DNA of 44,139 nucleotides, from contig CAVIBA010000001.1 in the NCBI GenBank assembly GCA_963640785.1, positions 14,527 through 58,665 on the forward strand, in the 5' to 3' direction. The position numbers and the translations under genes were made by a program. The DNA comes from Bulleidia sp. GTDB taxonomy: Bacteria > Bacillota > Clostridia > Oscillospirales > CAG-272. This document shows positions 1 to 44,139 of this stretch, piece after piece. The notes beneath the pieces were generated by a model. That model worked only from the letters and a program-made list of their open reading frames with translations. It ran no database searches and was not told the origin of the DNA. Numbering within the stretch: the first letter of the stretch is position 1; each line of letters opens with the position of its first letter.

Positions 1-129
1 ATGAAGGACGTCACGCTCAAGCTGTACCCGGACGACCGCCACGAGATACTCAACGAGGTCGATCGCGACAAGGTCATGGCCGACATACTCGCGTGGCTCG
101 ACGCCCGCGTGCCGACTGCGGGGAAATAA
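1..129 (+). CDS. alpha/beta hydrolase (lysophospholipase/monoacylglycerol-lipase-like), C-terminal fragment; 5' end lies outside the window
   Basis: Frame 1 reads ..KLYPDDRHEILNEVDRDKVMADILAWLDARVPTAGK to TAA at 127-129. The YP-x-x-RHE-hL-NE tail carrying the catalytic His is typical of this family. Confidence 0.5.
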   Translation: MKDVTLKLYPDDRHEILNEVDRDKVMADILAWLDARVPTAGK

Positions 130-141
130 CCGGGGAGCGTT

Positions 142-591
142 ATGGTAGACAATATAAAAAAGACGACGGGCAAGATACTCGCGGTCGACTTTGGCGACAC
201 GCGCACCGGCCTTGCGGTCTCGGACAGCGGGCGTTTTCTCGCGTCGGGGTTGGGATACGTATCGCCGGGCGGCATCGTCAAGACTGCGGATGCAGTCGCT
301 GAGCGTGCGCGCGAGCTGGGCGTGACGGCGGTAGTCATCGGACTGCCTGTCAACATGAACGGCACCGAGGGTTCGCGCGCCGGGCGCTGCCGCGAGTTTG
401 CCGGGCTGCTTGCCGAGCGCCTGCCGGGCGTTGCGCTCGACATGGTCGACGAGCGCCTGACGACGGTCGAGGCCTCGCGTTATCTCAACGCGACCGACAC
501 GCGCGGCAAGAAGCGCAAGGGTGTCATCGACTCGCTGTCGGCGGAGATAATACTTCAGAACACTCTCGACCGTTTACGGAACGGGGTATAA
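142..591 (+). CDS. ruvX: Holliday junction resolvase-like RuvX/YqgF
   Basis: 149 aa. The N-terminal ILAVDFGDTRTGLAVSD motif and ~140-150 aa size are characteristic of YqgF/RuvX. Confidence 0.88.
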   Translation: MVDNIKKTTGKILAVDFGDTRTGLAVSDSGRFLASGLGYVSPGGIVKTADAVAERARELGVTAVVIGLPVNMNGTEGSRAGRCREFAGLLAERLPGVALDMVDERLTTVEASRYLNATDTRGKKRKGVIDSLSAEIILQNTLDRLRNGV

Positions 592-593
592 TC

Positions 594-685
594 ATTGAAT
601 TTGCGGTTGCCGCAGATATGGCCTGCGGGGGCTGCAAATTCAATTCAGTTAATCAGCACACAGGCATATGCCAATACGCCTCACC
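594..685. repeat. Family-2 palindromic intergenic element, copy 1 (inverted orientation relative to copies at 8021 and 30225)
   Basis: attgaatttgcggttgccgcagatatggcctgcgggggctgcaaattcaat is a nested hairpin. It is followed by caggcatatgccaatacgcctcac, the reverse complement of the gtgaggcgtattggcatatgcc module seen at 8021, 28326 and 30225. Confidence 0.7.
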
Positions 686-691
686 CATACA

Positions 692-730
692 AAAAACGCC
701 CCCGCAGGCTTCGTCTGCGGGGGCGTTTTG
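692..730. terminator. Bidirectional rho-independent terminator between convergent ruvX and the EEP gene
   Basis: aaaacgcccccgcag / gcttcgt / ctgcgggggcgtttt: a 15-bp perfect stem flanked by an A-run and a T-run. Confidence 0.75.
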
Positions 731-743
731 ATATTCTTCTCAA

Positions 744-1592
744 TCAGACTGAAAAATCAATGTACAGCGGATAGTGATCCGAAATTTTGTCAAACCACTC
801 GGGCGTCAGGCGGCGGAAATAGTTCACCGTCGTGCCCTCGCCGTTTTTAATCATGATGTGGTCGATGGCCTGACGGAAGAGTCCGGCGTCGCCGCGGGCG
901 TAGCCGTTCGAGCCGCAGGGGTGGTGTCCGCGCGTCTCGTCGCGGTCGCCGACGCTCAGGTCGTATACCTCCGTCCAGCCCTCGGCACGTGCGCGGTCAA
1001 GGCACAGGCTCTCAATCGACGCGTTGAAATCGCCCATCAGCACGCAGGGGCAATGGTATTTCGCGAACACCTCGTCCATGCGGGCGGACGCCTGGCCTAT
1101 CTGGTAGGCGCGCGCTTCGTTGGAGTGCGCCTGATAGTTCTTAGCGGACGGGTTGGAGGACTTCCACCACAGATGCGTCGTCATGAGCGCGAAGCGCTTG
1201 CCGGTCTCGCGATCCTCGAAAACGCCGAAGCAGTAGGACTTGGACTCGTGATTGTTAAAGCTGCCCTCAAAGCCGTCGATCTGCTCGGAATAGAGAAAAA
1301 ATCCCGATTCAAGCAGTTTCAGCTTGTCTGAACGGTAAACAATAGGCGTGTCGCCGCCAGATATGTAGGAATATCTCGCGGTCTTGCCGTCGCCGAGGTC
1401 GATGCATTGCAGCTCCGCCATCATGAGGTCGGCCATGTGCTCGGAGACCTCCTGAAGCCCCAGAACGTCAGGCATGACCTCCTTGTAAGCGTGGACAAGT
1501 CCGCCGACGCGAGCCTCGGCCGAGCAGTCGTCACCTATGTCGCGCCACTTGTTGGTATCGCATTTCCACTGGTTATTTGACATTAAGATCAT
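744..1592 (-). CDS. endonuclease/exonuclease/phosphatase (EEP) family protein
   Basis: The ORF track gives 744..1907. I place the start at ATG 1592 (MILMSNNQWKC..) because the upstream 105 aa are Pro/Arg/Ser junk overlapping the neighbouring gene. The internal LGLQEV motif and C-terminal SDHYPLYIDF are EEP hallmarks. Confidence 0.8.
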   Translation of the reverse strand: MILMSNNQWKCDTNKWRDIGDDCSAEARVGGLVHAYKEVMPDVLGLQEVSEHMADLMMAELQCIDLGDGKTARYSYISGGDTPIVYRSDKLKLLESGFFLYSEQIDGFEGSFNNHESKSYCFGVFEDRETGKRFALMTTHLWWKSSNPSAKNYQAHSNEARAYQIGQASARMDEVFAKYHCPCVLMGDFNASIESLCLDRARAEGWTEVYDLSVGDRDETRGHHPCGSNGYARGDAGLFRQAIDHIMIKNGEGTTVNYFRRLTPEWFDKISDHYPLYIDFSV

Positions 1593-1653
1593 CGTCTTGA
1601 ACCTCCCGATTGATATCGGCTTAATTATACCACGTCCGGCGCAAATATGCAAG

Positions 1654-2487
1654 TCATTTTGCCGGATTTGTGACGGTATAGGTCGCGGCGCGTCCGCGCT
1701 TGCCGTAAGGCGCGGCGAGTCCCATCGCGACGAACACCTTGAGTGCCGAATATACGTCCATGCCGCGAAGTCCTGCCGCCCGGCCGAACTCGGACGCCGT
1801 GAACCCGGACGGCAGCATGGCGGGAAAATGGGGGAGATAGTCGTCGGGCGCGTTGAAGTCGAGAATGTCGAGCAGCCGCGTCGGGATTTTCTCGTAGCGT
1901 ATGGCACCGTGGCGGCCGCGCTTGTTCTGAATGCGGAACTCCTCCATCTCGAGCATCATAGCCCGGATGTGCAGGCGCGGGTTGCCGAGAAACGGAAGCA
2001 GCGAATAGAGCTCGGCTACCATGTCGACCGCGCGCTCGTGCTTGGGCGAGCTCACCCGGCGGACGACGTGCGCGTCGACGGGCGAGAGGTAGGTCACGCG
2101 CTTTTTCGCTACGAGCGGGTGAATGACGGTGACGTTGTACCCTGTCTGACAGAGGTAAAACTCTATTTTGTCGCGCAGCGGGTAGAGCGAGCCGGTCTGT
2201 ATCTCGAATATGTCGTCCCCGCGGAGCACGTCTGCGACGAAGCCGCGCGCCCGCGCGCCGTCCTCCGGAACGGATGACTCGGGCGACTCGAGCTGCCCCG
2301 GCAATGCGGGCTGCCCCGGCAGCCCGAGTTTAATTTCGTGACAGCTTTTGTCCTCGCACACAAAGAATTTGAGCATTGTGTGCAGCTTTTTTTCTTTGAG
2401 CGTGCCGATGCCGTCGCGGTCGCGGTCGGCGAGCAGGACGTCGCGGCAGACGCGGTCAAAGTGCAGCTCGTCAGCGACTGTCATCAT
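1654..2487 (-). CDS. conserved hypothetical protein; possible PD-(D/E)xK-like nuclease core with C-terminal winged-helix-like region
   Basis: 277 aa. Its ATG overlaps the TGA of the upstream ABC gene (ATGA at 2484-2487). It contains GIGTLKEKKLHTMLK and ADVLRGDDIFEIQTGS (D..ExQ/K-like) motifs. The fold assignment is only pattern recognition. Confidence 0.55.
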   Translation of the reverse strand: MMTVADELHFDRVCRDVLLADRDRDGIGTLKEKKLHTMLKFFVCEDKSCHEIKLGLPGQPALPGQLESPESSVPEDGARARGFVADVLRGDDIFEIQTGSLYPLRDKIEFYLCQTGYNVTVIHPLVAKKRVTYLSPVDAHVVRRVSSPKHERAVDMVAELYSLLPFLGNPRLHIRAMMLEMEEFRIQNKRGRHGAIRYEKIPTRLLDILDFNAPDDYLPHFPAMLPSGFTASEFGRAAGLRGMDVYSALKVFVAMGLAAPYGKRGRAATYTVTNPAK

Positions 2488-4433
2488 GTCGCAATCCCCG
2501 CGAACTGGTTGCTGTACAGCTTGCTGTACTCGCCGCCGAGGGCGAGCAGCGTTTCGTGGTCGCCCGATTCGGCGACGACACCGTCCTTTATGACGACTAT
2601 CTTGTCCGCGTCGCGTATGGTAGACAGGCGGTGCGCGATTATAAGCGAGGTGCGGTTCTTCATGAGCGCGACCATGGCCTGCTGAATATGCATCTCGGTG
2701 CGCGTGTCGACGGACGACGTGGCCTCGTCAAGTATCAGTATCTTGGGGTCAGCGAGCACGGCGCGGGCAATCGATAGCAGCTGGCGCTGTCCCTGCGAGA
2801 GGTTGCTGCCAGACTCGGCGAGCTGCGTGTCGTAGCCGTCGGGCAGACGGTCGATGAAGGTGTCGGCGCGGGCGGTCGCGGCGGCGGCGCGCATCTGCTC
2901 ATCCGTCGCGTCGGAACGGCCGTACTTTATGTTCTGACGTATGCTGTCGCAGAAGAGCACGGTATCCTGAAGCACTATGGCAATGGCGTGGCGCAGGTCG
3001 TCCTTGGGCACGTCGCGGATGTCGACACCGTCGATGGTAATTCGGCCGCTGTCGACCTCATAGAAGCGCGTCAGGAGGTTGACGATGGTGGTCTTTCCCG
3101 AGCCGGTCGCACCGACGATGGCCACCTTCTGTCCTGCCTTCACGTCGAGGTTGAGTCCCTTGAGCACAGGCTCGCCGGGGACGTAGGAGAAGTGAATGTC
3201 GGAGAAGTCTATGTCGCCGCGCACGGAGGCAACGTCAAGAGCGCGGCGACCCTCGTCGATCTCGTCAGCGCTGTCCATTATCTCGAAAATGCGCTCGGCG
3301 CCCGCGAGAGCGGTGAGAATGTTGGCGTACTGGTTGGCGATTTCATTTATCGGGCGGGAAAATTTCTTGGAATATTGCAGCATCGCCTGAATGTTACCGA
3401 CGCTGATGGCGCGCATTCCGCTGGTGGGATTCAGCAGCAGATAGCCGCCGAACGCGGCGATGAGCAGGTACTGAAGGTTGCCGAGAATATTCATCAGCGG
3501 ACCCATAATGCCGCCCCAGACGCGCGCTTTGATGCTGACCTGACTGAATTCCTCGCTCGTCACGCCGAAATCGCGGACGGCCTCGGGCTCCTTGCCGTAT
3601 GCGACGACGGTCTTGTAGCCCGTCACCATCTCCTCGACCTGACCGTTGAGGCGGCCGAGCAGCTGCTGGCGGCGGACGTAGTGCCGACGCATGAATTTCG
3701 CGAGAGTGGACGATATTATTATCGTCAGCGGTATGGTCACACAGGCGACGATGGTCAGCAGCCAGCTGTAGTACAGCATCATGACCAGCGCGCCCACGAG
3801 CGTCAGCGCGCTTGAGAACAGCGAGGTGATGGACTGCGAGACGGCGTTCGAAACGTTCTCGACGTCGTTTGTCATGCGCGACATTATGTCGCCGTGGCGG
3901 TGCGTGTCGGTGTAGCTTATGGGCAGCTTGCTTATCTTGCGGAACAGGTCGCGGCGCATGGTGTAGACGGTCAGCTGCGACAGCTTGGCCGAGATGAGCC
4001 CCTGGAAGAAGGTCAGGACGGCGGTCACGACGAACACCACGGCCATTGTGATGAGGAAGAAGGCCAGTCCGTGCCGCTCCTCGGTGGTGACGACGCCGTT
4101 CTCGTCCGTGACGGTGACGGTGTAGTCGGAAAAATGGACAATAAGTCCGGTTTTGCTTGAATATTCGAAGGTGTCGATGGCGTTGCTCTGAAGCATGGGG
4201 CCGAGCAGCTCGAGCGCCGTGACGGTCAGCATTATCACAAGCATGGATATGAGCGCGACTCGGCTCTTGCCTATGTAGCGTATAAGTCTCGTAACGGTCT
4301 TGCCGGCGTTCTTGGGCTTCTCGGCCGCCATGCGGCCGCCCATGGGTCCGCCGGGGCCGCGTCCGGGACGCCCGCCCGGGCCCATGGTCATGCGGGGCGC
4401 GTTCTGCTCTCTTTTGGGAGGCTGATTATTCAT
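2484..4433 (-). CDS. ABC transporter ATP-binding/permease protein (type I exporter half-transporter, multidrug/lipid type)
   Basis: 649 aa with six predicted TM helices followed by an NBD. Motifs: Walker A GATGSGKTT, signature LSQGQRQ, Walker B ILILDEATS. A Gly/Pro-rich N-terminal extension is present. Confidence 0.9.
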   Translation of the reverse strand: MNNQPPKREQNAPRMTMGPGGRPGRGPGGPMGGRMAAEKPKNAGKTVTRLIRYIGKSRVALISMLVIMLTVTALELLGPMLQSNAIDTFEYSSKTGLIVHFSDYTVTVTDENGVVTTEERHGLAFFLITMAVVFVVTAVLTFFQGLISAKLSQLTVYTMRRDLFRKISKLPISYTDTHRHGDIMSRMTNDVENVSNAVSQSITSLFSSALTLVGALVMMLYYSWLLTIVACVTIPLTIIISSTLAKFMRRHYVRRQQLLGRLNGQVEEMVTGYKTVVAYGKEPEAVRDFGVTSEEFSQVSIKARVWGGIMGPLMNILGNLQYLLIAAFGGYLLLNPTSGMRAISVGNIQAMLQYSKKFSRPINEIANQYANILTALAGAERIFEIMDSADEIDEGRRALDVASVRGDIDFSDIHFSYVPGEPVLKGLNLDVKAGQKVAIVGATGSGKTTIVNLLTRFYEVDSGRITIDGVDIRDVPKDDLRHAIAIVLQDTVLFCDSIRQNIKYGRSDATDEQMRAAAATARADTFIDRLPDGYDTQLAESGSNLSQGQRQLLSIARAVLADPKILILDEATSSVDTRTEMHIQQAMVALMKNRTSLIIAHRLSTIRDADKIVVIKDGVVAESGDHETLLALGGEYSKLYSNQFAGIAT

Positions 4434-6249
4434 TTTCGCTTACCTCCTTTGCTTTTTCGCTGTTGCTTTGCATCTGTGAATCGTAAATATCGCGGTAGGC
4501 TGCGCTGATTTTCATGAGCTCGTCATGCGGAGCGCAGTCCTTTATGGTGCCGTTCTCGATGACGGCGATGCGGTCGGCGTTGCGCACGCTGGCGATACGC
4601 TGGGCTATCATTATAACAGTCGTACCGGCAAGGCGCGAGCGGAGTGCCGCCTGGAGCCGCGCCTCGGTCGAGAGGTCGAGGGCGGAGGTGGAGTCGTCAA
4701 GTATAAGTATCTCGGGCTTGCGCACCAGCGCACGCGCGATGGACATGCGCTGCTTCTGTCCGCCCGAGAGCGACGCGCCCTTCTCGGCGATGAAGGTATT
4801 GTAGCCCTCATTGAAGCCGTTTATGAAGCCGGACGCCTGCGCGACGTCGGCGGCGTCCTCGACCTCAGCGTCGGTGGCGTCGGGCTTGCCCCAGCGTATG
4901 TTGCCCGCGACGGTGTCCGAGAACAGCTCGCTCTTCTGCATGACAAAGCCCATGCGCTCGCGCAGACGGTGCACGTCCCATTCGCGGACGTCGAGCCCGT
5001 CGACGGTCACGCTGCCCTCGGTGGCGTCGTAAAAGCGCGGGATGAGGTTGACAAGCGAGGTCTTTCCGGCGCCTGTCGCGCCGATGACGGCGAGCACCTC
5101 GCCGCGGTGGACGTCAAGGTTGATGTCGTGCAGCACGGGGCGGCCGGTCGTGCCGGGGTAGCGGAAGCCGACGTTCCGGAAGGAAACGCAGACGTCCGCC
5201 GTGTCCCCCTCGCGCTCGCCCGAGCGTATGACGGGGGCGGATTCCAGCACCTCGACCACGCGGCGCGACGAAGCGCCCGCACGCGAGACGGACTGGAACA
5301 TCATCGTCACCATCATGACCGAGCTTAACACCTGCGTTATGTATGTAATCGCGGCCATGATGGAGCCGACGGACACCGTCGCGTCCGCGGCTCTGCCGCG
5401 CAGCCCGGCGATGAGAATGACGGCGATGACCGCGCCGTTCATTATAATGTTAAGTATGGGCGACATGACGGCGAATATGCGCAGAACACGGTAGTTTGTG
5501 TCGCGCAGTGCGCTGTTGGCTTTGTCGAAACGCTCGTTTTCGTATTCCTCGCGGACGTACGCCTTGACGACGCGCGCGCCGCCGACGTTCTCCTGCACAA
5601 CCGAGTTGACCTTGTCAAGCCGGGTCTGCACCTGCGAGAACAGCGGCGTGGCGCGCGAGAGCACCAGCACGAGCATGACTATGAGCACAGGCAGCGCGCA
5701 AAGCAGCACGGTGCCGAAGCCGAGGTCAAGCGTCAGCAGCATGATAGTGCCGCCGACAAAGAAAATGGGCGCGCGGACAAACATGCGTATGAGCATTTCG
5801 ACAAAGTCGGTGACAGTGGAAATGTCGTTTGTCATACGGGTGACGAGCGAGCCGGTGGTGAATTTGTCCGTCTGCTCGATGGACAGCGACATGACGCGGC
5901 CATAGGCGTCACAGCGCAGGTCGTGGCCGAAGCTCTGCGCGGCCTTGGCGGCAGTGAAGGCGCAGAATGTGCCGAAAAATCCGCCGATGACGACCAGAAG
6001 CATCATGGCCGCGCCGATGCAGATGATAATCTGCATCGAGGTATACGGCCCCTCCCCGCAGAAAAGGCGCATGAAGAACAGCGCGAGCGGTGAGTCGGCA
6101 ATGTCAGCCGAGCCGACGATGCCGCAGTCGACAATGACCGACATCAGCTTAGGCTGGAACAGATCCGCGACCACCTCGCCTATCATCATGAGCGGTGAGA
6201 GCAGCGCGAGATACCAGTAGGGACGAAGGTATTTTGCGAGTTTTTTCAT
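4426..6249 (-). CDS. ABC transporter ATP-binding/permease protein (partner half-transporter)
   Basis: 607 aa. Motifs: Walker A GATGAGKTS, signature LSGGQKQR, Walker B ILILDDSTS. An 8-nt overlap with the downstream partner indicates a heterodimeric exporter. Confidence 0.9.
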   Translation of the reverse strand: MKKLAKYLRPYWYLALLSPLMMIGEVVADLFQPKLMSVIVDCGIVGSADIADSPLALFFMRLFCGEGPYTSMQIIICIGAAMMLLVVIGGFFGTFCAFTAAKAAQSFGHDLRCDAYGRVMSLSIEQTDKFTTGSLVTRMTNDISTVTDFVEMLIRMFVRAPIFFVGGTIMLLTLDLGFGTVLLCALPVLIVMLVLVLSRATPLFSQVQTRLDKVNSVVQENVGGARVVKAYVREEYENERFDKANSALRDTNYRVLRIFAVMSPILNIIMNGAVIAVILIAGLRGRAADATVSVGSIMAAITYITQVLSSVMMVTMMFQSVSRAGASSRRVVEVLESAPVIRSGEREGDTADVCVSFRNVGFRYPGTTGRPVLHDINLDVHRGEVLAVIGATGAGKTSLVNLIPRFYDATEGSVTVDGLDVREWDVHRLRERMGFVMQKSELFSDTVAGNIRWGKPDATDAEVEDAADVAQASGFINGFNEGYNTFIAEKGASLSGGQKQRMSIARALVRKPEILILDDSTSALDLSTEARLQAALRSRLAGTTVIMIAQRIASVRNADRIAVIENGTIKDCAPHDELMKISAAYRDIYDSQMQSNSEKAKEVSENE

Positions 6250-6257
6250 GTGCGGGC

Positions 6258-6734
6258 TTATTCTCCTTCCAGACCGAGGTCTCTTGAAATGTTTTTGCGC
6301 ATACGGTTAAGCAGGGCGAGCAGCGTCTCGCTCTCCTCGGCGGTGAAGCCCTCCATGAGTATGTTGTCCGCCGCAACGGAGGCACGGTGCGAGGTCTCGA
6401 CCAGCTCGTGGCCGCGCTCTGTCAGGTGGACGCGCAGGGCGCGCATGTCGTCCTGATCAGGCACGCGCCGGACGTAGCCGAGCGACTCCAGCCGCTTGAC
6501 CGTGATACTGACCGTCGGCGTTGACAGATGGGTGCGACGCGCCAGTTCGAGCTGGGTGAGTCCGTCCTCAAAGGCGAGGTTCATCACAATGTGCCGGACG
6601 CTGAACTGCTGCATTTCGCTTTCGTTTTCGCGCATTTTCGCGGCGTACAGACGCGATATGTCGTGTATCACCATGGGCGGAGATTCCTTGATTCCGCAGG
6701 GCAGTTTCGGACGTGAAAACAGTTTTTTATCCAT
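6258..6734 (-). CDS. MarR family transcriptional regulator
   Basis: 158 aa with a winged-helix core (GLTQLELARRTHLSTPTVSITVKRLESLGYVRR..D.DDMRALRVHLTERG). It is the first gene of the exporter operon. A GAGGAG RBS lies upstream. Confidence 0.9.
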   Translation of the reverse strand: MDKKLFSRPKLPCGIKESPPMVIHDISRLYAAKMRENESEMQQFSVRHIVMNLAFEDGLTQLELARRTHLSTPTVSITVKRLESLGYVRRVPDQDDMRALRVHLTERGHELVETSHRASVAADNILMEGFTAEESETLLALLNRMRKNISRDLGLEGE

Positions 6735-6752
6735 TTTCTTTTACTCCTCGGA

Positions 6753-6780
6753 TTATAATTAGTTTGCTAACTAATTATAA
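6753..6780. promoter_or_regulatory. Perfect 12-4-12 palindrome, candidate MarR operator
   Basis: ttataattagtt-tgct-aactaattataa. The arms are exact reverse complements, 19 bp upstream of the marR start, and overlap the predicted -10. Confidence 0.7.
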
Positions 6781-6802
6781 TGCAAGGCTGCCGGTTTGTC
6801 AA
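6774..6802 (-). promoter_or_regulatory. Consensus sigma-A-type promoter for the marR-ABC operon
   Basis: Minus strand: TTGACA (6802-6797), 17 nt spacer, TATAAT (6779-6774). The -10 lies inside the palindrome. Confidence 0.65.
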
Positions 6803-6948
6803 TAGTTTTTTTGCGCTCCGCGGGCGTGTCGGGCAAAAAAATTGGTTTTGCGAAAATAAATTGTTACACATCAAACGCGCGCCGACGGTGCAAATTAGTA
6901 TTGAGCGCCTCTGCGGCGTCAATCACCGATAAGAAGGAAGCAATTCCC

Positions 6949-8016
6949 ATGAAAAATAAGATAAAACGTATTACCGCACTGCTTGCGGTCATCATTATAA
7001 TATTTACGCTGAGTCCCGCCGGGGGCAGTAAGTACGCCGCGGAGTGCCTTGCGGGCGGCACGTCGGTCGACACAAGAGAGCTGAAGTTGAGCCCCGGGGG
7101 CATGGCCTTCGGTGTGAAATTTCACACCGAAGGCGTGCTTGTCGTCGGCTTTTGCGACATAGAGACGGACGGCGGCAAGGTCAACCCTGCCTATGCGGCC
7201 GGGTTGCGGCTCAAGGACGTCATAACGGCGGTCAACGGCGTCACACTGAGCGGCAGCACGCAGCTGACGCAGATAATAGAGGAGTCGGGCGGCAGTCCGG
7301 TCGTGCTGACCTGTCGGCGCGACGGGCGCGAGCTCAAATTCACACTCTCGCCGGTGTTCTGCCGGTCGGAGAACCGGTACAAAACGGGCGTCTGGGTACG
7401 CGACAGCGGGGCCGGAATCGGAACGGTCACATTTATTATGCCCGAAACGGGCGCATTTGCGGGTCTCGGGCACGGAATATGCGACGGCGAGACGGGCGAG
7501 CTCATTCCCATGCAGCGCGGCTACGTCACGGGTGTGACGGTCAGCGGGCTGACTCGGGGCATTGCGGGCGATCCGGGTGAGATCAAGGGCTATTTCAGCT
7601 CGGGCAAATGCGGCACGCTTGTCGGCAACACGGAAAACGGGGTTTACGGTATCTTCTCGCAGCTGCCGGACGAGCCGCCCGAGAGCGCACTGCCTGTCGC
7701 GACGCGCGACGAGGTCAAGCCGGGCGCGGCCTATATCTGGTGCACGCTCGACACCAACAAGCCCTGCCGGTACAGCGTGGAGCTGTCTGCCATCGACGCG
7801 GGCAGTCGGACGAACAAGTGCTTCACGGTCACTGTGACCGACCCGGCGCTGCTCGAGCGGACAGGCGGCATCATCCAGGGCATGAGCGGCAGTCCCATCA
7901 TACAGAACGGCAAGCTGGTCGGCGCCGTGACCCACGTGCTGATAAACGACCCGACACGCGGCTACGGCATATTCGTGCAGAACATGATCGAGGCCATGCC
8001 GGAGCTGCTGCGGTAG
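6949..8016 (+). CDS. spoIVB: SpoIVB peptidase (stage IV sporulation signalling serine peptidase, S55)
   Basis: Start moved to ATG 6949 (MKNKIKRITALLAVIII, signal anchor) behind a GAAGGAAG RBS. It has a PDZ-like region and a C-terminal peptidase with GIIQGMSGSPIIQNGKLVGAVTHVL, typical of SpoIVB. Confidence 0.85.
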   Translation: MKNKIKRITALLAVIIIIFTLSPAGGSKYAAECLAGGTSVDTRELKLSPGGMAFGVKFHTEGVLVVGFCDIETDGGKVNPAYAAGLRLKDVITAVNGVTLSGSTQLTQIIEESGGSPVVLTCRRDGRELKFTLSPVFCRSENRYKTGVWVRDSGAGIGTVTFIMPETGAFAGLGHGICDGETGELIPMQRGYVTGVTVSGLTRGIAGDPGEIKGYFSSGKCGTLVGNTENGVYGIFSQLPDEPPESALPVATRDEVKPGAAYIWCTLDTNKPCRYSVELSAIDAGSRTNKCFTVTVTDPALLERTGGIIQGMSGSPIIQNGKLVGAVTHVLINDPTRGYGIFVQNMIEAMPELLR

Positions 8017-8020
8017 CGGT

Positions 8021-8060
8021 GTGAGAGGCGGGCTATTGCATATGCCTGTATGCTGATTGG
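8021..8060. repeat. Family-2 element, module A copy directly after the spoIVB stop
   Basis: gtgagaggcgggctattgcatatgcctgtatgctgatt matches gtgaggcgtattggcatatgcctgtgtgctgatt (reverse complement of 656-690) and 30225-30257. Confidence 0.6.
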
Positions 8061-8229
8061 TTAAGGCATCACCGCGCAATGTCCGAGCGACACACTTGCT
8101 TGCATCTTTTCCGTCATATTTCACAAAAATTCTTGCCTGTAGCGCTGCTACAGCCTGCGAACTTTTGTTTCATCTGACGAAAAATCTGACTGCGCAATTG
8201 CACCATCGGAATTACGCGGTGAAGCCTAA

Positions 8230-8380
8230 AATTGATTTGCGGTTCCCGCGGGTGAGGCCTGCGGGGGGCGTTTGTTTTGGCAGGAGGGAACCTGCGCCCC
8301 GGTTGGGGCTCTCCGGGCGACCCACCTTCATCAACAAACGGTTCCCGCAGGCCTCACCCGCGGGAACCGCAAAATCAATT
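8230..8380. repeat. Family-2 element, large inverted repeat (36/37-bp arms); probable terminator of the Opp-type operon
   Basis: The left arm aattgatttgcggttcccgcgggtgaggcctgcggg (8230-8265) pairs with cccgcaggcctcacccgcgggaaccgcaaaatcaatt (8344-8380) apart from a 1-nt indel. The pairing extends through cgtttgtt/aacaaacg. It abuts the stop codon of the 8380..8802 gene. Confidence 0.75.
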
Positions 8381-8802
8381 TATTCAGATAAACCGTAAAA
8401 CCTTATAATAAAGACCACTGCAACCGCAAAAAATGCCGCGCCGACGTGGAAAATAAAGCCGTAGCCGTGGACGCCGCCCTTCTCGCGCTTGCGCAGGACG
8501 TAGTCCGCGTACCGCTCGTGCTTCTCGAACGTCCGCCCCATCGGGAACAGCGCGAGAACCGCGCGACCTGCGAGGTAGGACAGACCGTAAAACATGCCCG
8601 CATTCGAAATCCACACAAGCGCCGCGCACAGCATGAGCACCACGCCCGGTATGGTGAACGCGTCCGCAAGTATGCGGCAGCGCTCGGCACTGTCTGCGGC
8701 GTCGGCGTAGCCGTGGAAGGAGATGACGGCGAACGCCATCAGCCCTCCAACGGCCGCTGTTATGCCGTATTTTAACAGGGTCTTGATTATTTTGTCCTTC
8801 AC
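8380..8802 (-). CDS. small integral membrane protein (DUF3899-like), last gene of the Opp-type operon
   Basis: 140 aa with about 4 TM segments. Its GTG start overlaps the TGA of the upstream ATPase (GTGA at 8799-8802). The alternative-frame ORFs 8384..8893 and 8403..8690 are Arg-rich junk. Confidence 0.6.
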   Translation of the reverse strand: MKDKIIKTLLKYGITAAVGGLMAFAVISFHGYADAADSAERCRILADAFTIPGVVLMLCAALVWISNAGMFYGLSYLAGRAVLALFPMGRTFEKHERYADYVLRKREKGGVHGYGFIFHVGAAFFAVAVVFIIRFYGLSE

Positions 8803-10073
8803 AGCCCGAGCTCCTTGCGGTATCGAGCCTCCTCCGCGTCGTTGCAGCGGACAAAGTGCCCCGGCGTAATCTCACGCAGCGAGGGCCTGTCAACGCTGTA
8901 ATCGTGCTCGGCTATCGCGTTGTAGATTATACGCGTGCGCTGCTTCTCCGTGTGCGGGTCAGGCAGCGGGATGGCCGACAGAAGTGCGCGAGTGTAGGGG
9001 TGCAGCGGGTGAGCAAACAGCTCATCCGAGTCCGCAAGCTCGACCATCTTGCCGTAGTACATAACGCCGATACGGTCGGAGAAATACTTGACGACCGACA
9101 GGTCGTGCGCGATGAACAGAATGGTCAGGTTCAGCTTCTCGCGAAGCTCGTTGAGCAGGTTGATGACCTGCGCCTGAATCGACACGTCAAGCGCCGAAAC
9201 GGGCTCGTCGGCGATAAGCATCTCCGGGTTCATAATGACCGAACGCGCGATGCCGACTCTCTGCTTCTGTCCGCCCGAGAACTCGTGCGGGTAACGCCCT
9301 GCGTGCTCGCGGACAAGCCCCACCATCTCGAGTATCTCGTACACCTTCTCGTCGATGTACTTTTTATCCTTGATTCCGTTGATGACCAGTCCCTCGGAGA
9401 TGATCTCGCGAACCGTCATACGGGGGTTCAGCGAGGCCACGGGATCCTGGAATATCATCTGAATCTGCGTTATCAGCTTGGTCTTTTTGGCGACTCTCAG
9501 CTTGTCGCGGTACTCCTTCTTGAGCGCCGCTTCCTCGGGCTTTCCGGCCGCCGCCTTGAGACGGGGCTCGTACTCCGCCTTCAGCTGTGCGACAAGACGC
9601 TCGGCGTACTCACGGTCGGAGTGCTTGTGGTCGTACTTTGCGCTGCGTATCTCCTCGAGGTCGTGCGCGATGGACTGCTTGAGCGCGGCCTGAAGCTCGG
9701 CGATCTTGGCGTCGTTCGCCGCCTTGTTGCCGGGGTTGGCGGCCGAGTCCTTCTTAAGCTCGCTGACGCGGGCGGCAGTCTCCTTGCGGGAGGCGGCGAT
9801 GTGCTCGTAGTACGAGCGCGTGCCGGCGCAGATGCGCTGTCCCTTGAAGTAAATGCTGCCTGAGGTGATGTCGTAAATTTTGATTATCGAGCGGCCGGTC
9901 GTCGTTTTTCCGCAGCCGGACTCGCCGACCAGGCCGAACACCTCGCCCTTCTTGATGTCGAAGCTGACGTCGTCAACCGCGCGCGTCTCGTGTCCCTTGA
10001 CCTTGAAGTACTGGCACAGATGCTCTACCCGGAGCAGCACTTCCTGCTGTTCATTGTTATTATTGCTGTTCAT
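8799..10073 (-). CDS. ABC transporter ATP-binding protein, OppF/DppF-like, with ~115-aa insertion
   Basis: 424 aa. Motifs: Walker A GESGCGKTT, Q-loop QMIFQDPVASLNPRMTV, signature FSGGQKQR, Walker B LIADEPVSALD, and a C-terminal oligopeptide-type tail (HPYTRALLSAIP). A charged helical insertion sits between the Walker A region and the Q-loop. Confidence 0.85.
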   Translation of the reverse strand: MNSNNNNEQQEVLLRVEHLCQYFKVKGHETRAVDDVSFDIKKGEVFGLVGESGCGKTTTGRSIIKIYDITSGSIYFKGQRICAGTRSYYEHIAASRKETAARVSELKKDSAANPGNKAANDAKIAELQAALKQSIAHDLEEIRSAKYDHKHSDREYAERLVAQLKAEYEPRLKAAAGKPEEAALKKEYRDKLRVAKKTKLITQIQMIFQDPVASLNPRMTVREIISEGLVINGIKDKKYIDEKVYEILEMVGLVREHAGRYPHEFSGGQKQRVGIARSVIMNPEMLIADEPVSALDVSIQAQVINLLNELREKLNLTILFIAHDLSVVKYFSDRIGVMYYGKMVELADSDELFAHPLHPYTRALLSAIPLPDPHTEKQRTRIIYNAIAEHDYSVDRPSLREITPGHFVRCNDAEEARYRKELGL

Positions 10074-12243
10074 GTGCTTCTCCTTCCGCCAGTGCTTTCT
10101 TCATGCGCTCGATACGGTCGGTGATGATCTTGGGAACCGCGACCTTGGGCGCATCGGGGTGCAGCAGCCATGTCGCCGCGCTGTGGGTATCCGAAATGCG
10201 GAACATGGGGGGCTGTTTTTCGAAGTCTATCTTCATTGCATACTTGTTACGCGCCGCAAACGCGTCTCCGACGGACGGGAAAATCATGTTAGGCGGCGTG
10301 CCGGGGATGGCGTCCAGCTTTTCGTTGGTGTCGAGGTCCGGCATTGAGGACAGCAGCGCCCAGGTGTAGGGGTGACGCGGATCGTAGAAAATATCGTCCG
10401 CCGTGCCGTACTCAACTATCTTGCCTGCGTACATGACTGCAATATCGTCCGCCATGTTGGCCACGACGCCGAGGTCGTGGGTAATGAAGATAACGGACAG
10501 ATTGCGCTCGCGCTTGAGGTTGTTGATGAGCTCGAGAATCTGCGCCTGAATGGTAACGTCAAGCGCGGTGGTCGGCTCGTCGCAGATGAGTATATCGGGA
10601 TTGGCTGCCAGCGCGATAGCAATAACTATACGCTGACGCATACCGCCGGAAAACTCGAACGGGTACTGGTAGTAACGTATACGCGGCTCGGGGATACCGA
10701 CCTCCTCCATCAGCTTGATGGCCTTCTCCTTTGCCATGGCCTTGGTGACGGTGTAAACCACGGCCGAGGCCTTGTCCTTGAGGTAGTCGATAAGACCGAT
10801 GGCACGAACCTGCAGATCCTCCTCATCGGAGGTCAGATAGCTCTTGTAGTGATTCTCAAGCCGGTCGATGATGTCTATAATGTTCTGACGCATCATATCA
10901 AGGTCGCACACAGACTTGGGGACGACCTTCCAGTCGACCTGCTTGCCGCGGGCAATCAGCGCCTCGCGCTTGGCGGTCTGACGCTCAAAGCGCGCCTCCT
11001 CACGGGGGTTTTTGACCTTGTAGTAGAAATACTTGTCGATGGCGTTGTCCATGCTGGTGCGGAAGGTGTAAGCGATGCTGTCCTTGACGGTTGCAAGGCG
11101 GTCAATGGACTTATCCACCAGCTCCGCGACCTCACGCGTCAGGCGCTTGGCCTCGGCCTTGTCGAAATCAGCGCCGAAGAAGCCCTTGAACTGCTCCAGT
11201 CTGTCGACGACAGCCTTCTTGCCCTCGCGAGCCTTGTCGGTGGAGTAGCGGATGGCGCTCTTCTCGAACTCGATGAACTCGTCCATGAAATCGCGGTTAA
11301 GCAGTTCGAGCGCGCGGGCGTTCGCCTCCTCGACGGGCAGCGTCGAGAGGTCATCGCCGGGGTTCTTCATGTACCAGTAGCCGATACGGAAGAAGTTGGG
11401 GCGCTCACCGGCCAGAATGCCCTCGAGAACGGCCGAAATGGCGTTCAGCGGGTTCTGAATCTCTCCGGGCAGCTCGAGAGCCTTGTCCTTGTCGCGGCTC
11501 TTGTCCTCCTTGTAGTGGGAGGCGGCCGTCTTGAGCTGCTGCACGAAGGCGGCAAGCTCGGCGCCGCGGCCCGCGAGCAGATATTTGTCACTCACCTGGT
11601 CGAGCTTCTGGCACAGGCTCTTGAGTCTGAGCGAAACATCAACGTTCTGCTTTCTCTCGAGCATGAACCTGAAGTCCGCTATCTCGCCGAGGCATTCCTC
11701 GGCGCGGCGGCGGGAGGCGTTGTAGGCGTTCTCCAGCGTGATGGCCTCAATGTTGAACTTATTGAATGTGGAAATGAGGCGGCCAGTCTCGTCGGCGGGC
11801 TTTCCGGAGGCAATCATGCACGCCTTAAGCGTCGCGAGCAGCGAGTTGAACTGAGCTCTCGCCTCACGGCGGTTGCCCTTGTTTTTAAGCAGCATAGCCT
11901 CGGTTATCTGCTTACCGATCTTGACGATCGGGTTGAGCGACGACAGCGGATCCTGGAATATCATCGAGATTTTGTCGCCGCGGATCTTGCACATATCCGT
12001 CTCGGGCAGCTTGAGCAGATCCTTGCCGTCGTACAGTATCTCGCCGCTCTCGAGAATCGAGTTTCCGGCAAGAATGCCTAAGATGGCCTTTGATGTAACC
12101 GACTTACCCGAGCCGGATTCTCCGACTATAGCCAGCGTTTTGCCGCGCTCAAGGTCGAAGGAGATGTCGCGTACTGCCTTAAGTGTTCCTCCGGGAGTAC
12201 GGAAGGAGACAGTCAGTCTCTTGACCTGAAGTATTTTATCCAT
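10060..12243 (-). CDS. ABC transporter ATP-binding protein, OppD/DppD-like, with ~370-aa insertion
   Basis: 727 aa. Motifs: Walker A GESGSGKSV, Q-loop MIFQDPLSSLNP, signature FSGGMRQR, Walker B LICDEPTTALD, and an HPYTWALLSSMP tail. The Q-loop and signature are ~430 aa apart instead of ~60. Confidence 0.85.
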   Translation of the reverse strand: MDKILQVKRLTVSFRTPGGTLKAVRDISFDLERGKTLAIVGESGSGKSVTSKAILGILAGNSILESGEILYDGKDLLKLPETDMCKIRGDKISMIFQDPLSSLNPIVKIGKQITEAMLLKNKGNRREARAQFNSLLATLKACMIASGKPADETGRLISTFNKFNIEAITLENAYNASRRRAEECLGEIADFRFMLERKQNVDVSLRLKSLCQKLDQVSDKYLLAGRGAELAAFVQQLKTAASHYKEDKSRDKDKALELPGEIQNPLNAISAVLEGILAGERPNFFRIGYWYMKNPGDDLSTLPVEEANARALELLNRDFMDEFIEFEKSAIRYSTDKAREGKKAVVDRLEQFKGFFGADFDKAEAKRLTREVAELVDKSIDRLATVKDSIAYTFRTSMDNAIDKYFYYKVKNPREEARFERQTAKREALIARGKQVDWKVVPKSVCDLDMMRQNIIDIIDRLENHYKSYLTSDEEDLQVRAIGLIDYLKDKASAVVYTVTKAMAKEKAIKLMEEVGIPEPRIRYYQYPFEFSGGMRQRIVIAIALAANPDILICDEPTTALDVTIQAQILELINNLKRERNLSVIFITHDLGVVANMADDIAVMYAGKIVEYGTADDIFYDPRHPYTWALLSSMPDLDTNEKLDAIPGTPPNMIFPSVGDAFAARNKYAMKIDFEKQPPMFRISDTHSAATWLLHPDAPKVAVPKIITDRIERMKKALAEGEAHEQQ

Positions 12244-12246
12244 GTC

Positions 12247-13818
12247 TTATTCCTCCACTCCGCGCAGTGACGGGTTGAACGCGTCACGCAGACCGTTGCC
12301 GAACAGGTTGAAGCTGATCATGAGCAGCGATATGATAATCGCCGGGAACAGCATGAGGTGCGGGTAGTTTGTCCAGATTGCGCTCGCGTCGGACAGCAAC
12401 GTACCGAGGGATGTCGACTCCGCGCCGCCCAGCTTGATGATGCCGAGGTAGCTCAGCATACTCTCGCTGAAGATAACGCCGGGAATGACAAGCACCGACG
12501 ACGTAATCATGGTACCGAGCGAGTTGGGGAAAATATGCTTCATTATAATACGCGCATCGCTTGCGCCGAGTGTGTGGGCAGCCATGACGTATTCCTGGTT
12601 CTTGAAGCGGTAGAACTGCGTGCGCACAAGCGACGCGGTGCCGATCCAGCCCGTCATCACGAAGGCAAACAGCAGACTTGGAATCGGGCCGACCTTGGAC
12701 GCAAGGTGTATCTGGAACAGCGTCGCCACGACGATGAAGGGCACACCGGACAGAATATCCGAAATACGCTCCATGACGAGGTCAGTCGTACCGCCGTAGT
12801 AGCCCTCGATAGAGCCGTAGACGGCGCCGAGGATGAAGTTGATGAGCGACACACAGACAGAAACCAGCAGACTCAGACGCACGCCGTTTGCAAGGCGGAG
12901 CGACATGTCGTAGCCCTGCGAGTCGGTGCCGAAGATGTACTCCGGCTCAAAGCCGTTCTTGAACTGATAGTAGTTGTAGTAAAGAACTCTCACCTTGTAC
13001 ATAGCGGTCTCGGTCGTGCCGCCGCCGGTGTACTCGTAGTATTTGAGCGAGCCGTCCTCGTTGCGCTTGTAGTTATCCTCGAGCACCATGTCGTCGGACA
13101 GTCTGATGCGGCGGACGCTGCCGTCGGCACGCGTCTTGACGGGCTCATATTTGGAGTTCATCTTGTACCAGTAGTTACCGGAGGTGCTGGTGGGGTCGGG
13201 GTTGTACTCGTTGAGCTCAACGAGCGGGTAAAGCACATGCTTGCCCGTTTCCTTCTCCCACGCAACGATTGCGTCGTACTCGCTGCGCTCTACGCTGAGG
13301 TAGAGGAATCCGACTGCAAGGTAGGTGTCAACGCGCGCTTCGTAACGCGACTGCGCGTCGTTCTCGTCGCCGTTGAGACCGTGGTTCTTGATAATCGGCT
13401 GATACTCGGACTCGTAGGAATCGGCAAGTGTCGGGCCGTGGCCGTCGTAGTCAAGCGCGCCCATACCGACGGCGTAAACCGCGATAAGACCCTTCTCTGT
13501 GTACTTACGGTCGGTGCCGCCGTCAGCGAGGCCTATCTTGTTCAGCGTCAGGTTGCGGGGACCCATCTTCTGATAATATGTGTCCATGAACTTGGCGTCA
13601 AAGCGGAAGGTCAGCAGCGGGGTCAGCAGGGCAAAGAGGACTATCACCACGATGATAAGCGCCGCGACGATAGACGCTTTGTTGCGGCAGAAGCGCATCC
13701 ACGCGTCCTTGAAATAGCCTATGGGCTTGTCATCAAACTTTTTATCCGAGATACGCTCGCCGTGGTTGGCAAACTCGAATTTTTCGCCGGGGATGCTTTC
13801 AAACTTGTTATCCTGCAT
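12247..13818 (-). CDS. ABC transporter permease, OppC/DppC-like, with enlarged extracytoplasmic loop
   Basis: 523 aa. One N-terminal TM is followed by a ~230-aa soluble region, then the conserved permease core with AAHTLGASDARIIMKHIFPNSLG (EAA-type loop). Confidence 0.85.
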   Translation of the reverse strand: MQDNKFESIPGEKFEFANHGERISDKKFDDKPIGYFKDAWMRFCRNKASIVAALIIVVIVLFALLTPLLTFRFDAKFMDTYYQKMGPRNLTLNKIGLADGGTDRKYTEKGLIAVYAVGMGALDYDGHGPTLADSYESEYQPIIKNHGLNGDENDAQSRYEARVDTYLAVGFLYLSVERSEYDAIVAWEKETGKHVLYPLVELNEYNPDPTSTSGNYWYKMNSKYEPVKTRADGSVRRIRLSDDMVLEDNYKRNEDGSLKYYEYTGGGTTETAMYKVRVLYYNYYQFKNGFEPEYIFGTDSQGYDMSLRLANGVRLSLLVSVCVSLINFILGAVYGSIEGYYGGTTDLVMERISDILSGVPFIVVATLFQIHLASKVGPIPSLLFAFVMTGWIGTASLVRTQFYRFKNQEYVMAAHTLGASDARIIMKHIFPNSLGTMITSSVLVIPGVIFSESMLSYLGIIKLGGAESTSLGTLLSDASAIWTNYPHLMLFPAIIISLLMISFNLFGNGLRDAFNPSLRGVEE

Positions 13819-13819
13819 T

Positions 13820-14779
13820 TTATCTCTCCCCCATTCTTATTCTCGGATCTATGAAGCCATAGCTGATGTCGACCACGATGCCTGCCAGCAGACCGACAAA
13901 CGTGTAGAACACCGTGTCCATCATGAACACGTCGTAGTCAAGCAGATTTATGGACTTGATGTAAAGCTGACCGACACCGGGGATCGAGAATATCTGCTCG
14001 ATGACCATGGAGCCGCCCAGAATACCGATAAAGCCGGAAATAATCATAGGCAGAATCGGCACCATGGCGTTTTTCATGGCGTGACGCACAGTCGCCTGCG
14101 ACCGCGTCAGACCCTTGGTGCGGGCCAAAAGCATATAGTCGGAAGTTAAGGCCTCGGTAAGCTCGGCACGGGTGTAGCGGCAGAGCGAGGCTATCGAACC
14201 GAACGACAGTGCCAGAATTGCCGGTACCATACTGTAAAACATCTTACCGGAGAACCAGGAGCCGCCCGCGTCGGCCAGCGAATAAACAGTAAGCGGGAAC
14301 AAATTCCATTTAAGATAGAAGAAATACTGCACTAAGAACGCATAAACATAGCTCGGCACAGAAACAAACACCATAACAAGGGTGCTTATGACGTGATCCT
14401 GCCAACGGTTCTTTCTGATTGCAGCGTAAATACCGAGGACGATGCCGAGAGGCGTCGAAAACAGGAGCGAATAAAGGTTTACCATCACCGTAGGCAGCAG
14501 GCGGCCGGTAAGAACCTCCCATGCGGGAGTACGGAAGGATATGTACCACGAGGTACCGAAATCCCAGCTTGTTATGATATTTTTAAGGTAAATGCCGTAT
14601 TGAACGAGCAGAGGCTTATTGTAGCCGAGTGCTTCAAAGCGCGCGAGTATAACATCCCGCTGGTTCTTGTCCAGAGGCAGCTCGCGCGGGAGAATTCTGA
14701 TCAGCATAAAGCAGATCGTGGTTATCACGAAAAGTGTGAACAGCATCAACAGAACTCTTTTGATAACATATTTTGCCAT
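13820..14779 (-). CDS. ABC transporter permease, OppB/DppB-like
   Basis: 319 aa with MAKYVIKRVLLMLFTLFVI.. at the N-terminus and the ARTKGLTRSQATVRHAMKNAMVPIL motif typical of OppB/DppB. Confidence 0.9.
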   Translation of the reverse strand: MAKYVIKRVLLMLFTLFVITTICFMLIRILPRELPLDKNQRDVILARFEALGYNKPLLVQYGIYLKNIITSWDFGTSWYISFRTPAWEVLTGRLLPTVMVNLYSLLFSTPLGIVLGIYAAIRKNRWQDHVISTLVMVFVSVPSYVYAFLVQYFFYLKWNLFPLTVYSLADAGGSWFSGKMFYSMVPAILALSFGSIASLCRYTRAELTEALTSDYMLLARTKGLTRSQATVRHAMKNAMVPILPMIISGFIGILGGSMVIEQIFSIPGVGQLYIKSINLLDYDVFMMDTVFYTFVGLLAGIVVDISYGFIDPRIRMGER

Positions 14780-14807
14780 CAGTTGTCTCCTTGATAATAT
14801 CGGTGAA

Positions 14808-14910
14808 CGCCCGGAGGGATTTTGCCCCCGCCGGGCGCCGTTGCCGAAAATCGTAGACAGGCGGAGGTAAGAATACCTCCGCCCACCCGTATCAGGATCG
14901 GGCGATCCTG
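14808..14910 (-). other. Intercistronic stem-loops between the binding-protein gene and the first permease gene
   Basis: Three hairpins: cgcccgg..ccgggcg (14808-14837), ggcggagg-taagaata-cctccgcc (14860-14883) and caggatc-gggc-gatcctg (14893-14910). No clean U-tract follows, so this is a possible partial attenuator or mRNA stabiliser, as is common after SBP genes. Confidence 0.4.
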
Positions 14911-14921
14911 GAAGCTACGTT

Positions 14922-17429
14922 TTATTCGTAGTTAAGAGTTCCGTTCTTGCTTGCGACGAACTCTGCCCATGCAGCATCGTCGTACTCGAAGGACATCAGG
15001 CGCATACCGCCGAAGCCATACATGATGTTGTAGTCCTCGGTGTAGTACTTAACCTGGTAGGACAGCATGGAGCAGGCGGTGGTGCCGCAGAGCGGGATAC
15101 GATAGTACAGCTTGAGGTACATTTCCTCGAGCTGAGCCGTGATGGACAGCTTGACATCGAAGCCCTCGTTAGCGTACTTACCGTTACCGACAAGGCAGTT
15201 GGACCACTCCTGGCAGGTCATGGTGACATCCTCACCCTTGACCTTCAGAGTCCACTTAGTGGAGGTAGGATCCCAGCAGCCGGCCTCATGGATGTCGTAG
15301 TTAGCGGGATCCATGTAGACCTGGAAGTTACGGAACGGGTAGAAGGCAGCGCCGCCCCATGCACCGTAGCCGATAGCGTACTCGCCCTTTGCAACGTCGG
15401 CATAGCGGTTCTCGATGTTGCCGACAGCCTCGAAGGTGATCTTGCCGAAGCCGGAGCCCTCGAGAGCAGCGTTAACGAACTCGTTCAGCATCGCAACGCA
15501 CTTCTGGTCAGAGGACTGAAGCGCGCCCTTAGCCCAGCCTATGCGAACCTTGATGTTTTCGCCTGCCTTGTAGAGGCCGGCAGCGACAAGCTCATCACAA
15601 GCGGTCTTCATCAGAGCCTTAGCCTCGGTGAGGTTGTAGCCGTTGATGGACTGATATGCTTCCTTCAGAGTAGCATAAGCCTTGCCCTCGCCGTACTCAA
15701 CGCCGTAGAGGTTGCAGATAGCCTGCATAGCCTCGTCGGAGTTACGGTAGGAGGAGGTAGGATCGTTGTAAACGTCGTAGAAGTACAGGTTGTTCATAAT
15801 GGCGTATGCAGGCTTGTAACCGGAAGTAGCAGTGACATACTTAGCTCTGTCGATAGCAAGGGACATAGCCTTACGGAAGTTGGTGTTGGAAAGAACAACG
15901 GAGTTCTGGTTGCCCTTGGAGGCGTCCATGGTCTTCAGAGCCTCGACGCCGGTGTCGAAGAAGAAGGACATGGTGTAGGTCTCGTCGACCTTGTAGAGCT
16001 GGTCAGAGGTTGCGTAGGTGACAAGGTCGTCAGGCTCAGGAGACCAGTCGGAAAGCTCGCCCTTCATGAAGGCCAGCTTAGCGGCGTCTTCCTTCATAAC
16101 GTCGATGACGACCTTGGTGGTCTGGTACTGCTGTACCTTCTTACCGTCAACCTCGAAGTTGGTGTAGGAAATGAGAGAGCCGTCTTCCTGCTTCTCAAAG
16201 CCGTACCAGTTCTCGTTCTGAACGAAAACTATCTGCTTGTCTTCCTGGAGAGAGCTCAGCTTGTAGGTACCGTAGGACATGGTGGTCTCCTTGGAGGTAC
16301 CGTAGTTGGTGGTAACAAGCTCACCGGTGGTGTCCTTACCGGCCTCGTACAGGGGCTTGTAAACAAGCCAGGTGGAGGTGCAGGAGGTGAGGAAGTAGTT
16401 GAGCTCGATGCTGGTCTGGCAGACGTAACGGATGGTGTAATCGTCAACCTTGTAGCAGCCGACTGCATCGTAGCCGACCTTCTCGCCGACCTTACCGGTG
16501 TTGATGAAGAGAGCTTCCTTGGTGTAGTTGGCAATGTCTGCGTCCTCAGTGATACCGAACAGAGCGAGGCAAGCCTTCAGGATGCGCATGACAACTTCCT
16601 TGTTCTCAGCGGTGACCTTGGTGTAGCCGTATACGTTCTCAGCATCAGCGATAACCTTGTAGTCAGCGTCGTCGCCGGCACCGTAGTCGGAGTGGAGGCT
16701 GTTAAGGGTGTAGCTGGAACCAGTCAGAGTGGTCTCAGTGCTGGAGAGGCTGACGTAAACCTCGCCCTTAGCGATACCTGCGTCGAGATCGTAGGAGTAG
16801 TCACCCTCGGTCTCGTAAGCGGGAACCATAGCCTCGTAAATAGGAGCCTCAGAGTTGTAGAATGCGAGACCGCCTGCAACGGCAGACTCACCACCCCAGT
16901 ACAGATTGGAACGATAGTTTCTCATCTTGGAGTTGAGAAGCTGCTCCATGGAGTAGATGTAGTCGTCAGCAGTGATCTTCTCGCCGTTCTCCCACTTTGC
17001 GTCGGGATTCAGCTTGATCTCATAGACGTAACCGGAATCGATGTCTGCGGCAGTCTTGCCCTCAGGCAGCGTGACCTTGTACTTTGTCAGGTCATCCTTG
17101 TGGTCCTTGGTAACGTCGGCAATGGAGGTGGCCATCTCGTATACCCACTGGTAGACACCGTTTGCGGAGTCCTTGATGGACAGATCGCAGAACGGGCTGG
17201 TAAGGTAGCCGAGAATGGAGTCATCAGCACTGGTCTCCCAGGTGTGGGGATTCCAGTTGTTGCCAAGGGCAGTCGTGTAGCTCTTGTAGGTGTAGGTCTT
17301 GACCTCGGCCGGTGTTTTGGTGTCGTCATTCGGTGTTTTGTCCTTGCAGCTGGAGAAGATGACAGCCATCGTGAACAGCATGCAGACAACCATAACGAGG
17401 CTAAGAACCCGTCTCAGAGTCTTACTCAT
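14922..17429 (-). CDS. ABC transporter substrate-binding lipoprotein (family 5 peptide/nickel type), enlarged
   Basis: 835 aa. Lipoprotein signal MSKTLRRVLSLVMVVCMLFTMAVIFSS-C. AAGGAG RBS. It is the first gene of the Opp-type operon, and its composition and position are consistent with a family-5 SBP. Confidence 0.8.
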   Translation of the reverse strand: MSKTLRRVLSLVMVVCMLFTMAVIFSSCKDKTPNDDTKTPAEVKTYTYKSYTTALGNNWNPHTWETSADDSILGYLTSPFCDLSIKDSANGVYQWVYEMATSIADVTKDHKDDLTKYKVTLPEGKTAADIDSGYVYEIKLNPDAKWENGEKITADDYIYSMEQLLNSKMRNYRSNLYWGGESAVAGGLAFYNSEAPIYEAMVPAYETEGDYSYDLDAGIAKGEVYVSLSSTETTLTGSSYTLNSLHSDYGAGDDADYKVIADAENVYGYTKVTAENKEVVMRILKACLALFGITEDADIANYTKEALFINTGKVGEKVGYDAVGCYKVDDYTIRYVCQTSIELNYFLTSCTSTWLVYKPLYEAGKDTTGELVTTNYGTSKETTMSYGTYKLSSLQEDKQIVFVQNENWYGFEKQEDGSLISYTNFEVDGKKVQQYQTTKVVIDVMKEDAAKLAFMKGELSDWSPEPDDLVTYATSDQLYKVDETYTMSFFFDTGVEALKTMDASKGNQNSVVLSNTNFRKAMSLAIDRAKYVTATSGYKPAYAIMNNLYFYDVYNDPTSSYRNSDEAMQAICNLYGVEYGEGKAYATLKEAYQSINGYNLTEAKALMKTACDELVAAGLYKAGENIKVRIGWAKGALQSSDQKCVAMLNEFVNAALEGSGFGKITFEAVGNIENRYADVAKGEYAIGYGAWGGAAFYPFRNFQVYMDPANYDIHEAGCWDPTSTKWTLKVKGEDVTMTCQEWSNCLVGNGKYANEGFDVKLSITAQLEEMYLKLYYRIPLCGTTACSMLSYQVKYYTEDYNIMYGFGGMRLMSFEYDDAAWAEFVASKNGTLNYE

Positions 17430-17545
17430 GGTTTTTGTCTCCTTATTAAAAAATTTTGTTTACCCGGATTAACACAGGGCGCCGCCGACGTCACGGACGT
17501 CACCATCCATCCGCCTTCATCGGACAACCACCTTATGTTTCGATA

Positions 17546-17574
17546 ATTATATCAAAATGTCGGCCCGTTGTCAA
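17546..17574 (-). promoter_or_regulatory. Consensus sigma-A-type promoter for the Opp-type operon
   Basis: Minus strand: TTGACA (17574-17569), 17 nt spacer ending in TGA (extended -10), TATAAT (17551-17546). It lies ~115 nt upstream of the SBP start in an AT-rich island. Confidence 0.65.
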
Positions 17575-17940
17575 TACTATTTTCAACTTCAAAACATTTT
17601 TATCCAAAATTTCGCTGAAAAAATGATATTTTTGCGTTTCAAACCTTCATTTTTGGATATTTAGTCAATAACACAGCCGCAAAAAACGGTCAAAACGCGC
17701 CCCGTCGCCTCCCTGCCCTGCGTCACTCCGCCCGGCGGCCTGCCGCCGGGCGGTCGGCCGCCGCAGTCCGGCTTGCTACGTCTTCCAAATCATGGTTGCG
17801 GCACTGCCGCCTCACTCTGCCGTCACAGCGCCGTCACACTGTGGCCGCCGCCGGGCGGCATCAGCGGCGGCGGGTATCATTATAATAATGTGGTCTTTTG
17901 CAAAACGCCCCTGCCAGTGGGTCATTTTCGGGATATGTAC

Positions 17941-17996
17941 CACAAGATATAGGCAAAAACACACAAAAACAAGACCTCGCATCTATATATTGTGTC
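17941..17996 (+). promoter_or_regulatory. Candidate NrdR boxes upstream of nrdG-nrdD
   Basis: catctatatattgtgt (17981-17996) fits the NrdR-box palindrome (acaCwAnATaTwgtgt) well. ccacaagatataggca (17941-17956) fits only on its left half. The centre-to-centre distance of 40 bp is not the classical 31-32 bp. Confidence 0.45.
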
Positions 17997-18020
17997 GAAT
18001 TTCAAGAAAACAAGCTGCAT

Positions 18021-18062
18021 TGTGACTTTGTCACAGAAAAGCAAATTATCTGATGTTATAAT
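18021..18062 (+). promoter_or_regulatory. TGTGAC-N3-GTCACA palindrome plus extended -10 (TGtTATAAT) for nrdG
   Basis: The perfect palindrome occupies 18021-18035 and TGTTATAAT occupies 18054-18062, with no good -35. The palindrome centre lies ~41 bp upstream of the inferred transcription start. Confidence 0.45.
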
Positions 18063-18097
18063 AGCACTGTCGAACGTTTCGGGGGGAGGTGTGTCGT

Positions 18098-18796
18098 ATG
18101 GAGCCGACAATTAACGGGCTTTCCAAGCTCACTCTGCTGGACTTTCCCGGCAGGACGGCGGCAACCGTGTTTCTCTCCGGATGCAATTTTCGGTGTCCCT
18201 TCTGTCATAACGCCCCGCTCGTGACCGAGCTTGAGGGCGCGCAGCACATAAGCTACGCCGAGCTCGAAGCTTTCTTAAAAAAGCGTGCGGGACTGCTTGA
18301 CGGCGTCGCCGTCACGGGCGGCGAGCCGACGCTGCGACCCGAGTTGCCCGATCTGCTCCGCCTCATCCGCCGCTACGGCTACGAGATCAAGCTCGACACC
18401 AACGGCACGCGTCCTGATGTGCTCGCCTCGCTGATTGACGAGGGTCTCGTCGACTACGTCGCCATGGACATCAAAAACTCGCGCGAAAAGTACCCCGCGA
18501 CCGTCGGCTGCAAGACTGTCGACATGGCGGCCATCGAGCGCAGCGTCGGGATGCTGCGCGAGGTGCGCGTTGAGCACGAGTTCCGCACGACGGTGGTGAG
18601 CGGTCTGCACACCGACGCCGACATGGAGGACATCGGCCGCTGGCTGTGCGGCGAGAAGCGGTATTTTCTTCAGAATTTCGTCGACTCGGGCGCGCTTATC
18701 GTACCGGGAACCAAGGGCGTATCCCACGACGACATGCGGCGCTATCTCGACATAGTCCGCAAATATATTCCCTCCGCCGAGCTGCGCGGAATGTGA
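18098..18796 (+). CDS. nrdG: anaerobic ribonucleoside-triphosphate reductase activating protein (radical SAM)
   Basis: Start placed at ATG 18098 (MEPTINGLSKLTLLDFPG), 8 nt after GGGGGAGG. The CNFRCPFCHN radical SAM cluster motif and ~230 aa size fit NrdG. Confidence 0.9.
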   Translation: MEPTINGLSKLTLLDFPGRTAATVFLSGCNFRCPFCHNAPLVTELEGAQHISYAELEAFLKKRAGLLDGVAVTGGEPTLRPELPDLLRLIRRYGYEIKLDTNGTRPDVLASLIDEGLVDYVAMDIKNSREKYPATVGCKTVDMAAIERSVGMLREVRVEHEFRTTVVSGLHTDADMEDIGRWLCGEKRYFLQNFVDSGALIVPGTKGVSHDDMRRYLDIVRKYIPSAELRGM

Positions 18797-18841
18797 AAAA
18801 TAAAAAATTTCAATATAAATGACCTATCGGAGGAAAAACCA

Positions 18842-21238
18842 ATGTACAGAGTCGTTAAAAGAGACGGCAAGATAGCTGATTTCAACATCACCAAAATCAG
18901 CAACGCCATCACCAAGGCCTTCGACGCCATCGAAAAGCCCTACACCCAGAATATCATCGATTTTCTCGCGCTCAAGGTGACAGCCGACTTTGCCCCCAAG
19001 GTAAAGGAGGATCTCATCTCCGTTGAGGACGTGCAGGACAGCGTTGAGGAGGTGCTCAGTCAGGCAGGCTATGCCGACGTGGCCAAGGCCTACATCCTCT
19101 ACCGCCGCAACCGCGAAAAGCTGCGTTCCATGAGCAACACCGTGCTCGACTACAAGAACGTCGTCGACAGCTACCTCAAGGCCGCCGACTGGCGCGTCAA
19201 GGAGAATTCCACTGTCACCTATTCCGTCGGCGGACTCATTCTCTCAAACTCGGGCGCTATCACCGCCAACTACTGGCTCAGCGAGGTCTATGACGACGAA
19301 ATCGCCAACGCCCACCGCTCGGCCGATATACATATCCACGACCTCTCCATGCTGACCGGCTACTGCGCAGGCTGGAGCCTCAAGCAACTCATTCAGGAGG
19401 GACTCGGCGGCATTCCGGGCAAGATTTCGTCGTCGCCCGCCGCACACCTCTCCACGCTGTGCAACCAGATGGTCAACTTCCTCGGCATCATGCAGAACGA
19501 ATGGGCGGGCGCTCAGGCCTTCTCCTCGTTCGACACATACCTCGCGCCCTTCGTCAAGGTCGACAATCTGACCTATAAGGAAGTCAAGCAGTGCATCCAG
19601 TCCTTCGTTTACGGCGTCAACACGCCCTCGCGCTGGGGCACGCAGGCTCCCTTCACCAACATCACTCTCGACTGGACGGTTCCCGCCGACCTCGCCGACC
19701 TCAACTGCATCGTCGGCGGCAAGGAGTGCAGCTTCAAGTACCGCGACTGCGTGGCCGAGATGGCCATGGTCAACAAGGCGTTCATCGAGATCATGATCGA
19801 GGGCGACGCCAACGGCCGCGGCTTCCAGTACCCCATCCCCACCTACTCCATCACCCGCAACTTCGACTGGTCGGAAACCGAGAACAACAAGCTGCTCTTC
19901 GAGATGACCGCAAAGTACGGCACGCCTTATTTCTCAAACTACATCAACTCGGATATGGAGCCGTCGGACGTGCGTTCGATGTGCTGCCGGCTGCGTCTTG
20001 ATCTGCGCGAGCTGCGCAAAAAGTCGGGCGGCTTCTTCGGCTCGGGCGAGTCGACGGGCTCTATCGGCGTCGTGACCATCAACATGCCGCGTCTTGCCTA
20101 CCTTGCCGAGGACGAGGCCGACTTCTACCGCAGACTTGACCGCATGATGGACATCTCCGCCCGCTCGCTCAAGGTCAAGCGGACTGTCATCACCCGTCTG
20201 CTCGAGGCCGGGCTCTACCCCTACACCCGCCGCTACCTCGGCAAGTTTGACAATCACTTCTCGACCATCGGTCTTGTCGGCATGAACGAGGCCGGACTCA
20301 ATGCCAACTGGCTGCGAGCCGACATGACGCACCCCGAAACGCAGGAGTTCACCAAGAACGTGCTGGACCACATGAGAGCGCGCCTGTCCGACTACCAGGA
20401 GGAGTACGGCGACCTCTACAACCTCGAGGCGACTCCCGCCGAGTCCACCTCCTACCGTCTTGCAAAGCACGATGTCGCCAAGTACCCCGACATCATCACC
20501 GCGGCAAAGGACGGCGGAACCCCCTATTACACCAACAGCTCCCACCTGCCCGTCGGCTTCACCTCGGACGTTTTCGAGGCGCTCGACATCCAGGACGAGC
20601 TTCAGACGCTCTACACTTCCGGCACCGTCTTCCACGCCTTCCTCGGCGAGAAGTTGCCCGACTGGCGCGCCGCCGCGACGCTCGTGCGCAAGATTGCCGA
20701 AAATTACCGTCTGCCCTACTACACGCTCTCGCCTACCTACTCGGTCTGCCGCAATCACGGCTACCTTGCAGGCGAGCAGTTCAAGTGCCCCGAGTGCGGC
20801 TCGGACGCCGAGGTTTACAGCCGTATAACCGGCTACTACCGTCCCGTCCAGAACTGGAACAGCGGCAAGGCGCAGGAGTACAAGGAGAGACGCGTATACA
20901 AGCCCGATGCGTCGATCACACACTCCGACCGCACCGCGAACGAGGCCGTCGAGGAGCAGCAGGCGTCCTGCGGATGCGGCTGCACGCACCGCCACACCGG
21001 CCATCGCGTCATTCTGTTCGCGACCAAGACCTGCCCCAACTGCAAAATAGCCGCCGCCAAGCTCGACCGCGCCGGTATCGCCTACGAGAAGATTCTCGCC
21101 GACGACAACCCCGAGGCTGCAACGCAGTTCGGCGTGCGTCAGGCGCCCACGATCGTCGTGGTCGATGGTGAGAACATCGAGAAGTACGCAGGCCCCGGCC
21201 CCGTCCAGAGATTCATCGACGAGGCAGTCAAGGCCTGA
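18842..21238 (+). CDS. nrdD: anaerobic ribonucleoside-triphosphate reductase (class III) with C-terminal thioredoxin/glutaredoxin-like domain fusion
   Basis: 798 aa. It has an N-terminal ATP-cone, a thiyl loop RSMCCRLRL, a Zn ribbon CRNHG..CPECG and the glycyl-radical motif SRITGYYRPV. After these comes an extra 129 aa ending in a CPNC thioredoxin fold (21002-21235). Confidence 0.93.
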   Translation: MYRVVKRDGKIADFNITKISNAITKAFDAIEKPYTQNIIDFLALKVTADFAPKVKEDLISVEDVQDSVEEVLSQAGYADVAKAYILYRRNREKLRSMSNTVLDYKNVVDSYLKAADWRVKENSTVTYSVGGLILSNSGAITANYWLSEVYDDEIANAHRSADIHIHDLSMLTGYCAGWSLKQLIQEGLGGIPGKISSSPAAHLSTLCNQMVNFLGIMQNEWAGAQAFSSFDTYLAPFVKVDNLTYKEVKQCIQSFVYGVNTPSRWGTQAPFTNITLDWTVPADLADLNCIVGGKECSFKYRDCVAEMAMVNKAFIEIMIEGDANGRGFQYPIPTYSITRNFDWSETENNKLLFEMTAKYGTPYFSNYINSDMEPSDVRSMCCRLRLDLRELRKKSGGFFGSGESTGSIGVVTINMPRLAYLAEDEADFYRRLDRMMDISARSLKVKRTVITRLLEAGLYPYTRRYLGKFDNHFSTIGLVGMNEAGLNANWLRADMTHPETQEFTKNVLDHMRARLSDYQEEYGDLYNLEATPAESTSYRLAKHDVAKYPDIITAAKDGGTPYYTNSSHLPVGFTSDVFEALDIQDELQTLYTSGTVFHAFLGEKLPDWRAAATLVRKIAENYRLPYYTLSPTYSVCRNHGYLAGEQFKCPECGSDAEVYSRITGYYRPVQNWNSGKAQEYKERRVYKPDASITHSDRTANEAVEEQQASCGCGCTHRHTGHRVILFATKTCPNCKIAAAKLDRAGIAYEKILADDNPEAATQFGVRQAPTIVVVDGENIEKYAGPGPVQRFIDEAVKA

Positions 21239-21374
21239 CTGTACGCTTAAAAGTCAGCGCACCGCTGACTGACACAGCCAACGGGGCTGTCGGACGCGCA
21301 GACGTTACGACAGCCCCATTGCCGCGTCTGCGGCGGATTGCAACCGAGCGAATCACAACCGAAAGGATTTTCAA

Positions 21375-22280
21375 ATGTACGATATTATCATAATCGGCGG
21401 CGGCCCCGCCGGGCTGACCGCCGCGCTTTACGGTCTGCGCGCCGGAAAGAGTGTGCTCCTCATCGAGCGCAGCGCGTTCGGCGGGCAGATGACCTTCTCA
21501 CCCAAAATTGAAAACTACCCCGGCATTGCCTCATCGAGCGGCAGCGAGATAGCCGACGCCATGGTCGAGCAGGTTCTCGCGCAGGGTGCCGACACCGAGT
21601 TTGACACTGTGACCGACGTCACCAAGACCAAGGACGGCGTTTTTGTCGTGACGGGCGAGGTCGGCAGCTATGTCGGGCGGACTGTCATTGCAGCGGTCGG
21701 CTGCAAGCACCGTCGGCTCGGACTCGAGCGCGAGGAGGAGTTTCTCGGCGACGGCATATCCTTCTGCGCCGTCTGCGACGGTGCGTTCTACAAGGGACGC
21801 GATGTTGCGTTGATTGGTGGCGGCAACTCGGCGCTGCAGGAGGCGATACTGCTCTCCGAGGTCTGCCGCAAGGTGACTGTCATTCAGAAGCTCGACCGTT
21901 TCACGGGCGAGGGGCGTCTGATCGAGCAGGTAAACGCCCGACCGAACATTGAGTCGATATTCAATCAGACCATCGACTCGCTGATTGCCTCCGACAAGCT
22001 CGAGGGGCTGCGCATTCGCTCTGACGACGGCGTTGTCCGCGAGCTTGCCGTCGACGGAATTTTCGTTGCAATCGGGCTCAAGCCCGAGAACGAGCCCTTC
22101 GCCGCCCTCGCCGCGCTCAACGAGTACGGCTACTTCGACACCGACGAGAGCTGCCAGACCGCGACCCCCGGCTTCTACGTTGCCGGCGACTGCCGCTCCA
22201 AGCGCACCCGCCAGGTCACTACCGCCGCCGCCGACGGCACCATCGCCGCCCTCGCCGCGTGCAGGTATTTGGATGATTGA
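21375..22280 (+). CDS. trxB: thioredoxin-disulfide reductase homolog (TrxB-like flavoprotein) lacking the canonical NADPH HRRxxxR motif
   Basis: 301 aa with FAD motif IIIIGGGPAGLTAA, redox dithiol CAVC and a second GGGNSALQEA Rossmann motif. QKLDRFTGE stands where E. coli TrxB has HRRDGFRAE. Confidence 0.88.
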   Translation: MYDIIIIGGGPAGLTAALYGLRAGKSVLLIERSAFGGQMTFSPKIENYPGIASSSGSEIADAMVEQVLAQGADTEFDTVTDVTKTKDGVFVVTGEVGSYVGRTVIAAVGCKHRRLGLEREEEFLGDGISFCAVCDGAFYKGRDVALIGGGNSALQEAILLSEVCRKVTVIQKLDRFTGEGRLIEQVNARPNIESIFNQTIDSLIASDKLEGLRIRSDDGVVRELAVDGIFVAIGLKPENEPFAALAALNEYGYFDTDESCQTATPGFYVAGDCRSKRTRQVTTAAADGTIAALAACRYLDD

Positions 22281-22295
22281 GGGGACACCGGTCTT

Positions 22296-22700
22296 CTGGG
22301 GCGCCGCCCCAGACCCCGCCAAGGGGGCTTTTTGAAAAAAGCCCCCTTGGAACCCGCAAAAACTTTCGGAAAAGGGGATGGCGGTTGGGATATAGTGAAC
22401 GGAAACCGCTCGCTCTCGGGGCGCTGCCCCGAACCCCGCTTAGGGAGCTTTTTGAAAAAAGCTCCCTAAGAACCCGCAAAAACTTTCACAAAAAGGGCGG
22501 GTTAAGGTCTGCGAACGGACGTGATGTACGGTTTTGAGCGTTCAAAACCCAACGTCCCGGCGTTTCGCAAACTTTAACCCGTCCTTTTTCAAAGTTTTCG
22601 CCCGCCTTTGGGGAGGCGGCACGGATCCAACGCCGTGTGGCGTTGGCCGCCGTCCGCAGACGGCGGAACACTCCTTCACTGCCCGCCCGCAAACGCCCCA
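22296..22700. repeat. Family-1 intergenic repeat cluster (two direct 120-bp units plus a diverged inverted unit)
   Basis: Unit: ctcggggcgctgccccgaaccccgc + hairpin ttagggagctttttgaaaaaagctccctaa + gaacccgcaaaaactttc. Hairpins start at 22320 and 22440, exactly 120 bp apart. The right half (22555-22680) is an inverted, diverged copy. The same family occurs at 34730-35560. Confidence 0.8.
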
Positions 22701-22705
22701 CATCC

Positions 22706-22734
22706 TTGACATTTCACCGCACGTGTGGTACAAT
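22706..22734 (+). promoter_or_regulatory. Near-consensus promoter for the sulfatase gene
   Basis: TTGACA (22706-22711), 17 nt spacer ending in TGG, TACAAT (22729-22734). Confidence 0.55.
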
Positions 22735-22750
22735 GGTTTGAAATTCATGC

Positions 22751-24217
22751 TTGGGGGTTGCTTTGAAACACGTTTTACTTATTTTCTTCGATCAGCTGAG
22801 ATATGACGCCATCGGCGCGCTGGGAAATCCGTACATTTATACCCCCGCGCTGGACGCGCTCGCGGCGGATTCGGTCATTTTCGATAGGTGCTATACGCCC
22901 TCTCCCGTCTGCGTGCCCGCGAGACTGTCGCTGCACGCCGGACAGTACCCTAGCCGCACGGGCAACTGCGGCAACGTAAAAAACGCCCCCGCCTACCACG
23001 GCAAGGGCTTCTACGCCGAGTTCACCGAACACGGTTACGACTCCTGCTGCGTCGGTAAAATGCACTACGCATGGGATCTGCTCGGCAACGTCGGCTTCAA
23101 AAAGCGCTACACACAGGAGCCCCTCGCCAATGACGACTACTCCGCCTTTCTGCGCAGCTCGCCAGTCACCGAAAATATCTTCGACTATAACGGCCAGCGC
23201 AGCGATATGTACTACGTCCCGCAGGTCTCGCAGCTGCCCGCCGAGTACCACCCGACACAGTGGATAGGCGACCGTAGCCTCGACTTTCTCGGCTCGGCCG
23301 ACCCCGAAAAGGATAATATCTTTCTCTTCTCGTCCATCTTCCACCCGCACCCGCCCTTCAGCCCGCCATCGCCCTGGAATAAAATCTACCGCAGCTACGA
23401 CGGCATCGAGTCCCACGTCCCCGACAACTTCGACATGAAGGACATCGCTCCCCTGCTCTGTCCGAGAATGTCACTCGAACGCTTCGGCATCAGCGAGCTC
23501 GACCTCAAGCGTCTGCGCAACTTCTACTACGCCTGCGTCTCGTTCGGCGACTGGCAGGTCGGGCGTATAATCGCCGAGCTCAAACGCAAAAATATGTACG
23601 ACGACACGCTTATCGTCGTCTCGTCCGACCACGGCGAAATGCTCGGCGACTTCTCAACCGTCGGCAAACGCTCCATGAAGGACGGCGCGGCGCATATCCC
23701 GCTCATGATAAAAATGCCGGGCGTAAAACCCGGCCGCAGAAGCGACGTCTGCTCGCTCGTCGACCTCGCCCCGACACTGCTGTCCTACGCCGGAATTGAG
23801 TACGATAAGAGCGAATACGACGGCGTCGACCTGTTCTCCGAGCGGCATAGCGAGGTGTTCTCGCAGTACGGCTGCGGAAAATCCGGCGTCTTTATGCTCG
23901 TAACCGACCGCGATAAGCTGATCTACTCCGCAGCGCGCGACAGATACTATTACTATAAGAACTTCGACGAGGATCACGACACCTACGCCGAGAACGCGAC
24001 GCACCTCACCGACCTCAAGGCAAAGCTCGACGCCTACATCGCCGCCGACAAAAACATCCCCGAGACAGGCAAGAAAAAACCGGTCGACCACCCCTTCAAT
24101 ACTAAGTATAAGGACGACCCCTACGTCTACGACCGCGAAATGTCGCGCGTCCCGCCCGAGTATGACCTGCACCTGACCGACCCCGCCGAGGTCAAAAAGT
24201 CGGATTTTCTTGAATAA
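22751..24217 (+). CDS. sulfatase family protein (Cys-type, formylglycine-dependent), apparently cytoplasmic
   Basis: N-terminal LLIFFDQLRYD and the SPVCVPARLSLHAGQYP (C-x-P-x-R) motif. No in-frame ATG is present, so the start is TTG 22751 or, more likely, TTG 22763 (MKHVLLIF..) after GGGGG. There is no signal peptide. Confidence 0.82.
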   Translation: MGVALKHVLLIFFDQLRYDAIGALGNPYIYTPALDALAADSVIFDRCYTPSPVCVPARLSLHAGQYPSRTGNCGNVKNAPAYHGKGFYAEFTEHGYDSCCVGKMHYAWDLLGNVGFKKRYTQEPLANDDYSAFLRSSPVTENIFDYNGQRSDMYYVPQVSQLPAEYHPTQWIGDRSLDFLGSADPEKDNIFLFSSIFHPHPPFSPPSPWNKIYRSYDGIESHVPDNFDMKDIAPLLCPRMSLERFGISELDLKRLRNFYYACVSFGDWQVGRIIAELKRKNMYDDTLIVVSSDHGEMLGDFSTVGKRSMKDGAAHIPLMIKMPGVKPGRRSDVCSLVDLAPTLLSYAGIEYDKSEYDGVDLFSERHSEVFSQYGCGKSGVFMLVTDRDKLIYSAARDRYYYYKNFDEDHDTYAENATHLTDLKAKLDAYIAADKNIPETGKKKPVDHPFNTKYKDDPYVYDREMSRVPPEYDLHLTDPAEVKKSDFLE

Positions 24218-24229
24218 TCCACAGCAGAA

Positions 24230-24270
24230 GAGCCGGCAGCCCGTCATGACGGGCTACCGGCTCACTTTTG
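24230..24270. terminator. Terminator hairpin between convergent sulfatase and cinA genes
   Basis: gagccggcagcccgtc-at-gacgggctaccggctc (one mismatch), followed by acttttg. Confidence 0.65.
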
Positions 24271-24277
24271 TCCGTAA

Positions 24278-25540
24278 TCAGACCTCAAACGTCAGCGCAA
24301 GCGCCTGATTTGAGGCCAGCGTGCGCAGATACGCCCTCTCGCGGTGGGGTGAGAGACGCAACAGACGTGCAAATTCGCGCTCGCGCGTGCTTATCGCTAT
24401 CCAGATCGTGCCGACGGGCTTTTCCGGCGTGCCGCCGCCAGGGCCCGCAATTCCCGTCGTCGAAATGCCGACGTCGGTGCCGAGCCGCTCGCGCACGCCG
24501 CGCGCCATCTCAAGCGCCACCTGCTCGGATACCGCTCCGCAGCGCTCAAGCGACTCGCCCCTGACACCCAGCAGGCGTGCCTTGGCGTCGTTTGAGTAAG
24601 TCACACAGCCGCCCATGAATACGTCGGAGCAGCCCGCGACGTCGGTCAGACGCTTGGCAACAAGCCCGCCCGTGCAGGACTCGGCGCAGGCTATCGTCAT
24701 GCCGCGCGCCCGCAGACGGCGTATGACGGTGTCTTCAATCGAGGGCGAGTCGATGTCGTAAATGTAGGGCGCGACAGCAGTGCGGCGGACGGTCTCTATC
24801 ATGCCGTCGCACATCGAGCGGGCGGTCGCCTCGTCGACGGCGCGCGCCGTCACGCGCAGACGCACCTCGCCAGAGCCGCAGTAGGGCGCGAGCGTCGGAT
24901 TCTCCGAGCTGTTCATGAGCCCGCGCAGCTCGTCCTCAACCGCCGACTCGCCCATGCCGAGAATGTTTATGTTGCGGCTGACAAGCACCCCGCCCGTCCT
25001 GCGCGCAAGGTAGGGCCGCACCTGCTCGAAAAACAGCGGCTCAAGCTCGCGCGGCGGCCCCGGCAGCATGATGACAGTCCGCTCGCCTGCGACGCCGGGG
25101 ACGCTGCCCTCGAGCGCCAGCGCGGGCGCGGTTCCGTAGTCGTTCGGGAAGATTATCGCCCCGCGCGGCATCATGGCCTGCTTTATATTGTTGTCCGTCA
25201 TGTGACGGGCGCATTCGGTAAAATAAGTGCGTATGCGCTCGAGCGACGGCTCGTGCAGTTCCATCTCGCGCCCGAAAAACCGCGCGACCGTCTCCTTTGT
25301 CAGATCGTCGCAGGTCGGTCCCAGTCCGCCGCTCATGACGACAAGCTCTGCCCGTCCGAGCGCCGCTCCGAGCGCCGCGGTCAGCCGCTTGGGATTGTCC
25401 CCGACCACGCCCTGATAGTATACCGGAATGCCCAGCTCCGCCAGCTGACGCGAAAGATACGCCGCGTCGGTGTTGATTATGTCGCCGAGAAGAAGCTCGG
25501 TTCCCACGCACAGAATTTCTGCGCTTGCAATGCTGCCCAT
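24278..25540 (-). CDS. cinA: competence/damage-inducible protein CinA (MoCF-binding domain + nicotinamide-nucleotide amidase domain)
   Basis: 420 aa. N-terminal AEILCVGTELLLGDIINTDAAYLSRQLAELGI and C-terminal CAESCTGGLVAKRLTDVAGCSDVF.. are classic for CinA. Confidence 0.9.
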   Translation of the reverse strand: MGSIASAEILCVGTELLLGDIINTDAAYLSRQLAELGIPVYYQGVVGDNPKRLTAALGAALGRAELVVMSGGLGPTCDDLTKETVARFFGREMELHEPSLERIRTYFTECARHMTDNNIKQAMMPRGAIIFPNDYGTAPALALEGSVPGVAGERTVIMLPGPPRELEPLFFEQVRPYLARRTGGVLVSRNINILGMGESAVEDELRGLMNSSENPTLAPYCGSGEVRLRVTARAVDEATARSMCDGMIETVRRTAVAPYIYDIDSPSIEDTVIRRLRARGMTIACAESCTGGLVAKRLTDVAGCSDVFMGGCVTYSNDAKARLLGVRGESLERCGAVSEQVALEMARGVRERLGTDVGISTTGIAGPGGGTPEKPVGTIWIAISTREREFARLLRLSPHRERAYLRTLASNQALALTFEV

Positions 25541-25707
25541 TTTATCACCCCTCGTGTTTTTTTCAGTGATATTATAGCAAAACGCCGCGCGTTTGTAAAG
25601 CGGGACGCCGAAATTACTTGCATATCCGCCCGAGTTGTTGTATAATTAAAAAGATACCGCGTAATTCGAGAGCTGCGCGGTCTTATACCATAAGCGAGGT
25701 GTTGACA

Positions 25708-26601
25708 ATGATTGACGGCTGCCACCTCTGTCCCCGCAGCTGCGGGGCGGACAGAAAGGGCGGCAAGCGCGGCAAGTGCGGCATGAGCGCCGAAATTGTG
25801 GTCGCGCGGGCGGCTCCGCACATGTGGGAGGAGCCCTGCATCAGCGGGACGCGGGGGGCGGGAGCCGTGTTTTTCTCGGGCTGCCCGCTCGGATGCGTTT
25901 ACTGCCAGAACAGCGTGCTCAGCCGCGACGGCTACGGCGAGGCCGTCAGCGAGGACAGGCTGTGTGAAATAATCCTGCGTCTGCGCGACACCGGTGTGCA
26001 CAACATCGACCTCGTGACGCCGACACACTATTCCGACGCGCTCGTCCGCGTCCTCGGGCGTGTGCGCCCCGAGCTCGGCATACCCGTCATCTATAACTGC
26101 GGCGGCTACGAGAGCGTCGGGACGCTGCGGACGCTGTCCGGGCTTGTCGACATATATCTGCCCGACCTCAAATACGCCTCGTCCGAGCTCGCCGCGCGCT
26201 ACTCGGACGTCGCCGACTACCCCGAGCGCGCGCTCGAGGCCATCGCCGAGATGTACCGGCAGTGCGGCCCTGTCGTCTTCGATGAGGACGGAATGCTGCG
26301 CCGCGGCGTCATCGTGCGTCATCTCGTCCTGCCGGGCTGCCGGTACGACTCGGAGAAGCTGCTCCGCGCGCTCGCCGACACCGTACCCGCCGACGGCATA
26401 CGGCTCAGCCTCATGCGGCAGTTCACGCCGGATTTTGTCGACCGCGCGCGCTACCCCGAGCTCGGGAGACGACTTACGACTTTCGAGTACCAATCCGTCC
26501 TTGGCGTGGCCGACGACCTGGGCTTCGAGGGCTACCGCCAGCAGGCCTGCTCTGCAAGCGCCAGATACACCCCGGATTTTGACCTTACGGGCATAAAATG
26601 A
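25708..26601 (+). CDS. radical SAM protein, PflX-like (COG1313-type putative glycyl-radical-enzyme activase relative)
   Basis: Start at ATG 25708 after GAGGTG. It has an N-terminal CHLCPRSCGADR..GKCG Cys cluster and the radical SAM motif GCPLGCVYCQN. At ~297 aa it has no C-terminal SPASM Cys clusters. Confidence 0.8.
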   Translation: MIDGCHLCPRSCGADRKGGKRGKCGMSAEIVVARAAPHMWEEPCISGTRGAGAVFFSGCPLGCVYCQNSVLSRDGYGEAVSEDRLCEIILRLRDTGVHNIDLVTPTHYSDALVRVLGRVRPELGIPVIYNCGGYESVGTLRTLSGLVDIYLPDLKYASSELAARYSDVADYPERALEAIAEMYRQCGPVVFDEDGMLRRGVIVRHLVLPGCRYDSEKLLRALADTVPADGIRLSLMRQFTPDFVDRARYPELGRRLTTFEYQSVLGVADDLGFEGYRQQACSASARYTPDFDLTGIK

Positions 26602-26672
26602 GCCAAAAGCTATTTACTTTTGGCAGAAAAACGCGTATAATATCAATTAGTATCTAATCAACCGGAGCCATC

Positions 26673-27881
26673 ATGAGACGAAAAAACGAAACACCAATAA
26701 CCGTCAGGCGCGCATGTCAGATAGTATGCGTGCTTTTGGCGTTGGCAACGGTGCTGCTGTTTTTCGCGGGCGAATGCAGGCTTGCGCAGATATTCGAGTG
26801 TCTGAGCGCCGAGGACGAAACGGTGCGTCAGTACTATCTCGAGTCGCTGAAGCTGCTCAGCCGCCACAATCTCGTCTCCAATCTGTGCCACGGCATGGAC
26901 AGTCAGAGCGGCTCGGCGTCGATCTGCCTGCTCATCCGCCGTCCCGACGGCGCGCTCATGCACAACGCCTACCCGCTGATAAACCGGTTCGGCTACACCG
27001 GCGCGTTTCTGCTCACCGGCGACACGCTGCCCGGAACGCCGGGCAACCTCAGCGCGGCGGAATACAGCTTGCTGACCTCGTCGGGCTGGCGCGCCGTGCT
27101 CGGCGGCACGGGCGGCGTTGACATCTCGCGCCCCGACTCTGCCGACGCCTTCCGCGCCTACATCTCCGACGTTGCAAAAAGCCTGACTCTGCGCGGCTTC
27201 GATCCGCCGCAGGTCTACTACCTCGAGCAGCCCGACGCGAGCGAGGAATGCCTGTACGTGCTCGGTGAGCAGGGCGTGCGGGTCGTCATACAGGGATATG
27301 CGGCCGAGAAGCAGTCGGAGCGCTACACCGGCAAGTGGTGGAGCGGCATGTACTTCTGCGGCTCGGTGACGCTTCAGAACAACACCTCGAACGTGCAGGA
27401 ATCCGTCTATTACGCCGGGCTCGGCGGCGGCTCGATGGTCGTCACCACGCGCCGCGTCACCGACGAGGGCGCCGACAACGCGCTCGACTGCTCGTCCGAC
27501 AAGCTGCGCACCTGCCTCGAGTGGTTCCGCGACGACCACAGCACCTACGGCTTCCACATAACCAGCCTTGGCGGACTGTATTCGGAAAAATACCGCGCCT
27601 ACGAGCGCCTGCTTATCGCCACCGCAGGCTACGACACGCCCGAGGCCTACCTCGACGAGCTCGACGTGCAGCTGTTTGAAATCAGCCGCGAAACGGCGGA
27701 GCTCATCGAGCAGCTGTACGAGCCCGTAAACAAGCCCTACACGCCGGGCGAGTTTTTCGGTTTTGTCACAAGTCACTCCCCGCGCGAAATCTTCGCGCTC
27801 ATCACGGGCTACCGCCGCCTCAACCGCGACTACGCCGAAATCCGGCAGGATATGAACCGAATCGCGACGGTCGTCGGGTGA
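26673..27881 (+). CDS. hypothetical membrane-anchored protein (weak polysaccharide-deacetylase-like impression only)
   Basis: 402 aa with one N-terminal TM (ACQIVCVLLALATVLLFFAG) and a GGAG RBS. Codon bias is coding-like, whereas the antisense ORF 26658..27776 is Arg/Ala junk. I recognised no catalytic motif. Confidence 0.55.
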   Translation: MRRKNETPITVRRACQIVCVLLALATVLLFFAGECRLAQIFECLSAEDETVRQYYLESLKLLSRHNLVSNLCHGMDSQSGSASICLLIRRPDGALMHNAYPLINRFGYTGAFLLTGDTLPGTPGNLSAAEYSLLTSSGWRAVLGGTGGVDISRPDSADAFRAYISDVAKSLTLRGFDPPQVYYLEQPDASEECLYVLGEQGVRVVIQGYAAEKQSERYTGKWWSGMYFCGSVTLQNNTSNVQESVYYAGLGGGSMVVTTRRVTDEGADNALDCSSDKLRTCLEWFRDDHSTYGFHITSLGGLYSEKYRAYERLLIATAGYDTPEAYLDELDVQLFEISRETAELIEQLYEPVNKPYTPGEFFGFVTSHSPREIFALITGYRRLNRDYAEIRQDMNRIATVVG

Positions 27882-28227
27882 ATTTCAAGGCCTCCCGGCG
27901 GCAGAAAACAAGTGTAAACCAACGGAGCGGAAAAAGCCCAGTGTACACCAAGATTGCAAAAGCTCTGCCGCACGCCGCTGACAGGCGGGACGTCGCATAA
28001 CGCCTTCCGTCAGCACGTCTCGCACGGGAACATCACTGAAACGGCGCGCCCGCTCGGTGCATCGACGAGCACAAGCGCGACGATGGCATCGGACTCACGC
28101 ACACCAAGCTAAACGAGAAGCAGCTGTCCGACGGCCGGACTGTCCTTGCACTGTTCAAGCTCGGCAAGGCAGGCGCCGTCATTCCTCGCCCGCCGCACAC
28201 GGTGAGATTGATAAAATTGGGGTGCCT

Positions 28228-28350
28228 TAAACTGAATTTTGCGGTTTTCGCCGGTAAATCCGGTGAAAACCGCTTTTTATTTATTAAGAAAAGTTCTTTG
28301 GTCTTGGCAAACGCGCCGGGCGGGGTGAGGGAGGCGTATTGCATAGGCCC
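28228..28350. repeat. Family-2 palindromic intergenic element, copy 3
   Basis: aactgaattttgcggttttcgccggtaaatccggtgaaaaccgctttttat..ttggtcttggcaaacgc..gtgagggaggcgtattgcataggcc aligns with 30258-30340, with compensatory changes in the hairpin. Confidence 0.65.
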
Positions 28351-28385
28351 CTCAAAAAATCCTCCGCCCCCTCGACAGCGTTTTC

Positions 28386-28414
28386 TTGTTTTCGACACGA
28401 TGAAATGATATAAT
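28386..28414 (+). promoter_or_regulatory. Candidate promoter for the 28464-30224 cassette
   Basis: TTGTTT (28386-28391), 17 nt spacer ending in TGA, TATAAT (28409-28414), within an AT-rich stretch. Confidence 0.4.
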
Positions 28415-28463
28415 TATTGTGTATTTGGAATAAAATAGCATTGTTGCAAGCATTGAAAGGGGG

Positions 28464-28970
28464 ATGAGCATGATTTGTATTTTGTCCGGCGGGCAGGTAA
28501 GAGCGCTGCGCCGGGAGTTGGAGACGGACTGGGAGGTGAGAGTTCTGTCCCCTATGTGGGGTACGACGCTGCCGTCAGGCGTCGGGCTTGTCGTCGTGAC
28601 CGACAGCGCGGTCGGGGGCAGCTTCGGCGCGGCGGACGCCTGCCGGAGGCTGCTGCTCAGCGCAACCTGCCGCGGATTGCCGATAGTTTGTGTACTTACG
28701 CCGGGCGCGGGGCGCGACGAATGTCAGGACGTTCCCGGAATTATCAGCTTCGCGCAGGGGCTGGTCTGCCGCAAAAGCGAGGCTGTCCGGCTTCTGGACG
28801 CGCCGTGGGACGGCACCGACATGACGCTGCGCCGTCGTTACGGGCTGGAATACGTCCGCATACTGCCGCCGTCAGCGCCGACGGCAAATGTCTGGCGACA
28901 GGTGACGGTCGTCTGCCGCAGACTGATGGGGGAAGAGGACAGACACGCCAAAACCTGCGGAGGTGTCTGA
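28464..28970 (+). CDS. hypothetical protein
   Basis: 168 aa. ATG 28470 (MICILSGG..) has better spacing from the GGGGG RBS. I recognised no motif. The overlapping +2 ORF 28475..29050 is Arg/Gly junk. Confidence 0.45.
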   Translation: MSMICILSGGQVRALRRELETDWEVRVLSPMWGTTLPSGVGLVVVTDSAVGGSFGAADACRRLLLSATCRGLPIVCVLTPGAGRDECQDVPGIISFAQGLVCRKSEAVRLLDAPWDGTDMTLRRRYGLEYVRILPPSAPTANVWRQVTVVCRRLMGEEDRHAKTCGGV

Positions 28971-29042
28971 CTCCGGCTCAAGGCATCGCCGCGAGGCACG
29001 CGAATGGTGCGGTAATGCCTCAAATGAAAGGAGACTCAGCAA

Positions 29043-30224
29043 ATGGATAACAACGAAATAATAAAACAACAGTGCCTGGCGGCAAAACGGCGGGCGATGG
29101 CGGCGGGCTGTATGCCGTCGCGCGTGCGGGACGACGTTATACGCCGCGTCGGCGAGCGGCTCGCGTCGGACTGCGCCGCGTTGCTCGAGGCCAACAGTCG
29201 CGATATCGAACGGGCGCAGGGGCAGCTTCCGCAGGCGCTTCTTGAGCGCCTGCGGCTTGACGAGGGGCGCATATCGGGGCTTCGGGAGCGGCTGATGTCG
29301 CTCGCGGCGAGCCCCGACCCGCTGTGGCGGGGGCAGTGTCAGCGTGTGGGCGTTGGCAGCGACGACGTAGTGAGCCTCGCCGCGCCGGTCGGTGCGGTGG
29401 GGTTTGTCTGCCGCGCCTGCCCGGAGCTGGTCGTGACGGCGGTCGCGCTGTGCATCAAGACGGGAAACGCTGCGGTCATCCTGTCGGACATCTCGGGCGG
29501 CGAGACGGACGCGGCGCTGTGCGACTGCATCCGTTCGGCGCTGGGCGGGAGCGCCTATCCGCCGGAAGCGTTTGTTTTTGTCGAAGGCGCGCAGTCCGGG
29601 ACAATCGAGGACGCGGCGCGCGGGGAGCTCGGCATAGACCTGCTTGTCCACCGCGGCCGGCGCGATGAGTTCCGGCGACTGAGGGGCGGTGCGCGTCTGC
29701 CGATCATTTCGCCGGGGCAGGGGATAAGTCACATTTACGTTGACGGCGATTGCGACATCGACGCGGCGGTGGCGATGACGGTCAGGTCGATATACCCGCG
29801 CGACCCGGAGGCGGGGGCGTCGGTGGTGCTTTTGGTGCATAACCGTGTGGCGGCGGCCTATCTCACGGCGCTCGAGCAGAGCGCGCTGCCCTATCGTCCC
29901 GAGTACCGGGCGTGTCCGGTCGCGCGCGAGCATCTGACGGACGCAGTTCCCGCAGTGCGCGACGACTGGTCGTCGGACGGCCTATGGGAGGGCAACATCA
30001 TCGCGATACGTGCCGTCGCCACAGCCGACGAGGCCATCGAGCACATAAACACCTACGGCACGGCATCGGCGCAGGCGATCATCAGCGGGCGGCTGGGTGT
30101 CATCCGGCGTTTTTGCCGCGAGGTTGCCGCCGCCGAACTATGCGTCAACACGCCCCTCCCGCGCCGTGACGTCCCACGGGCGGAGTGGTTTGTGAGGAAG
30201 AGGAAAGTGTATGTGGGTGGATAG
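29043..30224 (+). CDS. gamma-glutamyl phosphate reductase (ProA)-like protein, degenerate: catalytic Cys motif absent
   Basis: 393 aa, colinear with ProA (ALCIKTGNAAVIL vs SLCLKTGNAVILRGG; LPIISPGQGISHIYVDG vs IPVITGGIGVCHIYVDE). The PSTCNTVETLLV motif is PEAGASVVLLVH here, with Ala at 29811-29813. The C-terminal NASTRFTDGG region is lost. Confidence 0.7.
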   Translation: MDNNEIIKQQCLAAKRRAMAAGCMPSRVRDDVIRRVGERLASDCAALLEANSRDIERAQGQLPQALLERLRLDEGRISGLRERLMSLAASPDPLWRGQCQRVGVGSDDVVSLAAPVGAVGFVCRACPELVVTAVALCIKTGNAAVILSDISGGETDAALCDCIRSALGGSAYPPEAFVFVEGAQSGTIEDAARGELGIDLLVHRGRRDEFRRLRGGARLPIISPGQGISHIYVDGDCDIDAAVAMTVRSIYPRDPEAGASVVLLVHNRVAAAYLTALEQSALPYRPEYRACPVAREHLTDAVPAVRDDWSSDGLWEGNIIAIRAVATADEAIEHINTYGTASAQAIISGRLGVIRRFCREVAAAELCVNTPLPRRDVPRAEWFVRKRKVYVGG

Positions 30225-30405
30225 GTAGGCGTATTGGCATATGCCCATATGCGATTTTAATTGAATTTTGAGGTTGCGGTTCTCGCAGATGTAGTCTGCG
30301 GGGATCGCTTTTTATAAATAGGTATTTGGCCTTGGCAAGCACTCCTTCATAAAAAGCGGCTCCCGCAGGGCACCCCTGCGAGAACCGCAAAAAGCATTTT
30401 AACCT
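30225..30405. repeat. Family-2 palindromic intergenic element, copy 4 (module A plus an inverted pair of module B)
   Basis: gtaggcgtattggcatatgcc is followed by ttgcggttctcgcagatgtagtctgcggg (30274-30303). That segment pairs with cccgcagggcacccctgcgagaaccgcaa (30362-30390). An inner pair is gctttttat/ataaaaagc. The element fills the whole gap between two convergent stops. Confidence 0.75.
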
Positions 30406-30407
30406 TA

Positions 30408-31328
30408 TCACTTCCGCACACTGTGCTCAATCGTCGTACAAATAATGTAATACAACGGAATCGTCAAAAAAAGTATCCACCACGGATGCCACATGCCGCG
30501 CCACATACCGAGCAGCAGGTAGACTCCCGCCACGAGAACGGGGTAGGAAAAACGGCTCGCCTTGCGGCGGCGCACCGCCGAAACGAAGGACGGTATAATC
30601 GGTATCAGGAAAAACACCAGCCAGCCGATCCGCCAGCCCCACGGGAACACAAATCCCATGACAAGATACGCAATTACCGTCAGCAGCGGCACGCTGGCGT
30701 TCAGCCAGTTGAACGCTTCGTTCGCCATGCGGCGCTCGCGGCCGTTGAGGTATACACGCCCGCCGCGCACGTCCACATTGTCGCCGTTTTTGACGTTGCA
30801 GACGTACTCGTCGTCCACGTACAGCTTGCCGTCCTTGATATTGACGTTCGCGTTCTCGCCGTCCGACTCCCCGACTTTTATCCCGTCAATTCCGACGTGA
30901 ACATGGGTTCCTTTTGTGTCGTCGACATGGACGCCGCGCCAGCCGATGTGCACGTGGTTGCCCTCATTGTCGTCGATATGTATGCCACCGGGGCCGATGT
31001 TGACGTGATCGCCCATGCCTTCGCTGTCGTCGTTGCAGCTGTCGTCGCGGTCACGGCCTTCGGACGCATCCGCGCCGGAATCCGTATCCGCGCCATTATC
31101 GTCCGCCTTTCCGCCGACCGACGCGTCCTTGCCGTTTACCAGCTCGTCAATTGTGACGCCGTAAAGCGCGGCGAGCGCTATGAGATTGTCGGTATCCAGA
31201 GAGGCCTCCGCCCGCTCCCACTTGGACACAGCCTGGCGGCTGACGCCCAGCTTCTCTGCCAGCTCCTCCTGCGAGTAGCCGTTAGCACGGCGGTACTCGA
31301 GAAGCCTGTTTGCTATTCTGATATTCAT
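30408..31328 (-). CDS. XRE-family helix-turn-helix regulator with His-rich repeat region and C-terminal membrane domain
   Basis: Start at ATG 31328 (MNIRIANRLLEYRRANGYSQEELAEKLGVSRQAVSKWE, classic HTH_3). It continues with an Asp-rich linker, three GxHVxIG..G[IV]H[IV]DD repeats and about 3 TM helices at the C-terminus. Confidence 0.8.
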   Translation of the reverse strand: MNIRIANRLLEYRRANGYSQEELAEKLGVSRQAVSKWERAEASLDTDNLIALAALYGVTIDELVNGKDASVGGKADDNGADTDSGADASEGRDRDDSCNDDSEGMGDHVNIGPGGIHIDDNEGNHVHIGWRGVHVDDTKGTHVHVGIDGIKVGESDGENANVNIKDGKLYVDDEYVCNVKNGDNVDVRGGRVYLNGRERRMANEAFNWLNASVPLLTVIAYLVMGFVFPWGWRIGWLVFFLIPIIPSFVSAVRRRKASRFSYPVLVAGVYLLLGMWRGMWHPWWILFLTIPLYYIICTTIEHSVRK

Positions 31329-31462
31329 ATGACTGCTCCTTGAAATTTTTCCGCAGGACTTCCCGCGTGTCACAGACTCATACTATCAAATTTCACGGTT
31401 GCTTACAACCTATTCTGCATTGCAAATTCCGCAACTATTGGTTGCGGAGACGCTAAAAGCTC

Positions 31463-32266
31463 TCATTTCACCCCTGCGCCGGGCTTTTTCGCGACAAAAT
31501 ACCACCGCTCGTCATTCTTTTTGGGGGCGGAGAAGTCGTATCCGCCGAAAACGCCGACCACCTCAAGCCCGGCGTCGCGCAGCGCCGCACCAAGCTCATC
31601 GACGCCGTAATAACGCTCGACCTGATGCTCGTCAAAGCGCGAGTACCGCCCGTCCTTATCCCGGCTGAAGACGCTGAGATAAAAATCGCAGACGCGGCGG
31701 CGCGGGTGGTAATAATTCTGCCAGCCGCAATAGACGCCCTCGTCCTCGAGCACGTAGGCGTTGTCGGCAAAAATGTGCCGGAAGCGGTACTCCGAGCTGA
31801 CGTCAAAGACAAACAGCCCGCCCGGCTCCAGATAATTTTCCACACATGCGAAACACCCGGAGAGGTCGCCCTCTCCGGTGAGATAGTTTATACTGTCGAG
31901 GCAGCACACCACGCCGCCGACGCTTCCGTAAAGCTCGAAGGCACGCATGTCCTGCATAAGATACAGCGGATTTGTAAAGCTCAGCCGTCTTGTCGAGGCC
32001 TCGGCGAGCATCTCGGCGCTGCCGTCGACGCCTATCATGTCGTAGCCGCGGCGCGCGAGCTCGAGCGTCATGCGCCCGGTTCCGCAGGCGAGGTCAAGCA
32101 TTATCGAGGGCGTAAGCTCGGCGTACCGCCCGAAGCACTCGACGATGAAATCCGCCCACGCCGCATAGTCAAGCTCGGCGTTGAGGCGGTCGTAGACCGT
32201 CGCGAGCTGCCCGTATGCGCCGCTGCCGGAGGTCTGATTTTCCGAACTCTCGCGTGCCACGGTCAT
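31463..32266 (-). CDS. class I SAM-dependent methyltransferase
   Basis: 267 aa with SAM motif I MLDLACGTGRMTLELARRG..IGVDGSAEML. Its ATG overlaps the upstream stop (ATGA). Confidence 0.85.
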   Translation of the reverse strand: MTVARESSENQTSGSGAYGQLATVYDRLNAELDYAAWADFIVECFGRYAELTPSIMLDLACGTGRMTLELARRGYDMIGVDGSAEMLAEASTRRLSFTNPLYLMQDMRAFELYGSVGGVVCCLDSINYLTGEGDLSGCFACVENYLEPGGLFVFDVSSEYRFRHIFADNAYVLEDEGVYCGWQNYYHPRRRVCDFYLSVFSRDKDGRYSRFDEHQVERYYGVDELGAALRDAGLEVVGVFGGYDFSAPKKNDERWYFVAKKPGAGVK

Positions 32267-32574
32267 TCAGCCCCGCCGTTGCGGCGGCGGCGCTCCATGC
32301 GCTCGATGACCGTGATGTAACCGTCGCTTCCGTACTTCATGCAGCGGTTGACGCGGCTGATGGTCGCGGTGCTGAGTCCGGTTTTCTCGGCGATCTCGGT
32401 GTATATGTAGTTTTCACGCAGCATTTTAGCGGCATGCATACGCTTTGCCATCTCCTGAAGCTCGGACATCGTGCACAGATCCTCAAAGAAATTGTAGCAC
32501 TCCTCGAGCGTGTCAAGTGTCATAATGCTGCGGAACAGATAGTCTATCTGCTCGTCCTTGAATTTACTTTTCAT
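32263..32574 (-). CDS. YerC/YecD-family TrpR-like protein
   Basis: 103 aa. The motifs LEECYNFFEDLCT..EL..MAKR and IAEKTGLSTATISRVNRCLKYG-like are characteristic of YerC/YecD. Confidence 0.82.
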   Translation of the reverse strand: MKSKFKDEQIDYLFRSIMTLDTLEECYNFFEDLCTMSELQEMAKRMHAAKMLRENYIYTEIAEKTGLSTATISRVNRCMKYGSDGYITVIERMERRRRNGGAE

Positions 32575-32719
32575 TGGCCCTCCACCTCATATGTTAGTAT
32601 GGTAGCATGATAATATTATAATACTTTCTTTCATCAAAGTAAAGAGCTTTGAGAAAATTTACATTATTTATTTTCACGCGGTGGACGGAGTTGTATAAAA
32701 TGACTGCGAGGACAATTGC

Positions 32720-34132
32720 TTACAACCCCAGCATGGGGAAAATACGGCAGATGTCTCCTGCCCCCATGATGACGAGCATATCGCCGGAGCGGACGCTTTC
32801 CTTGAGATATTTTGCGATGTGCTCCATGTCGCCGACGTACTGCGCGCGCTCGCCGATAGCCTCGGCCAGCTTCTCGGCGCTGACGCCGTGGTCGTCACCC
32901 TCGCGCGCGGCGTAAATGTCGGCGACGATGATCCGGTCGGCCGCCTCAAACGACGCGGCAAACTCGTCGAACAGCGCCGCGGTGCGGTCGTAGGTGTGCG
33001 ACTGAAATACGCAGATCAGCTCGCCGCGCTCGCCCTCACCCTCCGACATCAGCTGACCAAAGCCGTCAAGCGCCGCGCGTATCTCGGTGGGATGGTGGGC
33101 GTAGTCGTCGTAGACGCGCGCGCCATTGAGCATTCCCTTGAACTCCATGCGCCGGTTTGCGCCGCGGAAGCCCGCGAGGCTGCGCACGATGACGTCCGGC
33201 GCGATGCCGCAGATGTCGGCGACGGCGATAGCCGCGAGCGCGTTCGAAATGTTGTGCATACCCGCGACGCCCAGCCGCACGCGGCAGAGAAACTCACCGT
33301 GCTTCAGCACGTCGAAGGCGTACATACCGCCCTCAGCTGCGATGTTGGCCGCCACGAAGTCGGCGCTGCGGCTATGCAGGCTGAACGTCACCGTCGGGCG
33401 ACCGGCGGCCTCCGTCACCTCGCGGACGTTCTCGTCGTCCGCGTTTGCGACGACGCACTCGCAGCCCGGTCTGCGCGCGTACTCGCAGAACGACTGCTTT
33501 ATCTGCTCGATGCCCGAGAAGTAGTCGAGGTGGTCGGGCTCGATGTTCAGTATGACGGCCACGGTCGGGTTGAAGTCGAGGAAGGAATCCTTATACTCGC
33601 AGGCCTCGAACACGAAAAAGTCGTGCCCGCCGACGCGGTAAGCGCCGCCCATTTTGTTGTACTCGGCGCCCGACAGCACCGTCGGGTCGCAGCCCGCGTC
33701 CATGAGCAGCGCGGCGCACATTGACGTGGTCGTCGACTTGCCGTGCATGCCCGAAATGCCGATGCGGCGCGTGTAGGACATCATGAGGTAGCCCATATAG
33801 TCGGCGCGCGAGATGCAGGGCAGACCCGCGGTGCGCGCGGCGGCGTACTCGGGATTGTCCTGCGAGATAGCGACCGTATAGACCACGACGTCACAACCCT
33901 CTATGTTCTCGGCGCGGTGCTCGTAGGTTATTTTTATGCCCTCGCGTTCGAGTCGGCCGCACAGCGCGCTGCGCGTACGGTCGGAGCCGGCGGTATAAAA
34001 CCCCGTCGCGTGCGTCAGGTGCGCAAGCGACGACATATTGATGCCGCCGATACCTATAAAGAATACTCCCCGGTAGGATGACATTATCCCGCGGATGGCT
34101 TCGGGGCCGTAGTGTGTATTTTCTGTCAGCAT
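32720..34132 (-). CDS. murC: UDP-N-acetylmuramate--L-alanine ligase
   Basis: 470 aa with FFIGIGGINMSSLA, GISGMHGKSTTTSM (P-loop) and HHPTEI motifs. The true start could be the internal ATG at 34084. Confidence 0.93.
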   Translation of the reverse strand: MLTENTHYGPEAIRGIMSSYRGVFFIGIGGINMSSLAHLTHATGFYTAGSDRTRSALCGRLEREGIKITYEHRAENIEGCDVVVYTVAISQDNPEYAAARTAGLPCISRADYMGYLMMSYTRRIGISGMHGKSTTTSMCAALLMDAGCDPTVLSGAEYNKMGGAYRVGGHDFFVFEACEYKDSFLDFNPTVAVILNIEPDHLDYFSGIEQIKQSFCEYARRPGCECVVANADDENVREVTEAAGRPTVTFSLHSRSADFVAANIAAEGGMYAFDVLKHGEFLCRVRLGVAGMHNISNALAAIAVADICGIAPDVIVRSLAGFRGANRRMEFKGMLNGARVYDDYAHHPTEIRAALDGFGQLMSEGEGERGELICVFQSHTYDRTAALFDEFAASFEAADRIIVADIYAAREGDDHGVSAEKLAEAIGERAQYVGDMEHIAKYLKESVRSGDMLVIMGAGDICRIFPMLGL

Positions 34133-34355
34133 AAAAAAATGGTTCCTTTCAGGAAATTTGCCCGTGCAAACGCGATTTGTGAAGTTTCACGCGCGTTTTT
34201 TCACATAAAAATTTCAATGCCGTTGAATAACCGTCACATTGTTATTCTATACTAATACTCGAAGATTGGTTATTTATACCTGACGGTAATATGGAACCGT
34301 CATTCAGAGAAATTAAAAAATTAAAAGCCGGAAAACCGACAGGAGGTAAATGCAA

Positions 34356-34670
34356 ATGCAGATCACAGACATTAAGGTAAGAAAGTTATTCGACGAAGGC
34401 CCCATGAAGGCTATCGTCTCAGTGACCTTTGACGGTCAGCTGGCGGTTCATGACATCAAGGTCATCTACGCGCGGGAGAAGTATTTTATCGTTATGCCCA
34501 GCCGCAAGAACCCCGATGACACCTACCGCGATATCGTTCACCCCATCAACGCCCAGTTCAGAGGTATTCTTGAGTCCGCCGTCATCGGCGCTTACGAGAC
34601 CGAGCTGGCCGCTGCCAAACAGGCTGCAGAAGCCGCCGAGGCAGAGCCCGCAACCATTGAAGTTCAGTAA
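34356..34670 (+). CDS. spoVG: septation/sporulation regulator SpoVG
   Basis: MQITDIKVRKL...AIVSVTFDGQLAVHDIKVI...FIVMPSRK..D.YRDIVHPIN matches SpoVG throughout. ATG 34356 lies 9 nt after AGGAGG, while ATG 34350 is too close to it. Confidence 0.9.
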   Translation: MQITDIKVRKLFDEGPMKAIVSVTFDGQLAVHDIKVIYAREKYFIVMPSRKNPDDTYRDIVHPINAQFRGILESAVIGAYETELAAAKQAAEAAEAEPATIEVQ

Positions 34671-34691
34671 TTCGGAACCTCAAACACCCCC

Positions 34692-34719
34692 AAAGCCGCC
34701 CTCCGGGCGGCTTTTTTCG
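34692..34719 (+). terminator. rho-independent terminator of spoVG
   Basis: aaagccgccc-tccg-gggcggcttt followed by tttt. Confidence 0.8.
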
Positions 34720-34729
34720 TGGAGGCGCG

Positions 34730-35560
34730 GACTCGGGGCTTTGCCCCGAACCCCACTCGGGGATGCGTCTCGGGACCATCCCCGAACCCCGCTTAGGGAG
34801 CTTTTTTCAAAAAGCTCCCTAAGAACCCGCAAAAACTTTCGGAAAAGGGACGGGGTAGCGGAATAAAGCAAGCGAAACCCGCTCACTCTCGGGGCGCTGC
34901 CCCGAACCCCGCTCGGGCGGCTTTTGAAAAAGCCCCCGAGACCCCGCAAAACTTTCAAAAAAGCGTGTTAAAGTCTGCGAACGGACGTGAAAACGTTCAA
35001 GTGCGTGCGGTGCGTCATCACGTTATAGACCAGCACCGCCCTGCTTCGCGTGCGGTGTACTGTCGCGGAAAGTTAGTCCGCCTGCGGTGGGCTGCAATGA
35101 TTTAACTGATGTTTGGGCACGCCGTATGGGCGACCATCGGTCGCCCGCCGCTGTGATGCAAGGCAACGTCACTTGAGTAAAGCAAAGAATCGGCTCAAAC
35201 CAAGACTCCCTCCGGGAGGGAGGCATAGTTTACGGTGAAGCTCGCCTTCACCAATAAAGTTACTCTTCCCAGTCAGGGCGGCAACAGCGAAGCGCTTTGC
35301 CGCTGAACCATAACGCAGCGGACGAACGATTCCACCCCGTTCCGAATGGGCACCGGACGCGAAGCAGGGCGGTGCTGAACCATAACGTGATGCCGCACCG
35401 CCTGCACTTAAACGCCCAAAACCTCACGCCCCGGCGTCCCGCAGACTTTAACTCGCCCAAGTTTGTGAAAGTTTCGCCCGCCTTTGGGGAGGCGGCGCGG
35501 ATCCAGAGCCGCGCAGCGCTGGCCGCCGTCCGCAGACGGCGGAACTCCCCTACACGTGCC
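34730..35560. repeat. Family-1 intergenic repeat cluster, second locus (direct units on the left, inverted diverged unit on the right, interrupted by the 411-bp element)
   Basis: Hairpins cttagggagcttttttcaaaaagctccctaag (34792-34823) and ctcgggcggcttttgaaaaagcccccgag (34912-34940) are 120 bp apart. The right part, gactttaactcgcccaagtttgtgaaagtttcgcccgcctttggggaggcgg.., matches 22575-22680. Confidence 0.8.
34999..35409. mobile_element. 411-bp foldback / MITE-like non-autonomous element with ~52-bp terminal inverted repeats and putative 8-bp target duplication
   Basis: The left end aagtgcgtgcggtgcgtcatcacgttatagaccagcaccgccctgcttcgcg matches the reverse complement of 35358-35409 at 46/52 positions. 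It is flanked by aaacgttc (34991-34998) and aaacgccc (35410-35417). The paralogous unit at 22536-22550 reads gagcgttcaaaaccc with no insert. It has no ORF with coding character. Confidence 0.55.
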
Positions 35561-35565
35561 GCACT

Positions 35566-36090
35566 CTACACCCTTCCCCACCCGCACAGAACGCCCGTGC
35601 GGCAGAGATCGACGACGCCGAAGCTGGGCGCGCCGCCGTCGCGCGGCGCGCCGATGGAGCCAGGATTGAAAATATAGAGATTATGGGCAAGCGTCGTGAA
35701 ACCAAGTTGCGTCCCCGCGGGGATGAAGTCTTGGTACTTCACGTGCGTGTGCCCGTAAAGTAGCACATCCGCGTCCACCTCGGCCGCACGCATGATGGCG
35801 CGGTCAAGCCCGCGCTCAACACCCCGCGTGTTGCCGTGAAGCATCAGAATGTTCCGCCCGTCGAGATTTACGACAAGCTCGCACGGCGGCAGCTCGCCGC
35901 CGTCAAATCTGAACATGTCGCAGTTGCCGCGCACGGAGACGAGCGGTGTTTCACCTAAATCCACGTGCCGGAAGTCAGACAGCCCGTCGCCCAGAAATAA
36001 TACCGCGTCCGGTCGCGTCGTCTGGAGCTCGAGCGCCGCGCGTATGTTGTCCGCCCGACCGTGCGAGTCGGATAAAACCAATAGCTTCAT
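35566..36090 (-). CDS. metallophosphoesterase, YfcE/MJ0936 family
   Basis: 174 aa with the MKLLVLSDSHG, GD.., GNCD and GHTH motifs in canonical order. Its ATG overlaps the upstream stop. Confidence 0.85.
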   Translation of the reverse strand: MKLLVLSDSHGRADNIRAALELQTTRPDAVLFLGDGLSDFRHVDLGETPLVSVRGNCDMFRFDGGELPPCELVVNLDGRNILMLHGNTRGVERGLDRAIMRAAEVDADVLLYGHTHVKYQDFIPAGTQLGFTTLAHNLYIFNPGSIGAPRDGGAPSFGVVDLCRTGVLCGWGRV

Positions 36091-37043
36091 ACAGTCGCCG
36101 CCTCGGCTGTCGTCATCGGCAGCGGCTCGAGCTGCGTGCAGCCCTCCGGTACGCAGAACCGCACCGCCCCGCGCTCAACACTAAGCTCAAGACGCTCGCA
36201 GTCCTCAATTTCGCCGTCAATACTGACCGCCTGCGGCGCCGGAAACTCAATGTCAAGCCGGGAACACCGCACAAAATCCGCAATCTCCGACGCGTCACGA
36301 CGCGCAAGGTAGCTCCCGTTCTTGTAAGACGACAGCATCGAGATAAACTTGCGCCGCGTAACGTTCTTGACAAAGCTGACGTCCATCACCCCGTCCGACG
36401 GCGAGGCGTAGGGCTCCGACCGGAAGCCTCCGCCGCAAAAGCCGCCGTTCCCGACACATGTCAGAAGCAGCTCGCGCTCGCAGGGCTCGCCGCCGTCGAC
36501 CGATACGCGCATGCGCACGCCCGGCTTCTTTATCAGCACCTTGATGACCCCGATTATGTACGCCAGCTTGCCCGGCACCAGCGGATTGCCCTTGATGTGC
36601 GCCACCTGACGCACCACCTCGCAGTCAAACCCCGTGTTGAGCATGTTGATGAGGTAGCGCCCGTTATATTTTATGAGATCGATTGGGTGCGTGACACCGC
36701 GCAGCTGCGCCGCCATGTCCATGAACTTCTCGCGCGGCGAAAAGTTGCGGACAAAATCGTTGCCCGTGCCAATCGGTATTATGCCGACCTCGACGTTCGG
36801 AAAGCCCGCCGCGCCGTTCACAACGTCGCACAGCGTGCCGTCGCCGCCGCAGGCGTAAATGCGGACATCGTCCCCCATTGCACAGCGCTCGCGCACGTAT
36901 CGCTCGCAGTCACCCTCGCGCTCGGTGTAGTAAACGGTGCAATCCTCGCCCATCTCGCCGCAGACACGGCGTATCTCCTGCTCAAGGCCGGACTGTGCCT
37001 TTCCCTTGCCCGCGGCAGGATTGATTATAAAACAGTGCTTCAT
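36087..37043 (-). CDS. diacylglycerol/lipid kinase family protein (DagK/YegS-like)
   Basis: Start at ATG 37043 (MKHCFIINPAAGKGKA) after AAAGAGG. It contains the ACGGDGT and PIGTGNDF motifs. Confidence 0.85.
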   Translation of the reverse strand: MKHCFIINPAAGKGKAQSGLEQEIRRVCGEMGEDCTVYYTEREGDCERYVRERCAMGDDVRIYACGGDGTLCDVVNGAAGFPNVEVGIIPIGTGNDFVRNFSPREKFMDMAAQLRGVTHPIDLIKYNGRYLINMLNTGFDCEVVRQVAHIKGNPLVPGKLAYIIGVIKVLIKKPGVRMRVSVDGGEPCERELLLTCVGNGGFCGGGFRSEPYASPSDGVMDVSFVKNVTRRKFISMLSSYKNGSYLARRDASEIADFVRCSRLDIEFPAPQAVSIDGEIEDCERLELSVERGAVRFCVPEGCTQLEPLPMTTAEAATV

Positions 37044-37237
37044 GTGGGACCTCTTTCGTAAGCCCGCCACCCAAATCGGCGGTCTTAATTATTTCTTAAC
37101 ACTTAATTATATCACACCTGCTCCCGTTTTTCAACGTCCAAAAGCTATTTTTCACACAATTCTCACGCCGAGGGGCAAAACGCGCCGCGCGGTCATATAA
37201 TGCTCATGGAAATAATTCTCTGAAAGGAAGCTTAGCC

Positions 37238-37462
37238 ATGCAACTTGACCGTAACGCGCTAAACCGTCTGCTCTCCATGAGCGACACGCAGCTGAAATAC
37301 GTGATAACAAAGCTGGCCGTCGATAACGGCCTCGACCTCTCCACCTTCAATATAAGCGGCAACGACATAAATTCCATCCGAAGCGCCCTCAAAAACGCCA
37401 CCGACCAACAGCTCGAGCTTGCTGCCGAGCAGCTTCGCCGCGGTAAGCAGGGAGGCCGCTGA
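37238..37462 (+). CDS. small hypothetical protein (74 aa)
   Basis: A GAAAGGAAG RBS lies upstream. The composition is non-repetitive and helical-looking. Its stop overlaps the next start (TGATG at 37460-37464). Confidence 0.55.
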   Translation: MQLDRNALNRLLSMSDTQLKYVITKLAVDNGLDLSTFNISGNDINSIRSALKNATDQQLELAAEQLRRGKQGGR

Positions 37463-38256
37463 TGGACGACGGACGCGCCAAGAACACCTCCGGCGACACG
37501 GGCGCACCCGGCGACCTGCTCGGCGCACTGCTCTCGGACGGACAGTTGCTCGAGCGCGTCTCGCAGATAGTGGCCAAAACCCGCGCCGCCGAGTCATCGG
37601 CGGCGGACAACGACACCGCGCCGCACGACTCCTCGCCCTCCAACACACCGCCGCCCGCCATGCCCGACCTCGGCCTGCTCGCGGCACTGCTCGGCGGTAT
37701 GCCCGCTTCTCCGACGCAGGACGCAGATGACAGTCCCGCCGTGCAGGCCGGTTCGGACGCGGCGAGCGAATCCGGAATTAACGCCTCGGCAGCCGGTGCT
37801 TCCGGCACTCCGGTAACTTCGGGCACTTCCGGTGCTTCCGGCACTCCCGACGCTTCAGCCACACCCGGCGCTTCCGTGACCAACGAAGCCAACGACATCA
37901 ATAAAGCCACCGCAGCTTCCGCCGCCCCCTCGGGCACTCCGCCCGACCGTCTCGCCGGGCTCACCTCGCTGCTCACCGACAGCGATTTCATGGCAAAGCT
38001 CCCCGGCGTGCTGTCCATGCTGGTGGGGGGCGGCGGTGGCGGTAAGGACGGCGGCAATGGCGGCTCTGACGGCAAGGACGGCAAAAACGTTCCAAGCGGA
38101 GCCCGCGGCGGGCACGGCGGAGGCCGCGGGGGCGGCGACCGCTGTATCGCCCTGCTCTCGGCGCTCAGACCCTACATGAGTCCGCGGCGCTGCGAGGCCA
38201 TCGACTACCTCATCCGGATGAACCGCATGGGCGACATAATACGCCGCATACGCTGA
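37462..38256 (+). CDS. hypothetical low-complexity (Ala/Gly/Ser/Pro-rich) protein with conserved-looking C-terminal helical motif
   Basis: 264 aa, translationally coupled to the upstream gene. LLGALL / LLAALLGG / LTSLLTD repeats are followed by a Gly-rich tract, then RCIALLSALRPYMSPRRCEAIDYLIRMNRMGDIIRRI. Confidence 0.5.
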   Translation: MDDGRAKNTSGDTGAPGDLLGALLSDGQLLERVSQIVAKTRAAESSAADNDTAPHDSSPSNTPPPAMPDLGLLAALLGGMPASPTQDADDSPAVQAGSDAASESGINASAAGASGTPVTSGTSGASGTPDASATPGASVTNEANDINKATAASAAPSGTPPDRLAGLTSLLTDSDFMAKLPGVLSMLVGGGGGGKDGGNGGSDGKDGKNVPSGARGGHGGGRGGGDRCIALLSALRPYMSPRRCEAIDYLIRMNRMGDIIRRIR

Positions 38257-38273
38257 GCGAAAGGAGAAAACGC

Positions 38274-38924
38274 ATGTACGCAAAAGAATTTCGTCGTCCC
38301 ACGCCGCCGCGGAACTATGGCGGCACGGCCTTCCGCGAGCCGGCTCGCGAGTCGGTTCGCGATACAGGCCGTGAGACCGCCCCGGAAACCTCCCCCGCGA
38401 CGCGCCGGGACGCGCCCTATGCAGCACCCTACCCGGCCTCGCCCTACTTGGCCGCGCCGTCAACGCCGTCGAACACGTCCTCACCGCCCCTGCCGCGCGA
38501 CCTGCTGCCGGAGTCATGTCCCGAGCGGGAATCCGCGACGGGCGATGCGCCGATGGCCGGGGGCTGCCCATCAGAGCCGTCCGCGGCGCAAAATGAGGTT
38601 GAGTCGACGCACGACAACGACCACCATGACGGTTCAAAAGCCGACGGCGCGTCGGTGACGGCCTCCGCGCCCGGCACGGCACCCTCGTCCGGCACATCCG
38701 GCGCGACCTCCGCGTCTGCCGAGACCTCCGCAGGGGCGCACCGGCCGCCCGCCCCCGCTCACGGACTGCTCGGCGCGCTCATCCCACCCGGCCTCGACTC
38801 GGCGCACGGCAACGGTCTCGGCTTTGAGGAGCTGCTTCTGACCGGCCTCATACTGCTGCTCTCGCAGAGCCAGCGCGACAGCGACATCATCCTCATGCTG
38901 GCGCTGCTGCTGTTCTACCAGTGA
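38274..38924 (+). CDS. hypothetical Pro/Ser/Ala-rich protein with hydrophobic C-terminus
   Basis: A strong AAAGGAG RBS lies 5 nt before the ATG. 216 aa. The C-terminal sequence is LLGALIPPGLD..LGFEELLLTGLILLLSQSQRDSDIILMLALLLFYQ. Confidence 0.5.
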   Translation: MYAKEFRRPTPPRNYGGTAFREPARESVRDTGRETAPETSPATRRDAPYAAPYPASPYLAAPSTPSNTSSPPLPRDLLPESCPERESATGDAPMAGGCPSEPSAAQNEVESTHDNDHHDGSKADGASVTASAPGTAPSSGTSGATSASAETSAGAHRPPAPAHGLLGALIPPGLDSAHGNGLGFEELLLTGLILLLSQSQRDSDIILMLALLLFYQ

Positions 38925-39027
38925 CCCGCGCCGCACAATTATTTCCCGGTCGCCGCGGCGTTATTGACAAATTGCGCACGGCGTGCTATACTGAATACAG
39001 CACCTAAAACGGGAGATCAAAGCCAAA

Positions 39028-39690
39028 ATGAAGGAAAAAATAATAAAAATCATACGTGAAATATGCCGTCACCACATAAGCCTGCTGATGCTCATCACGC
39101 TCATCGACCTCGCGCTTCTCGCCGTCGACGAACCCGTGACGCTCTGCTTCGGTATGCTTGCGCCGCAGAGACTGCTGTCGCTCGGCATGGCGGGTCAGGG
39201 CATGGCGGGCGAGGCCAGTCTGCTTGTCTGCGGCTGGCTGACAGCGCTCATCTGCATCGGACTGTTCGCTGTCTGCCTTGCGGGATCGTACAGCCGTCCG
39301 GGCTGGCTGCTCTGCGCCGCCGTCATGACGCTGCTTGACACCACCCTCGCGGTATTAAGCCTCATTGCCTACTCCGACAGCACCTACTATCTCGACATCG
39401 CGGCGCACGTCTGGTGCATCGCCGCGCTCGTGGCCGCCTACATACTCGCGCGACATAAGCCCGCCCGCAAGCTCCCTAGCCTGTCCGACACGAATCCGGA
39501 TAAAATTCTCGAGCAACTCAGCCAAGCTCATAGATTCGGTGGCCCGCATAATATCGATGACCTTGATGACCTTGTAGACCCTGCAGAATTCGAAGAGCCT
39601 GAGGATTTTGAAAAATCGAAGGAGCCCGAAGCGTCCGAAAAGTCCGACGCGTCCGAGGAGTCTGCGGAATCCGAAAAGCCCACAGAATAA
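39028..39690 (+). CDS. hypothetical integral membrane protein with acidic C-terminal tail
   Basis: 220 aa with about 4 TM segments, then EFEEPEDFEKSKEPEASEKSDASEESAESEKPTE. Confidence 0.55.
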   Translation: MKEKIIKIIREICRHHISLLMLITLIDLALLAVDEPVTLCFGMLAPQRLLSLGMAGQGMAGEASLLVCGWLTALICIGLFAVCLAGSYSRPGWLLCAAVMTLLDTTLAVLSLIAYSDSTYYLDIAAHVWCIAALVAAYILARHKPARKLPSLSDTNPDKILEQLSQAHRFGGPHNIDDLDDLVDPAEFEEPEDFEKSKEPEASEKSDASEESAESEKPTE

Positions 39691-39703
39691 CTACATAAAA
39701 ATC

Positions 39704-39740
39704 CACCGGGAGCAGTCATATGACTGCTCCCGGTGTTTTT
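39704..39740. terminator. Bidirectional rho-independent terminator
   Basis: caccgggagcagtcat/atgactgctcccggtg is a perfect 16-bp palindromic stem. It is followed by ttttt and preceded by aaaaat. Confidence 0.8.
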
Positions 39741-39754
39741 ATGCAAATTTTCAA

Positions 39755-41818
39755 TTAAGCGTCCTGAGACTTCTTGTATTCCTCGATAATCTTGACCGCA
39801 ATTTCCTTCGGCACGACGTCGTAGCCCGTGACGTTGAACTCCATCGAGCCCAGTCCCTTGGACATAGCGCGCAGAGCGATCGGGTAGTCCAGTATCTCGG
39901 ACTTCGGAACGGTGAACTGAATGGTCGTATAACCGCTCTTGCCCTCGGCGGGGTTCATGCCCATGACCGAGCCGCGGCGCTTGTTGACGTCGCCCATGAT
40001 GTCGCCCATCAGCGCGTCGGGAACGGTGACGAACAGGTCGCCGACCGGCTCAAGCAGGACGGGGCCTGCCAGCTCGAGGCACTTCTTGTAAGCCAGCTGT
40101 GCTGCGGTCTTGAAGGAGATTTCATCCGAGTCGACGGGGTGGTAGGAGCCGTCGTACAGGTCGGCAGCCAGATGCACCATCGGGAATCCGGCAACGCCCT
40201 TCTGCATAGCGTCAAGCAGACCCTTTTCGACAGCGGGGTTGAAGTTCTTCGGCACGGTGCCGCCGACGACGGAAACTGTGAAGGTCAGACCCTCGTCCTC
40301 ACCGGGCGCGAAGCGGATCTTGACGTGACCGTACTGACCGGAGCCGCCGTTCTGCTTCTTGTGCTTGCCCTCGACGTCGACCTTCTTTGTGATCTTCTCA
40401 CGGTAAGGAATCTTGGGCGTCTCGAGCTTGATGGTAACGCCGAAGCGCGACTTCATCTTGGCCGCCAGCACCTGCAGGTGCATGTCGCCCAGACCTGCGA
40501 TGGTCATCTGCTTGGTCTCGCCGTTGTTTTCGAACTTAAGCGTGCGGTCTTCCTCGAGCATCTTGGTGATGGCCTGAGAAATCTTGCCCTCGTCGCCCTT
40601 TGCTGCCGGCATCATAGCCTGAATCATGTAGGGGTTGGGGTAGTTGACCGGTGCGTAGGCGATAAGGTCGCCGCCGCAGAGCGTATCGTTGGTGTTGGTA
40701 TTTGTGAGCTTTGCAATCATGCCGATGTCGCCGCAGGCCAGCTCGTCGACTTCAGTCTGAGCCTTGCCCTTGACAGTGTAGATGTGCGCCATCTTCTCTG
40801 CCGTCTCGGTGTTGGAGTTGGTGAGCACCATATCCTTCTTGAGCGTGCCCTGCATGACCTTGAAGAAGGACATCTTACCGACGAACGGGTCGGCAACCGT
40901 CTTGAACACGAAAATGTTTGCGACGGAGCTGTTCTTGTCGATGTCTATCTTGCTGCCGTCAGCCAGCTTTTCCTGCTTGCGGGCGGTGAAACGCGGGAAG
41001 GATGCTGCGATAGCGTCGAGCATGACGCCGAGTCCCCACAGCATGGTGGCGGAGCCGCAGTAAACGGGAACGATGTCGCCGTGGATGATACCCTCGTGCA
41101 GCGCCTCGGCGGCCTCGTCGTGGGTGATCTCCTCGCCGTTGAAGAACTTCTCCATCAGCTCCTCGGACGTGCCTGCGAGCGCCTCGTTGAGTGCGTCCTT
41201 ATAGGAAGCGGCGATCTCCTCGAGCTCGGACGTCATGGGAGTCTCGGAGCGCTTGCCCTTTGCGTCGTACTTGTACGCCTTCATCTCGATAAGGTCGATG
41301 ATGGTGACGTCCTTGCCGTTCTTGACGGGAATAGCGACAGGGCAGACGGGAGTGCCGAACTTGTCGTGCAGCTCGCCGAAGACGCGGGCGAAATCGGCCT
41401 CGTTATCGTCGCACTTGTTGACGAAGAAGGCGCGCGGAATGCCCGCATCGGAGGCATAGCCCCACGCGAGCTCTGTGCCGACCTCAACGCCGGCCTTTGC
41501 GTCGACAGCGATGACGGCGCTGTCGGCAACGCGGAGCGCCTGAAGCACCTCGCCTACGAAATCAAGGTAGCCGGGAGTGTCGAGCAGATTGATCTTTATA
41601 TCCTTCCACATGATGGGAGCTACGGCTGTGGACAAAGAGAAACCTCTTTTGATCTCCTCCGCATCGTAGTCACAGACGGTATTTCCGTCAGCTGTCTTTC
41701 CGAGTCTGTCTGTGCCGCCGCCTATGTAAAGCATAGCCTCGGCGATTGATGTTTTTCCGCTTCCTCCGTGTCCGAGTAAAGCAACATTTCTGATGCTGTT
41801 GGTTTCGATTTTAGCCAT
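39755..41818 (-). CDS. elongation factor G paralog (EF-G2-type translational GTPase)
   Basis: 687 aa. G1 is GHGGSGKTS rather than AHIDAGKTT, as in Thermus EF-G2. It also has DTPGYLDF and NKCD motifs and EF-G domains II-V. It stands alone, outside a str operon context. Confidence 0.88.
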   Translation of the reverse strand: MAKIETNSIRNVALLGHGGSGKTSIAEAMLYIGGGTDRLGKTADGNTVCDYDAEEIKRGFSLSTAVAPIMWKDIKINLLDTPGYLDFVGEVLQALRVADSAVIAVDAKAGVEVGTELAWGYASDAGIPRAFFVNKCDDNEADFARVFGELHDKFGTPVCPVAIPVKNGKDVTIIDLIEMKAYKYDAKGKRSETPMTSELEEIAASYKDALNEALAGTSEELMEKFFNGEEITHDEAAEALHEGIIHGDIVPVYCGSATMLWGLGVMLDAIAASFPRFTARKQEKLADGSKIDIDKNSSVANIFVFKTVADPFVGKMSFFKVMQGTLKKDMVLTNSNTETAEKMAHIYTVKGKAQTEVDELACGDIGMIAKLTNTNTNDTLCGGDLIAYAPVNYPNPYMIQAMMPAAKGDEGKISQAITKMLEEDRTLKFENNGETKQMTIAGLGDMHLQVLAAKMKSRFGVTIKLETPKIPYREKITKKVDVEGKHKKQNGGSGQYGHVKIRFAPGEDEGLTFTVSVVGGTVPKNFNPAVEKGLLDAMQKGVAGFPMVHLAADLYDGSYHPVDSDEISFKTAAQLAYKKCLELAGPVLLEPVGDLFVTVPDALMGDIMGDVNKRRGSVMGMNPAEGKSGYTTIQFTVPKSEILDYPIALRAMSKGLGSMEFNVTGYDVVPKEIAVKIIEEYKKSQDA

Positions 41819-41934
41819 TAGATGTTCCTCCTTGACCCGACGCGCCCCCTCTGGGCGGTGGGTGAATTTTTATGTTTAATATTATATACGATCATCAAAT
41901 CCCGCGACGGAGAATTTCAAATCACACACCAGTT

Positions 41935-41963
41935 ATTATACAACAAACCTTTTCACATTGCAA
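41935..41963 (-). promoter_or_regulatory. Near-consensus promoter for the EF-G paralog
   Basis: Minus strand: TTGCAA (41963-41958), 17 nt spacer, TATAAT (41940-41935). The leader of ~110 nt ends in an AAGGAGG RBS. Confidence 0.55.
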
Positions 41964-42019
41964 TAGCTTTGTGCCAATTTTGAAGATTTGCTCAAAACGA
42001 CGCCCTCATTTTTGTCTAT

Positions 42020-42838
42020 TTAGACGATTTTTATGTCAAAAAGCGCGGCCGCATTGGCCTCCGTGACCTCCACCACGCGCTCATAGCTCACTCCGCGCAG
42101 CTCCGCGAGCCTCCCGGCGGTGTGACGCATGAGTCCCGAGTGGTTGAGCTCACCCCGGCGCGGCACGGGAGCGAGGTAGGGACAGTCGGTCTCGATGAGC
42201 ATAAGCTCCTCGGGCACTGTCACCGCGATCTCGGGCAGCTTGCGGGCGTTCCTGAAGGTCAGCACGCCCGAAAACGAGACATACCACCCTCTCCGGCACA
42301 GCTCGTGCGCCAGCTCCGGGCTGCCGCTGAAGCTGTGAAAGACGCCGCGCACGTCGGGAAAGCGGCGTATCATGTCGAAGCAGTCGCCGTGCGCCTCGCG
42401 GTCGTGTATTATGACGGGCAGGCCGTATTTTTTCGCGAGGTACATCTGCGCCTCGAACGCCTCGGCCTGCGCGGCGCGGTCAAGCGGCTCCCAGTGGTAG
42501 TCGAGCCCTATCTCGCCGAGCGCTACGACCTTGTTCCCCGCTCTGTCGGCGAGCAGCGCCTCGAGCGCGTCAAGCTGCGCGGCAAATCCGGCGTCGAGAC
42601 CGCCGCCGGGGGCGGTCTCGATGTCCTCAGGGTGTATGCCCACCGCGGCGTACATGCCGTCATACCGCGCGGCCTGTTTTATGGCCGCGCGGGAGTTTTC
42701 AATATTCGAGCCGACGTTTATAATGTGCCCTACCTCGCCCGAGAACAGCGTGTCGAGCAGGCCGGCGGCGCCGCCGTCGGCCTCGGCGTCAAAGCGCGCG
42801 TCGGTGTAGTGGGCGTGCGAGTCGAAAAGCCGGGGCAT
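42020..42838 (-). CDS. tatD: TatD family metal-dependent hydrolase (YabD-like)
   Basis: 272 aa with MPRLFDSHAHY, GEIGLDYHW and IETDCPYLAP motifs. Its start overlaps the metG stop (TAATG). Confidence 0.9.
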   Translation of the reverse strand: MPRLFDSHAHYTDARFDAEADGGAAGLLDTLFSGEVGHIINVGSNIENSRAAIKQAARYDGMYAAVGIHPEDIETAPGGGLDAGFAAQLDALEALLADRAGNKVVALGEIGLDYHWEPLDRAAQAEAFEAQMYLAKKYGLPVIIHDREAHGDCFDMIRRFPDVRGVFHSFSGSPELAHELCRRGWYVSFSGVLTFRNARKLPEIAVTVPEELMLIETDCPYLAPVPRRGELNHSGLMRHTAGRLAELRGVSYERVVEVTEANAAALFDIKIV

Positions 42839-44139
42839 TATCTCACTCGCTCGCCGAGCGGCGTGTCGTCAGCGAGGAAAACAACTCTGATCTGCTCCTC
42901 GCCCGACGCGAGTATCATGCCCTGCGACTCGATGCCACACAGCGTCGCCGGCTTCAGGTTGGCCACGACGATAACGCGGCGGCCGGTCAGCTGGTCGGGC
43001 GTGTAGAACTTGGCAATGCCCGAGACGACCTGTCTCTGCTCGTAGCCGAGGTCGATTTTGAGCTTTAACAGCTTTTTGGCCTTCGGAACTGGCTCTGCTC
43101 CAAGAATCTTTGCCGTGCGCAGCTCGACGTTCATAAAGTCGTCGATGCCGATAAGCGCGCAGCCCTCCGGCTTTTCGGGGACGGCGTTCGCCGCCTCCTC
43201 TGCCTTTGCGCGCGCCTCGGCCTCAGCCATGGCGGCGGCGCGCTCGGCCTCGAGCTCGGCGAGCATCTTTTTCTCGTCGACGCGGGCGAACAGCACACCA
43301 GAGTCGCCTATCTTGCCGCCGGACGCCAGCTTGCCGAAGTCACCGCGCGCGAACTCGTCAAACAGCAGGTATCCCGCGTTGAGACGGCCGATCTCGGCCG
43401 CGGTCGCTGCGAGAGCGGCAAGCTCGGGCGCGGAATTGAGCTCGGTCAGTATCTCGGCGGCCGTCTCGGGGATGAAGGGCGAGAGCAGAACCGCACCGAG
43501 GCGTATGGTCTCGAGCAGGTTGTAGAGCACAGTGCCGAGGCGGGCGCGCTGCGCCTCGTCCTTGGCGAGCGCCCAGGGGGTGGTCTCGTCTATATACTTG
43601 TTTGCGCGGCGAAGCATGGTGAATATGGCCTCGGTCGCGTCGGCGATGTGGAAGCTGTCCATGCAGGCGACGACCTGCTCAACCGCCGTCGCGCAGGCGG
43701 CCTTGAGCTCGTCGTCGAGCGCCCCGGGCGCGGACGGACGCTGAATCACGCCGTCGAAATACTTCTTCTGCATGTCCAGCGTGCGCTTGACGAGGTTGCC
43801 GAGGTTGTTTACAAGGTCGTTGTTGAAGCGGGTGATGACGGACTCGTAGGTAATGCTGCCGTCCGAGTTGTAGGGCATCTCGGAGAGGGCGTAATAGCGC
43901 ACGCCGTCAACCGTGAAGCGCTCGGCCAGCTTGTCCGCGTAAATGACGTTGCCCTTGGACTTTGACATCTTGTCCGCGCCGAAGTTGAACCACGGGTGGC
44001 CGAACACCTTCTCGGGCAGCGGCAGATCGAGCGCCATGAGGAAGATGGGCCAGTAGATGGTGTGGAAGCGCAGAATGTCCTTGCCGATGATGTGGACGTT
44101 CGCAGGCCAGTTCTTGCGGAAGAATTCGGACTGCTCCGC
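42838..44139 (-). CDS. metG: methionine--tRNA ligase, C-terminal ~433 aa (5' end outside window)
   Basis: The frame stays open to the window edge (..HIIGKDILRFHTIYWPIFLMALDLPLP..). It has the KMSKSKGN motif, an anticodon-binding helical domain and a C-terminal EMAP/Trbp111-like tRNA-binding domain (VVSGIAKFY..GRRVIVVANLKP). Confidence 0.93.
   Translation of the reverse strand, partial: AEQSEFFRKNWPANVHIIGKDILRFHTIYWPIFLMALDLPLPEKVFGHPWFNFGADKMSKSKGNVIYADKLAERFTVDGVRYYALSEMPYNSDGSITYESVITRFNNDLVNNLGNLVKRTLDMQKKYFDGVIQRPSAPGALDDELKAACATAVEQVVACMDSFHIADATEAIFTMLRRANKYIDETTPWALAKDEAQRARLGTVLYNLLETIRLGAVLLSPFIPETAAEILTELNSAPELAALAATAAEIGRLNAGYLLFDEFARGDFGKLASGGKIGDSGVLFARVDEKKMLAELEAERAAAMAEAEARAKAEEAANAVPEKPEGCALIGIDDFMNVELRTAKILGAEPVPKAKKLLKLKIDLGYEQRQVVSGIAKFYTPDQLTGRRVIVVANLKPATLCGIESQGMILASGEEQIRVVFLADDTPLGERVR

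Follow-up and report, generated by a model that had tools for sequence, protein, structure and literature searches.

The 44,139-nucleotide stretch of DNA analysed here (the window) carries a three-gene unit composed of nrdG, nrdD and a trxB-like gene, in which the class III RNR encoded by nrdD ends in a fused redoxin domain (Table 1). We consider it probable that this unit is an operon for thiol-dependent anaerobic dNTP synthesis, with electrons passing from NADH to the TrxB-like reductase, from there to the tethered redoxin and finally to the disulfide of the NrdD active site. An earlier note on this DNA had described the in-frame redoxin tail and the reductase gene downstream of it; all of its ORF and motif coordinates were confirmed on the sequence.

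Table 1. Features of the nrdG-nrdD-trxB unit and its flanks (positions of the window)
Feature	Position	Strand	Basis
Candidate NrdR box CATCTATATATTGTGT upstream of nrdG	17980..17995	+	Consensus match
Extended -10-like element TGTTATAAT, 27 nt 5' of the nrdG start codon (putative)	18054..18062	+	Read from sequence
nrdG, radical-SAM activase of class III RNR, 235 aa	18089..18796	+	TIGR02495 NrdG2, Pfam Radical_SAM
nrdD, class III RNR with fused C-terminal redoxin, 798 aa plus stop	18842..21238	+	NF006126, Pfam NRDD
ATP-cone, residues 3-92, allosteric activity domain	18848..19117	+	Pfam PF03477, 75.2 bits
Cys175, beta-A 'bottom-face' cysteine	19364..19366	+	Alignment to T. maritima NrdD C125
Finger loop Met380-Cys381-Cys382-Arg383, thiyl-radical Cys and extra Cys	19979..19990	+	Alignment to T. 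maritima SCCR 328-331
Glu529, putative active-site base of thiol-type NrdD	20426..20428	+	Alignment to T. maritima E495
Zn-ribbon C636-x2-H639...C649-x2-C652	20747..20797	+	Sequence; alignment to T. maritima Zn site region
Gly664 (codon GGC), glycyl-radical site in SRITGYYRPV	20831..20833	+	Sequence, alignment; invariant in relatives
Flexible linker, residues 688-720, with Cys/His cluster CGCGCTHRHTGH (20963-21004)	20903..21001	+	Full-length model
Thioredoxin-fold redoxin domain, residues 721-798	21002..21235	+	Pfam, AF2, Foldseek
nrdD-trxB spacer hairpin, 14-nt arms, no T-run after	21279..21321	+	Repeat scan
trxB-like low-molecular-weight thioredoxin-reductase homologue, 301 aa	21375..22280	+	Pyr_redox_2, TIGR01292
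Repeat of ~80 nt, two copies, start-to-start 120 nt; likely bidirectional operon end	22298..22497	.	Repeat scan

The body of NrdD matched NCBIfam NF006126 over residues 2-687 with 1128.5 bits (cutoff 548) and Pfam NRDD over residues 121-686 (E = 5.4e-189); its N-terminal ATP-cone is missing from many phage copies of the NrdD-redoxin fusion. Judged by its residues, the active site belongs with the thiol-dependent "NrdD2" enzymes, in line with the thiol-type reading of the earlier note, and Cys175, the MCCR finger loop and Glu529 all align with counterparts in T. maritima NrdD. Cys175 was kept in 67 of the 68 aligned relatives, and the MCCR loop, whose Cys-Cys doublet is encoded at 19982-19987, was unchanged in all 68 as well as in 119 of 119 close homologues. 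Glu529 was also invariant (68/68); its segment NLEATPAE aligned with NIE(495)QVPAE of T. maritima, at a position where the formate-type enzymes of P. copri and T4 have Leu or Tyr. The cysteines and His of the Zn-ribbon were invariant among the aligned relatives. The MCCR class of NrdD was defined in Burnim 2022, where such enzymes are said to be possibly able to take either reductant. Met380 is retained in the finger loop, a point against the proposed chain, and Met is the residue that formate-dependent enzymes use at this position.

The NF006126 model stops at residue 687, leaving ~111 extra residues that comprise the linker (688-720) and the redoxin (721-798). The latter scored above the gathering thresholds of both Pfam Glutaredoxin (residues 723-777, 29.0 bits against 22.9) and Pfam Thioredoxin (residues 721-791, 25.7 bits against 23.5), and it has a CPNC dithiol at 21032-21043 and a cis-Pro loop, Q-A-P769. 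An AF2 model of the tail alone reached a pLDDT of 94 with the topology beta-alpha-beta-alpha-beta-beta-alpha, and Foldseek matched it to thioredoxins with TM values of 0.7-0.79. The tail is thus confidently predicted to be a 78-residue thioredoxin fold behind a disordered linker. Both T-x-T-C-P-N-C and Q-A-P were invariant among relatives. The best sequence relatives in the PDB were the C-terminal CPYC units of the Pyrococcus protein disulfide oxidoreductase or 'glutaredoxin-like protein', while the YruB/Cp9 family model gave 26.3 bits, far under its cutoff of 88.55. In the full-length model, which was itself poor, linker residues 697-719 had a pLDDT <50. The Cys/His-rich stretch of the linker reads ASCGCGCTHRHTGH at 20963-21004; linker length varies among relatives from 27 to 53 aa (~33 residues here), and at least two linker cysteines were found in 39% of them and none in 49%.

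The fusion is genuine and not an assembly artefact, since each of the 120 top-scoring database homologues (77-98% identity), which stem from hundreds of separate contigs, has a length of ~790 aa, and since the best 80 of the at least 599 confirmed relatives obtained by scanning species-representative genomes all align through residues 773-798, that is, they keep the tail. About 120 protein clusters carry it, as do bona fide phage replication modules, and the arrangement is a common one among gut Clostridia and their phages; no TrxB was found near the phage copies. The earlier note knew of no characterised NrdD-redoxin fusion served by such a reductase, and our literature search found no biochemical characterisation of any NrdD-redoxin fusion, the sole mention being a table entry for a single Glutaredoxin:NrdD protein (Rozman Grinberg 2018, PMC6187632).

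Next to nrdD, the nrdG product matched TIGR02495 NrdG2 with 209.6 bits (cutoff 131) as well as Pfam Radical_SAM. In the 80 top-ranking genomes, out of at least 599 related ones at species level, a nrdG homologue lay 5' of nrdD in ~68 and a TrxB homologue directly 3' of it in 67; the complete nrdG-nrdD-trxB order was present in 67 of the 80, nearly all of which have spacers of 7 to ~250 bp. This gene order marks the trxB homologue as a conserved operon partner of nrdD, in keeping with the single unit proposed in the earlier note. The hairpin in the spacer is not followed by a T-run and the terminator scan of the window called no terminator between the two genes, which would fit read-through from nrdD into trxB. 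Downstream of trxB, each copy of the ~80-nt repeat forms a perfect 15-bp hairpin between T/A runs (22319-22350 and 22439-22470); these hairpins were strong in the repeat scan of the window, and the pair likely marks a bidirectional end of the operon, with a presumed terminator role.

Upstream of nrdG, CATCTATATATTGTGT was the sole match in the window to the NrdR consensus ACACWATATATWGTGT at up to 3 mismatches, with 0.13 matches expected by chance and a match also in 13 of 100 shuffles. A second, weaker half-match lies at 17940-17955, and of 69 related loci, 33 had NrdR-like boxes 5' of nrdG. The assignment as a NrdR box is suggestive, not proven. Closer to the gene, TGTTATAAT may be a promoter element of nrdG; a consensus scan of this region did not yield a complete -35/-10 pair on the + strand.

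The TrxB-like protein matched Pyr_redox_2 (E = 7.4e-41), and TIGR01292 with 312.7 bits, under the cutoff of 343.45. It carries the FAD motif GGGPAG (21396-21413), GDG (21747-21755), the CAVC dithiol (21765-21776) and the pyrophosphate motif GGGNSALQE (21816-21842). The earlier note had described it as a homologue that has lost the NADPH motif. The HRRxxxR 2'-phosphate motif is indeed absent, and QKLDRFTGE (21885-21911) aligns with HRRDGFRAE of the actual E. coli TrxB sequence, but "lost" is misleading, as another strongly conserved motif replaces the site. CA[VLI]C and GGG[ND]xA were present in all 68 nrdD-adjacent TrxBs that were compared; 17 of them have the canonical HRRxxFR, which suggests that the clade does not share a single donor, and the other 51 have a different conserved motif, in this class Q-(N/D/K)-L-x-x-x-T-G-E. 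The pocket of this Q class (Q 98%, N/D 96%, L 96%, T 100%, G 98%, E 100%) and the pyrophosphate motif, which as GGGN[ST]ALQ[ED]A is essentially invariant in the TrxB clade, are conserved beyond the protein average of 0.69, and the conserved pocket suggests that the site has kept its ability to bind a ligand. At the R176 position the window protein has Lys172, which could retain some NADPH affinity, where the class norm is Asn. The thioredoxin-docking G[R/K]G is replaced in the Q class by GNG, GEG or GDG, a change that fits a dedicated, non-canonical partner.

The Q-x-L...T state is also found in reductases of Thermosipho (PDB 7JYP), Kosmotoga and Thermotoga, and the T. maritima reductase is described as preferring NADH over NADPH (Valette 2017 citing Yang & Ma 2010). 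The window protein shares only ~37% identity with the Thermotogae enzymes, which does not exceed its identity to NADPH-dependent reductases, and the shared Q motif may therefore be convergent. E. coli AhpF, which uses NADH, also lacks the Arg triad and keeps GGGNSG. Given the intact pyrophosphate site and the exchange of HRRxxxR for the Q-class motif, the TrxB-like reductase most likely draws on NADH, or has a relaxed NAD(P)H preference.

The earlier note had instead called the reductase probably pyridine-nucleotide-independent. A TrxB homologue that took its electrons from ferredoxin or flavodoxin, like FFTR or TRi, would couple dNTP synthesis directly with the low-potential electron carriers of fermentation, but we consider this unlikely. 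FFTR and TRi lose or degrade the pyrophosphate motif that is intact here and invariant in the clade; compared with NADPH-dependent reductases, the nucleotide domain is complete and shows no deletions; the protein lacks a C-terminal aromatic tail; and the replacement motif is shared with Thermotogae. The PDB matches to FFTRs (6GNA, E = 2.8e-33; 5J60, E = 4.6e-41) are far weaker than the best match to NADPH-dependent reductases (E = 5.5e-68), and no ferredoxin or flavodoxin gene was found in the window. The missing HRRxxxR would suit this explanation, as would the TIGR01292 score, the several non-NADPH TrxBs known in Clostridia and a host that, from its taxonomy, should be a ferredoxin-rich anaerobe; the absence of HRRxxxR alone, however, has misled before, when the T. 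acidophilum reductase was first named nucleotide-independent and later found to use NADH.

It also seems quite unlikely that the tethered redoxin, instead of acting as the turnover reductant, keeps the cysteines of the Zn-ribbon and glycyl-radical domain reduced for activation by NrdG, or repairs oxidised NrdD, with formate as the reductant through Met380 and Cys175. Cys382 and Glu529, marks of thiol chemistry that a formate mechanism does not need, are invariant, and an operon that supplies both a stoichiometric reductant and a reductase for it would seem excessive for occasional activation. Such a role would nevertheless fit the invariant Met380, a tail joined directly after the Zn-ribbon and glycyl-radical domain and an oxygen-sensitive enzyme in gut anaerobes, and thioredoxin is reported to activate the formate-dependent class III RNR of E. 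coli (Padovani 2001, cited in Lundin 2015). That the TrxB homologue is a housekeeping NADPH thioredoxin reductase lying beside nrdD by chance, with the tail as one of many substrates, is highly improbable: HRRxxFR in a quarter of the adjacent copies (17/68), Lys172 in the window protein and the phage fusions that have no adjacent TrxB are in its favour, yet the gene order is held in at least 67 species-level genomes, most copies have a substitute for the docking G[R/K]G and 51 of 68 have swapped the Arg triad for another conserved motif.

For the NADH-to-NrdD chain that we prefer, the sequence analysis establishes the domain architecture, the class of the catalytic residues, the conservation of both fusion and gene order, and the states of the motifs; from these we infer all the electron-transfer steps and the identity of the ultimate donor as follows. 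NrdG would place the glycyl radical on Gly664, and NrdD would reduce NTPs with Cys175 and the finger-loop Cys381/Cys382, Glu529 acting as the base, so that an active-site disulfide would result from each turnover. Free thioredoxin may be dispensable, as NrdD would bring its own 78-residue CPNC domain on a tether of ~33 predicted disordered residues after the glycyl-radical domain; this tail would re-reduce the catalytic disulfide directly or via the Cys cluster of the linker, and would be recharged by the adjacent TrxB-like flavoenzyme (CAVC and FAD), fed by NADH or NAD(P)H. To call the chain self-contained, as the earlier note did, is an overstatement, because the activase still depends on a one-electron donor of its own and because the phage copies, having no TrxB nearby, indicate that an adjacent TrxB is not obligatory.

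Among known systems, the window reductase resembles the clostridial and cyanobacterial FFTRs (PDB 6GNA, 5J60) in its LMW-TrxR fold, CxxC, FAD, lack of HRRxxxR and occurrence in Clostridia. It differs from them in that FFTRs lack GxGxxA, the clostridial chains with crystal structures are shorter, at 288-294 residues, and the cyanobacterial enzymes have a C-terminal Trp tail; the Desulfovibrio TRi, like FFTRs, has a lost or degraded GxGxxA/GGGxxAxE motif. An RNR operon with its own small redoxin and disulfide reductase is reportedly also found for M. barkeri NrdD3, which is said to have no Glu, a free NrdH-like redoxin and a ferredoxin:disulfide reductase of the [4Fe-4S] FTR type rather than a flavoprotein.

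The NrdD2 enzymes of N. bacilliformis and T. maritima share the extra Cys beside the thiyl Cys, the active-site Glu and a dithiol-protein reductant recharged by a flavoprotein disulfide reductase; their described reducing system is thioredoxin plus thioredoxin reductase (Wei et al. 2014, cited in PMC4493059, PMC9669993 and PMC4390871), and T. maritima NrdD is described as requiring a cell-extract protein of >10 kDa. Their redoxin is separate and their genes are not reported as one cassette, whereas here the redoxin is fused C-terminally and the operon includes the reductase gene; the finger loop reads MCCR here and SCCR in T. maritima. The Thermotogae TrxRs (PDB 7JYP; T. maritima) are likewise low-molecular-weight, with an intact GGGxxA and Q-x-L-x-x-L-T for HRRxxxR. 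The partner of the T. maritima enzyme is given as a glutaredoxin-like protein (Yang & Ma 2010, cited in PMC5627308), a Grx-like/PDO-type redoxin with a T-P-T-C-P-Y-C-like motif that resembles our tail; this partner, however, is a free two-domain protein, and the Thermotogae enzymes keep G[R/K]G where the window protein has GDG and have no known location in an nrdD operon. In the clostridium C. pasteurianum, an NADH-dependent TrxR homologue (Cp34) shares an operon with a Grx-like redoxin of 75-80 aa (Cp9) that is dedicated to one target enzyme (Cp20; PMC3720550), but this target is a peroxiredoxin, not an RNR, and the redoxin is free and mostly CP[YW]C. Finally, fusion of a glutaredoxin-fold domain to an RNR subunit has a precedent in the Facklamia ignava Grx::ATP-cone::NrdB, in which that domain is an efficient RNR reductant (Rozman Grinberg et al. 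2018, PMC6187632); the RefSeq survey in the same paper places Grx fusions in NrdD, with one sequence of subclass NrdDd, from Lachnospiraceae bacterium TWA4. The F. ignava system is class I, glutathione-dependent and fused N-terminally to the radical subunit; compared with it and with the TWA4 entry, the fusion described here is C-terminal, has a CPNC dithiol, is paired with a TrxR-like gene and extends over hundreds of species.

The nrdD gene of the window lies head to tail with nrdG and a trxB-like gene on one strand and encodes a class III ribonucleotide reductase (RNR), exceeding the curated cutoffs for this class. NF006126 scored 1128.5 bits against a cutoff of 548, with the model stopping at residue 687, and TIGR02487 scored 511 against 326; Pfam placed an ATP-cone at residues 3-92 and the NRDD core at 121-686 (E = 5.4e-189). 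Further hallmarks of the class are present as well: the glycyl-radical motif SRITG664YY and the Zn ribbon C636/H639/C649/C652 are both invariant in aligned relatives, and the radical-SAM activase NrdG is encoded next to NrdD. Past the core, Pfam matched Glutaredoxin at 723-777 (29.0 bits, gathering threshold 22.9) and Thioredoxin at 721-791 (25.7 bits, above gathering).

An earlier note on this DNA had proposed that this redoxin tail is in frame with NrdD, and its motif coordinates were all exact when we re-read them in the window sequence. A scan in which each bacterial species was represented by one genome bore the proposal out, giving at least 600 pattern matches and at least 599 confirmed relatives. 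The best 80 of these at least 599 relatives all align through residues 773-798 and therefore include the tail; among them are MAGs labelled Faecalibacterium, Ruminococcus sp. CAG:382 and Anaerocolumna aminovalerica DSM 1283, a cultured strain. Likewise, the best 120 database homologues are 77-98% identical to the window protein, almost all measure 783-816 aa, and for most of them a Pfam match to Glutaredoxin or Thioredoxin had been precomputed; their sources are many independent assemblies, under the labels Oscillospiraceae, Ruminococcaceae, Acutalibacteraceae or Eubacteriales. With the frame unbroken in the best 80 of at least 599 genomes and in ~120 protein clusters, an assembly artefact joining two genes was excluded. 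Two homologues, P0002 (950 aa) and P0053 (816 aa), were left out of the alignments: within each, segments of NrdD are exactly duplicated, which most likely arose in the assembly of the source metagenomes.

A word-index search with the tail alone gave two matches and no evidence of a free-standing orthologue that would signal gene fission or fusion. The better match, P0121 (73 aa), considered as a free-standing redoxin, proved to be a truncated NrdD tail at a contig end (L081:1-260, Logan contig SRR19415682_192163), because the contig opens with the Illumina adapter AGACGTGTGCTCTTCCGATCT; a QDL-class TrxB comes after it on the same contig. The tail also drew 718 matches from a representative library, most of them short ORFs (fragments, or small redoxins that are unrelated), and this number cannot be used as a census because clustering at 50% identity collapses the fusions. 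One protein of that library, P0123 (309 aa), is related to the tail and unusual in its repeated redoxins: tandem 'DACDGTRILGTAKAEP'-like repeats stand between two near-identical CPNC redoxin domains.

Next to nrdD, the gene order is also conserved. A TrxB homologue lies downstream in 67 of the best 80 of at least 599 relatives, at 7 to ~250 bp in nearly all 67, and nrdG lies upstream in ~68 of the same 80 genomes. A scan of the window called neither a promoter-like nor a terminator-like element between nrdD and trxB, the hairpin in their spacer (21279-21321) has no T-run, and two perfect 15-bp hairpins with T/A runs on their flanks stand 3' of trxB; from these features we infer that the three genes probably share one transcript. 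Each copy of the repeat past trxB holds a perfect 15-bp hairpin (CCAAGGGGGCTTTTT / AAAAAGCCCCCTTGG), and the two are probably terminators for both directions, or a small intergenic element that is repeated.

Positions of the operon genes and of neighbouring elements in the window
Feature	Position	Strand	Remarks
NrdR-box-like site	17980-17995		upstream of nrdG; 3 mismatches
Perfect palindrome TGTGAC-TTT-GTCACA	18021-18035		between the NrdR-like box and the nrdG -10 element
nrdG	18089-18796	+	TIGR02495 209.6 bits, cutoff 131
nrdD	18842-21238	+	798 aa; starts 45 bp past nrdG
trxB-like	21375-22280	+	301 aa; starts 136 bp past nrdD
Repeat pair	22298-22497		just past trxB; ~80-nt element twice, 85% identical, 120 nt apart

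Good NrdR-type palindromes precede nrdG at 33 of 69 related loci, and these candidate sites fit ordinary NrdR control of an RNR operon. The perfect palindrome upstream of nrdG resembles Crp/Fnr- or Rex-type operators, but among 69 related upstream regions a similar one was found in 1, which rules out a family-wide operator of the Rex/CRP type. Searches of the window found no riboswitches, other RNAs or tRNAs. A divergent oligopeptide ABC transporter lies upstream of the operon and a sulfatase and cinA downstream, with SpoIVB peptidase, Mur ligase, RuvX, TatD and MetRS further away, the ordinary chromosome of a spore-forming Firmicute. Elsewhere in the window, the stretch 34429-41749 has lower GC and lower GC3 (0.57-0.61 vs 0.75-0.85 elsewhere) and may be a foreign or mobile island; its large ORFs at 35946-37061, 37855-38697 and 39608-41749 (713 aa) have no Pfam match.

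We then assigned the active-site residues by a HMMER alignment of NrdD with the T. maritima structure sequence 4COI, comparing the P. copri and T4 enzymes. Cys175 corresponds to T. maritima C125, the Met-Cys-Cys-Arg loop at 380-383 (MCCR) to SCCR 328-331, and Glu529 (NLEATPAE) to E495 (NIEQVPAE), a position held by Leu or Tyr in the formate-dependent Prevotella copri and T4 enzymes. Among 68 aligned relatives, 67-68 keep Cys175, MCCR and Glu529 unchanged. The thiol-type Cys-Cys pair described in the earlier note was confirmed, as it aligns with the T. maritima SCCR, is invariant in 68/68 and is accompanied by the conserved Glu529. The double Cys and the Glu rule out the formate-dependent NrdD1 type, which has a single-Cys MGCR loop and no Glu and shares only the Met of its motif with the window protein. 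As defined in Aurelius 2015, and in the Wei et al. 2014 criteria as relayed in PMC4493059, NrdD2 has a third Cys and a Glu, and in some members also a Met; the window NrdD has both the third Cys beside the thiyl-radical Cys and the active-site Glu. MCCR enzymes make up 83% of the double-Cys enzymes and seem to hold components for formate or thioredoxin (Burnim 2022), where the reductant was left an open question, because residues for both formate and thiol chemistry are present.

To describe the tail we turned to structure prediction. The full-length AF2 model, from a shallow alignment and with a poor core (mean pLDDT 63), was used for linker disorder and tail order only: residues 697-719 fell below pLDDT 50, and the tail (721-798) reached 80-89. 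Modelled alone from a 32-sequence alignment, the tail reached pLDDT 94 and a beta-alpha-beta-alpha-beta-beta-alpha order, the predicted topology being that of a minimal thioredoxin fold of glutaredoxin/NrdH size. Foldseek placed thioredoxins on top (TM 0.7-0.79, probability 1.0), all generic and without subfamily resolution. The thioredoxin-fold superfamily is marked by this topology, a CxxC at the N-terminus of helix 1 and a cis-Pro loop, and the tail belongs to it; C731, C734 and P769 are invariant, as are T-x-T-C-P-N-C and the Q-A-P cis-proline loop in the tails of relatives. The best PDB profile relatives were the C-terminal CPYC units of the Pyrococcus protein disulfide oxidoreductase / 'glutaredoxin-like protein' (1J08, 1A8L), followed by thioredoxins, MJ0307 (1FO5) and NrdH. 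NrdH-redoxins are recognised by a C-[VMI]-Q-C site, a family-level score and a class Ib nrdHIEF operon, and this assignment was ruled out by the CPNC motif, a TIGR02194 score of 20.9 bits against a cutoff of 85.75 and the class III operon. Glutaredoxins and Cp9/YruB proteins are recognised by an equivalog-level score and a CP[YW]C motif; Cp9/YruB (TIGR02196, 26.3 against 88.55) and Grx3 (TIGR02181, 19.4 against 90) were ruled out by these scores and by CPNC, and among the glutaredoxin-type models the tail passes only the Pfam Glutaredoxin domain. A small, unclassified CPNC redoxin borne on a disordered tether is the description that fits the tail best.

The linker ahead of the CPNC domain is 27-53 aa long and of variable sequence in relatives; in the window it holds the Cys/His cluster CGCGCTHRHTGH at 20963-21004. 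Among 96 close homologues, 39% have at least two linker Cys (in clusters such as CGCGC, CSC, CCC, CCCC and CAC) and 49% have none, and Cys makes up 3.2% of the linker versus 1.5% of the core. The cluster is a facultative feature, and it could bind metal or serve as an extra dithiol shuttle.

The product of the trxB-like gene is a full-length pyridine-nucleotide-disulfide oxidoreductase that keeps three motifs of the NADPH-dependent low-Mr thioredoxin reductases (NTR), namely the FAD motif GGGPAG, CAVC and GGGNSALQE. It departs from them at VxxxHRRDxxR, which reads VTVIQKLDRFT, and scores 312.7 bits on TIGR01292, below the equivalog cutoff of 343.45. We compared it with the adjacent TrxBs of 67 related genomes from the best 80 of at least 599, giving a set of 68 with the window's own. 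CA[VLI]C and GGG[ND]xA are kept in 68/68, while the HRR position splits the set into 17 proteins with canonical HRRxxFR and 51, including that of the window, with Q-(N/D)-L-x-x-(L/F/M)-T-G-E (the Q class). Q[ND]Lxx[LFM]T is present in 50 of the 51, and GGGN[ST]ALQ[ED]A is essentially invariant among them; the QKLDRFTGE of the window is unusual in having Lys where the class has Asn. The pocket residues are conserved (Q 98%, N/D 96%, L 96%, T 100%, G 98%, E 100%) above the protein average of 0.69, and therefore the 2'-phosphate clamp was not simply lost: another motif replaced it under selection. The earlier reading that HRRxxxR is absent stands in this respect, while that of a simple loss gives way to a conserved replacement in 51 of 68 proteins. 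The canonical thioredoxin-docking G[R/K]G is also changed, to GNG, GEG or GDG in the Q class (GDG at 21747-21755 in the window), and this altered motif in most NrdD-adjacent TrxBs suggests a changed partner surface.

The same earlier note had taken the reductase for a probably nucleotide-independent, ferredoxin-type enzyme, which our comparisons did not support, because published criteria also demand a lost or degenerate pyrophosphate motif and this motif is intact here. The flavin thioredoxin reductases that depend on ferredoxin (FFTRs) lack both GxGxxA and HRRxxxR. Membership was ruled out by the intact GGGNSA, invariant in the clade, and by the greater closeness to NADPH-dependent reductases, which gave E = 5.5e-68 in PDB searches against 2.8e-33 for the FFTR 6GNA and 4.6e-41 for 5J60, and which align with the window protein end to end without deletions. 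The cyanobacterial FFTR/DTR type, in which a C-terminal tail stacks a Trp/aromatic on the FAD (PMC12796991), was ruled out since the window protein ends at ...AACRYLDD, level with or short of E. coli TrxB. The Desulfovibrio TRi type has GEGxxAxN and TQGK (TQ/NGK for HRRD), and it was ruled out by QKLD together with the intact GGGNSALQE.

A precedent for the Q motif came from the Thermotogae. The second-best PDB match, 7JYP, reads VQNLPYLTA at the HRR site and is a Thermosipho reductase, 99% identical to protein P0273 and 91% to the T. melanesiensis protein. Similar motifs occur in Thermosipho (VQNLPYLTA), in Kosmotoga (VQNLPKLTA) and in Thermotoga sp. (VQLLETLTA), but HRR is retained in Marinitoga and Petrotoga; the window QKLDRFT conforms to the Thermotogae-type combination of GGGxxA and Q-x-L-x-x-[LF]-T. 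With ~37% identity the Thermotogae enzymes are no closer to the window protein than NADPH-dependent reductases are, and the motif that they share with it may therefore have arisen by convergence. In the literature searched we found no cofactor assigned to the Q-N-L...T class, of which 7JYP is a solved structure. The T. maritima reductase is listed as an NADH reductase preferring NADH over NADPH, and NADH users keep the pyrophosphate motif without HRR (Valette 2017); the T. acidophilum reductase, which lacks HRRxxxR, was first called nucleotide-independent and later shown to use NADH; and the NADH-oxidising AhpF keeps GGGNSG with LLEFAPEMKA at the HRR position. Because of these three precedents we rank NADH first, and NADH (or a relaxed NAD(P)H preference) is, at even chances or a little better, the most probable donor. 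Ferredoxin or flavodoxin is an unlikely donor, and plain NADPH an improbable one. Within the window we found no ferredoxin, flavodoxin or formate-metabolism genes.

The NrdD family is also present in viral contigs of IMG/VR, where ~38 of the best 80 viral loci have the tail. The viral NrdDs have the same MCCR and Glu, with CPNC or, in some, CPKC, CPRC, CPGC or CHNC in the tail, and many of the fusion copies are without the ATP-cone. One of these loci, L100, is a genuine phage replication module: its 672-aa NrdD (3983-6001) has a thioredoxin domain at the C-terminus and is encoded together with NrdG, a helicase, an exonuclease and a single-strand annealing protein. In another, L151, a CPNC redoxin segment (4016-4168) is found not C-terminal but ahead of the NrdD core (starting at 4249), either upstream or as an N-terminal part, an order matching the 'Glutaredoxin:NrdD' tabulated in Rozman Grinberg 2018. 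No TrxB homologue was found within 4 kb of the fusions in these 80 viral loci, and a phage fusion without TrxB suggests that a viral RNR can be connected to the host redox pool by a compact means that does not depend on the host.

From the architecture, residue states and conservation described here we infer the following chain of electron transfer. NADH would reduce the FAD of the TrxB homologue, the FAD would pass electrons to the CAVC dithiol, and CAVC would reduce the CPNC of the tethered redoxin, which in turn would reduce the post-turnover disulfide of NrdD, formed by Cys175 with Cys381 or Cys382. Glu529 would act as the base in turnover, NrdG would supply the glycyl radical, and in some members linker cysteines may relay between redoxin and active site. 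A redoxin fused to an RNR beside an operon-encoded disulfide reductase is strong genomic evidence for thiol chemistry in the MCCR class; on the other hand, the tail might serve to activate or repair NrdD while formate drives turnover, because thioredoxin helps to activate the formate-dependent E. coli enzyme (Padovani 2001, as cited in Lundin 2015) and Met380 is invariant in relatives. The partner is likewise subject to a second explanation, since the adjacent TrxB may be the general reductase of the cell, with which the phage fusions that have no TrxB beside them agree. The thiol-driven chain would have a wide reach: anaerobes dominant in the gut, with the labels Oscillospiraceae, Acutalibacteraceae and Faecalibacterium, are its hosts, and their dNTP supply may therefore depend on it.

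The cassette, as read from gene order and residues, is widespread and coherent, and its predicted function is unsurprising in principle. An operon-encoded redoxin and reductase reportedly serve NrdD3. Trx/TrxR-dependent NrdD2 is already known (Wei 2014, as described in papers that cite it), and for a class I RNR subunit that carries a fused Grx domain, this domain was demonstrated to serve as the reductant (Rozman Grinberg 2018). The latter work lists in its RefSeq survey a single 'Glutaredoxin:NrdD' protein, that of Lachnospiraceae bacterium TWA4, which it did not study further, and in the literature searched for NrdD with glutaredoxin, thioredoxin or redoxin domains we found no description or characterisation of a C-terminal NrdD-redoxin fusion or of the cassette. 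The earlier note knew of no characterised fusion served by such a reductase, and our search agrees; of its question whether the fusion is common and already characterised, the first half is answered yes by the at least 599 relatives, and the second no within the literature searched. The cassette draws attention to a conserved cofactor-motif class of thioredoxin reductases (Q-N-L...T) that is uncharacterised, and it offers a convenient experimental system, with all components within ~4.2 kb.

Among clostridia there is a precedent for such a pairing in Cp34/Cp9, an NADH-dependent TrxR homologue with a small Grx-like redoxin. Class III RNRs are described as having neither an external disulfide nor a C-terminal cysteine motif (Lundin 2015), and the fused tail contradicts this textbook statement that they have no C-terminal cysteine relay. 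A broader proposal, which we hold tentatively and consider rather doubtful as a whole, is that MCCR-type RNRs are dithiol-driven and that a large gut-clostridial and phage clade among them has a tethered redoxin as relay arm, an NADH-run Q-N-L...T reductase and, in about half of its members, a linker-Cys shuttle. The linker Cys cluster would then be the counterpart of the Cys pair found at the C-terminus of class I and II RNRs.

Follow-up and report, generated by a model that had tools for sequence, protein, structure and literature searches.

A probable lineage-specific foldback mosaic repeat, now decaying, between spoVG and a convergent gene in a gut Clostridia genome

We found that the 411-bp foldback element at positions 34999–35409 of the window (the whole stretch of 44,139 nucleotides analyzed here) probably forms the centre of a copy of a non-coding, foldback-type mosaic repeat, which is specific to its lineage and is now decaying. 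At orthologous sites in the source genome and in a sister species, copies of this repeat have gained no clean new insertions and have lost their centres or one of their sides; the copy in the window is among the better preserved ones. The sequence-only reading of the window had proposed a non-autonomous MITE inserted into a repeat unit, with a large structured RNA as the alternative, and both proposals are weighed below against the organization, distribution and orthologous alleles of the repeat.

The source genome (hereafter G000) is a 1.96-Mb draft MAG of 211 contigs, estimated to be 93% complete. Its sister species, represented by a Hadza gut MAG labelled "uncultured Eubacteriales" (G008), is 93–96% identical to it in unique DNA. 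In the window, the repeat mosaic begins after a terminator-like hairpin of spoVG and its last module ends 16 nt from the stop codon of a convergent phosphoesterase gene. The parts of the locus, together with its paralog, are as follows:

34350–34670, + strand: SpoVG gene (Pfam, E 3e-32)
34694–34719, + strand: terminator-like hairpin and T run GCCGCCCTCCGGGCGGCTTTTTT, just past the spoVG stop, read from the sequence
34731–34962, + strand: family-1 "U" units of about 120 bp, two complete and one partial (direct repeats D1–D5)
34963–34993, + strand: outer-left arm (OL) of the big palindrome (inverted pairs I2/I5)
34994–35057, + strand: left 64-nt arm (repeat search, copy alignment)
35033–35058, + strand: hairpin motif H in the left arm, GCACCGC-N12-GCGGTGY
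35058–35350, strand not assigned: interior mosaic (modules B, C and D and a small hairpin)
35058–35095: interior module B
35118–35215: interior module C, with the GGGCGACC-ATC-GGTCGCCC hairpin
35216–35335: interior module D
interior, adjoining the right arm: small CCGTTCCGAATGGG hairpin
35350–35375: mirror copy of H in the right arm
35351–35414, − strand: right 64-nt arm
ends of the arm-bounded element: CGTTTAAGTGC...GCACTTAAACG
35415–35471, + strand: outer-right arm (OR), with complementarity to both OL and the U tail
35472–35550, + strand: "T" module with GC-rich hairpins GCCGCCGTC-CGCA-GACGGCGG (direct repeat D3 with 22596–22686, coverage)
35566–36090, − strand: convergent Metallophos_2 gene (Pfam)
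22487–22597, + strand: paralogous arm-less OL/OR palindrome with the centre GGTTTTGAG-CGTT-CAAAACC

Each U unit of this locus is composed of a GC hairpin, an A/T-centred palindrome and the tail GCAAAACTTTC, and sequence of this type covers the genome at 10–36 copies. The OL module is truncated here, as about 14 nt (tgtacggttttgag) are missing when it is compared with the 24 + 44 other copies described below.

The inverted repeat on which the initial description was based is real. A repeat search delimited the paired arms as 34994–35057 and 35351–35414 (64 nt, 88% complementary, i.e., 56/64, with 293 nt between them), so that the 52-nt ends noted before (46/52 matching) are their inner part. 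The palindrome continues outward through a 17-nt pair (34963–34979/35440–35456, 94%) and an outermost, weaker pair of 16 nt (34946–34961/35462–35477, 88%). The entire 532-nt segment from 34946 to 35477 is predicted to form one end-to-end foldback of −154 kcal/mol (DNA parameters; z = −12.0, with 0/100 shuffles reaching this value), while the 431-nt core likewise folds better than shuffled sequences (+ strand, z = −12.3; − strand, z = −10.6). Both of the quoted flank strings, and the four interior hairpins as well, were found exactly as written. We could also uphold the non-coding character of the interior, where the largest ORFs (66–67 aa) have zero Pfam matches, and the absence of a transposase from the window. 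ARAGORN detected 0 tRNA or tmRNA genes in the window, and Rfam 15 searched at gathering thresholds gave 0 matches there. The element thus corresponds to no known RNA family, as also a permissive Rfam scan yielded no match below E = 4 within the arms or the interior, and a scan for promoters and terminators inside the element returned nothing notable.

The organization of the repeat became apparent from its copies. Across 59 loci in the source genome the order of modules is fixed: U units, OL, arm, interior, arm, OR and T units. At this scale, the U units again comprise the GC hairpin, the A/T-centred palindrome and a GCAAAAACTTTC tail, while the T units are GC-rich hairpins that at times form 41-bp tandem arrays. 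The 30–40 nt outside each arm are conserved as well (..GTCTGTGGGACGCCGGGACGG..GGTTTTRRR, followed by the arm start CGTTTAAGTGC..); this flank is the OL/OR palindrome, i.e., that portion of the "120-bp unit" recognized earlier which surrounds the element. The full unit is therefore an imperfect palindrome of about 530–900 bp, whose long arm consists of OL/OR plus the 64-nt arm and measures about 110–125 nt. Copy number, as judged from coverage, drops inward from about 30 for U and T to 12–20 for OL/OR and the arms and to 2–4 for the interior. The interior is variable, with modules B, C and D present in either orientation and in differing numbers, sometimes as C/C' inverted pairs, and the arm-to-arm length accordingly ranges from 218 to 760 bp. 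On their inner side the arms are bordered by either CGCTGTCGC.. or the small CCCATTCGGAA hairpin module, and all combinations were seen. The fixed order places the family descriptively among BIME/NIME-like mosaic intergenic repeats, a likeness in organization and not in descent. Convergent genes flank about half of the polar loci. A seemingly preferred orientation of the mosaic with respect to the upstream gene (about 16/20) was discarded, as it relied on crude ORF calls and vanishes in tandem gene pairs (6 vs. 3).

The insertion of the arm-bounded segment had been proposed together with a putative target duplication of about 8 bp, which did not withstand comparison among copies. The two octamers, AAACGTTC and AAACGCCC, are each made of three flank bases and the first or last five arm bases (CGTTY/AAACG), i.e., they are largely conserved arm ends. 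In 22 complete elements the octamers match on average at 3.7/8 positions, and the 6/8 of the window copy is the maximum, which results from the loss of about 14 nt of the left OL that leaves AAA beside the arm. In none of these 22 elements do the arms adjoin an exact direct repeat, whatever its length, and the 10-nt flanks outside the arms match far better in inverted (7.3/10) than in direct orientation (1.2/10). The flanks thus simply continue the palindrome, an outcome that the sequence-only reading had itself named as speaking against a duplication. This test applies to the arm ends. The wider claim of an insertion fares no better: all 68 arms recovered (24 from G000 and 44 from G008) sit within the same outer palindrome and, therefore, no independent insertion sites are seen.

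A more specific version of the transposon explanation deserves consideration, namely that the arm-bounded 411–421-bp segment is itself a MITE, which inserts site-specifically into the OL/OR tip, perhaps duplicating only the palindromic CG, and is mobilized in trans. Insertion sequences that target the hairpin loops of REP elements are known (IS1397 and ISKpn1). The terminal inverted repeats are long, 22 further arm pairs were found, and the arms carry a bipartite conserved pattern (positions 1–11 and 38–58), as transposase-binding ends often do. Moreover, there is a symmetric arm-less centre, GGTTTTGAG-CG-TTCAAAACC, which is reproduced when TTTAAGTG...CACTTAAA and one CG are subtracted from the occupied site, and the layers are nested in their phylogenetic spread. 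Yet, direct-repeat flanks are missing, the proposed octamers being arm ends, 0/68 arms occur outside the OL/OR context, and OL/OR is absent from every arm-less genome. The one symmetric empty centre is also outnumbered by many asymmetric remnants that still bear pieces of the arms, no clean insertion polymorphism separates two species about 5% apart, and no ORF is found in any element with these ends. We consider this explanation unlikely, though the single symmetric empty centre and the nested layers, above all, leave it some real chance.

A search for longer elements with the same ends and a transposase had been suggested, but none is present in the assembled genome: the end motif CGYTYAAGYGY occurs in G000 only at the known arms and no ORF-bearing element with such ends was detected. 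Genes of the Y1_Tnp/RAYT type (PF01797) are absent from both G000 and G008, while the same search retrieves Y1_Tnp in five congeners and six control genomes. RAYT is the transposase family that was searched, and the search for a cognate IS is limited by the incompleteness of the MAGs, as binning tends to drop IS copies. Of the MITE assignment, the long terminal inverted repeats, the non-coding character and the presence of multiple copies are upheld; the MITE itself is not supported, for want of a duplication, a cognate IS and independent sites.

Instead, we found that short alleles of the repeat carry the marks of deletion. The paralog at 22520–22555, taken before for an empty site, indeed lacks the arms but retains the first four arm bases, CGTT. 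No other arm-less centre is symmetric; the remaining copies with no arm or a single arm are all asymmetric, internally deleted forms. Its ortholog in G008 has a centre that is shorter still. The arm-less paralog fits decay by deletion, although it is the least clear-cut case. In the asymmetric remnants, the junctions lie at short direct repeats that are found in the full form, as in ctgtgggACGCC joined to caaaacc (C3:36871 and C5:25560), ..gacGCCG joined to caacgcacacacttaaacg (C125 and C29:8036) and ..gaCGCC joined to tgcacttaaacg (C43), and in further remnants OL is joined straight to T. Solo hairpins at five loci (C3:32574, C15:20323, C162:75, C165:3274 and C2:38670) consist of arm positions 1–47 followed by the reverse complement of positions 13–1, which is the product expected of a deletion between the direct GCACCGCC octamers present in any arm pair.

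Comparison of orthologous loci, whose orthology was assigned from unique flanks, supports the same course of events. Synteny around the element is held throughout the genus, and the spacer between spoVG and the phosphoesterase gene measures about 900 bp in G000, 478 bp in G008 and 75–290 bp in other congeners. The spoVG terminator hairpin is retained in the orthologous spacers of G008 and of the next closest relative, G006, where it is the only component, while a single U unit is found in G005. The G008 spacer shares the modules U, U, OL and T with the window, and its centre, GGTTTTGGGCGTCCCGCAGAC, is the expected remainder of a deletion between GGCGT repeats (..tttgGGCGTttaag.. and ..cccGGCGTcccgcag..). 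In addition, G008 retains a part of OL that G000 has lost. Two deletions from an arm-bearing ancestor would explain both alleles, whereas three events would be required if G000 had gained an insertion. Read at the sequence level, the G008 ortholog of the window locus thus appears as a deletion derivative and not as an unoccupied target. At 13 of 13 orthologous loci, including the window locus and the 22.5-kb paralog, both species retain parts of the same mosaic. Those short alleles that were inspected base by base have lost portions of U or T modules, and their junctions lie at microhomologies of 3–8 nt, such as GACCCGC (C53) and GGG (C77), and also ACGCC, GCCG, CGCC and GGCGT. Neither clean empty sites nor new insertions were encountered at these 13 loci, and the search for further empty sites suggested by the sequence-only reading found no clean one. 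As the compared loci were mostly picked for the presence of arms in G008, the prevalence of "G008 long, G000 short" pairs is biased, but the lack of clean insertion alleles is not.

As for the arms themselves, about 46 of 64 positions are nearly invariant in the 68 copies, among them 1–11, 24–28 and 38–58, while about 15 variable positions (12, 13, 17, 19, 22, 23, 29–32, 34, 36–38 and 59) occur in two to three states at intermediate frequency. Since orthologous arms can agree at 62/64 positions (C122:3949 vs. G008 L096:4179), the variable positions are not hypermutable. Another orthologous pair (C179:843 vs. G008 C8) differs by entire blocks (GTTA..ATG in place of ACGA..TTC), each of which is a common haplotype of the family. 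Such a block-wise difference points to an exchange of arm blocks between copies by gene conversion. The arm pattern would arise without selection if conversion and inter-arm inversion had reshuffled a small number of founder haplotypes. A conserved local arm hairpin (14–20/40–46) was rejected, given that position 17 varies (G, T or A) while its partner C43 is invariant. Special enrichment of GCGAAGC mini-hairpins (PMC13037366) was likewise rejected, this heptamer ranking 94th among 210 of the same composition genome-wide.

The contrast between the strongly conserved arm blocks and the variable positions, about 15 to 18 of which are near saturation, could nevertheless reflect a present function rather than decay. 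The elements may have been recruited by the host as binding sites of a nucleoid, topoisomerase or recombination protein, or as insulators between convergent genes, and be kept under host-level selection. Apart from the uniformity of the arm blocks, such a role agrees with the many copies retained at orthologous sites in two species and with the location of about half of the polar loci, and REP/BIME elements are known to bind IHF and gyrase (PMC3184786). However, copies have been deleted freely in either species with no visible pattern, gene conversion can keep blocks uniform without selection, and most congeners have the same gene order without the elements. We regard recruitment by the host as quite unlikely.

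The inner conserved block of the arm, the hairpin motif H, predates the foldback. By DNA search within the genus, H was detected as a single hairpin motif (CAGCACCGCCCTGC..GCGTGCGGTGCCCATTCGGAA) at three G002 loci and five G010 loci, where it follows U units at a distance of 40–60 nt. These H loci of congeners gave no match in Rfam. A strict H pattern, requiring G at position 59 and thereby too strict, was found in the source genome only among 150 genomes of the family, a set that did not contain the relevant congeners. In two of the G002 copies the stem reads GCGCCGT/ACGGCGC in place of GCACCGC/GCGGTGC, i.e., it contains two compensatory pairs.

These compensatory pairs are one of three observations in favor of a large structured non-coding RNA of about 420–530 nt closed by a long stem, or of a structured 3'-UTR belonging to a neighboring gene, which corresponds to the alternative of a ~410-nt RNA raised earlier. 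The others are the extreme stability of the predicted fold on both strands and an excess of G-U-compatible mismatches between partner arms on the U-to-T strand (61 vs. 34 on the other strand). That bias is nominally significant, but it is spread over many positions, its counts are non-independent, and it fits a strand-asymmetric mutation bias. Partner arms do not covary: at 18 variable positions their identity is 0.61, against 0.57 for random arms (permutation p ~0.07, 22 pairs), and 84 of 179 arm-arm mismatches are transversions that pair on neither strand. Among 31 predicted pairs in 11 aligned D modules, 14 are invariant, 13 are broken and two show double changes. The lack of arm covariation, the broken D-module pairs, an interior whose content, order and orientation vary among copies, and the narrow distribution (two species with dozens of copies, close congeners without any) leave little room for such an RNA. 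A strong terminator stands ahead of the mosaic and Rfam offers no match at either threshold. The RNA explanation is, in our opinion, very unlikely.

The arms proved to be multi-copy, with about 24 copies in G000. In G008 at least 44 different arms were recovered, and a third Hadza gut MAG holds one arm copy on one contig. When a 20-nt arm-core pattern was compared with one genome per species for 185,579 species, the matches beyond G008 and the third Hadza MAG were two, in Streptosporangium and a Burkholderiaceae MAG, which we read as chance, similarly to a single metagenome-contig match located within coding sequence. The pattern had no match in viral contigs, nor did the 532-nt foldback match phage and plasmid records by blastn. 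Nine other congeners are devoid of arms and display only weak matches to the H part, in G002 and G010. Since the arms are limited to two or three MAGs among the genomes scanned, the arm family is young or narrowly distributed; copies and partners may be missing from these counts, because both genomes are fragmented MAGs. The layers of the mosaic differ in their spread in a nested manner: U reaches most congeners and also further genera of the family, T is additionally found in G001, while OL/OR and the arms are restricted to G000 and G008 among congeners, and OL/OR never occurs in a genome without arms. The nested spread of the layers is also compatible with stepwise insertion into hairpin tips.

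Palindromic chimeras occur in some library types, and the source genome is a fragmented MAG; we also considered whether the foldback might be an artefact of assembly or amplification. The element, however, sits within a 62-kb contig, and diverged copies of the same architecture are present at many loci, also in independently assembled sister MAGs and partly in orthologous places. Such an origin is extremely improbable.

Among known systems, the family resembles REPINs and BIME/NIME-type mosaics most. REPINs are inverted doublets of REP sequences mobilized by RAYT transposases (Bertels and Rainey, 2011, PMC3116915; Nunvar, 2010, PMC2817692). Similar to REPINs, the repeats described here are non-coding, intergenic, multi-copy and lineage-restricted, their copies persist at orthologous sites, two inverted hairpin-containing units form one long hairpin, and solo derivatives exist. 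In contrast to REPINs, neither arm-bearing genome encodes a Y1_Tnp/RAYT protein, the arms are 64 nt long (about 120 nt with OL/OR) instead of the 20–40 nt of REPs, the inner pair of H is a C-C mismatch in 41 of 61 arms, a mosaic interior of 150–630 bp replaces the short spacer, no GTAG/CGTC tag is conserved, and the host belongs to a Clostridia lineage and not to Proteobacteria. With BIMEs of E. coli, NIMEs of Neisseria and RIMEs of rhizobia (PMC2817692, PMC3184786) the family shares distinct short sequence families in a fixed intergenic order, alternating palindromic units and a number of units that varies by locus; it is, however, unrelated to them in sequence, and its modules are nested concentrically (U tail/T head, then OL/OR, arm and interior) rather than placed in a row. 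Bacterial MITEs, including Correia, ERIC and RUP elements (reviewed by Delihas, 2011, PMC3184786), likewise possess terminal inverted repeats, small size, no transposase, long stem-loop potential and a preference for intergenic 3' positions. They differ in that the element described here lacks a target-site duplication, an independent insertion context, a cognate IS and clean empty sites, and in that up to 760 bp separate its arm ends, which is at or above the usual MITE range. Considering the absence of a target duplication, a cognate IS and independent sites on the one hand, and of RAYT on the other, we class the family as a palindromic intergenic repeat that is a member of neither the MITEs nor the REPINs.

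Long palindromes are unstable in bacteria owing to SbcCD cleavage and slipped-strand deletion. The repeat family conforms to this behavior, as its centres are lost preferentially and its deletions end at short direct repeats. The process is known from engineered palindromes, whereas here its footprint is seen in a natural family in two species.

Taken as a decaying foldback mosaic, the family probably arose by an inverted duplication around the older H, between U and T repeats that are themselves older, in a common ancestor of the two or three gut species. The foldback would then have come to occupy a few dozen intergenic positions, for the most part at the 3' ends of genes, the most likely agent being a candidate trans-acting protein that recognized the conserved arm blocks. 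Afterwards, centres or one side of the copies were lost by deletions between direct repeats of 3–8 nt, a decay probably accompanied by conversion and inversion between copies. We infer no current role of the element beyond that of a cruciform-prone spacer reaching from the spoVG terminator to the convergent gene, and it has the look of selfish or junk repetitive DNA of an elaborate kind.

A more active scenario would be an undescribed, RAYT-less REPIN-like system in gut Clostridia of this genus, in which a candidate hairpin or ssDNA enzyme recognizes the arm blocks including H and inserts or copies units into hairpin tips, building concentric palindromes, so that the nested layers (U, then T, then OL/OR with the arm) record successive rounds. 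We hold this to be rather unlikely. If the arm blocks are indeed recognized by a dedicated enzyme, REPIN-type biology would be extended to Clostridia.

At face value, the element represents an ordinary, though unusually elaborate, bacterial repeat, with nothing pointing to a new gene or RNA. It illustrates that apparent target duplications beside palindromic repeats can be a continuation of the palindrome and need checking across copies. At orthologous sites of a species pair about 5% apart, the family also offers a natural collection of long palindromes shortened by microhomology deletions, i.e., a genome-scale record of the erosion of cruciform-prone DNA. Finally, at least 17 contig ends of G000 fall in these repeats, which makes them a practical cause of assembly fragmentation in this gut lineage, and they may possibly serve as strain markers.

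We found that the U unit (family-1), the first module of the palindromic mosaic (order U, OL, arm, interior, arm, OR, T), is composed of a GC hairpin, then an A/T-centred palindrome and the tail GCAAAAACTTTC. Its copies in the window, together with the T module and the GCGAAGC heptamer, are located as follows:

22296-22500, U unit sequence
34731-34962, U unit sequence
35043-35049, GCGAAGC or its complement
35287-35293, GCGAAGC or its complement
35359-35365, GCGAAGC or its complement
35472-35550, T module

The congener comparison revealed that the occurrence of the U unit extends beyond its own genome: congeners G001, G003, G004 and G005 hold around 18-23 matches apiece and the remaining congeners fewer, while 34 matches are present in G019, which represents another genus of the same family. 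The spacer downstream of spoVG in G005, at the orthologous position, holds one U copy. The T module, in turn, is able to build tandem arrays with a unit of about 41 bp, each unit containing the GC-rich hairpin GCCGCCGCC-CGCA-GGCGGCGG; in the sister species G008 these arrays comprise up to four units (loci L109, ~6300-6460, and L123, 230-420). In congener G001, T is present without OL and OR, the outer palindrome flanking the arms.

Contig C122 of the source genome (3910-3945) and locus L096 of G008 (4145-4178) disagree at approximately 13 positions within 28 nt of OL, in orthologous DNA that is otherwise ~97% identical. The two versions alternate between the 'GACGCCGGGAC' and 'GGACAAACAGAAC' types, normally found on opposing palindrome arms, and this switch suggests a conversion for which either the partner arm or another copy may have served as template. 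Among the arm pairs of 20 elements of the source genome and G008, partner-arm mismatches are G-T-compatible 61 times on the U-to-T strand and 34 times on the opposite strand, an imbalance that could stem from strand-asymmetric mutation bias or from weak selection at the RNA level.

Hairpin H, a motif inside each 64-nt arm, occurs singly at loci L032, L037 and L044 of G002 and at L033 and L038 of G010, at about position 1500 of each, with the layout CAGCACCGCCCTGC-N3-4-GCGTGCGGTGCCC-ATTCGGAA. U units lie 40-60 nt upstream of it, and the motif follows an AT-rich segment that contains a TATAG box. Two G002 copies each carry two compensatory changes in the stem; the motif had no match in Rfam. H could be an independent structured element, small and conserved. 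The heptamer GCGAAGC, either as such or as its complement, is found at three places in the 411-bp element and does not vary in the H loop. It is known to form an extraordinarily stable DNA mini-hairpin (PMC13037366) and shows no genome-wide enrichment.

In the source MAG, at least 17 contig ends are located within one of the modules U, T, OL/OR or arm (contigs C16, C17, C20, C41, C43, C69, C105, C114, C124, C131, C142, C155, C161, C162, C165 and C178). The repeats are among the main causes of fragmentation in this assembly, and their true copy numbers exceed those counted. A run of 10 Ns within a U unit of C43 (~5960-5970) represents masked sequence or else a gap from scaffolding.
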